Source of the DNA: Perkinsela sp. CCAP 1560/9
Taxonomy: Eukaryota; Protista; Euglenozoa: Kinetoplastea
Direction of reading: 5' to 3'
NCBI GenBank assembly: GCA_965644495.1
Contig: CBFFSA010000006.1
Location: 434,001 to 498,000 of the forward strand
DNA length: 64,000 nt
Part shown: piece by piece, positions 1 through 64,000 of the stretch
How the letters are laid out: each line of letters begins with the position of its first letter
How positions within the stretch are numbered: position 1 is the first letter of the stretch
The notes under the pieces: generated by a model
Database searches by the model: none
The model's input: the letters and a program-made list of their open reading frames with translations, nothing else
What the model was told of the DNA's origin: nothing
Made by a program: the position numbers and the translations under genes

Positions 1-1203
1 TGGAACGCCACTACATTTTGTACAGTTCTTGCCGAGCATTCCTCCAAAACTTTAGAAGCTTTTAATACCTTGCAATTCAGTGAGCACGAATCCTCTCCTG
101 CATCACTAATTTCAGAGAAGGAGGCTCATGTGGTACGTAGAAGAGGCATGGATGTCTTTATCGGATTCAAAAACGGTGATAGAATGCGCTTACAATCGAT
201 TCGTGATGCTTTGGAGCTACCTTCAATATGTCCTGCAATTGTTGTCCAGCACATTCTTAACTACTTGAAGAGCATTCCCATCAGGTATTGCAGTACAACT
301 CTTATTCTGCAAAACGTGCACGGAATATGCGAAACAATGAAAGAAGTGAAAGGAAAACTAGTTTATAACGAGAATGCACCTCACAAGCATGATAAAGTAC
401 GAGAGAGGCGAATAGAAAAAATGTCTCACGAAAGCGTTTCTCGATCTCATAAAGATTCTTCAATCGAGTCTTCGGACAAAAAGGCCACTCTCTCAGTCCA
501 AAACGATTCCATAGCTTCGAGAGTACGGGCTCGTAGAGAAGAACCTGCACAACAAAGTCTTCCAATGCTACGCTTTACGACGTCACCAACTTTAGAAAAA
601 GAGTCCATGAAGGAGGACGAATTAATGCCGATTGTGTTAAGTTCTCAAAAAAGAAGGCAACGACCTCAACTAGACACCAAAAAGGAATTCGTGGAAACAC
701 GACTAGTAAAGGGAGATTCTCACATGAAGCATAATAGTTCTGCCACTGAATGCAATTTCGATGATCCTTTCCCAACGGAGAACACTAAAAAATACATAGA
801 TCATCATGCTGGTGAATATTCAGTGGTAGTTTCAAAGCGACCACCGCCCCCTCCTTTGAAAGACCCACGCCAAGAGATTAAGGGATATGCACTTCCCCCA
901 GAAATCAAGAAAGCTCGTGAAAAATGTGCAAGTGTCTTCCACGAAAAGTTTGGGGACAACAAAAAAGCCGGAAGGCTTTGTGTGTTTTGTTTAAATTGTC
1001 ATATGTTGGAAAGTCTTTTTAATGGTGCAACAGCGGAATGCGAACTGCATTCCGAAGTTATTCCTTCAACGGAACGTGCATTAAGGTACCGCCTCACCTA
1101 TCACCCTAGGCTTTGCTCTGTGGCTGTGCGGAGATATCGTTCTTACTTACGAAACAATCGCATTTCAAAAATTCCAATTGATCACGTTCTTTGTCTACAT
1201 TAA
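1..1203 (+). CDS. Hypothetical protein, probably 5'-truncated by the window edge; C-terminal Cys/His cluster
   Basis: Frame is open from base 1 to TAA at 1203; C-terminal CVFCLNCH...CELH could bind metal; no family recognised. Confidence 0.6.
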   Translation, partial: WNATTFCTVLAEHSSKTLEAFNTLQFSEHESSPASLISEKEAHVVRRRGMDVFIGFKNGDRMRLQSIRDALELPSICPAIVVQHILNYLKSIPIRYCSTTLILQNVHGICETMKEVKGKLVYNENAPHKHDKVRERRIEKMSHESVSRSHKDSSIESSDKKATLSVQNDSIASRVRARREEPAQQSLPMLRFTTSPTLEKESMKEDELMPIVLSSQKRRQRPQLDTKKEFVETRLVKGDSHMKHNSSATECNFDDPFPTENTKKYIDHHAGEYSVVVSKRPPPPPLKDPRQEIKGYALPPEIKKAREKCASVFHEKFGDNKKAGRLCVFCLNCHMLESLFNGATAECELHSEVIPSTERALRYRLTYHPRLCSVAVRRYRSYLRNNRISKIPIDHVLCLH

Positions 1204-1667
1204 GTTTTATGGATCTGTATTAAGGAGTAGAGTACCGCATTAGGAATAGTCCGATCTATATTATTATTAAAAAAAATCGAAATAGAATATCGGTACAGTA
1301 AATCTATTCGTATTTTAAGCGCCACGAAACATTTATGCGCTAGCGCTTTCTATTCTACGTTGAAAAAATGGGTCTTTAATTCTACGGTCTATATGATTGA
1401 TTTATCAAGCGACATGCTCACAAGGAGAACTATTGATTCCATTTCTGTTTAGCAATTTAGCATTGAAACCTCTTCGTGCTTATCTATTGACTCAGAAATG
1501 GTAATCAGAACTGCTCAAAGTAACAATGGACACCGCTCCAAAAATGATTTCAATTAAGCTTGCTAATTATTTCCCAATGAAGCTTACTAGTAAATATTTC
1601 GCAATGGGAAATTCTAGTAAGAAACAGATTGACGCTACAAGCTAGTAAGGGGTCTTGTTACACTCTA

Positions 1668-4600
1668 ATGCTCGAAGGCCTTTCGCTCGCGCAAAAGGGT
1701 ATTGCTGCTCGCTTGTGTTTTGGCTTAAACAAACAAGATTCCGATTTGTTGCGACGAATACTTCATAAAAGTCCTGCTATGATGTGCGTTACAAAGTCCC
1801 GTCCAGACGCAAAGAAATACAATGCGCTTCTGCAGCATTTATATGGGCTAGATTGGATAACATCATTAAAATTGTACAGCGAACTCTTTAACACGAATGG
1901 ATCTAAGGAACCATTAGTGCTGGAAGAGGGGGGAAAATCATATAAGGCTAATCCAGACAAAGCCACTTTCCGGGTGTTATTATCCACCCTAATTTATTCT
2001 GGTCACTGGCAAAAAATGTTATCACACTACTTTGACAGGTGTGTACCAACTCTGTCAGATCACGAACTTTCATATTTTGGTGGTAAAATCCACTCCAGGT
2101 TGATTGGTTGTCATCAACGTGTGCTAGCGCACCGCGTGTTGGAGTTCATGTGTCGCAGGAACTTTCCACTTCATCGTTTAACAGGAAGTTTCTTAAAGTC
2201 CCGCGCTACCGAAGGATGGATGCAGGCTCTTCGTAGTTTTTATTTTATTAGGAATTGGGATAAATCACAGCTCACTTCTGTATTTGCTTCGGCTTGCGTA
2301 CGGAGTTGCAGTGAAAATGATCAATGGAGAGCGGCGCTTCGAATCAACACTATCTGTAAAGATCTTAATCTTGCTATTTTCGATGAAGTCAACTTAAAAA
2401 CGGCATGCTGTCTTATTAATCACGGTAAATGGGAACTGTCTGCAAAGTTTATGCACTTGATGAATATCTCAGAGTTGACTGAAAATACTGGTTCTGAAAC
2501 GTGTTTGTCGTCTACTATTCCGCGAAAGGGTCGTTTGCACAGAGAAACATCGAACGATACATATAAACAGGCATGTACTCTTAGTGCTTCATCATTTTGG
2601 CTCGAAGCTTTACTATTAGTGAAGCATGATTCTCCGGAACGCATAACATACGTTGCATCTCTCGGAAACGCGTGGGAATTCTGTCTCTCGTACCTTCAAT
2701 CTTTCATGAAAAATGTTCAAAACGTTTCACACTCTACTCCTTCGTCTAGGAAAATATCTTCTCCAGAACTGAAAAAATATATTAAGACTACCACTAGAGA
2801 TTATAGTAACATTCCGTGGAAAATGATAAAGAGTTGTATTATCGCCGGTTCTCAAAGTCCTATCGCTTCCAAACCATGCACAGAGCTATTGAGGTCGTAC
2901 ATCGAGAGAGGAAATGTCTCGGACGATACCTGGAAGCAAGCGCTTGATCTTCATAATTTAGCTTTCGATAAATTATTCGCAGCACTACCATGGCGACTTC
3001 ATCATGCAGAGGTACTGTTTCCATCCTTGCATAAGGTACCTCCAGCCCAACGCTACAAAATTTTCTTCGTTTCGTCAATTCGCTCACTTCTTCGGTTTCA
3101 GATCATTTCAGTTAGTGAAAGTATGGAGCTATACAAGAAATATTACCCACCGATATTTCAAACCTCTTCGTCGTTTTATTTGGATGATCTAATTTCCCAC
3201 GATAGAGAAAAATACGATAGGGAGCACGCGGAGAGCTGTCCGGGACTCGATAGTGAAAAAACGTTAATTGAACTTGCTGGTGAATTTCCCGTCATAACAT
3301 ACTCAGTGGAATCTGAATCCAAAGCGCACTGGAGCTATGGAAATAGGTGGACAATGGCATTTGAATTGCTTCATCACATCACTTCCCGCCGGGAATCGCT
3401 TCAGTGTAATACCTTGCGGAATAGCCATTTTCATCATGCAGTTTCTATGAGCTCGTTTTTAGCCAAGGTACCTTATCTTACTGTGCTTCGCGGTCCTCTA
3501 GAATTGTGCCGCGTTCAGCATCTACTACGTCCCAAAAATGTGGATATTATATTGCGCTCACTTCTACTGGGCGGATACTATCTAAATGCAATAAACCTTG
3601 TCAGGCATTTTCCCCGTTTTGGAACTCATTTGTCTACGAGCACGCTTTTATTCTTTTTATCTTGTCTTGTTCTCCCTGCAACATCGATTCAAAACTACAT
3701 CCCGAATGAAGAGCTTCGGGATCATACATGTAGCAAGAATGCTTGTAGTGTTAAGGGTTTGCTAGAAATCGAAAAGAATAGAGATTGTGAGCCATTAAAG
3801 TCATATCTTGATGTTGAAATTCAAGTGAGTAATACGCAACAGTGGAAGCAGCTGACAGATTTAAGAAGCATGTACAGAAAAGTAGACCTCATCCGATTTC
3901 AAAAAACTAGAAACTCGTGTGGTGCTTTAGCACCACAAGATGTACTCGGCTCAAATGAAAGAACTTCTGTTTGGCAGACTCCCCCTTTCACGGCTCTATG
4001 TCATATTCATTTACCCACCGCTTACGCTCTCCAGCATCGTCATGCTGTGCCCCATTCGGATGTTATGGTGTTGCATCGTGCTGAGGATACCGCAATTATT
4101 AGCAAACCCGCTGGTCTCGATAGCATTTCGCACGACGCAATTTCGTTGTACGGTGCGACGGAGCAGTGTCCCGACGTGTCCAGCGCGGTGATACATCTGT
4201 TTCCGCAATGCGCACAAATCCGAGCGCATGGACTTTTGCACAGACTCGATGTCTCAACGTCGGGGTTGCTTGCCGTGGCACTGTCCCCTCGTGCCGCATT
4301 AGTGGTTATGCAACAGAACTTAACGAGATCCAAAAAGAAGCGCTACATGTGTCTGACAGTTCTGCTAGACCCTCGTCAAAAACCTACGTATGAGGGCGTA
4401 ATACGCACACCGTACTCGTTGCTGCGAGAAAGTGGGCACATGATGAAGCTGGAAGGCGAGCTGGAGGCAGAGACCACTTATCGTATTCTGGAAGCATTGC
4501 AAGGAAACATATTCCTCGTGGAATGTCATTTGCACACCGGCCGCCAGCATCAAATACGCCTACACATGAAGGAAATTGGTTTTGTATTGCTTGGTGATAA

Positions 4601-4769
4601 TCGGTACGGGGCTGGAATATCCTGCACACCACTTTTGTCCCGAGTAGCACTACACGCGTGTGAACTCACATATCAAACACCCGATGGGGAATCGGTCACT
4701 ATAGAAAGTACCGTTCCCCATGACATGCAAAAAGCACTTGATGTACTTCGTCCACAGAGCTTAACGTGA
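1668..4769 (+). CDS. RluA-family pseudouridine synthase with long N-terminal helical (PPR-like) repeat region
   Basis: C-terminal motifs SKPAGL, LHRLDVSTSGLL (catalytic Asp), LHTGRQHQIRLHM, GDNRYG, LHA; N-terminal recurrent WxxAL helices; first ATG at 1668. Confidence 0.85.
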   Translation: MLEGLSLAQKGIAARLCFGLNKQDSDLLRRILHKSPAMMCVTKSRPDAKKYNALLQHLYGLDWITSLKLYSELFNTNGSKEPLVLEEGGKSYKANPDKATFRVLLSTLIYSGHWQKMLSHYFDRCVPTLSDHELSYFGGKIHSRLIGCHQRVLAHRVLEFMCRRNFPLHRLTGSFLKSRATEGWMQALRSFYFIRNWDKSQLTSVFASACVRSCSENDQWRAALRINTICKDLNLAIFDEVNLKTACCLINHGKWELSAKFMHLMNISELTENTGSETCLSSTIPRKGRLHRETSNDTYKQACTLSASSFWLEALLLVKHDSPERITYVASLGNAWEFCLSYLQSFMKNVQNVSHSTPSSRKISSPELKKYIKTTTRDYSNIPWKMIKSCIIAGSQSPIASKPCTELLRSYIERGNVSDDTWKQALDLHNLAFDKLFAALPWRLHHAEVLFPSLHKVPPAQRYKIFFVSSIRSLLRFQIISVSESMELYKKYYPPIFQTSSSFYLDDLISHDREKYDREHAESCPGLDSEKTLIELAGEFPVITYSVESESKAHWSYGNRWTMAFELLHHITSRRESLQCNTLRNSHFHHAVSMSSFLAKVPYLTVLRGPLELCRVQHLLRPKNVDIILRSLLLGGYYLNAINLVRHFPRFGTHLSTSTLLFFLSCLVLPATSIQNYIPNEELRDHTCSKNACSVKGLLEIEKNRDCEPLKSYLDVEIQVSNTQQWKQLTDLRSMYRKVDLIRFQKTRNSCGALAPQDVLGSNERTSVWQTPPFTALCHIHLPTAYALQHRHAVPHSDVMVLHRAEDTAIISKPAGLDSISHDAISLYGATEQCPDVSSAVIHLFPQCAQIRAHGLLHRLDVSTSGLLAVALSPRAALVVMQQNLTRSKKKRYMCLTVLLDPRQKPTYEGVIRTPYSLLRESGHMMKLEGELEAETTYRILEALQGNIFLVECHLHTGRQHQIRLHMKEIGFVLLGDNRYGAGISCTPLLSRVALHACELTYQTPDGESVTIESTVPHDMQKALDVLRPQSLT

Positions 4770-5036
4770 CCGGTGTCCCGCGTGATTAAGGACTGTATTT
4801 CTATGTATTGAAGTTCTCGCATAAAACCTTGTTTCTTTTGCTTTTACAGTCGAAACAAGTAGGAGCTTAAAAAGTGGACTTTACCACACTTTTCTACCGT
4901 ACCTTAGTCGTATCTTATGACATTTTGGGCCTCTTTATCGTATTTTCAATTGTAGTCCTTAACATTTTACACAGTATACAGTTAAATTTAAACTCTATTT
5001 CCCACGCTACAAATAGCACTTCTTGATTCTGCGAAA

Positions 5037-5351
5037 ATGAACTTACCACCACCTCCCCAGATCCCAGGTTTACCTCCAACACCTCCATTGCAATTAGTTT
5101 CAACTAGTGAGAAGCTGAACGCTATTGGAGAGTATGCCTCTGTTCACTGCTTCAAGAATTGCGTAGGATATTTTTCCGAGGACAGCTTACCTTACCATTA
5201 TGGTGAGAGAACTTGTGTAGAGCGATGTGCTGATAAATTGTATGATTGCTTTCACTTATCTCGAGAGGTACGAAAAAAGTTAGAAATGAAAGCAAAGGCG
5301 AGGAAATACTCTCCCTCGTGGCTTGCATTATATGATCCGAAAAAACAGTAG
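5037..5351 (+). CDS. Small Tim (Tim9/Tim10/Tim8/13 family) mitochondrial intermembrane-space chaperone
   Basis: 104 aa with twin CX3C motif CFKNC...ERTCVERC. Confidence 0.8.
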   Translation: MNLPPPPQIPGLPPTPPLQLVSTSEKLNAIGEYASVHCFKNCVGYFSEDSLPYHYGERTCVERCADKLYDCFHLSREVRKKLEMKAKARKYSPSWLALYDPKKQ

Positions 5352-5636
5352 GGACCCTCTCAAGAATCAGCAAGAAATGTAAAGCGCGTTGCGAATGGCA
5401 GGACCTTTCTAACGAGTACAAGCTTCGTATGTTCAATCAGATGCTATTCAAATCTGATATCATGCTCATAAATAATCTTTTATGTACGATGCCGTATGAC
5501 GTACTTTTATGATACTTTAATACATGATACGGCACTAAAATGTATGGACGATGAAGAATAACGTACTCATCAAAAATGATTTATTAAAACTTAGCCGCTG
5601 TAGAAAATCATTTACCCCTTTTTTTTACTTTTTGTG

Positions 5637-6215
5637 ATGAAACTGGTTTTTCAGACTCAGTCCTCGATTCTACGGCATTCCCGTGGTCAGTTTCGAAACC
5701 TTTATTACCATAATATTTGTACAGCACATCAAGGTCGCGTTTCCTTGAATTCAGCGAAGCCGTCTAAGACGCCAGTAACCATGAAGGATAGAATTCCGCT
5801 TCCAGGAACACAGGTGCATGACGGGAAGCGTAAGCTCGCGATATTAGCAGATGCAGTAAAAGTAAGTAGTGAGAGTTATCCGTTTATAGATGAGATCGTC
5901 AAGACAAAGGGTACTGTATGCTTACGTCGGTATTTCGATTACGAAAGTCGCCCTCCTTGGAAGGTACTTGAGGATACGTTTGGCTTTGAGTGGTTTAGAG
6001 TGGATGGGTTTATACCTATTCACATGCAAATTATATCTGATGCGGCCCACCTCATTGAATATCACAAGGAAAATTTGATTACTGCCGTCGTAATGGTTGT
6101 GACACAGCGAGAGGCCGAGGCTTATTCGAGGTATTTCGAACGGCTTAAAGGAAACGGTGTCAGTGTGTATGTCTGTCACGAACGCGCCTTGTTTCCTACA
6201 GTTTTAGAGGAATAG
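5637..6215 (+). CDS. Probable degenerate NYN/LabA (PIN-like) domain protein, possibly mitochondrial
   Basis: LAILADAVKV, LRRYFD and MQIISDA resemble NYN-domain strands; basic/hydroxylated N-terminus. Confidence 0.45.
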   Translation: MKLVFQTQSSILRHSRGQFRNLYYHNICTAHQGRVSLNSAKPSKTPVTMKDRIPLPGTQVHDGKRKLAILADAVKVSSESYPFIDEIVKTKGTVCLRRYFDYESRPPWKVLEDTFGFEWFRVDGFIPIHMQIISDAAHLIEYHKENLITAVVMVVTQREAEAYSRYFERLKGNGVSVYVCHERALFPTVLEE

Positions 6216-6509
6216 ATAAATGCCTGGTACCAACGTAATAAAAGACCCGGTTGCTTTGAGCTACTCGAAGGATTGTTTTGTACGCATTATTTGGGAGTGG
6301 AGTATTACATGTAAACTTACTAGTACTAAATTAATTCGTTTCTCTACTTAATATAATGGCTTACTAAGAAATATTCAATTTTGCACACCTCAGTTTTACA
6401 CCTCTGATGTTTCGCTTTTTCCGAATTTAAAATCACTGGGCTCTGATTCTTAGCCGTTTTAACCTAGCAAACTGCTTGCAAGTCAATTAAAAATCAATTT
6501 GGAACTCTG

Positions 6510-9083
6510 TTGTACGTATCTTTTGTACTTTACTTCCTTGTTGCTACCCTTGACGCAACTGAAAATCAGAGCCTACTATCTGATTCTTCTATTGGTGGCG
6601 GTAATAAGCTAGACGATGAAGTCCTCATGTCTGGACATGACCCAGACCGTCATGCCGCACTCACTTCTTTTAAAAATCAAACGACCCAAAAAAATCAGAA
6701 TCTGTCAAGCAATATTCAAAACAGCACCTCAAAGGGATGCGAATGTGCCTCATGTCACGATCGCGACAACAAGGTTGATTCTCACCCAAGTGACAATGTT
6801 TTGAAAGAAAATGCATCGGCATTTTTGAAGACAAAGCCGTCCTATGATGCAACGGGATCGAACCGCCATAATTACCTCACCGATCCTTCTACGATAAATT
6901 CTTTGGACAATACTGAAAAGAATCAGAAACAGGTTGAAGACTTCTTGGTAATTTTAAGAACAACTGCGGTTGCCCAAGCCCAAAATGTTCTCCGAAAGAG
7001 TGCGCAACAAATGTTAGCACCCACCTCATCTGGGTTCAAAATATGGCGATCTGTCGAAAACTTCACTGCTAACGATACGGATGCGGATTCACGTAGCAAA
7101 TTAAATACACGTAACAATATCCATAATGAGTTAGTCGGAATAACTAATTCAAAGGACTTAAATTTAATGGCTTCCTATCCGGCTTCATTCCTTCTATGTT
7201 ACGCGGATTGGGATCCTACAACTGCGCACTTGTTGGAAACTCTAAATTCATACCTTCGTACTAAGAATGCTGTGAATATAAGTTCGCAAAGACTACCGTG
7301 GCATAGTGGTACTGTTAATCAACAGTCTGTGGCTTTTTCTGCCAATTATTCACTACCTGTCTTTACGTATAATATTTTTAGAGACACAAAATTTCGTCCC
7401 GTTTTGGGTTCTTTAAAAGGTCTGTACTTCATGCAGAGTACCGAACGAGTTCGCGCATTCGCTGGTCAAAATAATGAACGTGACCTTACTGCATTCCTGG
7501 AAAGGATGACTATATATACTTACAAAATGGAACTCTGCGACGACTCGTTAAAAGAAGCTGTATCTTTGTTTGAAACCATTGCAGTTCTATACTCTCCGAG
7601 TAAAAATATCTTAACTTTACCTAACTTCGATGCGGCTTTAGAGGAAATGTCAGAAAAAATACCTTTATTCTACAATTTCACAATTCCACCGAACTTTTTA
7701 TACGGTCCCTTGAAAGAAAATTTTATAGCTCTAACGATATACAGGAAGCCGCAAGCATTTTCGAGCAAACCTTATATGGTAGAAGTCAAGTACTGGACGT
7801 GCGAGAACGCTTTTAGTGGTTTCAAAGACATGAATGGCCGACACATTACTCCGCAGGGCCTACAGCTTGAAGTCCTGCGCTCCTTCGACGATATGCTTTC
7901 TAACTACCCATCCGAACTTCACGTTTTAAATTTTCAAAATGAGTTAGAGCGTACGCGAAACATGGGAAAAAAGATGATTGTTCTTTTCCAAAGAGACTTA
8001 TCGAAAGAGGGTACCCATCTTAAGAAGAGCATTATTTCGTCGAACTGTGTAGAATCCTTGACTACTATTTACGAAGGCCCGTCTGGCCAACCAACCGGAA
8101 GAAAACAAGGACGCGAAAAATATAATTTCTATTATTTTAATGAATTACTGTACCAAAATTTTTCCAATCGGTTGTGCATCGCGAAATATCGGCAATGGCT
8201 CCCTGAAAAGGAGTTTGCAAATCAGGTATACAACGACTTGAAAAATCTGGTTGTGTCTAATTTTTCCACACAAGCGCAAGAGCTCAATATACCAAGAGGT
8301 CTGGATCATTGTGTGTACGTCCTAATTGATCCTAAAGCCTTAAATTATATCCGATTCGTAGAGTTTCCCCAAAACAGAGAAAGTGGAATAGAGGAATTTG
8401 GAGGCATGAAGGATTGCGTACCAAGAACGCAACCACTGATTTCACGTGCACGCCATGTTTCACAAGATAAGACAAGAAAAGCAGATATTTTACACGTCAA
8501 TGACATGTGGTCTTATTTGAATTACTGTTCTTACCAACTTATTGGAGAAGAAATCCTTCGCAAACCAAATGCCATAGCTTATTACAACGTGGGGGAGTGT
8601 GTGCTCTCTTCCCCATTCCAAGCCCTCGTGTTGCTCACTTCCCCAAGTCATGGGCATAGTCTTTGTGCTCAACGAACTGTCGATCAGATTTGTGAGCTCA
8701 AAACATTTTACGATTGGTCCATAAAAATAGGTGAATACGATATCGAATATAATGGCCTGTTTCCACCGTTCAAAAATATAGTGCGAGGATACCCAGAATT
8801 CTTGTATGTGAACAAGACTCACGTAGTTATCTATACTGGAATAGATCGGACTGTACGTGGAGTTTTGCATTTTCTTCGTACGCACATGTATGATGTTTCT
8901 CATATTGCAAATAGTGAGTTAAGCATCGATACACTAATTTCTGGGGCAATTTCTTCAACTAACACACTTCCGTATCATCTCTCTAACGTGTTTAACAGCC
9001 CACGGAATGGCGAGCAGCTTTTTCTAGGTATTCAGCACAACACGCATCATTTATACGGAAATGCGACAGCTGAAATTATTTAA
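6510..9083 (+). CDS. Redox-inactive thioredoxin-fold (PDI-like) protein; start uncertain (TTG 6510 or ATG 6627)
   Basis: Long ORF; FLLCYADWDP and VLLTSPSHGHS...VRGYPEFLY...YTGIDRT resemble Trx a-domains lacking CXXC. Confidence 0.55.
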   Translation: MYVSFVLYFLVATLDATENQSLLSDSSIGGGNKLDDEVLMSGHDPDRHAALTSFKNQTTQKNQNLSSNIQNSTSKGCECASCHDRDNKVDSHPSDNVLKENASAFLKTKPSYDATGSNRHNYLTDPSTINSLDNTEKNQKQVEDFLVILRTTAVAQAQNVLRKSAQQMLAPTSSGFKIWRSVENFTANDTDADSRSKLNTRNNIHNELVGITNSKDLNLMASYPASFLLCYADWDPTTAHLLETLNSYLRTKNAVNISSQRLPWHSGTVNQQSVAFSANYSLPVFTYNIFRDTKFRPVLGSLKGLYFMQSTERVRAFAGQNNERDLTAFLERMTIYTYKMELCDDSLKEAVSLFETIAVLYSPSKNILTLPNFDAALEEMSEKIPLFYNFTIPPNFLYGPLKENFIALTIYRKPQAFSSKPYMVEVKYWTCENAFSGFKDMNGRHITPQGLQLEVLRSFDDMLSNYPSELHVLNFQNELERTRNMGKKMIVLFQRDLSKEGTHLKKSIISSNCVESLTTIYEGPSGQPTGRKQGREKYNFYYFNELLYQNFSNRLCIAKYRQWLPEKEFANQVYNDLKNLVVSNFSTQAQELNIPRGLDHCVYVLIDPKALNYIRFVEFPQNRESGIEEFGGMKDCVPRTQPLISRARHVSQDKTRKADILHVNDMWSYLNYCSYQLIGEEILRKPNAIAYYNVGECVLSSPFQALVLLTSPSHGHSLCAQRTVDQICELKTFYDWSIKIGEYDIEYNGLFPPFKNIVRGYPEFLYVNKTHVVIYTGIDRTVRGVLHFLRTHMYDVSHIANSELSIDTLISGAISSTNTLPYHLSNVFNSPRNGEQLFLGIQHNTHHLYGNATAEII

Positions 9084-9284
9084 AGAAATGGAAACAAAAA
9101 ATAGAGATACTAGACTAGTCTACTGCCTCATTCATCTCTTTGAATCAGTTTGTGTTACCGCGAATCTAAGTTCGATATACTGATGCGTATTTAACATAAT
9201 CTGTATGTAGTAATTTATTGATACAAAGCATCATCTCTACCATACGAGCCACTCTTTAGGCATAATTCCGTAATTTTTACTATA

Positions 9285-10304
9285 ATGATTGCATCGAGCG
9301 CTTTGACTACCCCTCATCGAGATTTCATAAATGACTGTCAAGAGGATGACATTGGCCGATTTCGCGCCACATGCAGCTCAGATGGTACAATAGTCATACA
9401 CCCTCTTGGGGACAACACGAACACAGCGTGCCAAACACTCTTTGGGCACGACGGCCCAGTGTGGAGCATTGCATGGGCACCGATAGCGCTCATATCCAGG
9501 GAACTTTTCCTTGTCTCTGGTGGATACGATGGCCGCGTTATCTTGTGGAAAAATAGCATTCCTGAAACGGGCTTGGGGGCCTTCGAGAAGTGCGATACCG
9601 AAATTTTAAGCGCTGCTGTGAACCGAGTGGCATGGTGTCCTGCAGAGGCGGGATGGCGTCTGGCATGCGCCCTCGTGGATGGCACCATACGCGAGTCCAT
9701 TTGTGAGAACAACAAGTGGGGTATCTTCGCACTTGTGGGAAAGCACGATGCCTCCGTCAGAAGTGTTGCCTGGTGTCCTGTAGTGCCTCGAGCACAGGAA
9801 GTTCCGTGTCCTGTTTTGTGCTCAGGTGGGATGGACGCATGTTTAATGCTGTGGCAAACTACAGGAATTACAGGAAACTACAGGAACTACTGTAATAGAG
9901 GAGAGTGGTTGTGTCTTATTAAGCTACCTCTCGAGAGTCCGATCCATGATATCGGTTGTGCACCGCGTGGTGCCTACGAGCAGTCGATACTTGCCGTTGC
10001 AACACAACAAAAGAGTGTACGAATTTATCATATTAACTTAGAAGATATTTCGATTGCGGATGAGAAAGAAAAGAATTTTTTAGAACAGTTAGCTACACTT
10101 CCTCTGGAAAGTGTACCGTGCGCTGTCTCTTGGTGTCCATTTCAAAATGCATACATGATAGCCGTATCGTTGGACAATGGGAGCGTAGCCGTGTATTGTG
10201 GCACTGAGGATTTCACTAAACTCCATTTTCCGGGGGCATCTATCGTAAAACGTTTACCTACTATGTGGACCGAAACGTCTACCGCGCTTTTGGAAGATCT
10301 ATAA
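9285..10304 (+). CDS. SEC13: Sec13-like WD40 protein (COPII/nuclear pore)
   Basis: ATCSSDGTI, GHDGPVWSIAWAP, SGGYDGRVILWK, VNRVAWCP, SGGMD. Confidence 0.8.
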   Translation: MIASSALTTPHRDFINDCQEDDIGRFRATCSSDGTIVIHPLGDNTNTACQTLFGHDGPVWSIAWAPIALISRELFLVSGGYDGRVILWKNSIPETGLGAFEKCDTEILSAAVNRVAWCPAEAGWRLACALVDGTIRESICENNKWGIFALVGKHDASVRSVAWCPVVPRAQEVPCPVLCSGGMDACLMLWQTTGITGNYRNYCNRGEWLCLIKLPLESPIHDIGCAPRGAYEQSILAVATQQKSVRIYHINLEDISIADEKEKNFLEQLATLPLESVPCAVSWCPFQNAYMIAVSLDNGSVAVYCGTEDFTKLHFPGASIVKRLPTMWTETSTALLEDL

Positions 10305-10457
10305 GGGTAATGTTTCGAAACATTTCATGCATTCATGTTCAGATGTTTACAAAAAAAATGGAATTACGTTATCCCTATCGCATTGCCTACCTACGGGACA
10401 TAGTAGATACCCTGTGACATAGGGTATCGAACCATACGTAACCCTTTTACATTTCAC

Positions 10458-11438
10458 ATGTTCCCTATAAAGTTGTCCTCGTCTACTTTCTCCTCCCATG
10501 TACTTCCCCTAATGCCCGCCGTCGACACCCACGTTGGCACCCTCTCCGCGGCCGCCCTACTCTGGACCCCCATCCTCCTCGGCACCCTCGCACCGGCCAC
10601 CTGGCACCCCACCCCCGCGACCGCCTTCCCCCTCCCCTACGCCCTCCCCCTCCTCCCTCTCCTCCTCCTGCTCACCGCCTACCTCGCACGACGTCCCTCC
10701 GGGGAGGGCCTCATGTCCCTCTCCTTTCTTCTGGGTCTATGCACCCAGTGTTACCTCCACCCCACCGCGGAGTACCCCGCCCCTCCCCTTGGGGGGGTGA
10801 ACGTCCCCCCCCGTGCCCCCCCCTCCCCCTCTTTTTCTTTTTTCTCCCCCTCTCTCACGAACGCCCTCCATGCCGTCTCCCCGCTCTACACACTCCTCTC
10901 CGAGCACGGCATCGCGGCCTGGGCCGCCACCGCCGCCCAGCACCCCCGCCGGGTGCTGTGGCTGCTCGCCTGCGTGGGCTTCGGCCTCACCAGCGCCTGG
11001 TTCTGTAAGCGAGCGGACAGGGCCCGGGGTAGGGGGCGCCGGGAGGGGGGGGCCTGGCGCCCACGGTACCCCCTCACGGAGCGGCTCTACCTCGTGCTGC
11101 CGTTTGCGCTGGGGGAGGGTGTGGGGTTGTTCTGGGCGCGCGGCCGCCGGGCGACCGTGGAGGTGCTGGTGGCTATTTTTTTAGGTGAGGCCACGGTGGG
11201 GTTGTTTTTGATGGGGTACCATGCGTTGCGGCACGCCGGGGTGTATGGGGGTGACTTGGTGGGGTGTGCGCGGACGATGCTGCATGCGAGTTTGTGGAAT
11301 CTGTGTGGGGCGGGGTGTGTGGTGGCGCTGAGCTTGCATTTTGTGATACACCCGTTGCTGCACCAGTTGTTTCATAGAAACGTGTTGATTAGCTCGTTTG
11401 GTATTGCATGTGAGCTTATTTTTTATGACATGTTTTGA
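10458..11438 (+). CDS. Multi-pass membrane protein of unknown function
   Basis: 326 aa ATG-initiated ORF with many hydrophobic segments; lies in a C-to-G skew domain. Confidence 0.65.
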   Translation: MFPIKLSSSTFSSHVLPLMPAVDTHVGTLSAAALLWTPILLGTLAPATWHPTPATAFPLPYALPLLPLLLLLTAYLARRPSGEGLMSLSFLLGLCTQCYLHPTAEYPAPPLGGVNVPPRAPPSPSFSFFSPSLTNALHAVSPLYTLLSEHGIAAWAATAAQHPRRVLWLLACVGFGLTSAWFCKRADRARGRGRREGGAWRPRYPLTERLYLVLPFALGEGVGLFWARGRRATVEVLVAIFLGEATVGLFLMGYHALRHAGVYGGDLVGCARTMLHASLWNLCGAGCVVALSLHFVIHPLLHQLFHRNVLISSFGIACELIFYDMF

Positions 11439-11641
11439 GAGCAGCGGGTGTGGATGGCGTATAGAGGGGGGTGTCGGAAACGGGAAAGGTTGAGAATAGA
11501 ACCCCTTGTATCTTGTATTCTTGTTATCCATAGTCTCCCATGCATGAATGGACGATCCCATGAGGATTGGCCCGCAACATGAAAAAAAAGATTTGAATTA
11601 TTCTTATTCTTCTTTTTAAGCCAATCCACCGTCACCCACCC

Positions 11642-13051
11642 ATGTACCCCCCCTCTCCTCTACCCCTCCTCCTCCTCCTCCTCCTCACCCCCCACCTCCT
11701 CACCCTCCCCACCTCAACCGACCCTCCCCCACCCCACCTCCTCTACAACCCCTTCCCCCTCCCCTGGCCCCCTTCCCCACCACCAAAAACCCACAACCCC
11801 TTCTACCCCCCCACCCGAGCCTGCCCCCACATGTGGGACGGCCCCACCTGCTCCCTCTGCCCCGTTCCCTACACCGGTCTCCACTGCAACACCTGCCGTC
11901 TCCCCCCCTCCCCTACCCTCCCCTACGCCCCCCAACCCTACCCCTACTGCGCCCCCGGCCCCGGGGTCCCCTCCGGGCTGGCCCGGGCGAACCACCTCGA
12001 GGCCACGGCGCGGGTCAACGCGGGGGAGGGGGGGGGTGCGCCCCGGTGTAACCGCACCGAGGTGTGTGGGGACCGGGCGGAGGGGGTGTACTACTGTGGG
12101 GAGCGGCAGGCGTGTGTGTGTGAGGGGTGCACGCAGATGTGGGAGCAGGGGGAGGGGGAGGGGGAGGGGGAGGGGGAGGGGGAGGGGGAGGGGGAGGGGG
12201 AGGGGGAGGGGGAGGGGGAGGGGGAGGGGGGAAGTGGGGGGAGAGTGTGGTGGGGGGTTGAGGGGGGGGGACGGGGGAAGGGGGGAGAGGGAGAGGGGGG
12301 AGAGGGACAGGGGGTTCAGGGGAAGGGGGGGAAGGGTGTTCAGGGGGGGGAGGGACAGGGGGTTCAGGGGAAGGGTGTTCAGGGGAAGGGTGTTCAGGGG
12401 GGGGAGGGACAGGGGGTTCGGGGGAAAGGACAGGGGGTACAGGGACAGGGCGTTCAGGGGAGGGGACAGGGGGGAGAGGGAGTGGGGGTTCAGGGGAGGG
12501 GACAGGAGGGAGAGGGAGTGGGGGTTCAGGGGGAGGGTAAGGGGGAACCGTGGCAGGGACAGGGGGGAGGAGGAGGGGGAGGACGACGCTGTGATGTTTG
12601 TCCATGGCCGTACGCCGGGGAACGGTGTAACCGGTGTGCGGTGCAGGGGAGGGTTTTTCCGTTTTGTGCGGAGGAGAGTTGGGTGGAGTGGGTGGTGGGG
12701 AAGGTGTGGAGTGGGGGGAGGGCGATCCCGGAGAGGTTGCGGTGTGGGACCGTGGAGAGGGAGTGTTATGGGAACGCGAGGAGGGTGTTTTATCATCCCG
12801 GGTTGGGGCATTGTGTGGGGGAGTGTGTGGAGGGGTGGACGGGGAGTCGATGTGAGTACTGTCCAGTGCCGTTTACCGGGGTGAAGTGTGATGGGTGTAT
12901 GGACCCGACACTGCGTTTTCCGGCTTGTTATGAGAGTGAGGAGGAGAATCGAAGGGCGCGACAGCTTTATGCATATCGCAGAACTGCGGTGATTTACCCA
13001 GTAGGGTATTTGTCTGAGGAGGAGGATTCGAGAGGAGAACGAGCCTTCTAG
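11642..13051 (+). CDS. Secreted/surface Cys-rich protein with three laminin/EGF-like repeats and a Gly-rich insertion
   Basis: Leu-rich signal peptide; repeats CPHMWDGPTCSLCPVPYTGLHCNTC, CTQMWE..RCDVCPWPYAGERCNRC, CVEGWTGSRCEYCPVPFTGVKCDGC. Confidence 0.7.
   Translation: MYPPSPLPLLLLLLLTPHLLTLPTSTDPPPPHLLYNPFPLPWPPSPPPKTHNPFYPPTRACPHMWDGPTCSLCPVPYTGLHCNTCRLPPSPTLPYAPQPYPYCAPGPGVPSGLARANHLEATARVNAGEGGGAPRCNRTEVCGDRAEGVYYCGERQACVCEGCTQMWEQGEGEGEGEGEGEGEGEGEGEGEGEGEGGSGGRVWWGVEGGGRGKGGEGEGGEGQGVQGKGGKGVQGGEGQGVQGKGVQGKGVQGGEGQGVRGKGQGVQGQGVQGRGQGGEGVGVQGRGQEGEGVGVQGEGKGEPWQGQGGGGGGGRRCDVCPWPYAGERCNRCAVQGRVFPFCAEESWVEWVVGKVWSGGRAIPERLRCGTVERECYGNARRVFYHPGLGHCVGECVEGWTGSRCEYCPVPFTGVKCDGCMDPTLRFPACYESEEENRRARQLYAYRRTAVIYPVGYLSEEEDSRGERAF
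12149..12226 (+). repeat. (GGGGAG)13 hexamer microsatellite encoding (GE)13
   Basis: Read directly from sequence. Confidence 0.95.
12290..12545 (+). repeat. Degenerate G-rich minisatellite (GGGACAGGGGGTTCAGGGG-like units) encoding GQGVQG repeats
   Basis: Recurrent GTTCAGGGG and GGACAGGGG units. Confidence 0.85.
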
Positions 13052-13230
13052 GTTTGAGCAAGTGGTTGAGCAACGAGTGTTCATAGATTCCGTAGATTGT
13101 AGGTTATTAGTTAGTTTATATTTGCATATGTGTCATCGTATTAAGGGTACAATAAGGAGTTGCGTGTGATGCTTTTTAAACCGCATAAACGAAACTTAAA
13201 TTTGCAATATTCCCAGTACAAGTGTCCTTT

Positions 13231-14034
13231 ATGGATCGCAACTCATCCACCCCGTCACTCAGTGTTGTGATTCCGACCTATCGGGAATGCGAGAACCTTG
13301 AGCCCCTTATTGTTCGTCTATTTGCCTCTTTCCCAGAGAACAGTATCAATACTCCAAAAATTGAAGTCATCGTTGTGGATGACAACAGCCCAGATGGAAC
13401 AGTTGCTGTAATGGAGCAATTGCAAGAACGTTTTCCTGCTGTTCGGCTTATAGTCCGCACGCACGAACGTGGATTAAGTAGTGCAGTACTCCGTGGGTTT
13501 GAGCACACTACGGGGGACATTCTACTTGTTATGGATGCCGACCTGCAGCATCCACCCGAGTTTGTCAAGCACCTATACCGGCCGTTCCTCGAGGACGAAA
13601 ATATTCAGTTCGTTGTGGGAACACGGGAAATTCCACCAAACTCCTCTTGGTCAAACACACGCAAGCTTATCTCAACGTTTGCGACTAGTCTCAGTTATCC
13701 TCTTACGTGTGGACAAATGGCGGATCCGATGACTGGATTTTTCGCCCTACGTCGTTCGAAGTATAATTCGTATCGTGAAGCAGTCAGTGCGGTTGGATAC
13801 AAGATTGCCCTGGAACTGTACGTGAAATGCCATTGTACCCCAAAAGAGACTTCCGAAGTCACATTTCCCTTTGGTGTGCGTCGGGCTGGGGAGAGTAAGC
13901 TATCCGCACGTGTCGTATTTCAGTATCTGCAGCATCTGGCGCAGCTCTACTTATATTCCATGGGGCCACTGTTCGCATTACTTCTGTTGATCATTCTGCT
14001 GATGATTTCCTTGTACGATCTCCAAAAAAAATAG
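13231..14034 (+). CDS. DPM1: Dolichol-phosphate mannosyltransferase (GT2) with C-terminal membrane anchor
   Basis: SVVIPTYRE, VVDDNSPDGT, RGLSSAV, MDADLQHPPE, DPMTGFF, GYKIALEL, RRAGESKL; hydrophobic C-terminus as in yeast/trypanosome-type DPM1. Confidence 0.95.
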   Translation: MDRNSSTPSLSVVIPTYRECENLEPLIVRLFASFPENSINTPKIEVIVVDDNSPDGTVAVMEQLQERFPAVRLIVRTHERGLSSAVLRGFEHTTGDILLVMDADLQHPPEFVKHLYRPFLEDENIQFVVGTREIPPNSSWSNTRKLISTFATSLSYPLTCGQMADPMTGFFALRRSKYNSYREAVSAVGYKIALELYVKCHCTPKETSEVTFPFGVRRAGESKLSARVVFQYLQHLAQLYLYSMGPLFALLLLIILLMISLYDLQKK

Positions 14035-14292
14035 ACTCATCCTTTTATTGGTCTATTTCATGGCAATTTAATCGACACTATTCATTTAGTGTCTAAATTA
14101 GACAAATTAGTTTCGACGAACGACTTCGTTTGACGAATTCTTTTCTGACACATAATTTTATAGAGATGTCCGTGTGCGCATGGACTGAATGATAATGCGT
14201 TGTGAAAAAAAAATTCACAGAATATTCTTTCAAACGTATTCTTCTCTTCCTCTCTTACACGCCCCCATGCTCCCACCCCCCACCCCCTCCCC

Positions 14293-15669
14293 ATGACCCG
14301 ACCTTCCTCCCCCACCACCACCCCACCCCCACCTGAAATCGACTTCTCCGAGACCTGGATCCGTCCCCACACCATCACCGTCGCCCTCCTCGGGGCCGCC
14401 GGGATCTGTCTCCTCCACTACCTCACCCACCTCCCCGACGACCCCCCGTTCCACGCCTCCCACTACGGCGCCGCCCTCCTGGCCTCGGTCGCCGTCTTCC
14501 TGGTCTTCTCCTGCGTCCATCTCCCGGACTCCATGCTTACCCGACCCCACCCCGCGGTCTGGCGCCTTCTCCTCGGGGTCGCGGTGCTCTATCTCATGTT
14601 TATGGTTTTCCTGCTGTTCCTGAATCTCCAGGACGCCCGTCAGGTGTTTGGGTTTCTCGACCCGATGCTGCTGTCCCCCCCAGAGGAGAGGCTCTACGCG
14701 GAGGACTGCAGGCTGTTCCCCGTGGAGGACCCGTACCGGGCGCTACGTGCGTTGCTGGATGAGTTTTTCGTGGCCCACGCGCTGGGGTACTGGGTGAAGA
14801 TGATTGTGCTGCGGGATGGGTGGTTGGTGTTTGCGGTAAGTCTGGGGTTTGAGGTGCTGGAGTGTACGTTTCAGTACTGGTTGCCGAATTTTAAGGAGTG
14901 TTGGTGGGATCACCTGCTGTTGGATGTTTTTGGGTGCAACGCGTTGGGGATGGTGCTGGGATATTACACGTTGAGGTATTTAAACGCGAGGGAGTATAAC
15001 TGGGTGAAGCTGGGTGAGGTCAAGGGGTTGGGGAAAAAAGCAAGGCGTATTGCGCTGCAGTTTACCCCACGTTCGTGGCATATCCAGCAGTGGGCGTTCT
15101 TTAACAGCCCCGCACATACCTTGGATGTTACTTTTGTTCTTTTTGTGTTCCTACTCCAGGAGTCAAACTGTTTCTTCGCAAAGCATATACTGTGGATGCC
15201 AAGTACGCATCCCTTGGTCGTCGGTCGGGTCGTTATGTGGGGATTTCTTGCTCTTCCCTCGATTCGGGAGTTTTATTGCTACCGTCGTGAAAGCACGGGA
15301 AAGAAAAACCGACGACTAGGAACCACCGCCTGGGTGTGTAGTCTGGCGCTCTTTTTTGAGACACTGGTTATTCTGAAATACGCCCGACAAGGAAACTACT
15401 TTGCCGAAAACCCTTTGCCTCATCATGTCAAATTCATGTGGTCCGTGGCGCTTGTGTCATGGATTATTTGGTTTGTTGTACGGTATTGGAGGTTTTGGCA
15501 GTGTGGTACCCATAGCATAACACGGCGCGTTTGTTGTTGGATTCTATATGGGATTCCTTTTGTGGCATTGGCTATGCTGTGCGCTATTGCAACACCCGGG
15601 ATTGAGCCTATTTCGGATCCCTGTAAAATATTTGTGGGATATCTTTCCGGTGTACCCGTCTTACATTGA
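14293..15669 (+). CDS. PSS: Base-exchange phosphatidylserine synthase (PTDSS/PSS2-like)
   Basis: RPHTIT, RPHPAVWR, YAEDC, LPNFKECWWDHLLLDVFGCN. Confidence 0.95.
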   Translation: MTRPSSPTTTPPPPEIDFSETWIRPHTITVALLGAAGICLLHYLTHLPDDPPFHASHYGAALLASVAVFLVFSCVHLPDSMLTRPHPAVWRLLLGVAVLYLMFMVFLLFLNLQDARQVFGFLDPMLLSPPEERLYAEDCRLFPVEDPYRALRALLDEFFVAHALGYWVKMIVLRDGWLVFAVSLGFEVLECTFQYWLPNFKECWWDHLLLDVFGCNALGMVLGYYTLRYLNAREYNWVKLGEVKGLGKKARRIALQFTPRSWHIQQWAFFNSPAHTLDVTFVLFVFLLQESNCFFAKHILWMPSTHPLVVGRVVMWGFLALPSIREFYCYRRESTGKKNRRLGTTAWVCSLALFFETLVILKYARQGNYFAENPLPHHVKFMWSVALVSWIIWFVVRYWRFWQCGTHSITRRVCCWILYGIPFVALAMLCAIATPGIEPISDPCKIFVGYLSGVPVLH

Positions 15670-15843
15670 GATGAACAATAAACTGTTTGTACGATCCACC
15701 TAGCTTGATGTGGAAAATCTCTGATGTTGATTGGAGTATCGTTTCGACCTATAGTAGTATTATTCGAGACTTTCTGATTTTTGGGCTTAAAAATAGTCAT
15801 ATTTCTGTGAGGGCATTTTCTTATCTTTTCTTTACATCATTTC

Positions 15844-16509
15844 ATGTCGGCACCTGCAGGAGGCAGTGACGTCGCTGCCACTTTTAAACTAATTCTTGTC
15901 GGAGATGGAAGTACCGGGAAGACAACCTTTGTGAAACGGCACAAGACTGGTGAGTTTGAAAAACGCTACATCGCTACCGTTGGCGTTGATGTTCATCCTT
16001 TGACGTTTCATACTAATCGTGGGGTTATTTGCTTCAACGTCTGGGACACTGCTGGCCAAGAGCGCTTTGGGGGACTCCGCGATGGGTACTACATTGGGGG
16101 AAACTGTGCCATCATTATGTTCGACGTTACCTCGCGTTCAACGTATAAGAACGTACCGAACTGGCACCGGGACATCGTTCGTGTGTGTGATCCAATTCCT
16201 ATGGTTCTGGTAGGCAACAAAGTGGACTGTTTGGAACGTCAGGTCAAGGCAAAACAGATTACTTTCCACCGCAAGAAAAATTTGCAGTACTACGATGTCA
16301 GCGCGAAAAGCAACTATAACTTTGAAAAGCCGTTCTTATGGCTGGCGAAGCGACTGGCGAATGACCCGAATCTGACTTTTGTGGAGGCAAGTGCGTTGAA
16401 GCCCCCAATGATATCCATGGATGCCGCGATGGTGCAAGGTATGGAGCGTGACCTCCAGGAGGCCTCAGCTATGCCTCTACCCGACGATGATGATGACGGA
16501 ACTTTTTAA
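15844..16509 (+). CDS. RAN: GTP-binding nuclear protein Ran
   Basis: [38 protein letters not shown], acidic DDDDD tail. Confidence 0.98.
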
Positions 16510-16901
16510 AGTATGGTCCTGTGATGTCCAATGCGAAAGTTTGCTTCGATTCGTTCATAATTTAATTATGGTTACAAATAGGGAATGGCACTTTAGTGGG
16601 CTGTGAGCATTCAGAATCTTATGTGGCACAGAGCAAGAACACCACTATATCATCACTTTACGGATAAGATCGAGTTTTAATCAACGGATTATCATACGCG
16701 TGAAAGAGAGAACCCGAAGTACAATACTTTAGTATCAGAAATAGGCTATAACTTTATATAATTTTTGTTCTTGGGTTAGAAGATTCTCCTGGTTTTCTTT
16801 TTTGATTACTATTTAAGATTTTAATTTTTAGATTCTCTACTTAGACTAGACATCTTATCTTGTCAAGAGTTATTATTGCCGCGTTTCGAACATGTGAATG
16901 A

Positions 16902-17747
16902 ATGCTGCGAAACACTCAAACCACAGGGTTATTGCGGCGCATTACGTATACATTAGTCCAAGTTCCAGTTACGCAACCTCTTCTTACAGCGGATGAACTT
17001 AGCCTTAAGCTTGGGGAAACTCTACAAGTTGAACTCCAGAGAAATCGATATACCAGCTTTTTGCAGCTCTTACGTTCTCATCCTAAGCTTTTTGCCATTG
17101 AGGGGGAAAACCGCGTTCGCACACGAGTCCCTGCTTCCGTACTTTTTGATCTTCATGATGCAATCAAAGAAGCAGCACGCTTTGGGTGGTCCGGTACCAC
17201 AATGTCTCCTGGCATTGGAGAGATTTGCGGCTTTCTACACCCTGCCACAACAGAGTTTTTGCACCGCGAGCGGATTATATCGTTTCGTATGTTTCTGGAG
17301 GAGTACATGTTTCCGTGGGTGGTCCTCGTCATGGGATCCACGCGATGTCGTTGGATCGAATCTGAACGAACGATTGCGAAAATTCGAGCGGCTCCGGAGG
17401 GCACAATAGTGGAACACCGTGAGGTCAGTGTGTCCAAGCATAATACAAGTAATTTGGTCGGCGCATCGCTACGTGACGCGACGGATGCAAGCTCGTTTTG
17501 GGACTCCAACCCTCAATTTTGGACAGAGGCACAAAAACAAGGTGTTTTGGATGCAGGGAATGTACTTTGGGAGCATCTGCCCTCGGATGGCACATCTCGT
17601 GATGTGATTGACGTTATGCACGAGTCCCGGTTGAACCTGCGGCACGACCGGTACGCTCAACTTGGCCGCAAGTTGTATGTCTTTCCTCATCCAAAGATTG
17701 GGTGTTCTGCTGCACCTGGGAAGCGCTTCAAAATATGGAGACGGTGA
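16902..17747 (+). CDS. Hypothetical protein, possibly mitochondrial
   Basis: 281 aa ORF in gene-sized slot; MLR..LLRR start resembles a kinetoplastid mitochondrial presequence. Confidence 0.6.
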   Translation: MLRNTQTTGLLRRITYTLVQVPVTQPLLTADELSLKLGETLQVELQRNRYTSFLQLLRSHPKLFAIEGENRVRTRVPASVLFDLHDAIKEAARFGWSGTTMSPGIGEICGFLHPATTEFLHRERIISFRMFLEEYMFPWVVLVMGSTRCRWIESERTIAKIRAAPEGTIVEHREVSVSKHNTSNLVGASLRDATDASSFWDSNPQFWTEAQKQGVLDAGNVLWEHLPSDGTSRDVIDVMHESRLNLRHDRYAQLGRKLYVFPHPKIGCSAAPGKRFKIWRR

Positions 17748-18358
17748 AATACAGTGACGAACGACACTTGTCTGAAAGACCAGAATTTGAAAGAGCTTGG
17801 TTGCTGCACGCTGCATAGGATATCGGCGCTCCGCGCCAGAGATCGTGTGTATGGTGTTATATTATATCTAAGATAAGTATAAGTGCAAGATAATCTTACA
17901 CTTCATTCTTGGTGTCCACGTGACCTTGGCTCCAGCCATTTCGGAAAAAACGTACCAATGAACAGTACCACGAATGATGATGACTGGTGACATCAGCAGT
18001 TTTTCCTGACTTTTTTCCGTTCTGTTCTGTACTTGCCCTGCGATCCTATGTACATGTGCTTATCCAAATATGTATGTAAAGGACATGTTTATAATTGGGG
18101 CGTCAAATTTAGAGAAATCGCAAATAAATTATATTTGAAAATCATTTATGTCTTCAATGAACTTTGCGAAGCTCAGAACGAAACTCTTTACAAGCTAGTA
18201 AGTACATACCATAGCATTCCTCAATTTATAGGTGATGGCACATGGAGCTACACGATGTGTACAAAAACGTAGCAAGTACGTTCTAGTTTCCTTATGTACG
18301 AGCTCAGACATGACCTTTCAGTGGGGAGGGTAAGATCTGTTCGCACAAAAAGGTGGTA

Positions 18359-19648
18359 ATGCTGGTGACTCAAACGGGAGATGCTACGGACCTTCTCAGC
18401 AGTGCATTGGCCAACCAAACACAAGAAACCTCGGAAATCTACGCTGTACCCCATTACACGGCTCCACTGCGCGATTCTCGATTTATTGAGACCTCCGAGA
18501 TTCTAGGTCAGGGCGCATTTGGGCGTGTCGTAAAAGGAATCCGGAGGGACACAGGTGAGAATGTAGCGATTAAAGCGATCCGCAAGCCCGACCCACTCTC
18601 TCTCACGTATTTGTCGCGTAAGAGAGCCTTGCAGACAGAGATCGCGATTTCTACAAAAGTAACTCATCATAGTGTGGTTGAGTATATCGGAGTGTATCAG
18701 GACGAGTCTTTCATCTACTTTGTCATGGAGTATTGTAGCAAAAAAGACTTGGAGTCGTATGTCCTGAACCATGGGCTGGAAGAGATTGAAGCCATTGCGC
18801 CACGGATCGTCGCAGGGCTGGTATCCGCTTTAAACTACTTACAAAATATCCAGGTGATACATGGAGACATTAAGCCTTCGAACATTCTCCTTACCTCTAA
18901 TTTTCATGTCAAACTCACAGACTTCGGTTCTGCGCAAAACCGGTGCGGTGAGGTCGACGTGAACTTCGCGGGCACGGCAGAATACCTCAGTCCGGAAGTT
19001 ATCATGAAGTCAACCCCTACTGTGGCGTCGGACTTGTGGGCAGTAGGATGCGTTCTGTACTTTCTATACGTCGGGACCTCACCCTTTTCCCGTGGTACAG
19101 CGTACAAATCCATGTGCAGTGTGAAGAACGCGGAATTTACATTTCCTCCGTACTTTCCGTACAACGCTCGTGATCTTGTTCAAAGATGTCTGCAGAAATG
19201 CCCGAGCGACCGCTTTGGCATGGACCGTAGAAATAAGTTGGAAGCATTTAAAAAGCACCCTTACTTTGACTCCGGATTGTGGTGGGACACTGATTCGTTC
19301 CCATCGACAACTGCTTCGGTAGATTGCACAGCTCATATCCAGCGTTACCTCAAATGTGAGGAGCATGCGATATATTTTTCTATTGTACAGAAAAGAGGGA
19401 ACTACGGCTCGTACGTCAGACGTTTGCTTCTTCTTTCGGATCGACCACGTCTTTCGTACATAGACTTACAGTCCGGTGTCTCTAAGGAACTTCTTTGGAA
19501 CGCGGATCTTTGTGCCACAGTTCTAAATAGAGATGAATTTTTGGTCAACACGTCTTCACGTGAATACCACTTTGTGGACGGGAGACATAAAGCCCCTTTC
19601 TGGTGCGGTAAAATAAACTCCTTTTTGAAAAAAATGCATTTTCGTTAG
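18359..19648 (+). CDS. PDK1: PDK1-like AGC kinase with C-terminal PH domain
   Basis: GQGAFG, VAIK, HGDIKPSN, DFG, FAGTAEYLSPE, DLWAVGC; C-terminal QKRG..RRLLLLSDRPRLSYID..W matches PDK1-type PH domain. Confidence 0.85.
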   Translation: MLVTQTGDATDLLSSALANQTQETSEIYAVPHYTAPLRDSRFIETSEILGQGAFGRVVKGIRRDTGENVAIKAIRKPDPLSLTYLSRKRALQTEIAISTKVTHHSVVEYIGVYQDESFIYFVMEYCSKKDLESYVLNHGLEEIEAIAPRIVAGLVSALNYLQNIQVIHGDIKPSNILLTSNFHVKLTDFGSAQNRCGEVDVNFAGTAEYLSPEVIMKSTPTVASDLWAVGCVLYFLYVGTSPFSRGTAYKSMCSVKNAEFTFPPYFPYNARDLVQRCLQKCPSDRFGMDRRNKLEAFKKHPYFDSGLWWDTDSFPSTTASVDCTAHIQRYLKCEEHAIYFSIVQKRGNYGSYVRRLLLLSDRPRLSYIDLQSGVSKELLWNADLCATVLNRDEFLVNTSSREYHFVDGRHKAPFWCGKINSFLKKMHFR

Positions 19649-19837
19649 TGTATTCAATGAGCACGATATTTAATGAAATGATTATGTTTCATATGCCCTT
19701 TTGAAAACGGGTACTAGATTTTTTTATAATGTTCTATACTCGAAATTAATTGGAAGTACAGTACGTAAGGTACTAAGAGTTTGGACCATGATATTCACCA
19801 TGTATGGTATAGTTTCGGAATAAACATAGGATGCATT

Positions 19838-20284
19838 ATGGCTTTAATGAATGTATCTGACTCAGAAAATGAGAACAGTAATACGTCATGGACGAATGAC
19901 AGCGAAGACGAGTGGGCACGTCCTATAGTCTCTACGAACGACACTACGTCGCGCACGTCGCTTAGATCCGTTGTGCAAAACGACGTGCGTGATGAAGCAA
20001 TTTATTCAACTTCACATCCTGAAAACTCTAGCACTTCAATCAACGTAATCGTCATTCGTTTCCAAGAGGGTGGGACTGATATTGCGGAGGAGACATTCTC
20101 TGAAGAATACACTGTTGAATTTTTGAAATGTTACCTGGAAGATCTCGATTCGGAACGATTCACATACTCCTCTCTTTCCCTCTACTATCACGGAAAATGT
20201 ATGATTGATCCTCTCAGCCTGAGTGATATTTCAGGACTGGAAGGTCCTGGGCCGCATTGTGTTGACGTGTGTATCAACAACTAG
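19838..20284 (+). CDS. Small acidic protein with probable C-terminal ubiquitin-like fold
   Basis: TVEFLKCYL...LYYHGKCMIDPLSLSD pattern resembles beta-grasp domains. Confidence 0.5.
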   Translation: MALMNVSDSENENSNTSWTNDSEDEWARPIVSTNDTTSRTSLRSVVQNDVRDEAIYSTSHPENSSTSINVIVIRFQEGGTDIAEETFSEEYTVEFLKCYLEDLDSERFTYSSLSLYYHGKCMIDPLSLSDISGLEGPGPHCVDVCINN

Positions 20285-20574
20285 TGTGTTTGCATAATAA
20301 ATAAATAACTAGTGTGTTTACACAATAAATCTGCAGCGATTCCAAAATCCACCATGGAAGGAGAGGACTAAAAAGGTGTGTAATAGGAAGGTGTGTAATA
20401 ATTTCCTTGTCTGATGCCTCCCGTCTACCTACCTTGGGGTTTCTTTTCCAGGTTATATTTTTGCAAGTAGTTATTTATTTGTGACTATTCAAAAAATTAT
20501 AGCTTGAAAAGTGCCCGAATAAAAGAAATTTTATTACCCTTTATTCTACTCTTTGTTCGGGAGATGAGGATACG

Positions 20575-21477
20575 ATGAGGTACCTGCAACTTCCTGAGAT
20601 AGACGAGGTGAATGTTTATCTTGGAAATGTATTGGATAGTACAAGCAAACAATCTGTTTCAACTTTCTTAGCTTCAAATTGCCGAATTGAAGCATATAGC
20701 ACAAGACACGAAAAGAACGACAGGAAGCTTACGGCGAATTTGATCCAAAATCTGCCTAATGTATACAGTGGAAATTTGGTAACAGATCAATACGAAGAAC
20801 TCATGCGTACTCAGGAACAAGAGGCCGTCGACGCGCAACAAGAACTAACGATCTCCCCTCAAATACTCCCTTCGCCCTCTCCTGTTGTTGCGCAAAACAA
20901 CAACAACTGTATTTTCCTGAGTTCTACCGCGCCCCACTTGGGGACGACGGAATTTATTTCACAAGTAAATTACGAAGAATACGCAACAGCTATATGTGTG
21001 CTTCATCACACCTATAACGGCGAACGTGACTTCACAACCTTATCCCCAAGTGAGTTTACCAAAGTGCAATGGTCCGATGTGGAATCCGACGTAGGTCCTC
21101 GTGTTGGATGCCACACATCATTATTGAAGATACAGTGTTGTGTAACGCATTTGGTGGGGGCGAGTAGTGAGCTATGCATTTTGTGCTACAAGGGTGTCGT
21201 ACAGTATCCATCCGCACAGCCACACCGTGAAATACTTTGGTCACGTCATTACTTCTTCTTACCAAAGTCACAGAGAAAGGCGCTCATACTTCTGTCACTG
21301 TCTGGAGAATCAGCGTCGTCCGTGCCGGATGCCTCGCAAGAAATATTTAGCACAGAACGGTACGGATACATCGACAGAAATGATCAAAGTGTATCACAAA
21401 AAACTTTGTCCCTCAATAGTTTGGACGATTGGGGAGATGAGGTGGATCTTGATTACACAGGCCTTCAAATTCAGTAG
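20575..21477 (+). CDS. MAF1: RNA polymerase III repressor Maf1
   Basis: MRYL..., CRIEAYS, RDFTTLSPSEF, LWSRHYFF, acidic tail. Confidence 0.8.
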   Translation: MRYLQLPEIDEVNVYLGNVLDSTSKQSVSTFLASNCRIEAYSTRHEKNDRKLTANLIQNLPNVYSGNLVTDQYEELMRTQEQEAVDAQQELTISPQILPSPSPVVAQNNNNCIFLSSTAPHLGTTEFISQVNYEEYATAICVLHHTYNGERDFTTLSPSEFTKVQWSDVESDVGPRVGCHTSLLKIQCCVTHLVGASSELCILCYKGVVQYPSAQPHREILWSRHYFFLPKSQRKALILLSLSGESASSVPDASQEIFSTERYGYIDRNDQSVSQKTLSLNSLDDWGDEVDLDYTGLQIQ

Positions 21478-21715
21478 TGTGTTCTTCGACACTCATATTG
21501 CAAATATCTTGATTGCCCTTAAAAGTTGTATATTCATCAGGCCATACTTTCTTGGTAGTTCGATTTTTAGTTTTTGTCCCTGTTACTTTCTTTCGTCAGT
21601 CTTGCTGCAAAATTACTGTAAGGAGAATCTGTTACTCCATTTTCTCTGCGTGAATAATTTTGTTCTGAATTGCTTGTGAATTTATCTATACTTTCATATT
21701 TCTTTATCACTTCAC

Positions 21716-21997
21716 ATGGGTAAGCGTACTGCGAAAGTGGGAATCGTGGGTAAGTACTCCGTGCGGTACGGTGCAAATCTTAGGAAACGAGTGAAGAAAC
21801 TTGAAATTTCCAGTCATAGCAAGCACTTTTGTCAATGGTGTGGACGCTTCAGCATTCGTCGTCAAGCCGTTGGAATTTGGAAATGCAAAAAGTGCCAAAA
21901 GATAGTAGCCGGTGGCGCATGGACGCTCACGACCCCGAACAGCACGACAGTGCGCTCTACTATTCGACGTTTGCGCGAGCTTTCCGGAAGCGCGTAA
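21716..21997 (+). CDS. RPL37A: 60S ribosomal protein eL43 (L37a)
   Basis: [20 protein letters not shown]...[15 protein letters not shown]. Confidence 0.98.
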
Positions 21998-22309
21998 GCT
22001 AGATACCGCTGAAGTTTTGAAGATATTGCAGGTTGTAAAGCACAAAGTTTGAAAGCTTCACGATGCATCGCACACGAGTTCATCTTAAACCACCTTTCTA
22101 ATTACATAATCTTTATTTATTTGTTTTACTTTTTTTAGTTCATGATACGTTGTTGCGTCAAACCCACGGCTTAAGTTTATGTCCGTGTACTATGTTCATC
22201 ATACATCTGTATCTGTGGACCCCTAGAAATGAGATTTTTTCTTGTTTTTCATTTACTCGAACCCTTTTAGCGCAGTTGAAAACTAACATGTATACCAATC
22301 CCGAAAAAA

Positions 22310-23155
22310 ATGTTACCACCTTCCGACACTCTCTGGATCCAGATAATTATAACGTTCGCAGTCACACTTTCTTTTCTGGTGCTTGTATGCTGTGTACTTA
22401 TGATTCGCAGCCGACGACGTCATAAAATTCTGACGCGTGTCGCCCGCAGAGTACGATTGGACCTTCATCATGAGAATTCAGAAGCCAGAAAGAAAATCAT
22501 CGAAAACTCGCTGGACCTTCTGAAACACAAAATTGACCCTCCCCCAGTTACCAAGCGAGAGGTACCTGGCTATGTTGAGAATGTATGTCCCGATGTTCGC
22601 CAGGAAGCGCTCAACGCCCATGAAAAATTAAATTCTATTATGAGCCGTATTCCAGATCTGAGCGGGAGGGTTCCTTACATGACATTCCGAGAGCTTATTC
22701 ACTGGTTAGAAAAAAGGGAGTCGCGATTGACTCAACACGCATTAGATAGCCGTAAAAAACCACCAGACAAACCAAATGGTACAGAGAATTTGAACTCGCG
22801 AACGTATTGGCAGCACTCACCTTTTTCTGCTAATTCTTCAAGTCCTGCCGATCGCAAATTGCCCGCCCAGGGACTGCGCACCCCTCGGTCCTCCAGCGAT
22901 TCTATATCGAAAAGGGGGCCCGATGATCTCTACAGGAAAAGCACGGAAATTAAGAATCCTGCATCAAAAAAGAAAAGTAATCACGATGTCTTTCGTTCCC
23001 AAAATAATATAGCATGGAGCAATGACGAACTCATCCAGTTCCACGAATCTGTACGATTTGGGCCTCCACGTATTGTTGAGGAGGTCGAGTACATTAACTA
23101 TATGAACGCTATAGACAACATAATGGCCAAAGCGCGTGAAGCTGTTGTCCTTTAG
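22310..23155 (+). CDS. N-terminally anchored membrane protein, weak resemblance to NICE-3/Dlt1-like proteins
   Basis: N-terminal TM followed by RSRRRHK; MTFRE and HESVRFG...EYINYM motifs. Confidence 0.55.
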   Translation: MLPPSDTLWIQIIITFAVTLSFLVLVCCVLMIRSRRRHKILTRVARRVRLDLHHENSEARKKIIENSLDLLKHKIDPPPVTKREVPGYVENVCPDVRQEALNAHEKLNSIMSRIPDLSGRVPYMTFRELIHWLEKRESRLTQHALDSRKKPPDKPNGTENLNSRTYWQHSPFSANSSSPADRKLPAQGLRTPRSSSDSISKRGPDDLYRKSTEIKNPASKKKSNHDVFRSQNNIAWSNDELIQFHESVRFGPPRIVEEVEYINYMNAIDNIMAKAREAVVL

Positions 23156-23370
23156 AAAGTGTCTCAAATTATGCAACAAGTGAGCGCTCATGACTGGCTT
23201 ACTAGTGTTAATATGGAGATCTAGTTATACCCACAAATGCGTCACTATGCACGCATGTAGTGCTGCAATTTTTTTAAACCCGTACCAGGAACTTATGAAC
23301 ACTGACGCTCTGCATATCAAAGTTTGTAACTACATATTTTATACGAATTTCAAATGTATGACAATAGTCG

Positions 23371-24201
23371 ATGAGTCAAAATGGGTATGGCGCATGTCGG
23401 GCTGGGAGACTTTTTTCTGCCTCTTTCCCAGAAAACTATCCAAGTATTATGAGCGGAAAGAGGAGCACGGCACACGAAGATGCGTCGATGGAACTCTCTG
23501 ATCACTGCATGTTCGAGTCTCCACACCTCGGAATTTGGCCTACTTACGTTTCTCTTACTGTCCCGAATGCCATTGCACAACAATTACACGCATATGCAGT
23601 TGATATTTGTAGCAAGCTCAATACCGAACTTCGCGCATTTTTCCACTTGATTGAGTGTGAAACGAGTAATAAATATAATGACATGAAGGCCTGGATCAAA
23701 GCGATAGATGCCGACTCGCTTCATATTTCGCTGAGCCGCTGTTTGCTGCTTCAACGACACGAGTATATGGCATTAAGAGCGGATTTGGCAGAGACGTTGT
23801 ATGGAACTCTCTCGCAGGGTGAGAATAATGCACGAAGAATTCTTATTCGTATACAAGACATTCAATTATTGGGTAGCTGCATAGTCTTTATGGTTGAGGG
23901 CTGCGACCGACTACAACTACTTCAGTACCCGTGTGACAAGGCGGGCCGCAAAGCATGCCAGCCACCGTACAAAGATTCTTTCGCATCAGTTGCGGGGAGC
24001 GCGTCTTTGCCTAATAGCAAGATGAGGTACTATCACTGTTCGATCGTTCAATTAGGTTCTGATATTCCGATTGCTTTCCGAGATCATATTGCTTCTTTTA
24101 TTTCTCATATTTCTTCCCCCGAAATTCACTTCCACGTTGAAGAGCTAAAGCTCTATAACGGTCAACAAAACGTGGAACGTTTTACGCTTATAAGCTCTTA
24201 A
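23371..24201 (+). CDS. USB1: U6 snRNA phosphodiesterase USB1-like (2H phosphoesterase)
   Basis: WPTYV, LHISLSR and second HxS motif YHCSI. Confidence 0.75.
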   Translation: MSQNGYGACRAGRLFSASFPENYPSIMSGKRSTAHEDASMELSDHCMFESPHLGIWPTYVSLTVPNAIAQQLHAYAVDICSKLNTELRAFFHLIECETSNKYNDMKAWIKAIDADSLHISLSRCLLLQRHEYMALRADLAETLYGTLSQGENNARRILIRIQDIQLLGSCIVFMVEGCDRLQLLQYPCDKAGRKACQPPYKDSFASVAGSASLPNSKMRYYHCSIVQLGSDIPIAFRDHIASFISHISSPEIHFHVEELKLYNGQQNVERFTLISS

Positions 24202-24376
24202 GTAGCCTATAACTCTTAAGTTTATAAGTATATCTAGTACTAGTACAACATCTACTAGTATCTAGTATATCATCTGCTTTTTCAGCAACAGTGCGATAAC
24301 TGTTTTGTTATTCCTACCGTGTAACGTAAATATTATTGCAGAAGTTTTTGTCACTTTTCTTGTCCTAGCACAAGCA

Positions 24377-25849
24377 ATGTCCGATAACAATCAAGAGAGC
24401 ACTTTTTGGCGAAATACCGAATCCTGGCAAGCGAAGGCTGTCAACCCGCGAGAAAATAGTCCGCCGCGATCACCGCAACGTACTCCTATGAGTTCCCCAA
24501 GTCACATGTCTCCCAACAAGCCGAACTTTGAGGCCACTGCGGCAACACGAGCCGAACCACAGCTACCAACTCCGTCCAACGTCGCCGACACCCGGGTCAA
24601 TCCCTCAGACTTTCCCAAAGACGACACGACTGTCACGGTGCAGGATGGGACGAAACCTTCCAAGAGCGAGGAGGAGCTTGCCAAGTACACGCATGACCCC
24701 ATCGAGTACACGGACTCCGCTTGGCATTACATGGACATGATGGTTGTGACCATTCCTATTTTTATGGGATATGCCACACTGGCCCTCATGCAGCGGAATG
24801 TGCGCGACCGTCTCGGCATTGAAAACGGTACCCACGAGGCACGCATTTTTAACGCTGGTGTCAGTTTTCTGTACCTTGGAAACCTCCTCTTTCGCCTGTT
24901 GCACAATTTCGTGTTTACGTTCCTCCGTCCCCGACACCGTGTGTACCTGAGCTACTACGGCATCATGCTCGCCATGAACCTCCTCGGATGGCTCGTGTTT
25001 GTGGGCAACGTGAAGCATCTCTCGATTGTGTTCATCAGCTATCTACTTGGCGGGATAAGTATCGGGACGTTTGAGTCCAATGTGATCTCCGTGTTGACTC
25101 CCTACGGTCACCGTGCGAAGTCGTGGGCGGTCACTGGGATTCCGATTGGGTTCAACATGATTGCCATAGGTGGGTTTATGCTGATTTACTTCTGCGATCA
25201 TTACATGTGCAAGTTTGCGATCTACATGACCGTGTTCACCGCCAATGTTGTCGGTGCGACGTACTACCGCTTCAAAGTCAAGGATCTCCCTTCAGGCTCT
25301 AGCAATGACGACGTGTACAAGTTCCTTTCCGATTTGAAAAAATGGCGTGAGTGGTTGGTCCCCATCTGGGCCTACTGTGCTGCGTTGACGTTGGACAAAT
25401 TTTGTCTTGGACTGTTCGGATCCATTCATCTCTACATGTACACCGACGACCATCTTCCCGTGTGGCCTGGAAGCAGCGCGACCATTCCGAAAAACCTCTT
25501 CTACTGTCTCTATTCGTTCTGTTGCTTGATGGGGGATTCCGGTTCTCGAAAGATTGCATACATTGACCGTGCGCGACAACCGATGTACTTCCTGCTCATG
25601 TCTCTCGTAGGTGCCATTCTGGTGCTTAGCAAGGTGTTGATCTTCTCGTTGATTGGCATTATTCTGATTTTCTTTGCTAACGGGTCGATTTACGCCCACA
25701 CGACGCGACGAATCGATCAGCGTGTGTCGAAGCGCTTCAACCTCATTGCGCTCAGCATTTGGCTGTTTATCGGGGATCTTGGTTCCTACACGGGGTCCAA
25801 CCTGAATTCCCATATTCCTCGCTGGATCAGCCATTTGCACCGCTGGTAA
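24377..25849 (+). CDS. CLN3/battenin-like (MFS-type) multi-pass transporter
   Basis: About 10-11 hydrophobic segments after a disordered N-terminus; family assignment from recall only. Confidence 0.6.
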   Translation: MSDNNQESTFWRNTESWQAKAVNPRENSPPRSPQRTPMSSPSHMSPNKPNFEATAATRAEPQLPTPSNVADTRVNPSDFPKDDTTVTVQDGTKPSKSEEELAKYTHDPIEYTDSAWHYMDMMVVTIPIFMGYATLALMQRNVRDRLGIENGTHEARIFNAGVSFLYLGNLLFRLLHNFVFTFLRPRHRVYLSYYGIMLAMNLLGWLVFVGNVKHLSIVFISYLLGGISIGTFESNVISVLTPYGHRAKSWAVTGIPIGFNMIAIGGFMLIYFCDHYMCKFAIYMTVFTANVVGATYYRFKVKDLPSGSSNDDVYKFLSDLKKWREWLVPIWAYCAALTLDKFCLGLFGSIHLYMYTDDHLPVWPGSSATIPKNLFYCLYSFCCLMGDSGSRKIAYIDRARQPMYFLLMSLVGAILVLSKVLIFSLIGIILIFFANGSIYAHTTRRIDQRVSKRFNLIALSIWLFIGDLGSYTGSNLNSHIPRWISHLHRW

Positions 25850-26057
25850 ATGGTAAAGTAAGCGTTTCATTTCATAGTGTTTACTGAAACAAAGAGCGTT
25901 CTTTGTGCTGCAAATTAGAAAAATGAGGGCGTAACATACCGATGAGCATTTAATAAATGCTACCATAAATTCTATAGTTAAAACATAATTTTTCTTTTCA
26001 CTTGTCTTTTGTGAATATGTTTTTTTCCATATAGACAGCGGTTTATAAGCGGGAACA

Positions 26058-26339
26058 ATGTGGTCATTATTTGTCAGATTTCTATTATCTTCTTGTAGAA
26101 GGAAAAAAGTTTCAAAATCAGGGATTGCTCAAATGAGTTACCGCACTTCTAATCGATTATTTTACTCCTATATTTTGGGCTTCTTCTGGGCTGCTGTTTA
26201 CTTTTTTACACATCCGATTCAATTATTAAAACTTAGCATCGCATTATGGGGAATGTTCAATATAATCTTTTTTGTGACGTTTGGGCTTGTCACGTTGAAT
26301 CTCTTCCAGTTGTACGATGAAAATTTTAATACTGTATAA
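26058..26339 (+). CDS. Possible small membrane protein
   Basis: 93 aa ATG ORF with two hydrophobic segments; T-rich DNA could produce this by chance. Confidence 0.3.
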   Translation: MWSLFVRFLLSSCRRKKVSKSGIAQMSYRTSNRLFYSYILGFFWAAVYFFTHPIQLLKLSIALWGMFNIIFFVTFGLVTLNLFQLYDENFNTV

Positions 26340-26402
26340 CATGAAAATAGAAAACTGTCCGCGTCGTATGAAGAGAGTATGTTCTGAGTACGTGGATAGT
26401 GG

Positions 26403-27431
26403 ATGTTCCACAAAATGTCTATATCTCTCTATGCTGAGTTGGAATCAATACTGAAAATAGTACTTTTCATGACATCATTCTACAATGGAATAGAATCTAC
26501 ATCTGCAACGCAACGCTCGCTATCTCCTGATCCACGGCCGCCCACTGACATAAGTGAAGCCGCATGGCCCAAGCTTAGTCCTGCTGTTTCTCGTCACAGG
26601 TGTGATTCTTGGTGTGATTCCCCAGAGATCCTCGAACAGGATGCCACTAAACATTTGCATACTACTTCACTAGGTGCGGCATATAACACTGATCATTACA
26701 CTTGCAAGAATTCCACACCAAACCTCTGTAAAAAAAGGATAGACAAAATTAAAGGTGTTTCTTTTGATTGTGTCGTGCAAAAATTGGCATTGTGTGAGAC
26801 GCAAACCAGTGATATGTGTTCAATTGGCACAGAAATATCAGCACAGCAAAGCACAATACAAGAAGTTGATCGATTCTTAAATTCACCATGTAGCACAATT
26901 TTGTATGAAGAATCGTCTTCTGAGCGTATCGCTGATGATAAAATAACGCAAATTGGTCAAGTAAAACATGCCCATGGAAACATCAAGAAATTATGGAATC
27001 GACTGCAAGAGATGAAGCTTCCCAACTTAACGGTTTTTAAACAAAACAATCGTTGCTCTCATCCTCTGCGCGCAGGTGGATATTGGGCAGTTTGGACACA
27101 AGGAGTGGAGGGGATAGGGCCCACTGCAAGCATACGTATGGAGCAACGAAACTTCAAAATTTTAGGGAGCTGTCCCAAGTTTCGGCAGAATAAGGAGCAT
27201 CATACTTTCGAGATGCAAGCTCCAATTGGCGCTGCTAATGAAAACAATTGTTCACAGAATATTTTCTCGTATGAAAACAAAGGTGATGATACTCGGGAAC
27301 TCGATATTTCTATTTATGAACTGTGGATTCACGCTCATCGGGCTAAAATTGTTCTACTTGTTCTTTTTATCGTTTGCGTACAAATTTATATGGATAGAGT
27401 TTTGCATTTTTCGGATCATGATACTCTATGA
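26403..27431 (+). CDS. Hypothetical tail-anchored protein
   Basis: 342 aa ORF with a single C-terminal TM (IVLLVLFIVCVQIYM); true start may be a later ATG. Confidence 0.6.
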   Translation: MFHKMSISLYAELESILKIVLFMTSFYNGIESTSATQRSLSPDPRPPTDISEAAWPKLSPAVSRHRCDSWCDSPEILEQDATKHLHTTSLGAAYNTDHYTCKNSTPNLCKKRIDKIKGVSFDCVVQKLALCETQTSDMCSIGTEISAQQSTIQEVDRFLNSPCSTILYEESSSERIADDKITQIGQVKHAHGNIKKLWNRLQEMKLPNLTVFKQNNRCSHPLRAGGYWAVWTQGVEGIGPTASIRMEQRNFKILGSCPKFRQNKEHHTFEMQAPIGAANENNCSQNIFSYENKGDDTRELDISIYELWIHAHRAKIVLLVLFIVCVQIYMDRVLHFSDHDTL

Positions 27432-27850
27432 AAAGTAGTTCGTTCTGCAAAGCTTTTCTTCGTTTTATTTTCCTTCGATATTTCAGTTCAGTTTGTTAAT
27501 CTCGCTTTACGTAAATATAGCTTTCTTGCCTTGCATGAAGTATTTAGTGCGTCACTTAACCTTTAATTTCTTGGTTAAAGTGAGTAAGAATTGTGCGCAA
27601 TATTTTGATTGATTTTATACATGTCCCTACACAGTCTCATATGCCATAATTCACTGTTCATATCCTATTTACACTCGCTATTCATACCCGATTGATTGAA
27701 TTTCAAGCAGATCTGAAAAGCCAACAAATTATTTACTTTTGATCGAAACCAACAAACTAGGCTGTTTAATGATCAATATTATTGGTGAAAATATTCTAAT
27801 AAACTTAATCAGCAGAATACCTTGTCATTACACAATATATAACTACAAAT

Positions 27851-28489
27851 ATGAGCACCGAAATTCAACCCTCTACCCAGGTTAATTCCACCAGCACCCT
27901 TCCCACCCTTCCAGAGATGGACCCTGTTGCGGCTACTGTGGAAATCCGACGGTACGAGTCTGGGCTACCCACCTTGAAGGTCTACATGGATGAGCGCAAC
28001 CAGTACCTGTTTCTCCCTTCTGAGCACGTGTACGGCACCGAGGGCGCGGAACGGTTCCTACGCGCGGCGCCGGGAACCGCACAGAATCCGGTGCTATGCC
28101 GAACCCTCGCTCGGGGTTATCTCTGCCCTCGTGGGGCAACCTGTGGGTTTGTTCACGCGGACTTGGCTGCAGCAGAGTTGAGCGCGGAGTACCGTAAAAC
28201 AGATGTCCATCGGAATGATGCCATTGAGGTGGGATATCTGCGCTATCCGACGCTACCAGAGGGAACTACGCTTCCGGTGCCGCAGAAAGGGAATGAGGCA
28301 TTCACCATATCGCTTCACTCCGAAATGCTTTACAAAACAAAGGGAGGAGAGAATTTATATCGGATGTACACGCAAAGTGGGGCTCCCGCAGGGCCTCGAC
28401 GCTACACACGGTGTAATTTTTTCGAAATGAAAAAGATTTGTCATAAAGGGACGGATTGTGGTCATCTACACGTCGCGTATGACGAATGA
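27851..28489 (+). CDS. CCCH zinc-finger RNA-binding protein (kinetoplastid ZC3H type)
   Basis: Two C-X8-C-X5-C-X3-H fingers: CRTLARGYLCPRGATCGFVH and CNFFEMKKICHKGTDCGHLH. Confidence 0.85.
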   Translation: MSTEIQPSTQVNSTSTLPTLPEMDPVAATVEIRRYESGLPTLKVYMDERNQYLFLPSEHVYGTEGAERFLRAAPGTAQNPVLCRTLARGYLCPRGATCGFVHADLAAAELSAEYRKTDVHRNDAIEVGYLRYPTLPEGTTLPVPQKGNEAFTISLHSEMLYKTKGGENLYRMYTQSGAPAGPRRYTRCNFFEMKKICHKGTDCGHLHVAYDE

Positions 28490-28692
28490 GAAGGTCTCCA
28501 CGGCTCGGGAATATGATGCGTCTGTCACGAAGCTATTATTAAATCAGAAAGCTCAAACAGCGTGTCAGAAAATTTCTTTCCGGGTGTTTTGTAATACACA
28601 ACATTGAAAAATTGGATTACTATGATCGTTGGAAACGGAATTTTAGAACATGTTAAGGCGAAAGTACGTGTAGATGTATGTACTAAATCCAA

Positions 28693-28710
28693 CACACACA
28701 CACACACACA
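28693..28710 (+). repeat. (CA)9 microsatellite in an alternating purine/pyrimidine-rich spacer
   Basis: Read directly. Confidence 0.9.
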
Positions 28711-28913
28711 GAACTGCACACCAGACCATATTCAATGGTTGTATATGTACATCATGCACATGTACTGGGGATCTACATGTACTGTATTTCCACTGTATCA
28801 TTTGTGTAGAGTTACTATGTAGTCAATCATGTTTATGTTCAGGAGATTGTCGTCATTCAGGATAGAAGATTGTGCTGTTCGAAGAAAATAGGTGTCGGTT
28901 CAAGCTTTCCTCC

Positions 28914-30785
28914 ATGCTTTGGAGTGGTTCGAATCTTTTAATCAATAAAGGAATCATACACCAAATATTTACTTTTCAGCGGTCCTGCAAGTCTTCCGGT
29001 GCAAAAGGCGATCCTCTCGGGATCAAATTACGAGACCTCTTAAGGAAATACGCAAAGATGTCGCCTTTCAATCGGAATGTCTTGGTGCCACAGCATGCAT
29101 TATTGGAACACGCTACCAATGTGCATTCGAATATTCGTGAGCCGTCGTCCAGTGCAATTTATTCAATACCATCCGATGATACAATAGAAATAATACACGA
29201 ACTTTCGGAAAGCATACTCCGGCGTGAATCAAGCCAAGAAAACGCACATGAACATCGGGGGAAAAGCAACGGTGATCCTGTGTCATTTTCGATACTAGGG
29301 CAATTTTTACATCTGTGCGAGCTGTTTGGGGGTTTCGATAGAAAGTATCATCCGGATCACACTACTGTCTCATATAATTTGGCATTTTCACAAAAACTAC
29401 AAGAAATGACTGCAAGGGAAAATCATTTCTTGACAGCAGACACTGTATCAAATTCTGACTGCACGTTTTATATCGCTTATACCGCTGCAAGGCTGGTACG
29501 TTGTGTGTTGTCCTCGAGATCTACAGTTCAGCTTGATCTGAAGTGTAGAAGCAAATTTATTTCAGCTTTGTGCCGCGTGGGCGACTTAACTGTAGCTGGT
29601 GAACTGATAATTCAAGCTGCTAAGAACCGAACTCTAAAAAAGCGTGATCTGGAACCTATAATATTGCACACACAAAATAAATTTGTCACTGATTACGTGA
29701 GAAGATTAGCGAAAGAGCACGATATCACGCTTGAGGATTGGGTCTACGGAATTCTACTTCAGCCTTCAACGCAAGACGGTGATGCTGCTGAAATTCATGA
29801 GCTATTAACCGAAATGCAGGACGATCACCCAATTATGGATCCACGAAATTTCGAGAAATTAAAGCATGTTTCCCATTATATGTCCCCTACACTGTGTCGC
29901 AATGAATCCCAAATCAGTAAGAGTTCTAATGTAGCACCGAACAGTGCAGAAAAAGCGTTCGTATCAAGGCGTACGTTGCATGGCTTCTGCAATGTTTGCC
30001 TTCGCCCGCTAAAGCTGTTTCCTTTCTCCGACAATCTTCGTGCCGAGCTGTTGCGTGATATCCAACAAATACCTCTGATACGTCCGAAATCCCGCGATGT
30101 TGTTGATCGCTTTTTTTCTAAGCTAAGAAGTACTCCCATGGATATTATTGTAGATGGCGCTAACGTCGGATATAGTGGTTTGTGTAGAGGGCCTGACAGC
30201 GATGATATCTGTTCTGTTCCTGAAAGATTGCGTCCCCCCGCACTTGTGTCACATCGGGAGCCTCCCACCAATTTTCATATTTGGTTTGAACATATTGAGG
30301 CTATACTTCAATGTGCAGCTCAACACAACCTGCGCCCCGTGGTGATGTTGCATCAGAGGCATGTTCAGCGAACTCTTCTTTGGGATAAATATCATAGCTT
30401 AGTTGCCCGGTGGGAAAAACATGGACTTCTCATTCCTACCCCAAATGGTATTGAAGATGATATATGCTGGCTATATGCAGCTGTGTTTCATAGTACTACC
30501 CTTCGACGCGTATACGTTGTCACCAATGATTTAATGCGAGATCATCACTTTTCTCTGCTTTCTCGGCGTTCATTTATGCGCTGGCGCGACACATGTCGAG
30601 TACGCTACAAGTTGTTTCCACCCGGAACCGTAGCGCGGCTAGAATTTCCGCTGCCCTACTCAAATACAATGCAATTCGATGAAACCAGTCGTAATTGGCA
30701 TATTCCAGTAGCACCCGAAAAACCAAGTGATGAAGAGTTCAATGCGAAATGGTATTGCGTACAAATTGCCTCTGTGCGCAAATGA
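28914..30785 (+). CDS. PRORP: Protein-only RNase P (PPR + zinc site + NYN nuclease), possibly the mitochondrial isoform
   Basis: GFCNVC, IIVDGANVG, EDDICWLYAA, VVTNDLMRDH, WHIP. Confidence 0.93.
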   Translation: MLWSGSNLLINKGIIHQIFTFQRSCKSSGAKGDPLGIKLRDLLRKYAKMSPFNRNVLVPQHALLEHATNVHSNIREPSSSAIYSIPSDDTIEIIHELSESILRRESSQENAHEHRGKSNGDPVSFSILGQFLHLCELFGGFDRKYHPDHTTVSYNLAFSQKLQEMTARENHFLTADTVSNSDCTFYIAYTAARLVRCVLSSRSTVQLDLKCRSKFISALCRVGDLTVAGELIIQAAKNRTLKKRDLEPIILHTQNKFVTDYVRRLAKEHDITLEDWVYGILLQPSTQDGDAAEIHELLTEMQDDHPIMDPRNFEKLKHVSHYMSPTLCRNESQISKSSNVAPNSAEKAFVSRRTLHGFCNVCLRPLKLFPFSDNLRAELLRDIQQIPLIRPKSRDVVDRFFSKLRSTPMDIIVDGANVGYSGLCRGPDSDDICSVPERLRPPALVSHREPPTNFHIWFEHIEAILQCAAQHNLRPVVMLHQRHVQRTLLWDKYHSLVARWEKHGLLIPTPNGIEDDICWLYAAVFHSTTLRRVYVVTNDLMRDHHFSLLSRRSFMRWRDTCRVRYKLFPPGTVARLEFPLPYSNTMQFDETSRNWHIPVAPEKPSDEEFNAKWYCVQIASVRK

Positions 30786-30820
30786 TCAAAAAAATGTATT
30801 ATTTCACGTATTACGACATG

Positions 30821-30867
30821 TATAGGGGGCATCTGCTATATCTCAGATATAGCAGATGCCCCCTATA
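30821..30867. repeat. Perfect inverted repeat, 23 bp arms with 1 nt spacer
   Basis: TATAGGGGGCATCTGCTATATCT-C-AGATATAGCAGATGCCCCCTATA. Confidence 0.97.
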
Positions 30868-31154
30868 AAATCCAAGATAGTAGTACAATCCCCAGATAAC
30901 CTGGGGGTCTAAAATCGTTTAGTTTTGTCTAAAGTCGTTTAGTTTTGTACGTATATTTCACACGTATGAACGATTCTGTAGTATGACTTCAGACTCTATC
31001 TTTCTATTCCGACCTCGAAAAAGATTATTGTATGTCCGAAGTAAACACACCACGTAGCATAGCAATATTATTCTCGAATATGATCTTGATGGCGCATAGT
31101 TAAGATATGAGTACACCTCGGAGATACTAAAGCTTTCATCCCGGCTATTGGATT

Positions 31155-34028
31155 ATGACAGTTAGTACACTCCTGATTTTCTTCGTTTTTTCTTCTTTTG
31201 GAAACAGTGCGCATAGAAAACCCTCACTGCCGCAATATCGCGCATTCTTCCTTCTAAGACGATTTTATGCTGGTGATGCTAATAAAACAGCGTGTGTTAC
31301 TATTTTCGAACAATCCTTAGACAAAACGGCAGATGTGGCGTATCCGCATTGCACTAGCACGCTTCCTTATGACACACAAGCCCTGGCAAAAGATGTAGAT
31401 ACGAATGAAAAAGATGCTCACAAATCTTTCAAGCAGGACCTTTTGTATTCGGGAAACGACGGTCGATTTCTGCGCGTGAAATCAGTTTCACAGCATACGG
31501 ATGACTACATTCTTTCCATGAACTATTCAATATCAATCTCCAGCATCGTATGTTCCCCTGACCACCGACATGCTATCATATACTTTAAAGAAAGTGAGGC
31601 GGCTTTTGATTTCTACGATCGAGCACGAGTCTCAGAAATAGTCACCTCACAAGATTCTTTCTTGGACGCATCGGGTACACCCTTAACAATCCGTCTGAAG
31701 GAAGTCAGAATGATTGATCCCATGACCATCAGTCTTTATGGTAGTACTACACAGGGCTTGGAGCTTTTTGAAGCGCTTCAACTAGAGTTGTCCACAAATG
31801 CTCTGACTGCTACAACAGAGGACGAAAATGTATACGATCCGCTCTTCTTTAAGTCAAAAACGACGTGTCAGATGAGGCAACATACTATGCAGAATAAAAC
31901 GGAGAAGTCAAAAGCATCAATGAAGATTCCTGAACTGTATGATGTCGAGGGTGAGAAAAAAGTTCTTTCTGAAATGAAATCTGAAGATGAGCACAACGAA
32001 CGTATACCATACAACAGTGTACTACAATGCATACAAGGCGTTTATGATGTTATTTTACAATTTTTGCGGAGCTTTCGAAATTTGGTTTCGTCTATCCTGC
32101 AGCGAGCAGAAAATCACAATCCCTTAAGTAATAACACCATTCCCGTCGAATCACATTCACGTCCACTGTCACCCATGATTTCACATTCTCGGAAATCTAT
32201 TAGCAGTAGCAGAGATTTTTCCGACTTACCAAGCGGTCAGTATTTAGATAGTGACTCTAATACACATCATTCAGATTACAACACGTTGTATAATCGTATA
32301 CGAAGAAACCACTGGAGCATTCTTCACTCTCCTGAAGGGCTTTCATACGGTTCCCAGTCTTATTCGGAGGAAGACAGTGAGGCCGATCAAAAAGATGGAA
32401 ATTTCTTTATGCCGCGCTTCAATCAAACATACCGGTGGCTATTCGGAAAAAGGCGCTTTTCAAGCGAGTGGAATATTCCTTTTTTTCCCACCAGTTTGTT
32501 GCAGCAGTTGCAGCACGAATTAGGGACTTCTTCTGATGACCTTTCATCAACGGAGCGCTTTGTAGACGGGTACTTTCGAAAGCCAGTACGTACCGTTCTG
32601 GAAGATATTTACGTCAATGCCAGTCTTCGCTTATCTCCCACGCTCACTTTTTCTGTTGATTACGAAAATAAGTTAAATGCCTTACGACTCACGGTCGAAA
32701 ACGATTATGAATATCGGAATGTTGGTCATTTAAAATTTCGGATGGACCGCGCATTACTCGGGCATTTTAAGTTTTCCCTTCCGCTGCTTCACTCGCACTT
32801 AGGGGGAATAACTTTCCTTGTGGGGTACGTTCCCCTTTCTATTTGTTTTGACACGAATCCTTCAGTTATGTTTTCTTTCTACGTTGGTTCTGATACTGAT
32901 GTTGACTTTCGAACGGTAACAACCGGAAAATATACTTGGGGATTCAACTGGAAACGAAAGGTCGATCAGTCTTCCCAATTCGTGGATATTGAGAGGTTTG
33001 CTTCTCATTCTAACCCACGTCACGTTCCATTCGGCTTTTCTCGCATTTTTCATTCCTGTCTTGTGAAACGTAGCAAATCGGAAGAGGAAGCCTCCGACGA
33101 TTTCGATTCTTATTTCGACACTTTTGAGCGTGCCGGATCACATGCCTTTCAAGTGAGTAAACTAGAGGAGTGTTCGCAGCTGTGCATTGCTAGGAATCGG
33201 AAGCAAAATCGTATTCTTCCTATGAGTTTTTCTAATAGTTCACTTGGTGGGCCGATCGCTGATAGTCCGCGACGTGATTCCTATGAGTGGGATGAGTTGT
33301 CGAATTCGTATTTTGGGGAAACCGACTCTCAATGCACATTTTTCCGTACTTTTCGTAAAGGAAAACATCTTTTTTGTGAATTGGGGAAGTCGTGCAGTCC
33401 AAGTCTTCTTGTCCACGAAGGCTACGATGAATTTTACAGATTCGACGCTGGAGACTACAAAGTGCGCCCCGCTGTTTCTTCAGATAGTAGATTGAATATT
33501 AGGTGGTTCTTTGAAGTCCCCTTCACAGCTATGTTTGCCGTTGGTCCTTGCCAACTCTCATCTCGGCTGGGAGGCCCGTATGTTGCATTGGAACTGGGAA
33601 CTGACACTCACACCACTCGCAAGATGAGTAAAGACAGGCAGAGACCCCTAGAACGGACGGAGCTACAAATTCACGTGAATTTTTATCTTTCTTTGTCTAT
33701 GGGATTGCGTTTCCTATTTTTGAATGCCCATATACTTTTTTTAGACTTCTCAGCTCTTCGCTTCAACTTAGCGACTACCAGAATCTTTTTGCATTATTCT
33801 CCATTGTATCTTCTAACCGTTACTTGGGACGGGGGAAACCGAAGCACTTGTCGCGAGTGGTTTCCGCAAATGAATGAGCAATTTTTCCCTGCAGCAACCG
33901 AATTGGAAGGTTTTGCTCTCATTACACCAGTTGACCCAGAAATTTCCCTGAGCGGGTTTTCCTGGTTACCTGAATTACCTGAAAATCCTGAATTACCGAG
34001 CCCTGGCAATGTATTTCCTATCAACTAG
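31155..34028 (+). CDS. Large secreted/surface hypothetical protein with a possible PAN/apple-like Cys module
   Basis: Signal peptide MTVSTLLIFFVFSSFGNSA; LEECSQLC...CTFF...CELGKSC. Confidence 0.7.
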   Translation: MTVSTLLIFFVFSSFGNSAHRKPSLPQYRAFFLLRRFYAGDANKTACVTIFEQSLDKTADVAYPHCTSTLPYDTQALAKDVDTNEKDAHKSFKQDLLYSGNDGRFLRVKSVSQHTDDYILSMNYSISISSIVCSPDHRHAIIYFKESEAAFDFYDRARVSEIVTSQDSFLDASGTPLTIRLKEVRMIDPMTISLYGSTTQGLELFEALQLELSTNALTATTEDENVYDPLFFKSKTTCQMRQHTMQNKTEKSKASMKIPELYDVEGEKKVLSEMKSEDEHNERIPYNSVLQCIQGVYDVILQFLRSFRNLVSSILQRAENHNPLSNNTIPVESHSRPLSPMISHSRKSISSSRDFSDLPSGQYLDSDSNTHHSDYNTLYNRIRRNHWSILHSPEGLSYGSQSYSEEDSEADQKDGNFFMPRFNQTYRWLFGKRRFSSEWNIPFFPTSLLQQLQHELGTSSDDLSSTERFVDGYFRKPVRTVLEDIYVNASLRLSPTLTFSVDYENKLNALRLTVENDYEYRNVGHLKFRMDRALLGHFKFSLPLLHSHLGGITFLVGYVPLSICFDTNPSVMFSFYVGSDTDVDFRTVTTGKYTWGFNWKRKVDQSSQFVDIERFASHSNPRHVPFGFSRIFHSCLVKRSKSEEEASDDFDSYFDTFERAGSHAFQVSKLEECSQLCIARNRKQNRILPMSFSNSSLGGPIADSPRRDSYEWDELSNSYFGETDSQCTFFRTFRKGKHLFCELGKSCSPSLLVHEGYDEFYRFDAGDYKVRPAVSSDSRLNIRWFFEVPFTAMFAVGPCQLSSRLGGPYVALELGTDTHTTRKMSKDRQRPLERTELQIHVNFYLSLSMGLRFLFLNAHILFLDFSALRFNLATTRIFLHYSPLYLLTVTWDGGNRSTCREWFPQMNEQFFPAATELEGFALITPVDPEISLSGFSWLPELPENPELPSPGNVFPIN

Positions 34029-34471
34029 AGTAGTAATTTGGTCTAGATTAGAAAATCAATGCAAAAATACAGAGAGACCTCCACATTGATTTATTGTGGC
34101 TAAGATATGCGCACAACCCCTTTACCCCATCAATTTGGTAATACTCAGATACTTCGTTGCTCATTCCGGGAACTAGTGTCCTGTAGTAGCAACACTTGAT
34201 CTTGAACTACTGTATAGATTTCCTGTGTTGATCAAGTGTATCTTCTTTCTAAAACAAATCTTCTTTCTATACCGAAAGATCCCGCTTTTTGTTTATATGG
34301 CTGCTAATTAGTAGTACTAAATATAGTACAGCTAAATATACAATACATAGTACTACTGTAGTACTATCTTTAATACTGCAGTCTACAGTATATGTATTTA
34401 ACATGTCTACCTTTTTCCACTTTAAATTTCTTCGGTTTACACACTTTGGTTTGCACTTTCGTCCACATTTG

Positions 34472-34963
34472 ATGTACTTCAAATTAGTGTTAACACAAAC
34501 TGTTGCTGTTCCTCCGGTACACTTCGGTCCTACGTTATACGAAAGTATTCGAAGATTACTGTGCACCGCAGTTGAGGGTCACGTTGAGCTAGAGCATGAG
34601 TCTTTCGTCATAGCTGTCCTCGATATTAAATCAATGACTCCGGGAAAGCTCATGGATTTTGGTGATGCACTTTTTTCTGTACAGTACGAGGCATTAGTTC
34701 AGAGGCACTTTCCTGGTGAGGTTGTTGAAGGTTGGGTTTCTCGAATCATCCCTCCTTCCTCTGTAAGTTTTCGAGTGGGCGCGCTCACTGCACACACTTA
34801 TATTGCTGCTACGAATCAGTCGTATCGTTACGATGGAGATATAAACGGCTTTGTTAATGCTTTGGGCACAACTGCACTAAAGGAAGGATCTGTATGTCCT
34901 ATACGTATCACAGGCTCACTGATTCCAGGAAATACAATCAAACTCAGTGCAGACGTTTGTTGA
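34472..34963 (+). CDS. RPB7: RNA polymerase II subunit RPB7 (RPB7/RPC25 family)
   Basis: MYFKLVL..VPPVHFGPTL..AVEG..VIAV..YEALV..FPGEVVEG; homology begins at ATG 34472. Confidence 0.85.
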   Translation: MYFKLVLTQTVAVPPVHFGPTLYESIRRLLCTAVEGHVELEHESFVIAVLDIKSMTPGKLMDFGDALFSVQYEALVQRHFPGEVVEGWVSRIIPPSSVSFRVGALTAHTYIAATNQSYRYDGDINGFVNALGTTALKEGSVCPIRITGSLIPGNTIKLSADVC

Positions 34964-35234
34964 TGTATCCCACTTCGTAACCACTAGTCTTGAAATAATA
35001 TAAGAATAAAATGGGGCTAATATGGGTTAATAACGGGGAAATATGGCACGATCTGTATTACGAATATCATTCTGATATTCCTCGCGTATTTATGCATAAA
35101 ACATAAACAATTTTAAAACATAAACATTTTCTTGCGCGGCTTGGTAATTTATTTCTATTGTTCTTATATCAGAGATTGCGTTTCAAAATCATGTTGTATC
35201 CTTATGCTTCTATATTTTTAAAAACAGCGTGACT

Positions 35235-36539
35235 ATGCCTGGCGGAGGTCACCAGAGAGAACAGTTTGACTACATACTGGGAAAAATATCTGAGGCTATC
35301 CAGCAGCGTGATGGGAAGGAACTAACTGTTTTTCTTGGTATGTTTAAGTCATTGCTGGGTCTTTTCGTCTCTCAGTCTGAGAAAATAATAAAACGTACGT
35401 GTGAAAACGATAGGCGAAAAGTCATCAATGGTTTCGACAAACAGAAAAATCTTGGAACATCCGATAGAGACCAATGGCGGGAATTTTTGTTATCCTTTGT
35501 GTACGTATTCCGACGTCTAAATTTCTCACATGTCGACGATTTTAAAAATATGTATAAGTTATTTCACTTGTATCAGATTGTTTTTCGGTTTACCGTTTCC
35601 ACAGATACGAATCGCATTCCACCAGCGTGTGCGACTTATTGGTGTCTTCCCCCATTGGTGTATCTTCTCGATTTCGTATACAACAGCGCAGTTCAGGTAG
35701 GATGTTCGGCTGATATGGAAACTGTGCAAAACTTTGCGCGAGAAGCCCGTCAGCTTATTTTGTTTTGTCAAAAGATCACTCTAATTGAAAAAGCAGTGCC
35801 CCCTCTAGTAAATACTATGTTGAGTGTATTTTTAGCTTCCTTTAATCTTGAACAGTGCCGTGCACTGCTCGTTGGCATCGCAACCATGGAGAGGCAGGGA
35901 TTTTCGCTGCGCGCGGTATCGGATGATAGTCAGCGTGTCGCGTATGATTTTTACCTCGGTAGAATGCGTTTGTATGAGACCAACTTTGTGGGAGCTGCGA
36001 CATCACTTTACTCCGCATTCGTGGCAATACAAAACACAAGCGAGAAACACATCAACAGTTCTCTTGTACTTTATTATCTAACAGTGGCCCAGCTTTGCAA
36101 TGGAGTTTTAACTCCTGCGCATCTCTTGCAAAAATACGCATTGCTGGATCTTTTGACCTTTGTAAAAGCTCTTAGAAGTGCAAATTACTCAGACTTTGAA
36201 ACATGTTTGCTGATAAATCAGGCACAGCTTCGTGAAAAGGGTATATATGCCTTGCTCTACCATATGCTATCATCTTTACATGTCGTTATGCTTCGAAGAG
36301 TGCATTATGTGCATATTAAAATAGGCCTTGATCCAAGTCGCATAAGACTAGAGTATATCGCACGTATGATGATACTACTTGGAACTTCAGAATCCGAAAC
36401 CACTGAGGAAGCAGTATTTAGTCTTCTTTCTCCTCTGGTCAGCTCTGGTTTGATTAAAGGGTATATTTCACAAGAACATAAGATTTTGGTCCTTAGCAAG
36501 ACGAATCCGTTTCCTTCTAGATTGGCTTTGTTGGAATAA
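35235..36539 (+). CDS. PCID2: PCI-domain protein PCID2/Thp1/Csn12-like
   Basis: YDFYLGR, LIKGYISQEHKILVLSKTNPFP C-terminus. Confidence 0.8.
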   Translation: MPGGGHQREQFDYILGKISEAIQQRDGKELTVFLGMFKSLLGLFVSQSEKIIKRTCENDRRKVINGFDKQKNLGTSDRDQWREFLLSFVYVFRRLNFSHVDDFKNMYKLFHLYQIVFRFTVSTDTNRIPPACATYWCLPPLVYLLDFVYNSAVQVGCSADMETVQNFAREARQLILFCQKITLIEKAVPPLVNTMLSVFLASFNLEQCRALLVGIATMERQGFSLRAVSDDSQRVAYDFYLGRMRLYETNFVGAATSLYSAFVAIQNTSEKHINSSLVLYYLTVAQLCNGVLTPAHLLQKYALLDLLTFVKALRSANYSDFETCLLINQAQLREKGIYALLYHMLSSLHVVMLRRVHYVHIKIGLDPSRIRLEYIARMMILLGTSESETTEEAVFSLLSPLVSSGLIKGYISQEHKILVLSKTNPFPSRLALLE

Positions 36540-36612
36540 TCTTGCATAGATCAGCATAAATCTAGTTATTAACGATACGAATAGCTGACGCTTCATTTCG
36601 TAGATTTTTTAC

Positions 36613-36706
36613 AATCCTACATACTGTACATCATAGCTGCAGGATTATTAATAATTCTGTTCGGTAATAATAATTATTATTAATAAATTATTAATAAATT
36701 ATTATT
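36613..36706. repeat. AT-rich low-complexity flank (left arm of an imperfect inverted repeat)
   Basis: AATCCTACATACTGTACATCATAGCTG plus ATTATTAATAAT units; mirrored at 37111-37238. Confidence 0.6.
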
Positions 36707-36769
36707 GGGCTTTTGCACTCAGATTTCTCGCTCTTAATTTTGTATCAAACAATATTTTCATGCCAAAAA

Positions 36770-37110
36770 GGAGCATTGATGGGGATCTCCTTATGGAGTC
36801 GATGCTGATGCTTCGAGCATCATTATATGCACCTCAACCTACGCGGGAAGTAGGAGCCTACACCTAACGCAGGTAAGGGGGCTGTACCAACAACAACTCC
36901 TTATGGGGTGCTGATATCGAGGGCCGGGAAATGCCAAACTCTGTATGTGTATGATGTGTTGCAACGAAAATGAGCTTTCTGGATCTCTTCGCGGTCTTCC
37001 CTGGTGCTGCCATCATACTGCTGCAATTGAAGCAGACCACATATAGGGGCTCCTCCACATGCGAGGGGCTCTTCATGTGTCACTCGCAGCCCCTCGTGTA
37101 AATGCATATT
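36770..37110 (+). ncRNA. Candidate structured non-coding RNA, family unassigned
   Basis: GC-richer island with no credible ORF; several stems that need G-U pairs on the + strand. Confidence 0.3.
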
Positions 37111-37238
37111 GAATTATTAATAATATTAATAATTTTATTTTTTGAATAATAAGAATTATTAATAATTATTATTACAAAATTTACAAAATAATTATTATTA
37201 CAGCTATGCTGTATATGTATGATACTGTATGTATGATT
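37111..37238. repeat. AT-rich low-complexity flank (right arm of an imperfect inverted repeat)
   Basis: GAATTATTAATAAT and AATAATTATTATTAC units, then CAGCTATG...GTATGTATGATT. Confidence 0.6.
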
Positions 37239-37347
37239 TCTACTATACTACTCTGTATAATTCTTTTTAACTCACCGATTTCAACTTTTTTCAACTTTCA
37301 CAAGAAAAGCGTTTCATTTTCCTAGTCCTGCAACACTTTTTTCGTCC

Positions 37348-38295
37348 ATGTTCTTGACCTCCGCACTCCGCCTGGCAGGCTCCATGTCCTCCATGCTTCG
37401 AACCGTTAAAGACAACTACTCCCGCAACACGTTACACGAACTCTCGGATGAGATACTCCTCGCGTACGGTAGAATGCGACACCTCCCTCTTGTGGGCTCT
37501 CGCGAAGATCTCCTGCGACGGTTCTACCAATACATCTATCGCAAGGACTGTCACGAGCGGGTCCAGATGGTGTGCTACGACTTGGAGTTTACCGGGACTC
37601 CACGTTGGACAGCGCAGCGCGACCTTTACATTCCTGATCAGGAGATGGTGGAAATTGCGGCCTACCACCCAGCATCGGAGAAAACTTTCTCGCGACTTGT
37701 TCGCCCCGTACAGTACGCGTTAAGTGAGGAAGCAGCGCAGCTCACGGGACTCACACAGGAGCAATTGCAAAGGGATGGGGTCCCGGTAGGGCAGGTGCTG
37801 GAGTCATTCTTTGCGTGGATATCGAATTGTACGCAACAAACGGCTGAAGAGTCGAAAGAGAACGCTTCTTCTTCTGCTCACAATTTAGTTCCAGACGCGA
37901 ATGATTGTAATTCACAAGCGTTAGCTAGGAGGGGCAGTGTTATGCTCATATCTCACGGTGGTCTACTTCATGACGCCCGCATGATCCGACACTATTCGAC
38001 ACAATCATCTCTTTCTATTCCTTCCTACTTGTACTTTGCAGATTCTTACAAATTACTGCGAGAGTGTACGCGTAATAAAGGCTCTGATTTGACGAGTCTA
38101 AAACTCGAAGCTCTGCTCAATCAATTTGAAATAATTCCTCTGGAGCAACACCATCGAGCTCTAAGTGATGCCATCGGAACATGGAAAGTCTTGCAAGCCG
38201 CAATATTGCAATATGGCACAAAGTACTTTACTCCTTCACAAGAAATTGCCAGGAAATACATGAGTTGGAAGAGAGGTGACGGTTCGAAAAAGTAA
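37348..38295 (+). CDS. DEDDh (DnaQ/RNase T-like) 3'-5' exonuclease, possibly mitochondrial
   Basis: ExoI YDLEFTG, ExoII SHGGLLHD, ExoIII HRALSDA; presequence-like MFLTSALRLA. Confidence 0.88.
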   Translation: MFLTSALRLAGSMSSMLRTVKDNYSRNTLHELSDEILLAYGRMRHLPLVGSREDLLRRFYQYIYRKDCHERVQMVCYDLEFTGTPRWTAQRDLYIPDQEMVEIAAYHPASEKTFSRLVRPVQYALSEEAAQLTGLTQEQLQRDGVPVGQVLESFFAWISNCTQQTAEESKENASSSAHNLVPDANDCNSQALARRGSVMLISHGGLLHDARMIRHYSTQSSLSIPSYLYFADSYKLLRECTRNKGSDLTSLKLEALLNQFEIIPLEQHHRALSDAIGTWKVLQAAILQYGTKYFTPSQEIARKYMSWKRGDGSKK

Positions 38296-38480
38296 TCACC
38301 ATTTTTAGTAATCAGGCAGTTTTCAGACTCGTAAATGAGTGAAATAAAAATTGAATTCTTTTAATTACAGTACTAAAATTATTTATCTCGATTTCATAGC
38401 TTTACACATTAAGCTTTAAACCCTAAGCCTTAAAATATATTTTTTGACAATATCAGATAGTTTTAAACACGGTGTTTTTA

Positions 38481-38960
38481 ATGTGTTCACAGGTAAATGA
38501 CGTTTCGTCCATCTTTTCTTGCTTAAGGCGTAGAGGCCCACAGGCATATTTGAAATCCGAATCGTCAGCTAAGGTAGCTGAACGCAATGTTGGCAGGCTC
38601 AAAAAGAAGCCAAAACCACGTAAGAACAAGCCCAATGATAAAGAAATCACATTGATCTCACGTACAGGCATTGAATCAGAGTCAAAAGAACATGAAGCAG
38701 ATGCTACTACCAAAAAACAAGGAAAATCTGTCGCAGCGCCTTCTAGATTAAAGCAGTTTTCTCACATTCCGAATGTTTTCGGTGTGGATGACGAAGAATT
38801 TTTTGATGTAAAAGGGGAAAAACGAAACTCGGCAAGAAGATTTGCGGAAGGTTACGCTATTTATACAGAGGACGAAATACAAAACCAAGTTTCTAAAAAG
38901 AAACTTCGGGTTTCAGGAACTACCGATTTATGTCCTTTCGACTGTGATTGTTGCTTTTAA
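38481..38960 (+). CDS. DUF1764-family protein
   Basis: Lys-rich N-terminus; C-terminal EGYAIYTEDE...GTTDLCPFDCDCCF. Confidence 0.85.
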   Translation: MCSQVNDVSSIFSCLRRRGPQAYLKSESSAKVAERNVGRLKKKPKPRKNKPNDKEITLISRTGIESESKEHEADATTKKQGKSVAAPSRLKQFSHIPNVFGVDDEEFFDVKGEKRNSARRFAEGYAIYTEDEIQNQVSKKKLRVSGTTDLCPFDCDCCF

Positions 38961-39122
38961 AGCTTTGTATCGTCGGGAGGCAGGTAGCGAAATGGGAATT
39001 CTTCCTTTTACTATTTTTCAATAAACTAAGCCATTTAATCGGCCAGATTTGCGTCCGATTTAGTAAATAGGAATATTCTTTTTATTAATTTTTTGAAAGC
39101 CATACCTTCAATACAATTGTGC

Positions 39123-40289
39123 ATGTCAGCAAAGACGTACTGCTGGACACGTCCTGACGACCCAGAACCATTGTTCTCCAGTGAACCACCTCCTGCCGCA
39201 AGCGATGGATCTACACGGGTATGGGTGGATGGATGCTTTGATTTAATGCATTTTGGGCATTTCAACATACTGCGACAGGCTCGATCATTGGGTCATGTTG
39301 TATTCGCAGGTATACACTCCTCAGCTGAGATCGAGCACCACAAGGGCGCTGCTCCCGTGTACAATGATAAGGAAAGAGCAATTTTGGCTCGCGGTTGTCG
39401 ATGGGTGGATTACGTGCTAGAGAATGCTCCTTATGTCACTCGCTTGCGTCATATGCAACAACTTAACATCGACGTTGTAGTTCACGGAGATGACGTATCG
39501 TTCGATGCGGACGGAGATAACTCGTACAAAGAAATTTTATCAATGGGTAAGATGCGAATCGCCCGGAGAACTCTGGGAATTAGCACAACTGACATAATCG
39601 ATCGTATTCTATTCTCGGTGCCTTCGCTAGATCAGGATGAAGAAGGTTCTGAGCCGTATCGGGCAGCGAAAAAAATAGCGAAGTGCAAGTCACAATATCC
39701 AGTTCTTCAAGAAACTGTAGATAACAAGTCCACAGTATGTGCACCTGAACCTGAAACTGGTCTTTGCACTATTCGGGAAAGTCTTCCGTATGTTCTTTTC
39801 TCTGAACAAGTTATTCAATGGAGTGGAGTTCATTCTTCATGTTTTCCGACATGTCAAAAAGTGATTTACATTCACGGCGTATTTGATTTATTTCACGCTG
39901 GACACGTATCCTTTCTTAACGTCGCACGTGGGTACGGAAATTACCTTGTAATAGGTCTTGTTGTGAAGGATGGAGAAATTCCTATTCCATGTCTCAATCT
40001 CACGGAGCGATCCCTGGCGCTAATGTCCTGTAGATACGTTGATTATGTGATTCAGGATGTTCCTGATGAAATTCCGTTAAGTTTTATTAACTATCTTCGC
40101 GCTTCGGGAGTGGATGTAGCTGTGGACATAAGAAAAATATTCAGCACACGGAACAACAATCTATTTAAAAACTACGGATTATATAGAAATATTGGGTGTG
40201 ATGACGTGGTTGATCGAGAAAATATCCTGAATAGAGTGCGATCGAATAACGCTACTTATCTAACCCGAAACGAGAGACGCAGGCCCTAG
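39123..40289 (+). CDS. PCYT2: Ethanolamine-phosphate cytidylyltransferase
   Basis: Two CT domains: WVDGCFDLMHFGH, RTLGISTTDII, IHGVFDLFHAGH. Confidence 0.93.
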   Translation: MSAKTYCWTRPDDPEPLFSSEPPPAASDGSTRVWVDGCFDLMHFGHFNILRQARSLGHVVFAGIHSSAEIEHHKGAAPVYNDKERAILARGCRWVDYVLENAPYVTRLRHMQQLNIDVVVHGDDVSFDADGDNSYKEILSMGKMRIARRTLGISTTDIIDRILFSVPSLDQDEEGSEPYRAAKKIAKCKSQYPVLQETVDNKSTVCAPEPETGLCTIRESLPYVLFSEQVIQWSGVHSSCFPTCQKVIYIHGVFDLFHAGHVSFLNVARGYGNYLVIGLVVKDGEIPIPCLNLTERSLALMSCRYVDYVIQDVPDEIPLSFINYLRASGVDVAVDIRKIFSTRNNNLFKNYGLYRNIGCDDVVDRENILNRVRSNNATYLTRNERRRP

Positions 40290-40380
40290 AATCATTATTT
40301 ATGATTCGCCATGATGTTTCGTTGCGGGTTCGGCGATGCACACTCGAAGTCCCTCTTGTACCATGATGTAGTGCAACATA

Positions 40381-40443
40381 AGATACTGTACTGTATGTAC
40401 TGTACTGCACGTACTGTACTGCAAGATACTGTACTGTATGTAC
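40381..40443. repeat. TACTG-based microsatellite with duplicated AGATACTGTACTGTATGTAC
   Basis: Read directly. Confidence 0.85.
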
Positions 40444-40618
40444 AATATGTATAAGATAATAAATTTATAAGATACATGTATGGTGTATAGAGATATTACA
40501 ACAAAGACTTTTGGCTACTTGGAAGAATTTGTGCGTGATTCAACTTTATGGACTTACTTTTACACATACTTGTTCCACTGGGGCAAATGTTTTAGTCTCT
40601 CTCTAGCCTACAACTACT

Positions 40619-43600
40619 ATGATCCACCTAATTCTTTTTTTATGTCTTCTCTGCTCTCCACTTCAAGCCTCTGAAGTTATTGAACTAACGCGTGAAAACT
40701 TCTATCAATATACGGATGTCGGTCACACTGCTGTAGAATTTTACGCGCCGTGGTGCGGTCACTGTCAAGATTTGACTCCAGAATGGGAGGAAGCGGCAAA
40801 AACTACAAAATCGATAGTATTCGGTAAAGTGGATGCGACAAAAGAGGAAGAATTGGCGCATGAATACAACATTCGTGGTTATCCTACAATACTGCTCTTT
40901 GAAGAAGGGTCTGCTACAGAATACACCGGTGGTAGGAAGGCTACGGAGATAGTGGAGTGGATGGAAAGTAGGATTCAACCGCCAGTGCGCGAGGCTTCGT
41001 CCATGGAATCTTTAGGAATAAACACAAGAAATACTGGAAAAATTAGTTTGGCATTATGCTATCCGCTTGAGAGCCACATTGGAGAAGCATTCACTAGTCA
41101 TGCGCGCCGATTGCGCAGCAACTTTTCATTTTTTCATGTCGCTGAGTGTAGCACCCAGTCAAGTCATGCAGTTTTTATGCATAAGCCTTTCGAAGAAGAA
41201 ATTTCTAAGTTTCGGGGTAATCTTGAAGATAACGAGGTTTTCGATGCGTGGCTTCGAGCGGAATCCTTCCCCGCTTTGGCCGAGATTGGTCCGGACAACG
41301 TTAAATCTTATATGGAACGCGGTTTGCCATTGGCATGGCTCTTTGTTGACCCTACGCACGAAGAACGAACATCTCAGGCGTTGAAAACCGTTCGTGACGT
41401 TGCTCTCCGATTTCGAAACAATATGAGTTTTGTGTACCTTCCTGGCAAGGAGTACGCACAAATTATGAACCAACTTGGGCACAATGGTACTATTTTTCCT
41501 TCGTTTTCCATTGACAGGAAGACGAATGAATATTATGCCTTTCCTCCTGGAGAAGAACTGGAAGAAAAGAATCTTTCAGAGTTTTGTGATGCATTCTTTA
41601 GCGACCGATTGCAGCGTTCCTTGAAATCTGAGCCCAGTCCAACTCAGTCTCTTTGTGAAGGCTTAACTACTATCGTAGGAACAACATTTCAGAAGATCGT
41701 ACTTGATCGGGAGCAGGACACTCTTGTAGCATTTCATGCCCCTTGGTGTGAGCCTTGCAAAAAATTGATGCGCTCGTATCGTCGTTTGGCGATCGCCCTC
41801 CAAGGAAGTGAAATAAACGTGGCTCAAATTGATGTCGGGTCGAACGATCTCTCTGGCAATGTTACTCTATCCTCGCTTCCCACTGTTTTACTTTTCCTTA
41901 ATAATAAAACTGAACCACTACGCTACCCTGGACCATATACTGCAGAAAGCCTACTAGAATTTCTTAAAACTCATACGAATACGGAAATCACAGTTTCTGA
42001 GGGCGACGACCTAATTTCCGACATTGCCGCTGAAGAGATATTAACACTCGATAGGTTTCGCGAATTACTTGCAGAAGACACAGCGCGGGTAATGCTTTTC
42101 ACTAATACAAGAGGGGCGAAGTACTATGAGTATAAAAGAATTTGTTCATCTCTCAGTGAGATAGCTAACTTGGCATTCGTGCAAAACGAGAACATCGCGC
42201 ACCCTCATCATGACGGCTCTCTAGTGCTTTACCGTCCATGGATGGCTCATAACGAGAGAAATTTAACGTTTACAGGTGATATTTCTAATCACTCAATGCT
42301 TACTCAATGGATAAAGGACAACAGTTTTCCTTTGATAGATGAAATTAATGCCGAAAAACATTCAAGATACGCTAGTCGAGGTCTTCCGATGCTTTGGCTC
42401 TTTGCTATACCAGAGGATAAAGAATCAGAAAAAGCTAAAGATGTTCTTTTGGCAGTTGCAGAACATTTCAAAACTAAGATGAGTTGTGTTTGGTTAAATC
42501 ATACAATGCACCCCAGAATGGCATCTCGATTTACGCTGTCGGGTGAAATATTTCCTGCTTTAGCAATTGATGACTTAGCGACACGATCGTTTTACGTGTA
42601 TCCTGAAGAGAGGTCATTGGACTTTGATTCAATAACAAAATTTACCCAAGATTTTCTAGATGGCAATTTGAAACGTTCACTTTTCTCTGAGCCCATACCC
42701 CACAGAGAGACATTCAAGGGATTGACCACATTGGTAAGTAAAGCATTAGAGAAGTATGTAAATAAGGGCGATAAGGACTTGCTTCTTGAGTTTTATTCAC
42801 CGGAGTGTGGCTACTGTCAGGAATTTGATCCAATATATCGAAAGATAGCGCTTTCATTACGCCCAGTGTCTAATCTTATTGTCGGATCTATAGATGCAGT
42901 CGCAAACGAAATTATGTCCTCCTTTACAATTACTGGTTACCCGACGCTCTATTTCTGCCCGGTCGGAAAGGAACACATTCTTTACGAAGGACCACGCGAG
43001 CCCTACGATATACTGGAATTCGTCAAGCTGCACGCAACCGTTGATATTAATATAACTACGAAAGACCTTGACAATCCAAAGAACATTGTGGAAGTTCTTA
43101 CAGATTGGGGAGATCTTGAAGACTTTAAAGGCTATTCTGATGCAGCCCTTGTATGCTTCGCTCACGAGTCGGGTCAAGTAGCTTCCCATTTCAATGCTAC
43201 GATTTCTCTTTTTCCGATATATGTTGATGCTGCGATATACGTGTGCCGTGAAATACCTCATGAATTAGACAACCATGTCGTCCTTTTCAGGGCGTTGGAC
43301 AACGAAAATGTTACATTTACGGGAGATCTGACATCCGCAAGTGAGCTGCACGAATTCCTAGAATCTGAGGCATTTCCTTTAATAAGCGAGATGAATCCTA
43401 TGTTACATCACCGCTATGAAGCAAGAGGGCTTCCTCTGGTGTGGATTCTTCTCAACCGAACTGACATCGAGCGAAGTGTAAATACGCTCACGATTGCTCA
43501 AGTTGTTGCTGGGATGTATCGGAAGAAGTTCAGTTTTATACACGTTGATGGCTCGGAACAAGTTGACATCAGCGATATGTTTCAATTCTCGGGTTACGTA

Positions 43601-43834
43601 TTTCCAGTGGCTGGGATTGATGACCCGGAATCAGGCAATTATTATGCCATGCCGGAAACAACCGAATTTACAACGCAATCATTGAGTGATTTTTTGGAAG
43701 AATTTTTATCCGGCACGCTTGAACCCGTTTCCGAAGAGGCAATATCACCGGAATCTGATGTTGAATGGGAACAATCAGAACGCGATGAATCGCATTCTAC
43801 TGAACTTCCTTTAGAAATTATGGAAGAACTTTGA
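40619..43834 (+). CDS. Giant multidomain protein disulfide isomerase (about nine thioredoxin folds)
   Basis: Signal peptide; WCGHC, WCEPC, ECGYC; three copies of the RGLP-x-x-W b' segment; C-terminal MEEL. Confidence 0.92.
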   Translation: MIHLILFLCLLCSPLQASEVIELTRENFYQYTDVGHTAVEFYAPWCGHCQDLTPEWEEAAKTTKSIVFGKVDATKEEELAHEYNIRGYPTILLFEEGSATEYTGGRKATEIVEWMESRIQPPVREASSMESLGINTRNTGKISLALCYPLESHIGEAFTSHARRLRSNFSFFHVAECSTQSSHAVFMHKPFEEEISKFRGNLEDNEVFDAWLRAESFPALAEIGPDNVKSYMERGLPLAWLFVDPTHEERTSQALKTVRDVALRFRNNMSFVYLPGKEYAQIMNQLGHNGTIFPSFSIDRKTNEYYAFPPGEELEEKNLSEFCDAFFSDRLQRSLKSEPSPTQSLCEGLTTIVGTTFQKIVLDREQDTLVAFHAPWCEPCKKLMRSYRRLAIALQGSEINVAQIDVGSNDLSGNVTLSSLPTVLLFLNNKTEPLRYPGPYTAESLLEFLKTHTNTEITVSEGDDLISDIAAEEILTLDRFRELLAEDTARVMLFTNTRGAKYYEYKRICSSLSEIANLAFVQNENIAHPHHDGSLVLYRPWMAHNERNLTFTGDISNHSMLTQWIKDNSFPLIDEINAEKHSRYASRGLPMLWLFAIPEDKESEKAKDVLLAVAEHFKTKMSCVWLNHTMHPRMASRFTLSGEIFPALAIDDLATRSFYVYPEERSLDFDSITKFTQDFLDGNLKRSLFSEPIPHRETFKGLTTLVSKALEKYVNKGDKDLLLEFYSPECGYCQEFDPIYRKIALSLRPVSNLIVGSIDAVANEIMSSFTITGYPTLYFCPVGKEHILYEGPREPYDILEFVKLHATVDINITTKDLDNPKNIVEVLTDWGDLEDFKGYSDAALVCFAHESGQVASHFNATISLFPIYVDAAIYVCREIPHELDNHVVLFRALDNENVTFTGDLTSASELHEFLESEAFPLISEMNPMLHHRYEARGLPLVWILLNRTDIERSVNTLTIAQVVAGMYRKKFSFIHVDGSEQVDISDMFQFSGYVFPVAGIDDPESGNYYAMPETTEFTTQSLSDFLEEFLSGTLEPVSEEAISPESDVEWEQSERDESHSTELPLEIMEEL

Positions 43835-44149
43835 TATCATAATTTTGAAATGCGGTCGGGACGGACTTATGTATCCTGATGAAATGTTCGCATAAGCAGA
43901 TCATGCACATGTATGGGCGATATGTTTTTATTCCTTTAAGGCCTGATTCTAGGAGGGTTGTAGATGAACACGCTAGGAGATTGGGGTATATGGTTAAGTA
44001 ACTCATTCTAGTTCAATACGTTTCTTTAGTTCTTTCTTGTAGCCGCCTTTAATTATTTCTTGTACTGGTACCTGGAATTATTACCTTGTATTACATTATT
44101 TCTTTGGTATTTAAAGGCGTTAAGTATTTACGATTTCTGAAGAAGGCAC

Positions 44150-45589
44150 ATGTCACTACTCTTAACGCTTCTGAGCTTTCTGTTCCTTAGCACCGGACGC
44201 ATCTCTGCCTCGGACGTTGTGGTTGGCACCCCAGAAAATTTTCATGAAACTATCAAAGAGGGAGTCATAATGGTGGAATTTTATGCTCCTTGGTGCACTC
44301 ATTGCAAGAAGCTAGAGCCGGAGTGGGAGAGTGCGGCTACGGAACTTAAGGGACAGGCAACATTCATGAAGTTCGACGCTACCACCGACGAGTCACTGGC
44401 CCGAGGCTATGGCGTGAAGGGCTTTCCCACTATTAAAGTGTTTGTCGACGGAGAAGTGGGAGACTACGAAGGAGAGCGTACAGCCAAAGCACTCGTTGCT
44501 TTCGCCAAACGTAGACTTTCTTCACCCGTTGTTGAAATCAGTGATGCAGAAGCTTTAGCTGCTTTTAAAGCGGACAATGTTGTGGGTATAGTCCTTTACA
44601 CTTCCCCCAATAGTGATGTTTTCAAAAGTTTTGATCGTAATGCCAAGGCTTTGCGTGAGACAGTACCGTTTGCTGTCGTATACGACAGCGTTCTCCTTGG
44701 TGAGTACACCTTGGACTCCATAGTAATGTTCAAGCGTTTCGAAGAAAACGAAACTAGGTTTGAGGGAGATATTGCTGACCGAAAAGCCTTTGAAAAGTGG
44801 GTGCTGGTAGAAGCTTTTCCACTATTAGGGGAAATAGGACCTGACAACTACCGTAACTATGTGAAACGCGGCTTCCCCCTTGCTTGGCTTTTCGTTGATC
44901 CTTCCGTGGAGGATGCAACGCTTGAAGTTCAAAAACTTGTACGTGGAGTGGCGAGTAAGTACAAAGGGGCGTTGAGCTTTGTCTATCTCCCGATACAAGA
45001 TGGAAATTACCTACAAATGGTCCGTCGCTTTGGTTTAACTGGTGATAAATATCCAGTTTTCGCCATTGATGCGGCCGAAAATAAGTACTTCGCCTATTCT
45101 GAAGATCAAGATATTAGTGCAGAGGCATTAGAAGAATTTTGTTCCAAGTTTGTGAACGGTTCCTTGGAGCGTACCGTAAAATCTGAAGCAGTACCAGAGG
45201 TTGCTGAAGTGGATGGACTGACTACTGTTGTGGGGAAAACGTTCTTATCCGTCGTCAAGAACACGACAAATGATGTTCTTCTTGTGCTACACGCCCCATG
45301 GTGTGGGCATTGCAAACATTTGGCCCCTACATACGGTTCTCTTGCATCAGCGCTACGAGATGTGCCGACTATTACAGTAGCACAAATGGACGCGACAACG
45401 AACGACCCCTCGGAAGATTTTGATGTCCAAGGCTTTCCGTCAATTTTTTTCATACCTGCAGGAAAGGAAAAGATGATGTACGAAGGTGAACGAAGTGCAT
45501 CCGCTATGTTGGCGTATGTCAAGGAACACGCCACGCACCACATCGATGTAGATGAAAGCGCAGTCGGACAGCCTTCCGAAGGCCAGTGA
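44150..45589 (+). CDS. PDI: Protein disulfide isomerase, canonical a-b-b'-a'
   Basis: Signal peptide; FYAPWCTHCK and HAPWCGHCK; GFPT/GFPS cis-Pro motifs. Confidence 0.96.
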   Translation: MSLLLTLLSFLFLSTGRISASDVVVGTPENFHETIKEGVIMVEFYAPWCTHCKKLEPEWESAATELKGQATFMKFDATTDESLARGYGVKGFPTIKVFVDGEVGDYEGERTAKALVAFAKRRLSSPVVEISDAEALAAFKADNVVGIVLYTSPNSDVFKSFDRNAKALRETVPFAVVYDSVLLGEYTLDSIVMFKRFEENETRFEGDIADRKAFEKWVLVEAFPLLGEIGPDNYRNYVKRGFPLAWLFVDPSVEDATLEVQKLVRGVASKYKGALSFVYLPIQDGNYLQMVRRFGLTGDKYPVFAIDAAENKYFAYSEDQDISAEALEEFCSKFVNGSLERTVKSEAVPEVAEVDGLTTVVGKTFLSVVKNTTNDVLLVLHAPWCGHCKHLAPTYGSLASALRDVPTITVAQMDATTNDPSEDFDVQGFPSIFFIPAGKEKMMYEGERSASAMLAYVKEHATHHIDVDESAVGQPSEGQ

Positions 45590-45898
45590 CAAGGATTGGA
45601 TCACATTAGGAATTCTAGAAAAGGCTTTGCTCGAGTTTAAAACGTTAGGTTCATTATACAAGTTGTTAGTGGATTTACTACTCCTCATTCTTTGTGGGCG
45701 CACTATCATCCATTTATCAAGAATTGCTTTTTTGCTGTTTTACAGTTGAATATTGGTTAATACAAAAATCATATGTTTAAGCTTTTACTGCTGCTTTGAA
45801 TTCCAATACATTTATTGAAATATTTCTAGTGAGATTCGAGCTGAGATTCAAACAATTATTTGCTGAAATACATCAGATAATAGATTACTGCTATAATA

Positions 45899-47149
45899 AT
45901 GCCGAATCTCCATGTATCTCTGTACAGAACTGTGCTCAAGAAAGCGAACTCAATTTTGCGTGCATACAACGGAAACTTACACTGGGCGACAAAATCCATC
46001 TTTGGTAATGCCATTCATCCTCTCTATTGGAACACCATAGGCTCCACCCCACGTGACATCATACGACACTATTTCACTAAAGGCCTCCCCCCCGGTCTCC
46101 CTCCCCGTACCCGCTCCCTCATTGTCTTCGAACTCCTCAAACGCATGAACCTCGCCGTCGCGGACCCCTCCTCCGAGCGCAGTCTCCTTCACCCCATCTC
46201 CCTTCGTCGTGGCGACGCCCCCCCCTTCCACGTCACCAGCTACCAGGAAGACGCCCTCCCCCCACCCCCTCGACTCACCCTCCGTGGCGACCCCTTCTGG
46301 GCCATCCAACTCTGCTGCCCCTCCGTGTGCTTCCCCTGGAAGGAGGAGTTCACCTGGGTCAATCCCCCCCACCCCCTCCCCCCCTCTTCCCCCCCCTCCT
46401 CCCCCAAACTCCTCTCCACCTCAACGATCACCACCACCGCGAAAGTCGAGGTCGCGGTCACCACTCGACTCATCTGCGCCCATAAGGAAACCCACAACCA
46501 CGTGTTTGAGTACCGCATCAAAATCACCAACACGGGGAGCCCCGGGCGCGACCCCACCGTCCAGGTCCTCTCCCGGCACTGGTACTTCCTGGACTGGCAC
46601 TGCGAGACGCTGGTGGAGGTGGTGGGGAAAGGGGTGCTGGGGCAGTTCCCGTGGCTCCCCCCCGGCGAGAGCCACACCTACACCTCCGGGACGGATCTAA
46701 GCTCCCGGCATGGCGTGATGAAGGGGCTGTTGCAGGTGGCACGGTTTGCGTGCCCTCCCCCGCGTGGGGGAGGGGGGGGGACAGCCGTGGAGGAGGAGGA
46801 GGGGGGGATACCGCCTGAGGGGGATGTCGTGGAGGCGTTGGAAAGGGAGCTTACAGCAAAGGCGTCTGTGGTGCAAGGGGGTGTGAAAGGGGGGGAACAA
46901 GAGAAGGGGGAAACGGGAAACAAGGGGGTGGATGATAAAAAGCGGGAAAAAAGGGAGAGAGGTAAAGAAAAAAGTCATGGTGTAAAACCCGACGTGTCGA
47001 AGTGTTCTGAAAGTGTATGCTCGGACGTTCCTGTATCGAAGAATGAGAAAAAAGTTGAAGCACCTAGCGATTCGCAACCTTCTCAACCTCCGGAAACGTT
47101 CATTGATATGATTGACGTTTTCGTTGCACCGACTTTATTTTCCGGTTAA
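45899..47149 (+). CDS. ApaG-domain protein
   Basis: FEYRIKITN, VQVLSRHW, EVVGKGVLGQFPWLPPGESHTYTSG, GVMKG. Confidence 0.88.
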   Translation: MPNLHVSLYRTVLKKANSILRAYNGNLHWATKSIFGNAIHPLYWNTIGSTPRDIIRHYFTKGLPPGLPPRTRSLIVFELLKRMNLAVADPSSERSLLHPISLRRGDAPPFHVTSYQEDALPPPPRLTLRGDPFWAIQLCCPSVCFPWKEEFTWVNPPHPLPPSSPPSSPKLLSTSTITTTAKVEVAVTTRLICAHKETHNHVFEYRIKITNTGSPGRDPTVQVLSRHWYFLDWHCETLVEVVGKGVLGQFPWLPPGESHTYTSGTDLSSRHGVMKGLLQVARFACPPPRGGGGGTAVEEEEGGIPPEGDVVEALERELTAKASVVQGGVKGGEQEKGETGNKGVDDKKREKRERGKEKSHGVKPDVSKCSESVCSDVPVSKNEKKVEAPSDSQPSQPPETFIDMIDVFVAPTLFSG

Positions 47150-47468
47150 GTCAAATCCCTTCTTTTGCACCGTTTGAACATTTTTAGTCAGTTTGAGTTG
47201 GTTGGAGATTTACTCCATGTATAACCAAGGATATAGCTTTACTCTATTTGCACAAAACGTGCCTATAGAAAGCCTGTTGTGGGATATTCTGCATTGTTGA
47301 TTTTCTTAAAATGGCGTTTATTATACGCTATACTATAACGTATAATTTTGTAAGATTATGGAGACGTTCCCATAACTGGGCGTCAAGAGGCAAAAGTAAG
47401 GGAATGGGGCTGTTCTACTTTACAGTGTGCGTAAGCATTATTTTCCTTTGCTACAATTCCTTATCACC

Positions 47469-50400
47469 ATGAATGCCCCTTTCAACAACGCAGCTCTTGA
47501 GCGCATGGAACACGACTGGATCAATGCAAACAAAAGAAAATATTGTCCTGATCATACGAGCAAAGTACATTCTACTGCACGCGATGCACTTCCAGTCGAA
47601 TATCTACGGAAGCTTGTGCGCGACAACTGTGATTTGACGGGGAAGAAAAACCGGGAAGAACGTGCGCTTCATGTTTCTGCGCTGCGTTATCTACCCCAGG
47701 CGATCATGAAACTCTGGGAAAATATTCCAATGCCTTGGGAAACTGTACGCGAAGCTACCGTCGCTTTTCATACCACAGGAGCTCTTACGATTATTACAGA
47801 AACTCCAAAAGTTTTAAGTTCTGTATTTAAAGCGCAATGGGGCGCCATGTGGACCAGGATGAGGAAGGAAAAAAGCATTCGAGTCCACTTTCTGCGTGCA
47901 CAAGTCACGCCTGTCTTTGATGATGAAGAGCCTCCCGTAGACTATGGAGACGTCGTGCTCGACCTTCCTGAACAGGATTCGGTTCCATTTGATCTCGATG
48001 AGACTGAAAACGAGAAAGCTATGGAATTGCTGCTTGCAACTACGAACCTTTCAGGGAACGAGGGGGTTATTATACCAATCCAAACGCAGCTTACTTTCTT
48101 TCGACAATGTCGTATACTCGCTGGTGAGGTGGGAGACTCAAATTATTTTTACCTGTTTGCTACAGATACGTTTCTTACCGGGAAAGCACTCGGAGTGGCA
48201 ATTCCTGGAGCTCCTCGATTTCAGCCTCTGTATCACGATGCGCATGACGAAGAGGAATGGACAGAGTTTAATGACCTCAATAAAGCCGTTATTCGTCAGC
48301 CTCTTCGAACCGAACACCAGCTTGCTTTTCCACATTTGTACAACTCTCGTCCTCGGAATGTTTCGATCTCTTCATATCACTTTCCGCTCATGATGTACCT
48401 ACGATGTGTCGACCCTGAACTCGATGCTTTTTCGTACGATCCTTGCGTATGTCCAGTACCATACTCAAAAACAATTCATGATTGCGATCGGGATGGTGGT
48501 TTTCATGAAATTAATAACATGCCTCTCGACTTCATGCCATTTTTTTCGAACCTTCCATTGTGTACCACCTCTACGGCACCCGCTGTAGAATTATTTTGGA
48601 CAAATCTCACTTCCCGACGTGAATTTCCCCTTTGTCGAACCGAGATACAATTGGTAAACTCATGGAGCAAAGAACGTAGTTTAGATTCATTGCCTGCCAA
48701 GGTTCGAATTTCCTACCAGAAGATTTTAAAGCAACATACGCACAATTCAATGGTTAAGAGGAAGAAGGATTTTGGTATATGTGAAAAGCAGGACAATCCT
48801 CATCAGGTTTCCCTCCGTTCGTCGAAACAGAGCTTAGGCGATTTTCTCCTTGAATCAAGAAATTTTATTAGTTCGAGAGTTGACTGGTTAGAAGCTGGAC
48901 TGCAATTGTGTCGTCAAGCGCATAACATGCTGACACTACTTCTTCAGCGACGAAATATGGATTTCCTTCATTTGGACTACAATTTCCATCTCAAACCAGT
49001 AAAAGCACTTACTACAAGGCAACGCAAACGTAGTCGGTTGGGACCTGCATTTCACCTTCCCCGCGAAATTATGGGGCTTACAAAATCAATGTTGGATTTA
49101 CACGTCAAACATCGATTAGGCGAGCTCGATGCTTTCCAGCTTGCGGATGCATTGCAATACCTTTTTACTCACGTGGGAAAACTAACTGGATTATACCGAT
49201 ATAAGTATCGAATTATGCGCCAGATAAAGTGGGCTAAAGATATCAAGCACATTCTTTATTATCGTTTCAACACCGGTCCGGTAGGCAAAGGGCCTGGTAT
49301 GGGTTTCTGGGTTCCAGTTTGGCAAATGTGGCTTTCTTTTTTTCGTGGAATAGTACCAGTTGTGCAGAGATACATTTCGAACATGTTATCACGTGAATTC
49401 GAAGGAAGAAACGTCAAGGGAAACGCTAAAAAGGTAACTAAGCAAAGATCTGAAGCTAATTACGATCGCGAGCTCCGCCAAACTATAACTCAGGAAGTGG
49501 CCGATATGATACCACCTGGAATGAGGGAAAAGAAAATCAAACTTGTGTTGCAGCATTTCAGCGAAGCCTGGCGACGAAGAAAAAGCAATCAGCCTTGGAG
49601 AGTTCTCGGTCTTTCTCCAAATATTGAAGCACTCATATTGCGTTTCGTAAAACGAAAGGAGGAGTGGTGGGCAATGTCAGCACAACAGAACCGCATGAGA
49701 GTTATTTCCGGTCAAGCTGTTGATAAAGCATCAGTCAGAAAAAATCACGGACGCTTGGTGCGCCTACAACTGAAGACTGAGCAGGAACGTCAAAAAGATT
49801 GGATTTCGAACGGACCATATCTCTCCACAAATGACTTTACGGGAATATACACACTCATGGCAAAGTGGTTGGCCAGCCAGAAATTTCAACCAATACCCTT
49901 TCCTCCAGTAAATTATAAGCATGACATGAAAATATTACGGCTCGCTCTTGACAAGCTTAAAGAAAATCACGGAGCTCCTGGTTCTCGTACGACGTCAACA
50001 GCCAAGACAGAACAGCTTAAAATCGAAGAAGCTTTCAATAATCCCCAATCAACGATCAATGGTATCAAAAAGAGGTTGATGCAAATGCGCTCCTTTAAGG
50101 ATATGACAATTGAATATGTGGACTTCTTTACTCATATGCTTCCCGTATATGACATTGAACCAGACGAAAAAATTATGGATGCATACCTTACGCAATATTT
50201 GTTTTATGAATCAAGCCGTAGGGGTCTCTTTCCGAGTTGGATTAAGCCAAGCGATGATCTTCCTAACCCAGCCCGTCTATACAATTGGTGTCAATCAATT
50301 AACAATGTTCCGGGGGTATGGGAGACCTCTCGAGGAGAAAGCACTATTTATGTTGAGACTAAAATTGAACATTTATCTGACAAGGTTGAACACACTTTGT

Positions 50401-53400
50401 TAAATCAAATGCTTCGCCTAGTCATGGATACTCATCTGGCGGATTATATGACGGCCCGCAACAACGCATCTTTAACTTACAAAGACATGAATCATACCCA
50501 AAACTATGGTATTATTCGCGGTTTACAATTCGCTCCTTTTTTAATCCAATTTTGGGGTCTTGCCATTGATCTTACGATCCTTGGCCTCGCACGAGCTGCA
50601 GAGCTGTGTGATGGGCGTGATAGTCCATCTCACGCTATGAATTCCCGTACAGCATCCGATTTTCAGGCCCATCACATAAAAATGTATCTGAGGTATTTGG
50701 ATAAGGTTCATATACTTTATCGCTTTTCTCAACGGCATGCTTCTGATCTGATTGCCAAATTTCGACCCAAGTTGTCAGGAACTTCCGATTTGGGTAGAGA
50801 GATAAACTCTTATAAAATACATCAACATTGGCCCAAAGATATGCGTATGCGTCTGCTTAGTCACGATGTATGCCTTGGTCGTTCGACATTCGATTTTGTG
50901 AAAAAACGAATTCCGGTTTCTCTTGCATCTATCACATTGGAAAACACGTATATTTCGGTCTACTCTCGGGACAACCCCCAGCTTCAATTCTCTATGAATG
51001 GCTTCGAGGTATGCATTCGCCCTCGTGCGCGCATGCTTGACCCAGCGATCGTTCCTGAGGATCAAAATATTTGGTCCCTAATAGATCATATCTCAAAGGC
51101 TGCCACCGCGTTTGCGTATCTCCGAGTAGCGGAAGAAGAAGTAAAGCAGTTGGAAATTCGTCTTCGTTTAGTGCTACTAAACAGTGGACAAACTCCGTTT
51201 AAGAAACTGGTTGAAAAATGGAATACACAGCTAGCCGCTTTTGTTGCCTACTATCGAGAAGCAATTTATGGTACTCCAAGCGTCCTTCCGGTTTTACTAA
51301 AAGGGGAAACCAGAATACAAAATAGAATTAAAGTGCAACTTAACTCAAAGATGGCAAAACGTTTTCCCCCTGTTGTGTTCTATGCCCCCACGGATTTGTG
51401 GGGATTGGGTATGTTATCCGTTGGTCATTCCTTAATTCCACAAACCGACCTTAGGTATGGGAAGCAAAGTTTATCTGATACTACTCACTTTCTATCTGGG
51501 TTATCTCACGATGTAGGAGTGGAAATTCCGAACGTTTTGAGATACATAACACCGTGGCAAGAGGAGATGAACGAATCTGCGCGAGTGTGGAGAGAGTATC
51601 GCCTTAAAAGCGAAGACGCAACGCGGAATAATAGAAGGATTGTTTTGGAAGACATAAACGAAATGAGAGGACTTGGTGTCCCAAGAATTGCAACTGCATT
51701 TCAGGCTGATAAGCAAACGCTTCTGTATGATGTCGGGTGGCGCGTTCGACAGGAGTTTAAGGTTCACAACGTACAGCGACCACAACCTTTTTGGTACATG
51801 AATGTAAGACATGATGGCAAACTTTTCAATTTTGATAAATACAAGGCTGACGTCGTACAAACCTTTGGAGGGATTGAATCCATACTTTCTCATTCTATAT
51901 TTGGGGCGACAGGATACGAGGCCTGGGAAGGACTCGACTGGAACCGCATAAGCAAGTTTGAAGAAAACATGAAAGGAAAAAAGATTTCGCATGCACAGCG
52001 CGGGGGTTTAAGCAAGATTCCCAATCAACGTTTCGCGTTATGGTGGTCACCCACCCTGAATCGATCTTCGGTGTATATGGGGTTTTTAACGCAGATCGAC
52101 TTGACCGGAATCATGATGCACGCTAAATTACCGTTAGTCAAGGCGTCCTTGGTTCAGATTTTTCAAAATCATCTTTGGCAAAAAATTCATGAAGGGATTG
52201 TTGTCGATATATGCAAAGTCTTGGAAACAAGACTTAGCAAGCTTGGTATTCAATCGTTACAAAAGTGTCACACTGCTCCCCGAAAGAGCTTTCGAATGTC
52301 CAGTGGAAGTGCGGACATTACAATGTTGGCGACAGGGCGCTGGTCTCTCTCAAGGCCTTCTCTTCTCTCCGAGTCAGGGGATAAATTTTCGTTCACATCC
52401 GCAAAAAACTATTGGATCGATGTTCAAATTCGTTGGGGAGATTACGATTCCCATGATGCTGAGAAATACGCCCGTTCGAAATTTCTATCTTACACAACTA
52501 ACCGTGGAGAACAAATGTATCCTTGCCCAACAGGGGTAATGGTCGTCTTTGATTTAGCATATAACGTACATTCAGCTTATGGTTACTGGATACCTGGTCT
52601 GAAATCATTTCTTGAAGATGCGCTACAAAAGATACAGCTGTACAACACGGAACTTTATAGACTCCGAAGTAATCTTAATGCCAAACTACAACTTGCACCA
52701 CGAGAAAAGTCTGAGCCACCATTGTCCATACAGAATTGTGATGATTTGTTTTCTGGAAAAGCAGCTTGGATTGTCGATGGTTCATGTGCACATCTTGCTA
52801 TTCCTCAAAGGACTTTCGAAGGAAATCTCACTACGAAAGCCATCAACGGAGCAGTTCTTGTTATAAATCCGAAGAGTGGACAACTCTTTCTGCTTGTTGT
52901 ACATGCTGATACCTGGAAAGGACAACGTCGTTTGAGTAATTTGGCCAAGTTGAAAGTCGCAGAAAGCGTTGCCGCCCTCGTTCGTTCACTTCCAAAAGAT
53001 GAATATCCCAAGAGCATCATCAGCATGCAGAGGCATAGTTTAGAGGTCCTAAATGGAACTCTTTCTGGTCTTACAAATACTGTAATTAAAGGTTCAAATT
53101 TACTTGTTCCCTTCAGAGCTTTACTAAAGGTTCCGAAGATACATGAAATTGTTTCTACGGCTGCTAAGTCGCAGTCCCATATAATTGGCTTGTACGATGA
53201 TTGGCTTGATACTATTAGTCCATTAACCGCCTTCTTTCGCCTCCTCATTCTCCTTCGTGCTTTGAATGTGAACGAGAGTCGATGTCGCACTATTCTCCGT
53301 TCCGTAGCAAGATCCAACCCCTCTTCTCACCACATGTGGCCGAAACTGGAGGCTGGCGAGTGGCTACATGTTGAAACTTCTTTAAAAGATCTCATTGTTG

Positions 53401-54452
53401 CAGATTATTGCAAACGAAACGCAGTAGATGTATCTCGTATAACACCCACAGAGATTCGTGATATTTTGCTTGGGCAAGAAATTGCATCGCTCTCAGTTCA
53501 ACAAGCTCGAAGTGAACTTATTGATCGAGCAAAACAGACCATACAAACGGACGCTATTAGAAAGTCGGGAAAAATAAAAGAATCACGAAAGGGTAACACA
53601 AAGTCATTCGTACCTCGTAGCCATCATAGTAAAACGGAATGGAGACAACGTGCTCTTGCTACGCGTGCCAGGCCTGAAGTAAGTGAAGTTGACACGCTTT
53701 CTCCGAAGCATGTGCAGTCACGTGAAAGCGTAATTTTGCCTAGCAACATTCTTTATATGGTTTCACGTTGTTCAGACGTGTACAATAAAGTGGTCGTTCT
53801 GCTTTATGGTAGGAAACTTGAAGCGCAGTGCCAAGTAATATGCGCAGTTTTTCCCGCTCAAATTGGTACACATGAAAATGTTACGTTCTCCTACCGACAG
53901 TCTGAACACCCATTGCTCAATTCCTTAACACTTATTGGCGTCCTCACAACTTGTTTCGAACTTGAATATAAACCAACGAACTCAGATTTGATAATGATGA
54001 CTAACGTAGCGAAAGATAATTATTCGGATGCTCATGACTTGTTTTACATAACTGTGTTTCTACACGGAGGCAAGGCAACTTTGGCAACATATCGCACTTC
54101 CTCCAGTGGGAACGAAGTAATCAAAAATTTGTCAGGCAACCCAAATGAAGATTCCTCTACTACTGAGCTATTAGAAAATGCTTTCGCACAGTGTGAAATA
54201 CAGCTTGGACAAGAATCATCCGGCTTTTATTTGGTTCCAGAAGACGGAATATGGAATTATAGCTTTCTGGGCGTTTCACCACCGCAGTATCCGAGCACTC
54301 TTATAGTAGATGCACCCCATGATTATCATAATCCATATCACAGAAAAGAGCACTTTATTCGATCAAACGTTGAAACGACAACTTATTCTTCTCCTGTTCA
54401 AGAAGTTGATTCCCATTTTATTGCAGATCTTGGAGATGATATGGCATGGTAG
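47469..54452 (+). CDS. PRP8: U5 snRNP core splicing factor PRP8, divergent
   Basis: ENIPMPWE, YRYKYR, RFNTGPVGKGPG, RFPPVVFY, RFALWWSP, HLWQKIHE, RWGDYDSHD, TFEGNLTTK. Confidence 0.98.
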   Translation: MNAPFNNAALERMEHDWINANKRKYCPDHTSKVHSTARDALPVEYLRKLVRDNCDLTGKKNREERALHVSALRYLPQAIMKLWENIPMPWETVREATVAFHTTGALTIITETPKVLSSVFKAQWGAMWTRMRKEKSIRVHFLRAQVTPVFDDEEPPVDYGDVVLDLPEQDSVPFDLDETENEKAMELLLATTNLSGNEGVIIPIQTQLTFFRQCRILAGEVGDSNYFYLFATDTFLTGKALGVAIPGAPRFQPLYHDAHDEEEWTEFNDLNKAVIRQPLRTEHQLAFPHLYNSRPRNVSISSYHFPLMMYLRCVDPELDAFSYDPCVCPVPYSKTIHDCDRDGGFHEINNMPLDFMPFFSNLPLCTTSTAPAVELFWTNLTSRREFPLCRTEIQLVNSWSKERSLDSLPAKVRISYQKILKQHTHNSMVKRKKDFGICEKQDNPHQVSLRSSKQSLGDFLLESRNFISSRVDWLEAGLQLCRQAHNMLTLLLQRRNMDFLHLDYNFHLKPVKALTTRQRKRSRLGPAFHLPREIMGLTKSMLDLHVKHRLGELDAFQLADALQYLFTHVGKLTGLYRYKYRIMRQIKWAKDIKHILYYRFNTGPVGKGPGMGFWVPVWQMWLSFFRGIVPVVQRYISNMLSREFEGRNVKGNAKKVTKQRSEANYDRELRQTITQEVADMIPPGMREKKIKLVLQHFSEAWRRRKSNQPWRVLGLSPNIEALILRFVKRKEEWWAMSAQQNRMRVISGQAVDKASVRKNHGRLVRLQLKTEQERQKDWISNGPYLSTNDFTGIYTLMAKWLASQKFQPIPFPPVNYKHDMKILRLALDKLKENHGAPGSRTTSTAKTEQLKIEEAFNNPQSTINGIKKRLMQMRSFKDMTIEYVDFFTHMLPVYDIEPDEKIMDAYLTQYLFYESSRRGLFPSWIKPSDDLPNPARLYNWCQSINNVPGVWETSRGESTIYVETKIEHLSDKVEHTLLNQMLRLVMDTHLADYMTARNNASLTYKDMNHTQNYGIIRGLQFAPFLIQFWGLAIDLTILGLARAAELCDGRDSPSHAMNSRTASDFQAHHIKMYLRYLDKVHILYRFSQRHASDLIAKFRPKLSGTSDLGREINSYKIHQHWPKDMRMRLLSHDVCLGRSTFDFVKKRIPVSLASITLENTYISVYSRDNPQLQFSMNGFEVCIRPRARMLDPAIVPEDQNIWSLIDHISKAATAFAYLRVAEEEVKQLEIRLRLVLLNSGQTPFKKLVEKWNTQLAAFVAYYREAIYGTPSVLPVLLKGETRIQNRIKVQLNSKMAKRFPPVVFYAPTDLWGLGMLSVGHSLIPQTDLRYGKQSLSDTTHFLSGLSHDVGVEIPNVLRYITPWQEEMNESARVWREYRLKSEDATRNNRRIVLEDINEMRGLGVPRIATAFQADKQTLLYDVGWRVRQEFKVHNVQRPQPFWYMNVRHDGKLFNFDKYKADVVQTFGGIESILSHSIFGATGYEAWEGLDWNRISKFEENMKGKKISHAQRGGLSKIPNQRFALWWSPTLNRSSVYMGFLTQIDLTGIMMHAKLPLVKASLVQIFQNHLWQKIHEGIVVDICKVLETRLSKLGIQSLQKCHTAPRKSFRMSSGSADITMLATGRWSLSRPSLLSESGDKFSFTSAKNYWIDVQIRWGDYDSHDAEKYARSKFLSYTTNRGEQMYPCPTGVMVVFDLAYNVHSAYGYWIPGLKSFLEDALQKIQLYNTELYRLRSNLNAKLQLAPREKSEPPLSIQNCDDLFSGKAAWIVDGSCAHLAIPQRTFEGNLTTKAINGAVLVINPKSGQLFLLVVHADTWKGQRRLSNLAKLKVAESVAALVRSLPKDEYPKSIISMQRHSLEVLNGTLSGLTNTVIKGSNLLVPFRALLKVPKIHEIVSTAAKSQSHIIGLYDDWLDTISPLTAFFRLLILLRALNVNESRCRTILRSVARSNPSSHHMWPKLEAGEWLHVETSLKDLIVADYCKRNAVDVSRITPTEIRDILLGQEIASLSVQQARSELIDRAKQTIQTDAIRKSGKIKESRKGNTKSFVPRSHHSKTEWRQRALATRARPEVSEVDTLSPKHVQSRESVILPSNILYMVSRCSDVYNKVVVLLYGRKLEAQCQVICAVFPAQIGTHENVTFSYRQSEHPLLNSLTLIGVLTTCFELEYKPTNSDLIMMTNVAKDNYSDAHDLFYITVFLHGGKATLATYRTSSSGNEVIKNLSGNPNEDSSTTELLENAFAQCEIQLGQESSGFYLVPEDGIWNYSFLGVSPPQYPSTLIVDAPHDYHNPYHRKEHFIRSNVETTTYSSPVQEVDSHFIADLGDDMAW

Positions 54453-55036
54453 CATGTTCTGATTCCGGAAAAAGTGTATCATAGGTGTCTGCATTACACC
54501 GTGGTATTGTTTTCCGCTGCGTGTAGAGCACGTACGTTTTATGAGCAAAGTGGGGATATGCACCCTCACAAAATTTTGAACAATTCGATTATTTATACTG
54601 GTATCCCTTCTTGTGATATAGAATCTCACAAGAAGATATAAATGGGATTTCCATGTTGCAGACAATTTTTATTACGGCTTTATTATTTTTGTAAACAGCG
54701 CAGTATATTTTGATGCGATTCTGTATATCAATTAAACGCTTTGATTGTGTGAACTGAGTGGGCAACTCGTACGTATCGTAGGAATTTCATTTTACACACT
54801 TCCATATAGTAGTTGAACTATTATACAGGAACCAAGTTCCTGTGTCACGAAATAGTATTCCTGGAATGAAGAGGTCATGTACACCTCTATTATGGCATAG
54901 TAACTACCTCATGCAAAGCGCTTCATTGTTTCTTCTAGTGTTCTAGTTTTGTGGTTCTTTTAACAATATGATGTTAATATTGTACTATCAAGTAATTTGT
55001 GTGTACGATTTTGTTTCTCACAAATTCTCCTTATTT

Positions 55037-57208
55037 ATGACTTCATCTGACGCAGGTATTTACGATGAATCAAGTGAGATCGCCTCTTTGCCTGCGAGAT
55101 TTATCATTAAGTCCAAGAGAAGAGGACAATCCATATCTTGCAAGCGTCACGTTTTAGTCAAGCCTGAAGGGGGCGGACCTTTACATGCGCTTTTACGTGG
55201 CGCAAGGAAGGGGGAAACACTCCAGATAGATACTTTACCGGAATGCTTCTTACAGGAATCTTCGTCACCCGATTGTTCCAATGAAGGTGTGGATGCAGAA
55301 AATAAAGCATTCGAAGTGGAAGTCTGCGATAGGTTTACGCAGTATGACGTAAGTGCAGGTAATAGCGATTTTTTCGTTAAAGAAATATTATCGTCCAGCA
55401 AAGACGTTGATTTATTTACCCCAGATTTTGAAAGTAAGGTAGCCGTGGACATTAATGAGGTGATAGATCTCGATTCCTTTTTTCAGCAATTAAGCGAGCA
55501 CGAAAACAATTTTCAAGAAGTGGAGATTGGAGATGGACGACTTTCACGGCACTTTGAAGACGCAATTTGCTCAATGAAATCAAACGAAGTGGCTTTATTT
55601 ATGTTTCCTTCTTTGCTTTCCGATGCAAAAGAAAATTCGCAACCTCCATCCGAAAAATACTACCGCTTTGAGCTTCGTTCTCATTCAAGAGTGTGTGCCT
55701 TACATTTAGATGATGCAGAAAATATTAGGCACGCTGAGCAAAGAAAAATTGAAGGCAATACTTTATTGAAGAAAGATAATTTGCCTTTGGCTGAGAAAAA
55801 ATATCTCCGAGGCCTTGAATTTGTCGCTCAAATAGGCAAAAAAGGTTTAAATTTCTTGTTGAAGAAACTTTCTACCACAATATCTTTGTATAATAATCTT
55901 TCTTTGGTCTACCTGCGTCAACATAATTGGCACAAAGTAGTCGATGCCAGTTCAAAATCAATAGCTCTAAATTCCAAACCGAACGAAAACACCAAGGCAT
56001 ACCTCCGAAGAGGGGTCGCATACCGTTTTCTTATAGAATTCACCAACTCTAGACGGGACTTCGAAATGATTCTTTCATGTGATCCGAATGACACCGAGGC
56101 ATTGCATCAAATGAAGACTTTACAGGAAACGTTGCACAATCATGAGACGTATGAGAAGCGTGTATATCGAAAAGCCTTTGCGAAAGGCTTTGATTACGAC
56201 GATGTACGCTATCAAGGATATGTCTGCTCTTGGAGTAGATCAAAGGGTTGTGGAAGAATTCGTCACGTTGAGACTAAAAACGAGTATTTTGTACATTTTA
56301 CTGATGTACGTACCTGCCGTGATCCCGCTCAGCTCTATGTCGGCGAGCGGCTGGAATTTCAACCAATAAAAACAGAAGAAAGACTGAGAGCAGGAGATGT
56401 CACGTTGCCTGGTGGTATTCGAATTCCGAAAGTAGAGGAATTTTCCAAAGAGATGGATCCGCAGAAACAAGTGGAACAGAGCATCAAGAAAGCCCTTTGG
56501 GAAGCTGAGCTCGAAAAGAATACTTCAGAATTTGGCCTGGGGTCGGTTTCCTCCGAATCAAATAGACACTTTACATATGGAACATGCAAAGAGTGGAACC
56601 TAGATCGAGGATTTGGTGTTATCACTAATGATAAAATTGAATCTACAGAGTATTTCGTTCATTGTAGAGATATTTTGAGTTGTCTAAAACCTCGTAAGGC
56701 TTTATTTGTTGGCGAAAAGGTGCGTTTTGAAGTAGACGAAACGGAAATTGGACGACGCCGAAAACGTGCCATTCGGGTTACTTCGCCTAATGGGCAAGAA
56801 TGTAGCGGTATCGAATGTCTTTCACAAGAAGAGCAAGAAAGATCGATTCAAGGAGGACGAAAACTCCAGAAGCCTTCTCGATCGAATGAAGAAACAGGTC
56901 TACTACAGCGAAGACATACGGGAAAGTGTATAAAATGGATTTACGAACGGGGCTTCGGTTTCGTAGAGTCGTACGACACTGAAGTGGAGTATTTTGTGCA
57001 CGCAACTTGCTTGGAAAAATGCAATGGAAAAATCAAAGCTTTGCGCATAGACGAAGAAGTTGAATTTGATGTAGAAACAAAAAATGGAAGACAGCGCGCC
57101 ACAGCCGTAACCGCCATTGGGGGATCTCCTGTTTCAGGATTACAAGAAATTCCAGATGCAGATGCTCCTATGGAAGCTAAAATTGTTCAAAATGAAAGTA
57201 TTGAGTGA
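55037..57208 (+). CDS. FKBP-like/TPR protein fused to three cold-shock domains
   Basis: FKBP-like EIGDG..FEDAICSMK; TPR RKIEGN..KKYLRG, KAYLRRG; three CSDs with G(C/F)G + YFVH motifs. Confidence 0.88.
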   Translation: MTSSDAGIYDESSEIASLPARFIIKSKRRGQSISCKRHVLVKPEGGGPLHALLRGARKGETLQIDTLPECFLQESSSPDCSNEGVDAENKAFEVEVCDRFTQYDVSAGNSDFFVKEILSSSKDVDLFTPDFESKVAVDINEVIDLDSFFQQLSEHENNFQEVEIGDGRLSRHFEDAICSMKSNEVALFMFPSLLSDAKENSQPPSEKYYRFELRSHSRVCALHLDDAENIRHAEQRKIEGNTLLKKDNLPLAEKKYLRGLEFVAQIGKKGLNFLLKKLSTTISLYNNLSLVYLRQHNWHKVVDASSKSIALNSKPNENTKAYLRRGVAYRFLIEFTNSRRDFEMILSCDPNDTEALHQMKTLQETLHNHETYEKRVYRKAFAKGFDYDDVRYQGYVCSWSRSKGCGRIRHVETKNEYFVHFTDVRTCRDPAQLYVGERLEFQPIKTEERLRAGDVTLPGGIRIPKVEEFSKEMDPQKQVEQSIKKALWEAELEKNTSEFGLGSVSSESNRHFTYGTCKEWNLDRGFGVITNDKIESTEYFVHCRDILSCLKPRKALFVGEKVRFEVDETEIGRRRKRAIRVTSPNGQECSGIECLSQEEQERSIQGGRKLQKPSRSNEETGLLQRRHTGKCIKWIYERGFGFVESYDTEVEYFVHATCLEKCNGKIKALRIDEEVEFDVETKNGRQRATAVTAIGGSPVSGLQEIPDADAPMEAKIVQNESIE

Positions 57209-57544
57209 AAGTCTACTTTTAATCTTTTTATTCTGTACTTTCTTAGATATCTTTTTTCAACACGTACAATACTATAACTCTTCTTCTGCAATGCGTGTAT
57301 TATAGTTCTATCTATTCTTGTTTGTAGTTTCGTTTTCTCCTAATATTTGTTTTCTGCTACGTGAATTTCTTTTCAAAAATACGACACACGTATCATGCAG
57401 TGTGCAGCTCAGACGTTATCTCTCCTTTTGCTCTTAGCAATCACTGGAAATTAATGTATCCATAACTCCAGTAAGATACAGTAAGCATAAAATACGAATT
57501 TGTACAAATAATACATATCCCTCCTTTTCTGTTTTTGAACTGTC

Positions 57545-58801
57545 ATGCCCGAATTTGACAGTAGCACAGACGATTATGATGAAAACATAAACTACGGCGA
57601 TGCGAAGGATGAGACTATTCCTAAAATTGGAGTTCAGATGGACTTAGCACAAAGTGAGGGACATGTTCAAAAGACATTACTTGAAATTGGTGAAGGCAAG
57701 GCAATTGGATCTTCACGCGCCGTAGTTCGACTCCTGTACAGTGCACAAGATGCAGATTCATGCTGTGAGTCAGAGTTTGAAGGTTTTTCCGACTACAATA
57801 AACCACTCTCGGTTGAGTTGTGGAAGGACGAGGAGTCAGATTTTCCTAGGGGTTTTACCATGGCCCTTCGAAGCATGAAGAAGAAGGAAAAGGCCGCGTT
57901 TCTTGTATCCCCGAAATACGCTTATGGGGACAAAGGTTACAAATCTCTCCCCTCTGGTCACAGAGTTAAATATGAGATTGAAATTGTTTCATGGGCTCCG
58001 ATTGAAGACGTCAGTAAGGAGCGCGACAACTCAGTTATTAAGCAACAAATCGAAGAAGGCGATACTACCTCCTACTATACTCCGGAATATGAAACTCTAG
58101 TCACGGTAGATATTCTTGGGCATAAAGGCAAAGACAAAGTAATGGATAAACAAAACATTTCAATTCAAATCGGTAATGAAGAATTGTCGGACAATTTAGA
58201 ACGAGCTATTTCTCGCATGAAGAAAGGAGAAAGATCTGAAGTAACGATCAGCGACGTGACAGGCCCTGTAGAAGTATATGAAATCAAGCTGCACAACTTT
58301 AAACGAGTTGATCCATGGGCGGCGAAAGGACCAGAAAAAACAGAGGAGGCAAGACAGCGCAAAGACGATGGCAATAAACTTTGGAGGGAAAACAAACTTG
58401 TGAGAGCAGCACAGAAATATAAACGAGGGCTTGAGTTTCTCACCAGTGAATATGGGTTAAACGATGCAGAACTTTCTGCATTCAAAGATCTCAAGGTTCA
58501 GCTGCACAATAATTACGCACTGGTTTGTGAGAAACAATATCTGTGGAAAGAAGTTGTCGAACACTGTACGGGTTCATTGCAACAATGTAATGATGCGCAG
58601 ATTAACACCAAAGCTTATTTAAGACGAGGTGTTGCGAATCGTCACCTTGGGAATTTTTGCGATGCACATCGCGATCTTGAGAAAATCCGTGGTTCAAAAA
58701 GCGCGGCGAGCAATGTCAACGCAGAGCTTCAGATCCTGAATGCGCTGGAAAAGGCACAATACGAAAAAGAAAAAGTTCTCTACGGAAGAATGTTTATGTA
58801 G
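57545..58801 (+). CDS. FKBP-FKBP-TPR immunophilin (FKBP4/ROF1-like Hsp90 co-chaperone)
   Basis: ALRSMKKKEKA..PKYAYG, LERAISRMKKGE, RKDDGN..QKYKRG, KAYLRRG, EKVLYGRMF. Confidence 0.9.
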   Translation: MPEFDSSTDDYDENINYGDAKDETIPKIGVQMDLAQSEGHVQKTLLEIGEGKAIGSSRAVVRLLYSAQDADSCCESEFEGFSDYNKPLSVELWKDEESDFPRGFTMALRSMKKKEKAAFLVSPKYAYGDKGYKSLPSGHRVKYEIEIVSWAPIEDVSKERDNSVIKQQIEEGDTTSYYTPEYETLVTVDILGHKGKDKVMDKQNISIQIGNEELSDNLERAISRMKKGERSEVTISDVTGPVEVYEIKLHNFKRVDPWAAKGPEKTEEARQRKDDGNKLWRENKLVRAAQKYKRGLEFLTSEYGLNDAELSAFKDLKVQLHNNYALVCEKQYLWKEVVEHCTGSLQQCNDAQINTKAYLRRGVANRHLGNFCDAHRDLEKIRGSKSAASNVNAELQILNALEKAQYEKEKVLYGRMFM

Positions 58802-59354
58802 GTTTTGTCCGTAAATACTGCAAAATCATATTCCACTACAATGTGACTGCAAAGATACTACATTGTAAGGATAGAGCTGATTATTTGCATTCTGTTGCGA
58901 GTTTTTTTCTAGGTTCTAAACGGTCGTCAAATTCTACAAGATTTGGCCAGAGCATATCAACGCATTAAAGGTATTATTCGATCTAAATGCTTCTAAGCAT
59001 TTATTTGTTTCATTGTTCAGTTCAATGTCCAGGGTGATATGAGATAAAAAATCTTACGCTGTATATGCATGCAGGTACAAATGCATCATGTATAAATGTA
59101 TTTATAAGCTTGTGTGACGCATACAAATAATACAGTAGGAAGTAGTCCATGTACGTTTGTCCATATAGTACATGGATGTATATGGATAAATGCGAGCATG
59201 TTATACTCGAAATTCTGGCCATGTGTATGACCGCAATGGTGTACTTCTAACATGTGTTCTAACATGCACCCTTCTAGCACGTGTTCTATATACATCCTAC
59301 ATCTGCATTAATGTACTTATGTATGCGTGTACCTACGCGGTCCAATAGTGTTGC

Positions 59355-60947
59355 ATGAACTTCATACTACTTTGTTGTAACGCTTTTGCGTACGTCGAAA
59401 TACACTGCGTACACAGCCATGATTCGGTACTGCGACCAAGATGTTTTCCTCTAGCGTATAATCAAACGGATGAGTCGTGCGTTCCATGCTCATCGAATGA
59501 CAGTTGTGTAAGATATTTTCTTATGTGTGAAGCAGGGAGGTGTGTTCCTACGATACCAATGGCGCAATATGTGAGCAGTTCGTGGATGATTCTGATGCTC
59601 TTGCTTTTTTTGCTTTGCATAAGTTCTGAAATTCATAAATTTCCTTTGGAATATACCTCACTAGCATGCTTCTTATTTGTTGGTTATCCACTTTGTAATG
59701 CTGTCTCATTGATGTTGTGTCTTCTTTTGGGACGAGCTTCTTACGTACTTATCAATTTATGGAGAATCAACAGACAGTGTCTCCAAGATACAAAGCCCAT
59801 TCTTTCTTGGGATGTTGCCTTGCTTTTTTTACCAAGTCTTCTTTCATCGACTGCACTTGGTTGGTATCTTTCCCATGTATTGCCACATGGCATTCATTAT
59901 AGCTTCGTTGCTTTGGCCTCCCTCATTGTCAGCTGGAACCATTTGAAATCTGATTCGCGTCAAAGTATTAGTGATTACAATGCTACTACGTGCCATTACT
60001 CCGTCTACACGAATTATTCGCTGGAAGATGGAATCTCTAATAGTAGAAATAGTAATCAAACCACAGATACACAGGCAAGTGATGCAGAGCTAAGAACTCA
60101 CTGTAATAACGAATTATCGCATACGATACGCTTTTCACCCACCGCGGCACGAGCACCGAGTACGTGCATTTCACATCGCAAACATTTTTATAATAATTCA
60201 TCGGCGGAAGGAGAGAATCGGGGATTTCTTTTGGATGAAGGGATTCACCAAGAAATTCCTTGTTGTGAAAAGCATGACACACGGAGTCAAATTCCGTGTA
60301 TATGGGTGACTATGGGAGTTTACGGCGTCATATGCAGTGGATTCTTCTTTTTGACACTTTATCTTTCCCGCAAAGCACACTTGGTGACATGCGGGAGCTC
60401 AAAATACTGGAGCTTGACGTATTTGGGCTGGAATACATTGACAGTAATTTCTTTTCTTCTAGGAATGTGGTACTATCGAACTAGGCCGGCGAATTCGGGC
60501 TTGGTGTGGAATAGAAGCGCATGTTTCTACTATCCCACATTAGCTTCGTGTGTGGGAACCAACGTAATCTGTTTGGGCGTAGATCCCGGACGAATTGTTG
60601 ATCCCCTTCTTAGTGCAATGGGTTTTATGTTTGCCCCCAAAGGTACAGTTACCCTGTGCACTATCACTATTTTGAGTTTGAATCTCTGCTTCTTCATATT
60701 TAACGATGGTGCATCACCTACTCTAGCTATTTCCATTGTTCTCATTGGTTTTTGTGGGACTTGGTTACACAGAAAGCTTCCCCCAACAGCTTTTGTTGAA
60801 AGCATACAGCTTACTGTAACGCGAAAGTTAGGTTACATTTCTGTTATTGCCTCTTGCTTGTGGATCAGTCTAATGGGTATTTCTTTTGCAATTGAAGAGT
60901 GGCGTAAGAATTTTCTTTTTCAACTCCTACCTCTATGTGGACCTTAA
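59355..60947 (+). CDS. TauE/SafE (sulfite exporter)-like membrane protein, degenerate
   Basis: PILSWDVALLFLPSLLSSTALG and LGVDPGRIVDPLL resemble eukaryotic TauE motifs; multiple TMs; Cys-rich N-terminus. Confidence 0.55.
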   Translation: MNFILLCCNAFAYVEIHCVHSHDSVLRPRCFPLAYNQTDESCVPCSSNDSCVRYFLMCEAGRCVPTIPMAQYVSSSWMILMLLLFLLCISSEIHKFPLEYTSLACFLFVGYPLCNAVSLMLCLLLGRASYVLINLWRINRQCLQDTKPILSWDVALLFLPSLLSSTALGWYLSHVLPHGIHYSFVALASLIVSWNHLKSDSRQSISDYNATTCHYSVYTNYSLEDGISNSRNSNQTTDTQASDAELRTHCNNELSHTIRFSPTAARAPSTCISHRKHFYNNSSAEGENRGFLLDEGIHQEIPCCEKHDTRSQIPCIWVTMGVYGVICSGFFFLTLYLSRKAHLVTCGSSKYWSLTYLGWNTLTVISFLLGMWYYRTRPANSGLVWNRSACFYYPTLASCVGTNVICLGVDPGRIVDPLLSAMGFMFAPKGTVTLCTITILSLNLCFFIFNDGASPTLAISIVLIGFCGTWLHRKLPPTAFVESIQLTVTRKLGYISVIASCLWISLMGISFAIEEWRKNFLFQLLPLCGP

Positions 60948-61274
60948 ATGCAGATCAACGATCCTGCAAAGTGCTGCTTTCTGCCGGCATGTAATGAACG
61001 TCGCACACGAGTTCGATATGAAATATTCAACGCGTGTCCGTACATGTCCTTAGTAATGTGCTTTAAATGTGCATGTGTGAAAGTAAAAAGGAGACTAGCC
61101 TGAAGGTAAACATACATATGCCGTATACTCGGCGGTTTATATGCTCGACAAGACATGCCCAACGGGAACCGCCAAATTCAAGTTTTAAGACGCTCCGTAT
61201 TTAACTTAATTGTCTACTAGAATATGCTGTATTTCTTTGTTTATTTGTTGTTCTTTGTCTATTTGTTTCATTAA

Positions 61275-63005
61275 ATGGCAAGTTCAGTTAAGGCCATCGC
61301 ATCTGGAGTTCCCACTTTGCCCCATGACCCCACGCGACGTATTCTCAAGTATCTCCCACCTCCTCGGAGGCCTTGGCATCCATCAACGTTCCGCAGAGAA
61401 AATGTCACGCAAGAGCAGCTTCAAATTGAGTGGAGTAAAAGCCGAACCCGCCATGGACCAGGATACATCAACAGTGGGTATTCCACAGCGAAAGAGCATG
61501 TCTTTGATGATTACTCAACCCCTCCCACTCCGATACATGAACTTGTGAAATTCATGCCGGACATTCGTGTTCCAGGTCTGCACAGCACTCCAGAAAGTCT
61601 CATGCATGTTCGCAATGGACATCGTGTTACACATGATTTGATTCATTCGTACGACGGCTTTGTCTCTGGTCACAAAAAGTATGGTCCTAAAGGAGAGCGT
61701 GACCCTCAACTTATCGATCATGATAACATCAGTCCTATGGACGAAGGTTTTCACGGGATTCACCCCTCCGTTTTTGGATCACGCGCGCGCATTTACCGAT
61801 ATCTACGCCGTCCTCCATATTCAGAAGAGCGAATGTACTACCGACGTTACGTTGCACCGTTTCCGGCTCCCCCTTCTGAGCGTCGAATGCAGCAAGAAAT
61901 TATTCGCCTCTGTGACGAAGAAAAGAATCTTGAAGCTGCATGTGCGACTTATCGCCTTTTGGTCCATCGTCCAACTGCAGAGGTCGTGACGGCAATGTTG
62001 AAGTGTTGTGGGTACTGGGGGTTGCTTAGCGACGCGGCAGCACTTTATTTGGATGTGTCTGGCACAGATCGCAAGATGGCACGGGAGACCTCTGTCTTGA
62101 GTGCATATTTGGATGTTGCTCTTCAAGTTAATCACCCGCAGCATGTGCTTACTGTACTCGGCATAGTGCATGGAACAAAGACTGATAATTTTCGTTACCG
62201 AGAAGTTCCTAGTACCATCAAATACGAACTAGGACGTCGAGCTTTGGTATGGATGTTGACTAAGTCTTACCCACATGCTCGCACGGTCTACAAATGGCTT
62301 TACGATCAAAAACTATTGAACTACGACGTAGAAGAAGTCGCTGGAAACAAGATAGGCGAGTTACTAACCGAAGTTATGACGAGATCTGAAACCTCCGAGA
62401 GCGACAATGACTCAGTTGCAGAAAGTATAACTGACCTGCTCTCCGAAAATAATTTAGTTGTACAGCAAAAGATATCTCAGAAAATTCTTTTGCTTGTCAC
62501 ACAAATACACATGGAATATACATTTTGTCATGAGGGAACCTTCACTATCACATGGTTGGAGAGGGAATTCTTTCCTATCGATCTTCATGCCGTTGTTCGG
62601 CTATCACGTGATGTCGCTCGCGCGCAGCGATCTAATGCAACAGATATCGCTGTACACGAAGGGGAGGAAGTTTCAGATGTAGATATTGCATATTCAGTTC
62701 ACAAAATTCTACTGCTCCTCTCTCCTGATCTTCGTCGGCCTTCCCAAAGCAGTTTGCTTCCCTATCTACACAAATCGAAACCTTCTCGCCACAACCCGAA
62801 TGTACGAGTGGTACCCGCAGCGGAAGAGCTGCAACACCGTGGATTATTACCTTTCCAAGCCGGTTATTCCTTTTATCATGATAAGAATGGTGCGGTGCGA
62901 ACGGTAACAGAATCTTACCCAATACTTGATAGTACCAATGTGGCCCAAATGTATCACGGTCGTGACGCCGTGCAGAGATACGCGAAGCCGGAAACTTGGT
63001 TTTGA
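61275..63005 (+). CDS. PPR-like helical repeat protein, possibly mitochondrial (mitoribosome/RNA processing)
   Basis: PTAEVVTAMLKCCGYWGLLSDAAALY resembles a PPR; 576 aa ORF. Confidence 0.55.
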   Translation: MASSVKAIASGVPTLPHDPTRRILKYLPPPRRPWHPSTFRRENVTQEQLQIEWSKSRTRHGPGYINSGYSTAKEHVFDDYSTPPTPIHELVKFMPDIRVPGLHSTPESLMHVRNGHRVTHDLIHSYDGFVSGHKKYGPKGERDPQLIDHDNISPMDEGFHGIHPSVFGSRARIYRYLRRPPYSEERMYYRRYVAPFPAPPSERRMQQEIIRLCDEEKNLEAACATYRLLVHRPTAEVVTAMLKCCGYWGLLSDAAALYLDVSGTDRKMARETSVLSAYLDVALQVNHPQHVLTVLGIVHGTKTDNFRYREVPSTIKYELGRRALVWMLTKSYPHARTVYKWLYDQKLLNYDVEEVAGNKIGELLTEVMTRSETSESDNDSVAESITDLLSENNLVVQQKISQKILLLVTQIHMEYTFCHEGTFTITWLEREFFPIDLHAVVRLSRDVARAQRSNATDIAVHEGEEVSDVDIAYSVHKILLLLSPDLRRPSQSSLLPYLHKSKPSRHNPNVRVVPAAEELQHRGLLPFQAGYSFYHDKNGAVRTVTESYPILDSTNVAQMYHGRDAVQRYAKPETWF

Positions 63006-63346
63006 TTTCTTTTGAAATTTATTTGAGTGGAAAGGCATTTTCAGGGAAATACCGCTATAATATCAAACGAATACAGATTACAGGACAACGATTTTTTATT
63101 GCATTGCAGCTTATGAACGTTGTACAGAAAGCTTATGTACGTTGTACAGAAAGTGTTTTTAGGAAAAAACACAAGATTCATGTAAACATGCATAGTGGTC
63201 CGGCGACCCGCAACACATTGAACAGAAAATATACTTCGAAAGTAGTGTATACGAACCAAGTATCTTTCGCTTGTCCCGATTTTCTAGTTTCAGAGTGTGC
63301 ACATTATTGCGGACATGTATTAAGTTATGCCTAGCTTGTAAGAGAA

Positions 63347-64000
63347 ATGATTAATTATGTATTCAAAATATGGTCGCAAATAAGTGATAGTGAAGGGGCC
63401 GACCAGTTAACCGCAGACAAAGAACCTCTCACACTTGTGTTCGGCTCACAAACCGGAACTGCGGAATCTTACGTAGAAGTCTTGTGCAACGATGCAGACA
63501 CATTTGGTATTCCACATGAAAAAATTGATCCTGTACAATATGAGCCTAATCTGCTGCTGATGCGTTCCACCATAATATTTATTGTATCTACATATGGAGA
63601 AGGGCAACCTACAGATAATTTCTTCGAGTTGTTCGAACGTGTACGTATTCTAAAAGAAAAAGAATCCAACTCCCGGCTTCGTCACTTATCATATGCGATA
63701 TATGGAATTGGAGATTCAAATTATAGGCATTACAACCGAACAGCCAAAAATTTAGAATCATACCTCGAATCGTTGGGCGCGAAAGCGATTCTTCCATTGC
63801 GCCTTGGTGATACTCAGAATTCTTTAGAGGACGATTTTGAGGGCTGGAAATTTCGACTATGGGAAGTTTTATGCAACGTATACTGCGTCGTACCGCCGAA
63901 AAATTTTGAAGAAGTAAAGTTACCTAGTTTTTCTGTTGAACTTCAATACGAAGCTGCGGTTGCTGTTCGTCCTTTTCCGGCGATTCCCCGCTCGCTTGCA
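63347..64000 (+). CDS. NADPH-cytochrome P450 reductase-like diflavin reductase, FMN domain (3'-truncated; absent from ORF track)
   Basis: Own translation from ATG 63347: FGSQTGTAESY, VSTYGEGQPTDN, YAIYGIGDSNYRHYN. Confidence 0.9.
   Translation, partial: MINYVFKIWSQISDSEGADQLTADKEPLTLVFGSQTGTAESYVEVLCNDADTFGIPHEKIDPVQYEPNLLLMRSTIIFIVSTYGEGQPTDNFFELFERVRILKEKESNSRLRHLSYAIYGIGDSNYRHYNRTAKNLESYLESLGAKAILPLRLGDTQNSLEDDFEGWKFRLWEVLCNVYCVVPPKNFEEVKLPSFSVELQYEAAVAVRPFPAIPRSLA

Follow-up and report, generated by a model that had tools for sequence, protein, structure and literature searches.

In the window analysed here, a stretch of 64,000 nucleotides from Perkinsela sp. CCAP 1560/9, a prokinetoplastid that belongs to the Perkinsela branch, four domains are found in which a C-rich segment of the plus strand is followed by a G-rich one (Table 1). 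All four had been pointed out in a preliminary description, and their fitted edges lie close to the positions reported there. With a GC content of 61-72%, against ~43% in the surrounding DNA, they stand out as islands, each with a C arm on the left, a G arm on the right and a centre where the two meet.

Table 1. Islands, host genes and neighbouring features in the window
Feature	Position	Strand	Remarks
Island 1	10432..11499	.	C arm then G arm, centre ~10950-11005
ORF hosting island 1	10458-11438		326 amino acids, hydrophobic
Island 2	11621..13171	.	Centre ~12005-12020; score 0.52, the strongest
ORF hosting island 2	11642-13051		Hydrophobic N-terminus, three EGF-like Cys motifs
GT2 glycosyltransferase (DPM1-like)	13231..14034	+	Between islands 2 and 3
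Island 3	14227..15052	.	5' UTR plus codons 1-255 of phosphatidylserine synthase, centre ~14580-14680
Phosphatidylserine synthase (PSS)	14293-15669
Weak or composite GC-rich patch	24400..25330	.	Gene GC3 0.63; below 0.15 threshold
ApaG-domain gene	45899-47149
Island 4	46011..46982	.	Within the ApaG-domain gene, centre ~46580-46605

The first island fills an entire open reading frame, without a match in a Pfam search, together with the UTR edges at both its ends. In the second, a Gly-rich expansion of the host protein (~12140-12590) lengthens the G arm, and the Cys motif is written with C-ending codons at 14 of 16 positions at 11849, at 4 of 16 at 12590 and at 2 of 16 at 12851. Neither of these two reading frames showed a match in the relatives' loci when compared locally with them. 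In the third island the third codon positions are 0.66 C on the left and 0.58 G on the right and return to background further out, and in the fourth they pass from 0.69 C to 0.57 G. The glycosyltransferase gene serves as an internal control, as its composition is near background. In the GC-rich patch, which possibly consists of two faint islands, the C and G segments are short and alternate.

The four domains belong to a genome-wide class. Detailed statistics were obtained for positions 234001-498000 of contig C6 (264 kb), a single plus-strand run with no strand switch inside, where 25 islands are observed (peaks with a switch score of at least 0.15), on average one every ~10 kb. About one gene in six bears an island of ~1 kb. 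Chance can be excluded as their source, since codon shuffling within genes yields a mean of 0.55 peaks and a maximum of 2. The islands are patchily distributed, with 20 in the first 130 kb and 5 in the following 134 kb, and complete ones occur 0.8-1.3 kb apart. Their hosts are unrelated genes; all 25 centres, with a GC content of 53-72%, are located inside open reading frames, and 18 lie 250-600 bp from a gene end. The order had been described as always C then G, and this polarity is confirmed: a hidden Markov model (HMM) without imposed order finds 25 C-to-G transitions and 6 in the reverse direction, peaks of G-to-C polarity are located at island flanks or junctions, and two genome-wide pattern counts, which include overlapping matches and non-independent sites, give 301 vs. 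62 and 15 vs. 0.

A typical island measures ~1.2 kb and has its GC maximum at the centre, where 0.86 of fourfold sites are G or C against a background of 0.41. At fourfold sites the left arm prefers C to T, A and G by a factor of 7-10, and the right arm prefers G to C, A and T by a factor of 4-10. The odds ratios mirror each other, with C/T at 8.3 on the left and G/A at 7.9 on the right, C/A at 9.9 and G/T at 10.2, and 4.7 vs. 4.5 between the arms at twofold sites, where G has no advantage on the left (G/A 0.91) and C is at a disadvantage on the right (C/T 0.64). A gain of both C and G on either side is confined to positions up to 100 bp from the centre. AT skew is absent from the islands (A/T odds ratio 1.27, not significant), and there is beyond 900 bp from the centre no left-right difference (P 0.17-0.67) and no skew on the scale of a replicon. 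The G arms had been thought richer in T, but fourfold T drops there from 0.315 to 0.04-0.11, and T exceeds C at twofold pyrimidine sites only. The pattern is nearly independent of neighbouring bases, G being as frequent after T as after G.

Non-coding DNA is affected as well (C reaches 0.38-0.48 on the left and G 0.44-0.53 on the right, against 0.19 in the background), and so are proteins, with Pro at 15% on C arms and Gly at 13% on G arms against ~5% elsewhere. A cause at the protein level is rejected by the silent sites, the spill into UTRs and the one Cys motif coded both ways. The mirror-equal arms in unrelated genes thus bear out the earlier view of a point-centred, strand-symmetric property of the nucleic acid, and their equal strength indicates that the process ignores the direction of transcription. 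Deamination is rejected too, because G is gained alike from A, T and C, the gain over T (odds ratio 10.2) being a transversion, and T falls. The earlier argument from single-strandedness, by which deamination spoke for origins or R-loops and against resected breaks, therefore loses its ground: no geometry of deamination gives a transversional gain of G with a loss of T, and the argument neither favours the former nor excludes the latter.

The islands leave reading frames intact and conserved residues in place, and another public assembly of this organism, which differs by SNPs, has the same islands; an assembly artefact is accordingly very unlikely. Horizontal transfer is rejected, given the islands in the second assembly and the intact orthologous residues. 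Comparison with relatives, one of the checks proposed at the outset, found orthologues without islands: four orthologues of the PSS gene are flat, and the Perkinsela-type orthologue of the ApaG-domain gene lacks the switch. Between the two assemblies, the only ones compared, 7 SNPs fall in island 4 (4.3 expected) and none across islands 1-3, numbers too small to give a polymorphism test any power. The lack of SNPs over islands 1-3 may stem from a homozygous tract at 7307-18404 or from a change of phase between the assemblies. The public gene caller truncated or missed island genes.

Selection that keeps outward-facing G-quadruplex (G4) arrays, or long fold-backs of mRNA or DNA, had been offered as an alternative; 118 of 121 G4 motifs do face outward, and island halves are able to pair. 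Neither structure, however, exceeds what local composition provides. G4 counts of 51 and 67 match those of local shuffles (46 and 70), G-runs are at or below expectation, folding gains 2.9 +/- 1.7 kcal/mol of ~250 over synonymous shuffles, short stems are not in excess, and a fold-back would be served equally well by G followed by C. This reading is largely refuted, and I consider it most improbable. Inverted repeats are rejected (matches of just 70-89%, mostly between low-complexity runs, and none in island 3), as are mirror complementarity (mean z 0.65) and a shared centre motif: the best 7-mer, a C4G3 word, is present in 14 of the 25 centres, where 5 would be expected, and does not reach the 95% null maximum. 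A flagellar-rod search came out blank, as did its control, and carries no information.

Each island is thus a footprint accumulated under a neutral substitution drive that is specific to the lineage and acts over up to ~0.6-0.9 kb from a fixed point in the gene body. The drive pushes all bases toward G on the strand that leads 5' to 3' out of the centre, which is the same as a push toward C on the strand that leads into it. The zones, each of them one-sided, overlap in the middle, where 86% of fourfold sites are GC. Protein selection preserves the conserved residues, whereas silent positions, variable residues and adjacent UTR are rewritten. Apparently, the islands are the footprint of a strand-biased process of DNA repair or initiation.

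One candidate for such a process is transcription, with the centres as internal bidirectional starts of RNA polymerase II or as R-loop seeds whose non-template strand is G-rich on each side. The polarity is compatible with divergent transcription, PSS orthologues of the Perkinsela type lie at a divergent strand switch, and start regions in Trypanosoma brucei carry G-rich elements on the coding strand (PMC5579346). These elements, though, are G- and T-rich and initiation is sense-biased 4:1 (PMC5579346), whereas the islands are depleted of T and their two arms, sense and antisense, do not differ in strength. Nor does such an island occur in the strand-switch regions of relatives. As the arms are equal and all 25 islands lie within one plus-strand cluster of at least 264 kb rather than at the start of a polycistronic unit, the earlier suggestion of transcription starts is disfavoured, and I regard it as quite improbable.

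An upward jump in G-C is usual at replication origins, and the C-then-G polarity fits it, as had been argued before. The centres would then be fixed origins. A different polymerase, one that over-inserts G or is poorly proofread, would begin each leading (outward) strand and copy its initial few hundred bases, or these bases would be repaired differently. The central overlap resembles leading strands primed across an origin, initiation in Leishmania is mutagenic (PMC12890776), and the spacing of ~10 kb is near the inter-origin medians of 15-21 kb in T. brucei (PMC13179062). However, the kinetoplastid origins that have been mapped lie between genes or are rich in AT (PMC13179062, PMC12890776), in contrast to the intragenic, GC-rich centres of the islands. 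Those of T. brucei have plus-strand G4 upstream and minus-strand G4 downstream (PMC13179062), the opposite polarity, to which 118 of the island motifs run counter and 3 conform. The skew is zero beyond 900 bp instead of decaying across a replicon, TA skew is absent, complete islands may be 0.8-1.3 kb apart, and an increase in fourfold GC from 41% to ~80% is not typical of origins. Origins with a special starting polymerase rank next after the break hotspots discussed below, and I hold them to be rather doubtful.

Insertion of dCMP opposite abasic sites yields a gain of one base from the other three, without context, which is the pattern observed. Some other recurring lesion or stall (turnover of base J or hydroxymethyluracil, uracil excision, topoisomerase breaks or fork convergence) could mark the centres, a REV1-type dCMP-inserting polymerase filling the gaps so that the outward strand drifts to G. 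The genome has two JBP-type dioxygenases, two genes of the uracil-DNA glycosylase family and three Y-family polymerases, none of which is linked to the islands. Repair of this kind requires a several-fold local excess of mutation, which is not seen in the small SNP sample, and gives no account of a fixed centre; I therefore consider it unlikely.

The best mechanism, which I judge a serious possibility though short of probable, takes the centres as stable, long-lived hotspots of double-strand breaks or recombination, where conversion or repair synthesis is biased by strand. Once the ends are resected, C would accumulate on the 3' tails, which belong to the top strand on the left and to the bottom strand on the right, and G on the strands made by repair synthesis. 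The drive would stem from a conversion bias within heteroduplex DNA, an ordinary GC bias multiplied by a strand-linked one, in which C on the invading strand escapes correction or, equivalently, G is over-inserted during repair synthesis. C:C mismatches are poorly repaired in yeast. A GC factor of ~3 times a skew factor of ~3 reproduces the odds ratios, by post hoc arithmetic. Such hotspots are supported by the ~1.2 kb scale with its central GC peak and return to zero, by the mirror equality of the odds ratios, by the near independence of context without excess runs, G4, stems, folding or a shared motif, and by the patchiness along the contig and a second assembly with SNPs. Changes towards GC are of equal strength whether they are transitions or transversions, as expected of biased conversion and unlike deamination. 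Plain symmetric GC-biased gene conversion (gBGC) is rejected by the twofold odds ratios of 0.91 and 0.64; since classical gBGC is strand-symmetric and the islands are so only at their centres, the added strand bias must be postulated. PRDM9-free hotspots usually lie in nucleosome-poor promoter DNA, and the avoidance of intergenic DNA by the centres argues against this explanation. A SPO11-type protein is encoded in the genome, as are five members of the MutS family, and SPO11, DMC1 and HOP1 are kept in Perkinsela (PMC5601477); gene presence of this sort is non-specific.

If the centres are such hotspots, a strand-resolved record of heteroduplex repair would be legible in one genome, and there would be evidence that this prokinetoplastid has recombined over long periods. 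Origins, if that is what they are, could be mapped from sequence alone and would be distinct from every mapped kinetoplastid type. A DNA transaction undescribed in any organism is a tentative and rather unlikely proposal. It would have on the order of a thousand or more fixed intragenic sites and a context-independent step of repair or synthesis that fixes C on the strand coming in and G on the one going out, strongly enough for one gene in six to have its codons and variable amino acids rewritten. No description of such islands was found in the literature searched, the coverage of which was incomplete. Whatever its cause, a neutral force rewrites codons and variable residues here, with the practical consequence that island genes are truncated or absent in public gene calls.

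Replication skew in bacteria, yeast and vertebrates is replicon-wide, usually comes with TA skew and leaves GC content unraised; the islands share with it the rise of G-C at the centre, but their skew is over within 900 bp, GC is raised and TA skew is absent. The mapped origins of T. brucei are likewise point-centred, with a strand-symmetric G asymmetry over a few hundred bases and a similar density, and differ in being intergenic, the islands being intragenic and GC-rich with plus-strand G downstream. The GT-rich promoters in transcription start regions of T. brucei (PMC5579346) have more G than C on the outward strand, as the islands do, and are T-rich, sense-biased starts of polycistrons, whereas the islands are internal, T-poor and symmetric, G gaining without T over A. 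Peaks of gBGC occur at stable recombination hotspots, for instance as the GC peaks of canids, and resemble the islands in their kilobase scale, the central GC peak at neutral sites, the weak-to-strong transitions and transversions and the spill into amino acids. The log odds of ~2.1-2.3 in the islands are similar in size to the human hotspot strength B of ~2.45 (PMC13712754). Unlike gBGC hotspots, however, the islands are strand-polar, with C gaining on one side and G on the other, and lie in gene bodies.

The four skew-switch domains claimed in the preliminary description are present in the window (table), and such islands, patches of about 1 kb whose silent sites are C-rich left of the centre and G-rich right of it, are real, genome-wide, lineage-specific and extreme. 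The detailed statistics cover 264 kb (C6:234001-498000 of the 21-Mb, 110-contig assembly G000, the window being C6:434001-498000), a stretch that holds no strand switch and in which all genes are plus-strand and intronless. Here an annotation-free score finds 25 island centres, against 0.55 with codons shuffled within genes, and 24 of the 135 ORFs are hosts, including those for an RNA export factor, bystin, a proteasome-type ATPase, PRPP synthetase, a class II tRNA synthetase and methionine aminopeptidase. Throughout the genome, the order C-run then G-run occurs 301 times against 62 for the reverse at 250-280 bp spacing, and 15 times against none at 450-480 bp (the 15 spread over seven contigs); with kinase orientation as a guide the matches lie in gene clusters of both strands. 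A simple scaling-up would put the genome-wide number at about 2,000 islands, with the caveat that density is uneven and that duplicated haplotigs seem to be present in the assembly. Zero islands occur in about 106 kb from five loci of relatives, and I found no account of such islands in the literature searched, the coverage of which is incomplete.

Positions of the four islands in the window
Island	Window positions	Host
1	10432-11499	
2	11621-13171	ORF 11642
3	14227-15052	phosphatidylserine synthase (PSS)
4	46011-46982	ApaG-domain gene

The island count drops from 20 in C6:234001-364000 to 5 in 364001-498000, and GC3 outside islands peaks (0.48) where their density is highest. Kinase matches near-identical in length and score occur on contig pairs (C13:232089/C2:1345762, C23:46879/C56:9798 and C11:4758/C21:81306), which suggests duplicated haplotigs, so that the haploid genome may be smaller than 21 Mb. 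On contig C1, an interspersed repeat about 290 bp long (454311, 851000, 1966420 and 2016691) carries a C-run and a G-run at opposite ends and inverted copies inside; its first two copies lie between oppositely oriented kinases, and strand switches may be nearby. Two of its probe words have zero matches in C6:234-498 kb. The same contig carries two uracil-DNA glycosylase family genes 12 kb apart (2165731 and 2177994).

The window PSS is 53% identical to that of Perkinsela sp. CCAP 1560/4. In the PSS tree it pairs with an ENA contig of similar gene order (L027; support 100/98, long branch), the pair being sister to a Perkinsela clade, with a Papus-type sequence outside. Judged by this identity, the grouping and the plus-strand gene layout, the source is a prokinetoplastid with polycistronic organisation. 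In Perkinsela-type relatives (loci L023-L027), DPM1/PSS or PSS stands first in a unit diverging from a strand switch, which in L027 lies immediately upstream of the WD40 gene preceding PSS; the window neighbours are all plus-strand.

Background frequencies at fourfold sites are A 0.27, C 0.20, G 0.21 and T 0.32, while C reaches 0.68-0.70 on the left arm and G 0.65-0.69 on the right, both being raised at the centre (GC 0.86). Stratified by codon family, C on the left arm is preferred to T by a factor of 8.3, to A by 9.9 and to G by 7.0; for G on the right arm the factors are 7.9 against A, 10.2 against T and 4 against C, with no significant A/T shift on either arm. As only the matching base also gains at twofold sites (left arm C/T 4.7, G/A 0.91; right arm G/A 4.5, C/T 0.64), one base per strand gains, via transitions and transversions alike and equally strongly whether the strand is transcribed or not. 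The skew is absent more than 900 bp from the centre. Deamination upon single-strand exposure, the driver first suggested, is excluded whatever the geometry, since T decreases and changes to G as strongly as A does. The proposal that transcription starts at the centres also fares badly: start elements in T. brucei are G- and T-rich with a 4:1 sense bias (PMC5579346), whereas the island arms are T-poor and equal, which makes internal promoters improbable. That another lesion, with insertion of dCMP, acts at the centres is a rather unlikely source of this gain.

The islands are neutral overprinting, neither protein-driven nor structure-driven. Third positions of the window PSS pass from C 0.66 through G 0.58 to background along the gene, and this switch is absent from four orthologues, whose third positions are flat, as it is from ApaG and methionine aminopeptidase orthologues. 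The preliminary description rightly took the skew for a property of the nucleic acid and not of the protein: the conserved PSS residues are kept in the two arms (26/28 and 56/59) as in orthologues, the skew extends into non-coding DNA, and in ORF 11642 the codons of an EGF-like motif almost all end in C in the C arm and mostly in G or T in the G arm. Its alternatives of G-quadruplex arrays or fold-back transcripts do not hold: the counts of G-runs (460, with 485 expected), C-runs (558, with 567 expected) and G4 motifs (51 against 46 and 67 against 70) are at the level of local shuffles, and the folding gain over synonymous shuffles is 2.9 plus or minus 1.7 kcal/mol of about 250. Neither short stems nor centre motifs are enriched in islands, and structure is a most improbable cause.

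All 25 centres lie in ORFs, against a coding fraction of 73%. For eighteen of them the closer end of the gene is 250-600 bp away (8.2 expected, P 7e-5), with the 5' and 3' ends used about equally often, and none is more than 1 kb from an end (3.9 expected); their scarcity very near gene ends may partly stem from the 400-bp scoring windows. A slight skew trend with the same sign is seen in non-host genes (P 0.03); weak islands may therefore be common. Intergenic regions adjoining host genes have a median of 270-294 bp vs. 362 bp elsewhere (P 0.009, C6:234-498 kb), the latter possibly inflated by missed short ORFs. Replication origins at the centres, as proposed earlier, agree with the sign of the skew jump and with island density. 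However, origins in T. brucei, unlike these centres, lie between genes and have plus-strand G4 on their upstream side (PMC13179062), initiation in Leishmania takes place in AT-rich zones (PMC12890776), and the stretches between islands show no fork-direction skew; I consider origins unlikely, though worth keeping in mind.

Between the window and an ENA contig of the same organism, 141 SNPs were found over 49 kb. Island 4 carries 7 vs. 4.3 expected, a small sample from one pair of assemblies. Islands 1-3 lie inside an 11-kb SNP-free tract (7307-18404), which may be homozygous or reflect a phase switch; a second SNP-free or nearly SNP-free stretch (about 55-64 kb, 55200-64000) contains no islands, in contrast to 3-17 SNPs per kb at 21-28 kb. 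At 28625 the second assembly (L031:15265-20831) departs from the window in an insertion polymorphism: it has about 7.9 kb more, including ORFs for a Tc1/mariner-type DDE transposase and for a reverse transcriptase of 1517 aa.

Tentatively, I favour a break-centred process, since the width, central GC peak, mirror equality and equal treatment of transversions fit. The island centre would be a DNA break, at which resected 3' tails would gain C and newly made strands G; when a GC bias and a strand-linked bias, each of about 3, are multiplied, the observed odds ratios are reproduced, a fit made post hoc. C:C mismatches are repaired poorly, which has the right sign for the strand-linked bias. In a mouse reporter, mismatch resolution at a break is strand-asymmetric, with mismatch type of little influence (PMC9001825). 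The assembly encodes a SPO11-type gene and five MutS-family genes. The islands are a strand-polarised substitution footprint akin to the known signatures of hotspots and of origins, failing a defining test of each.
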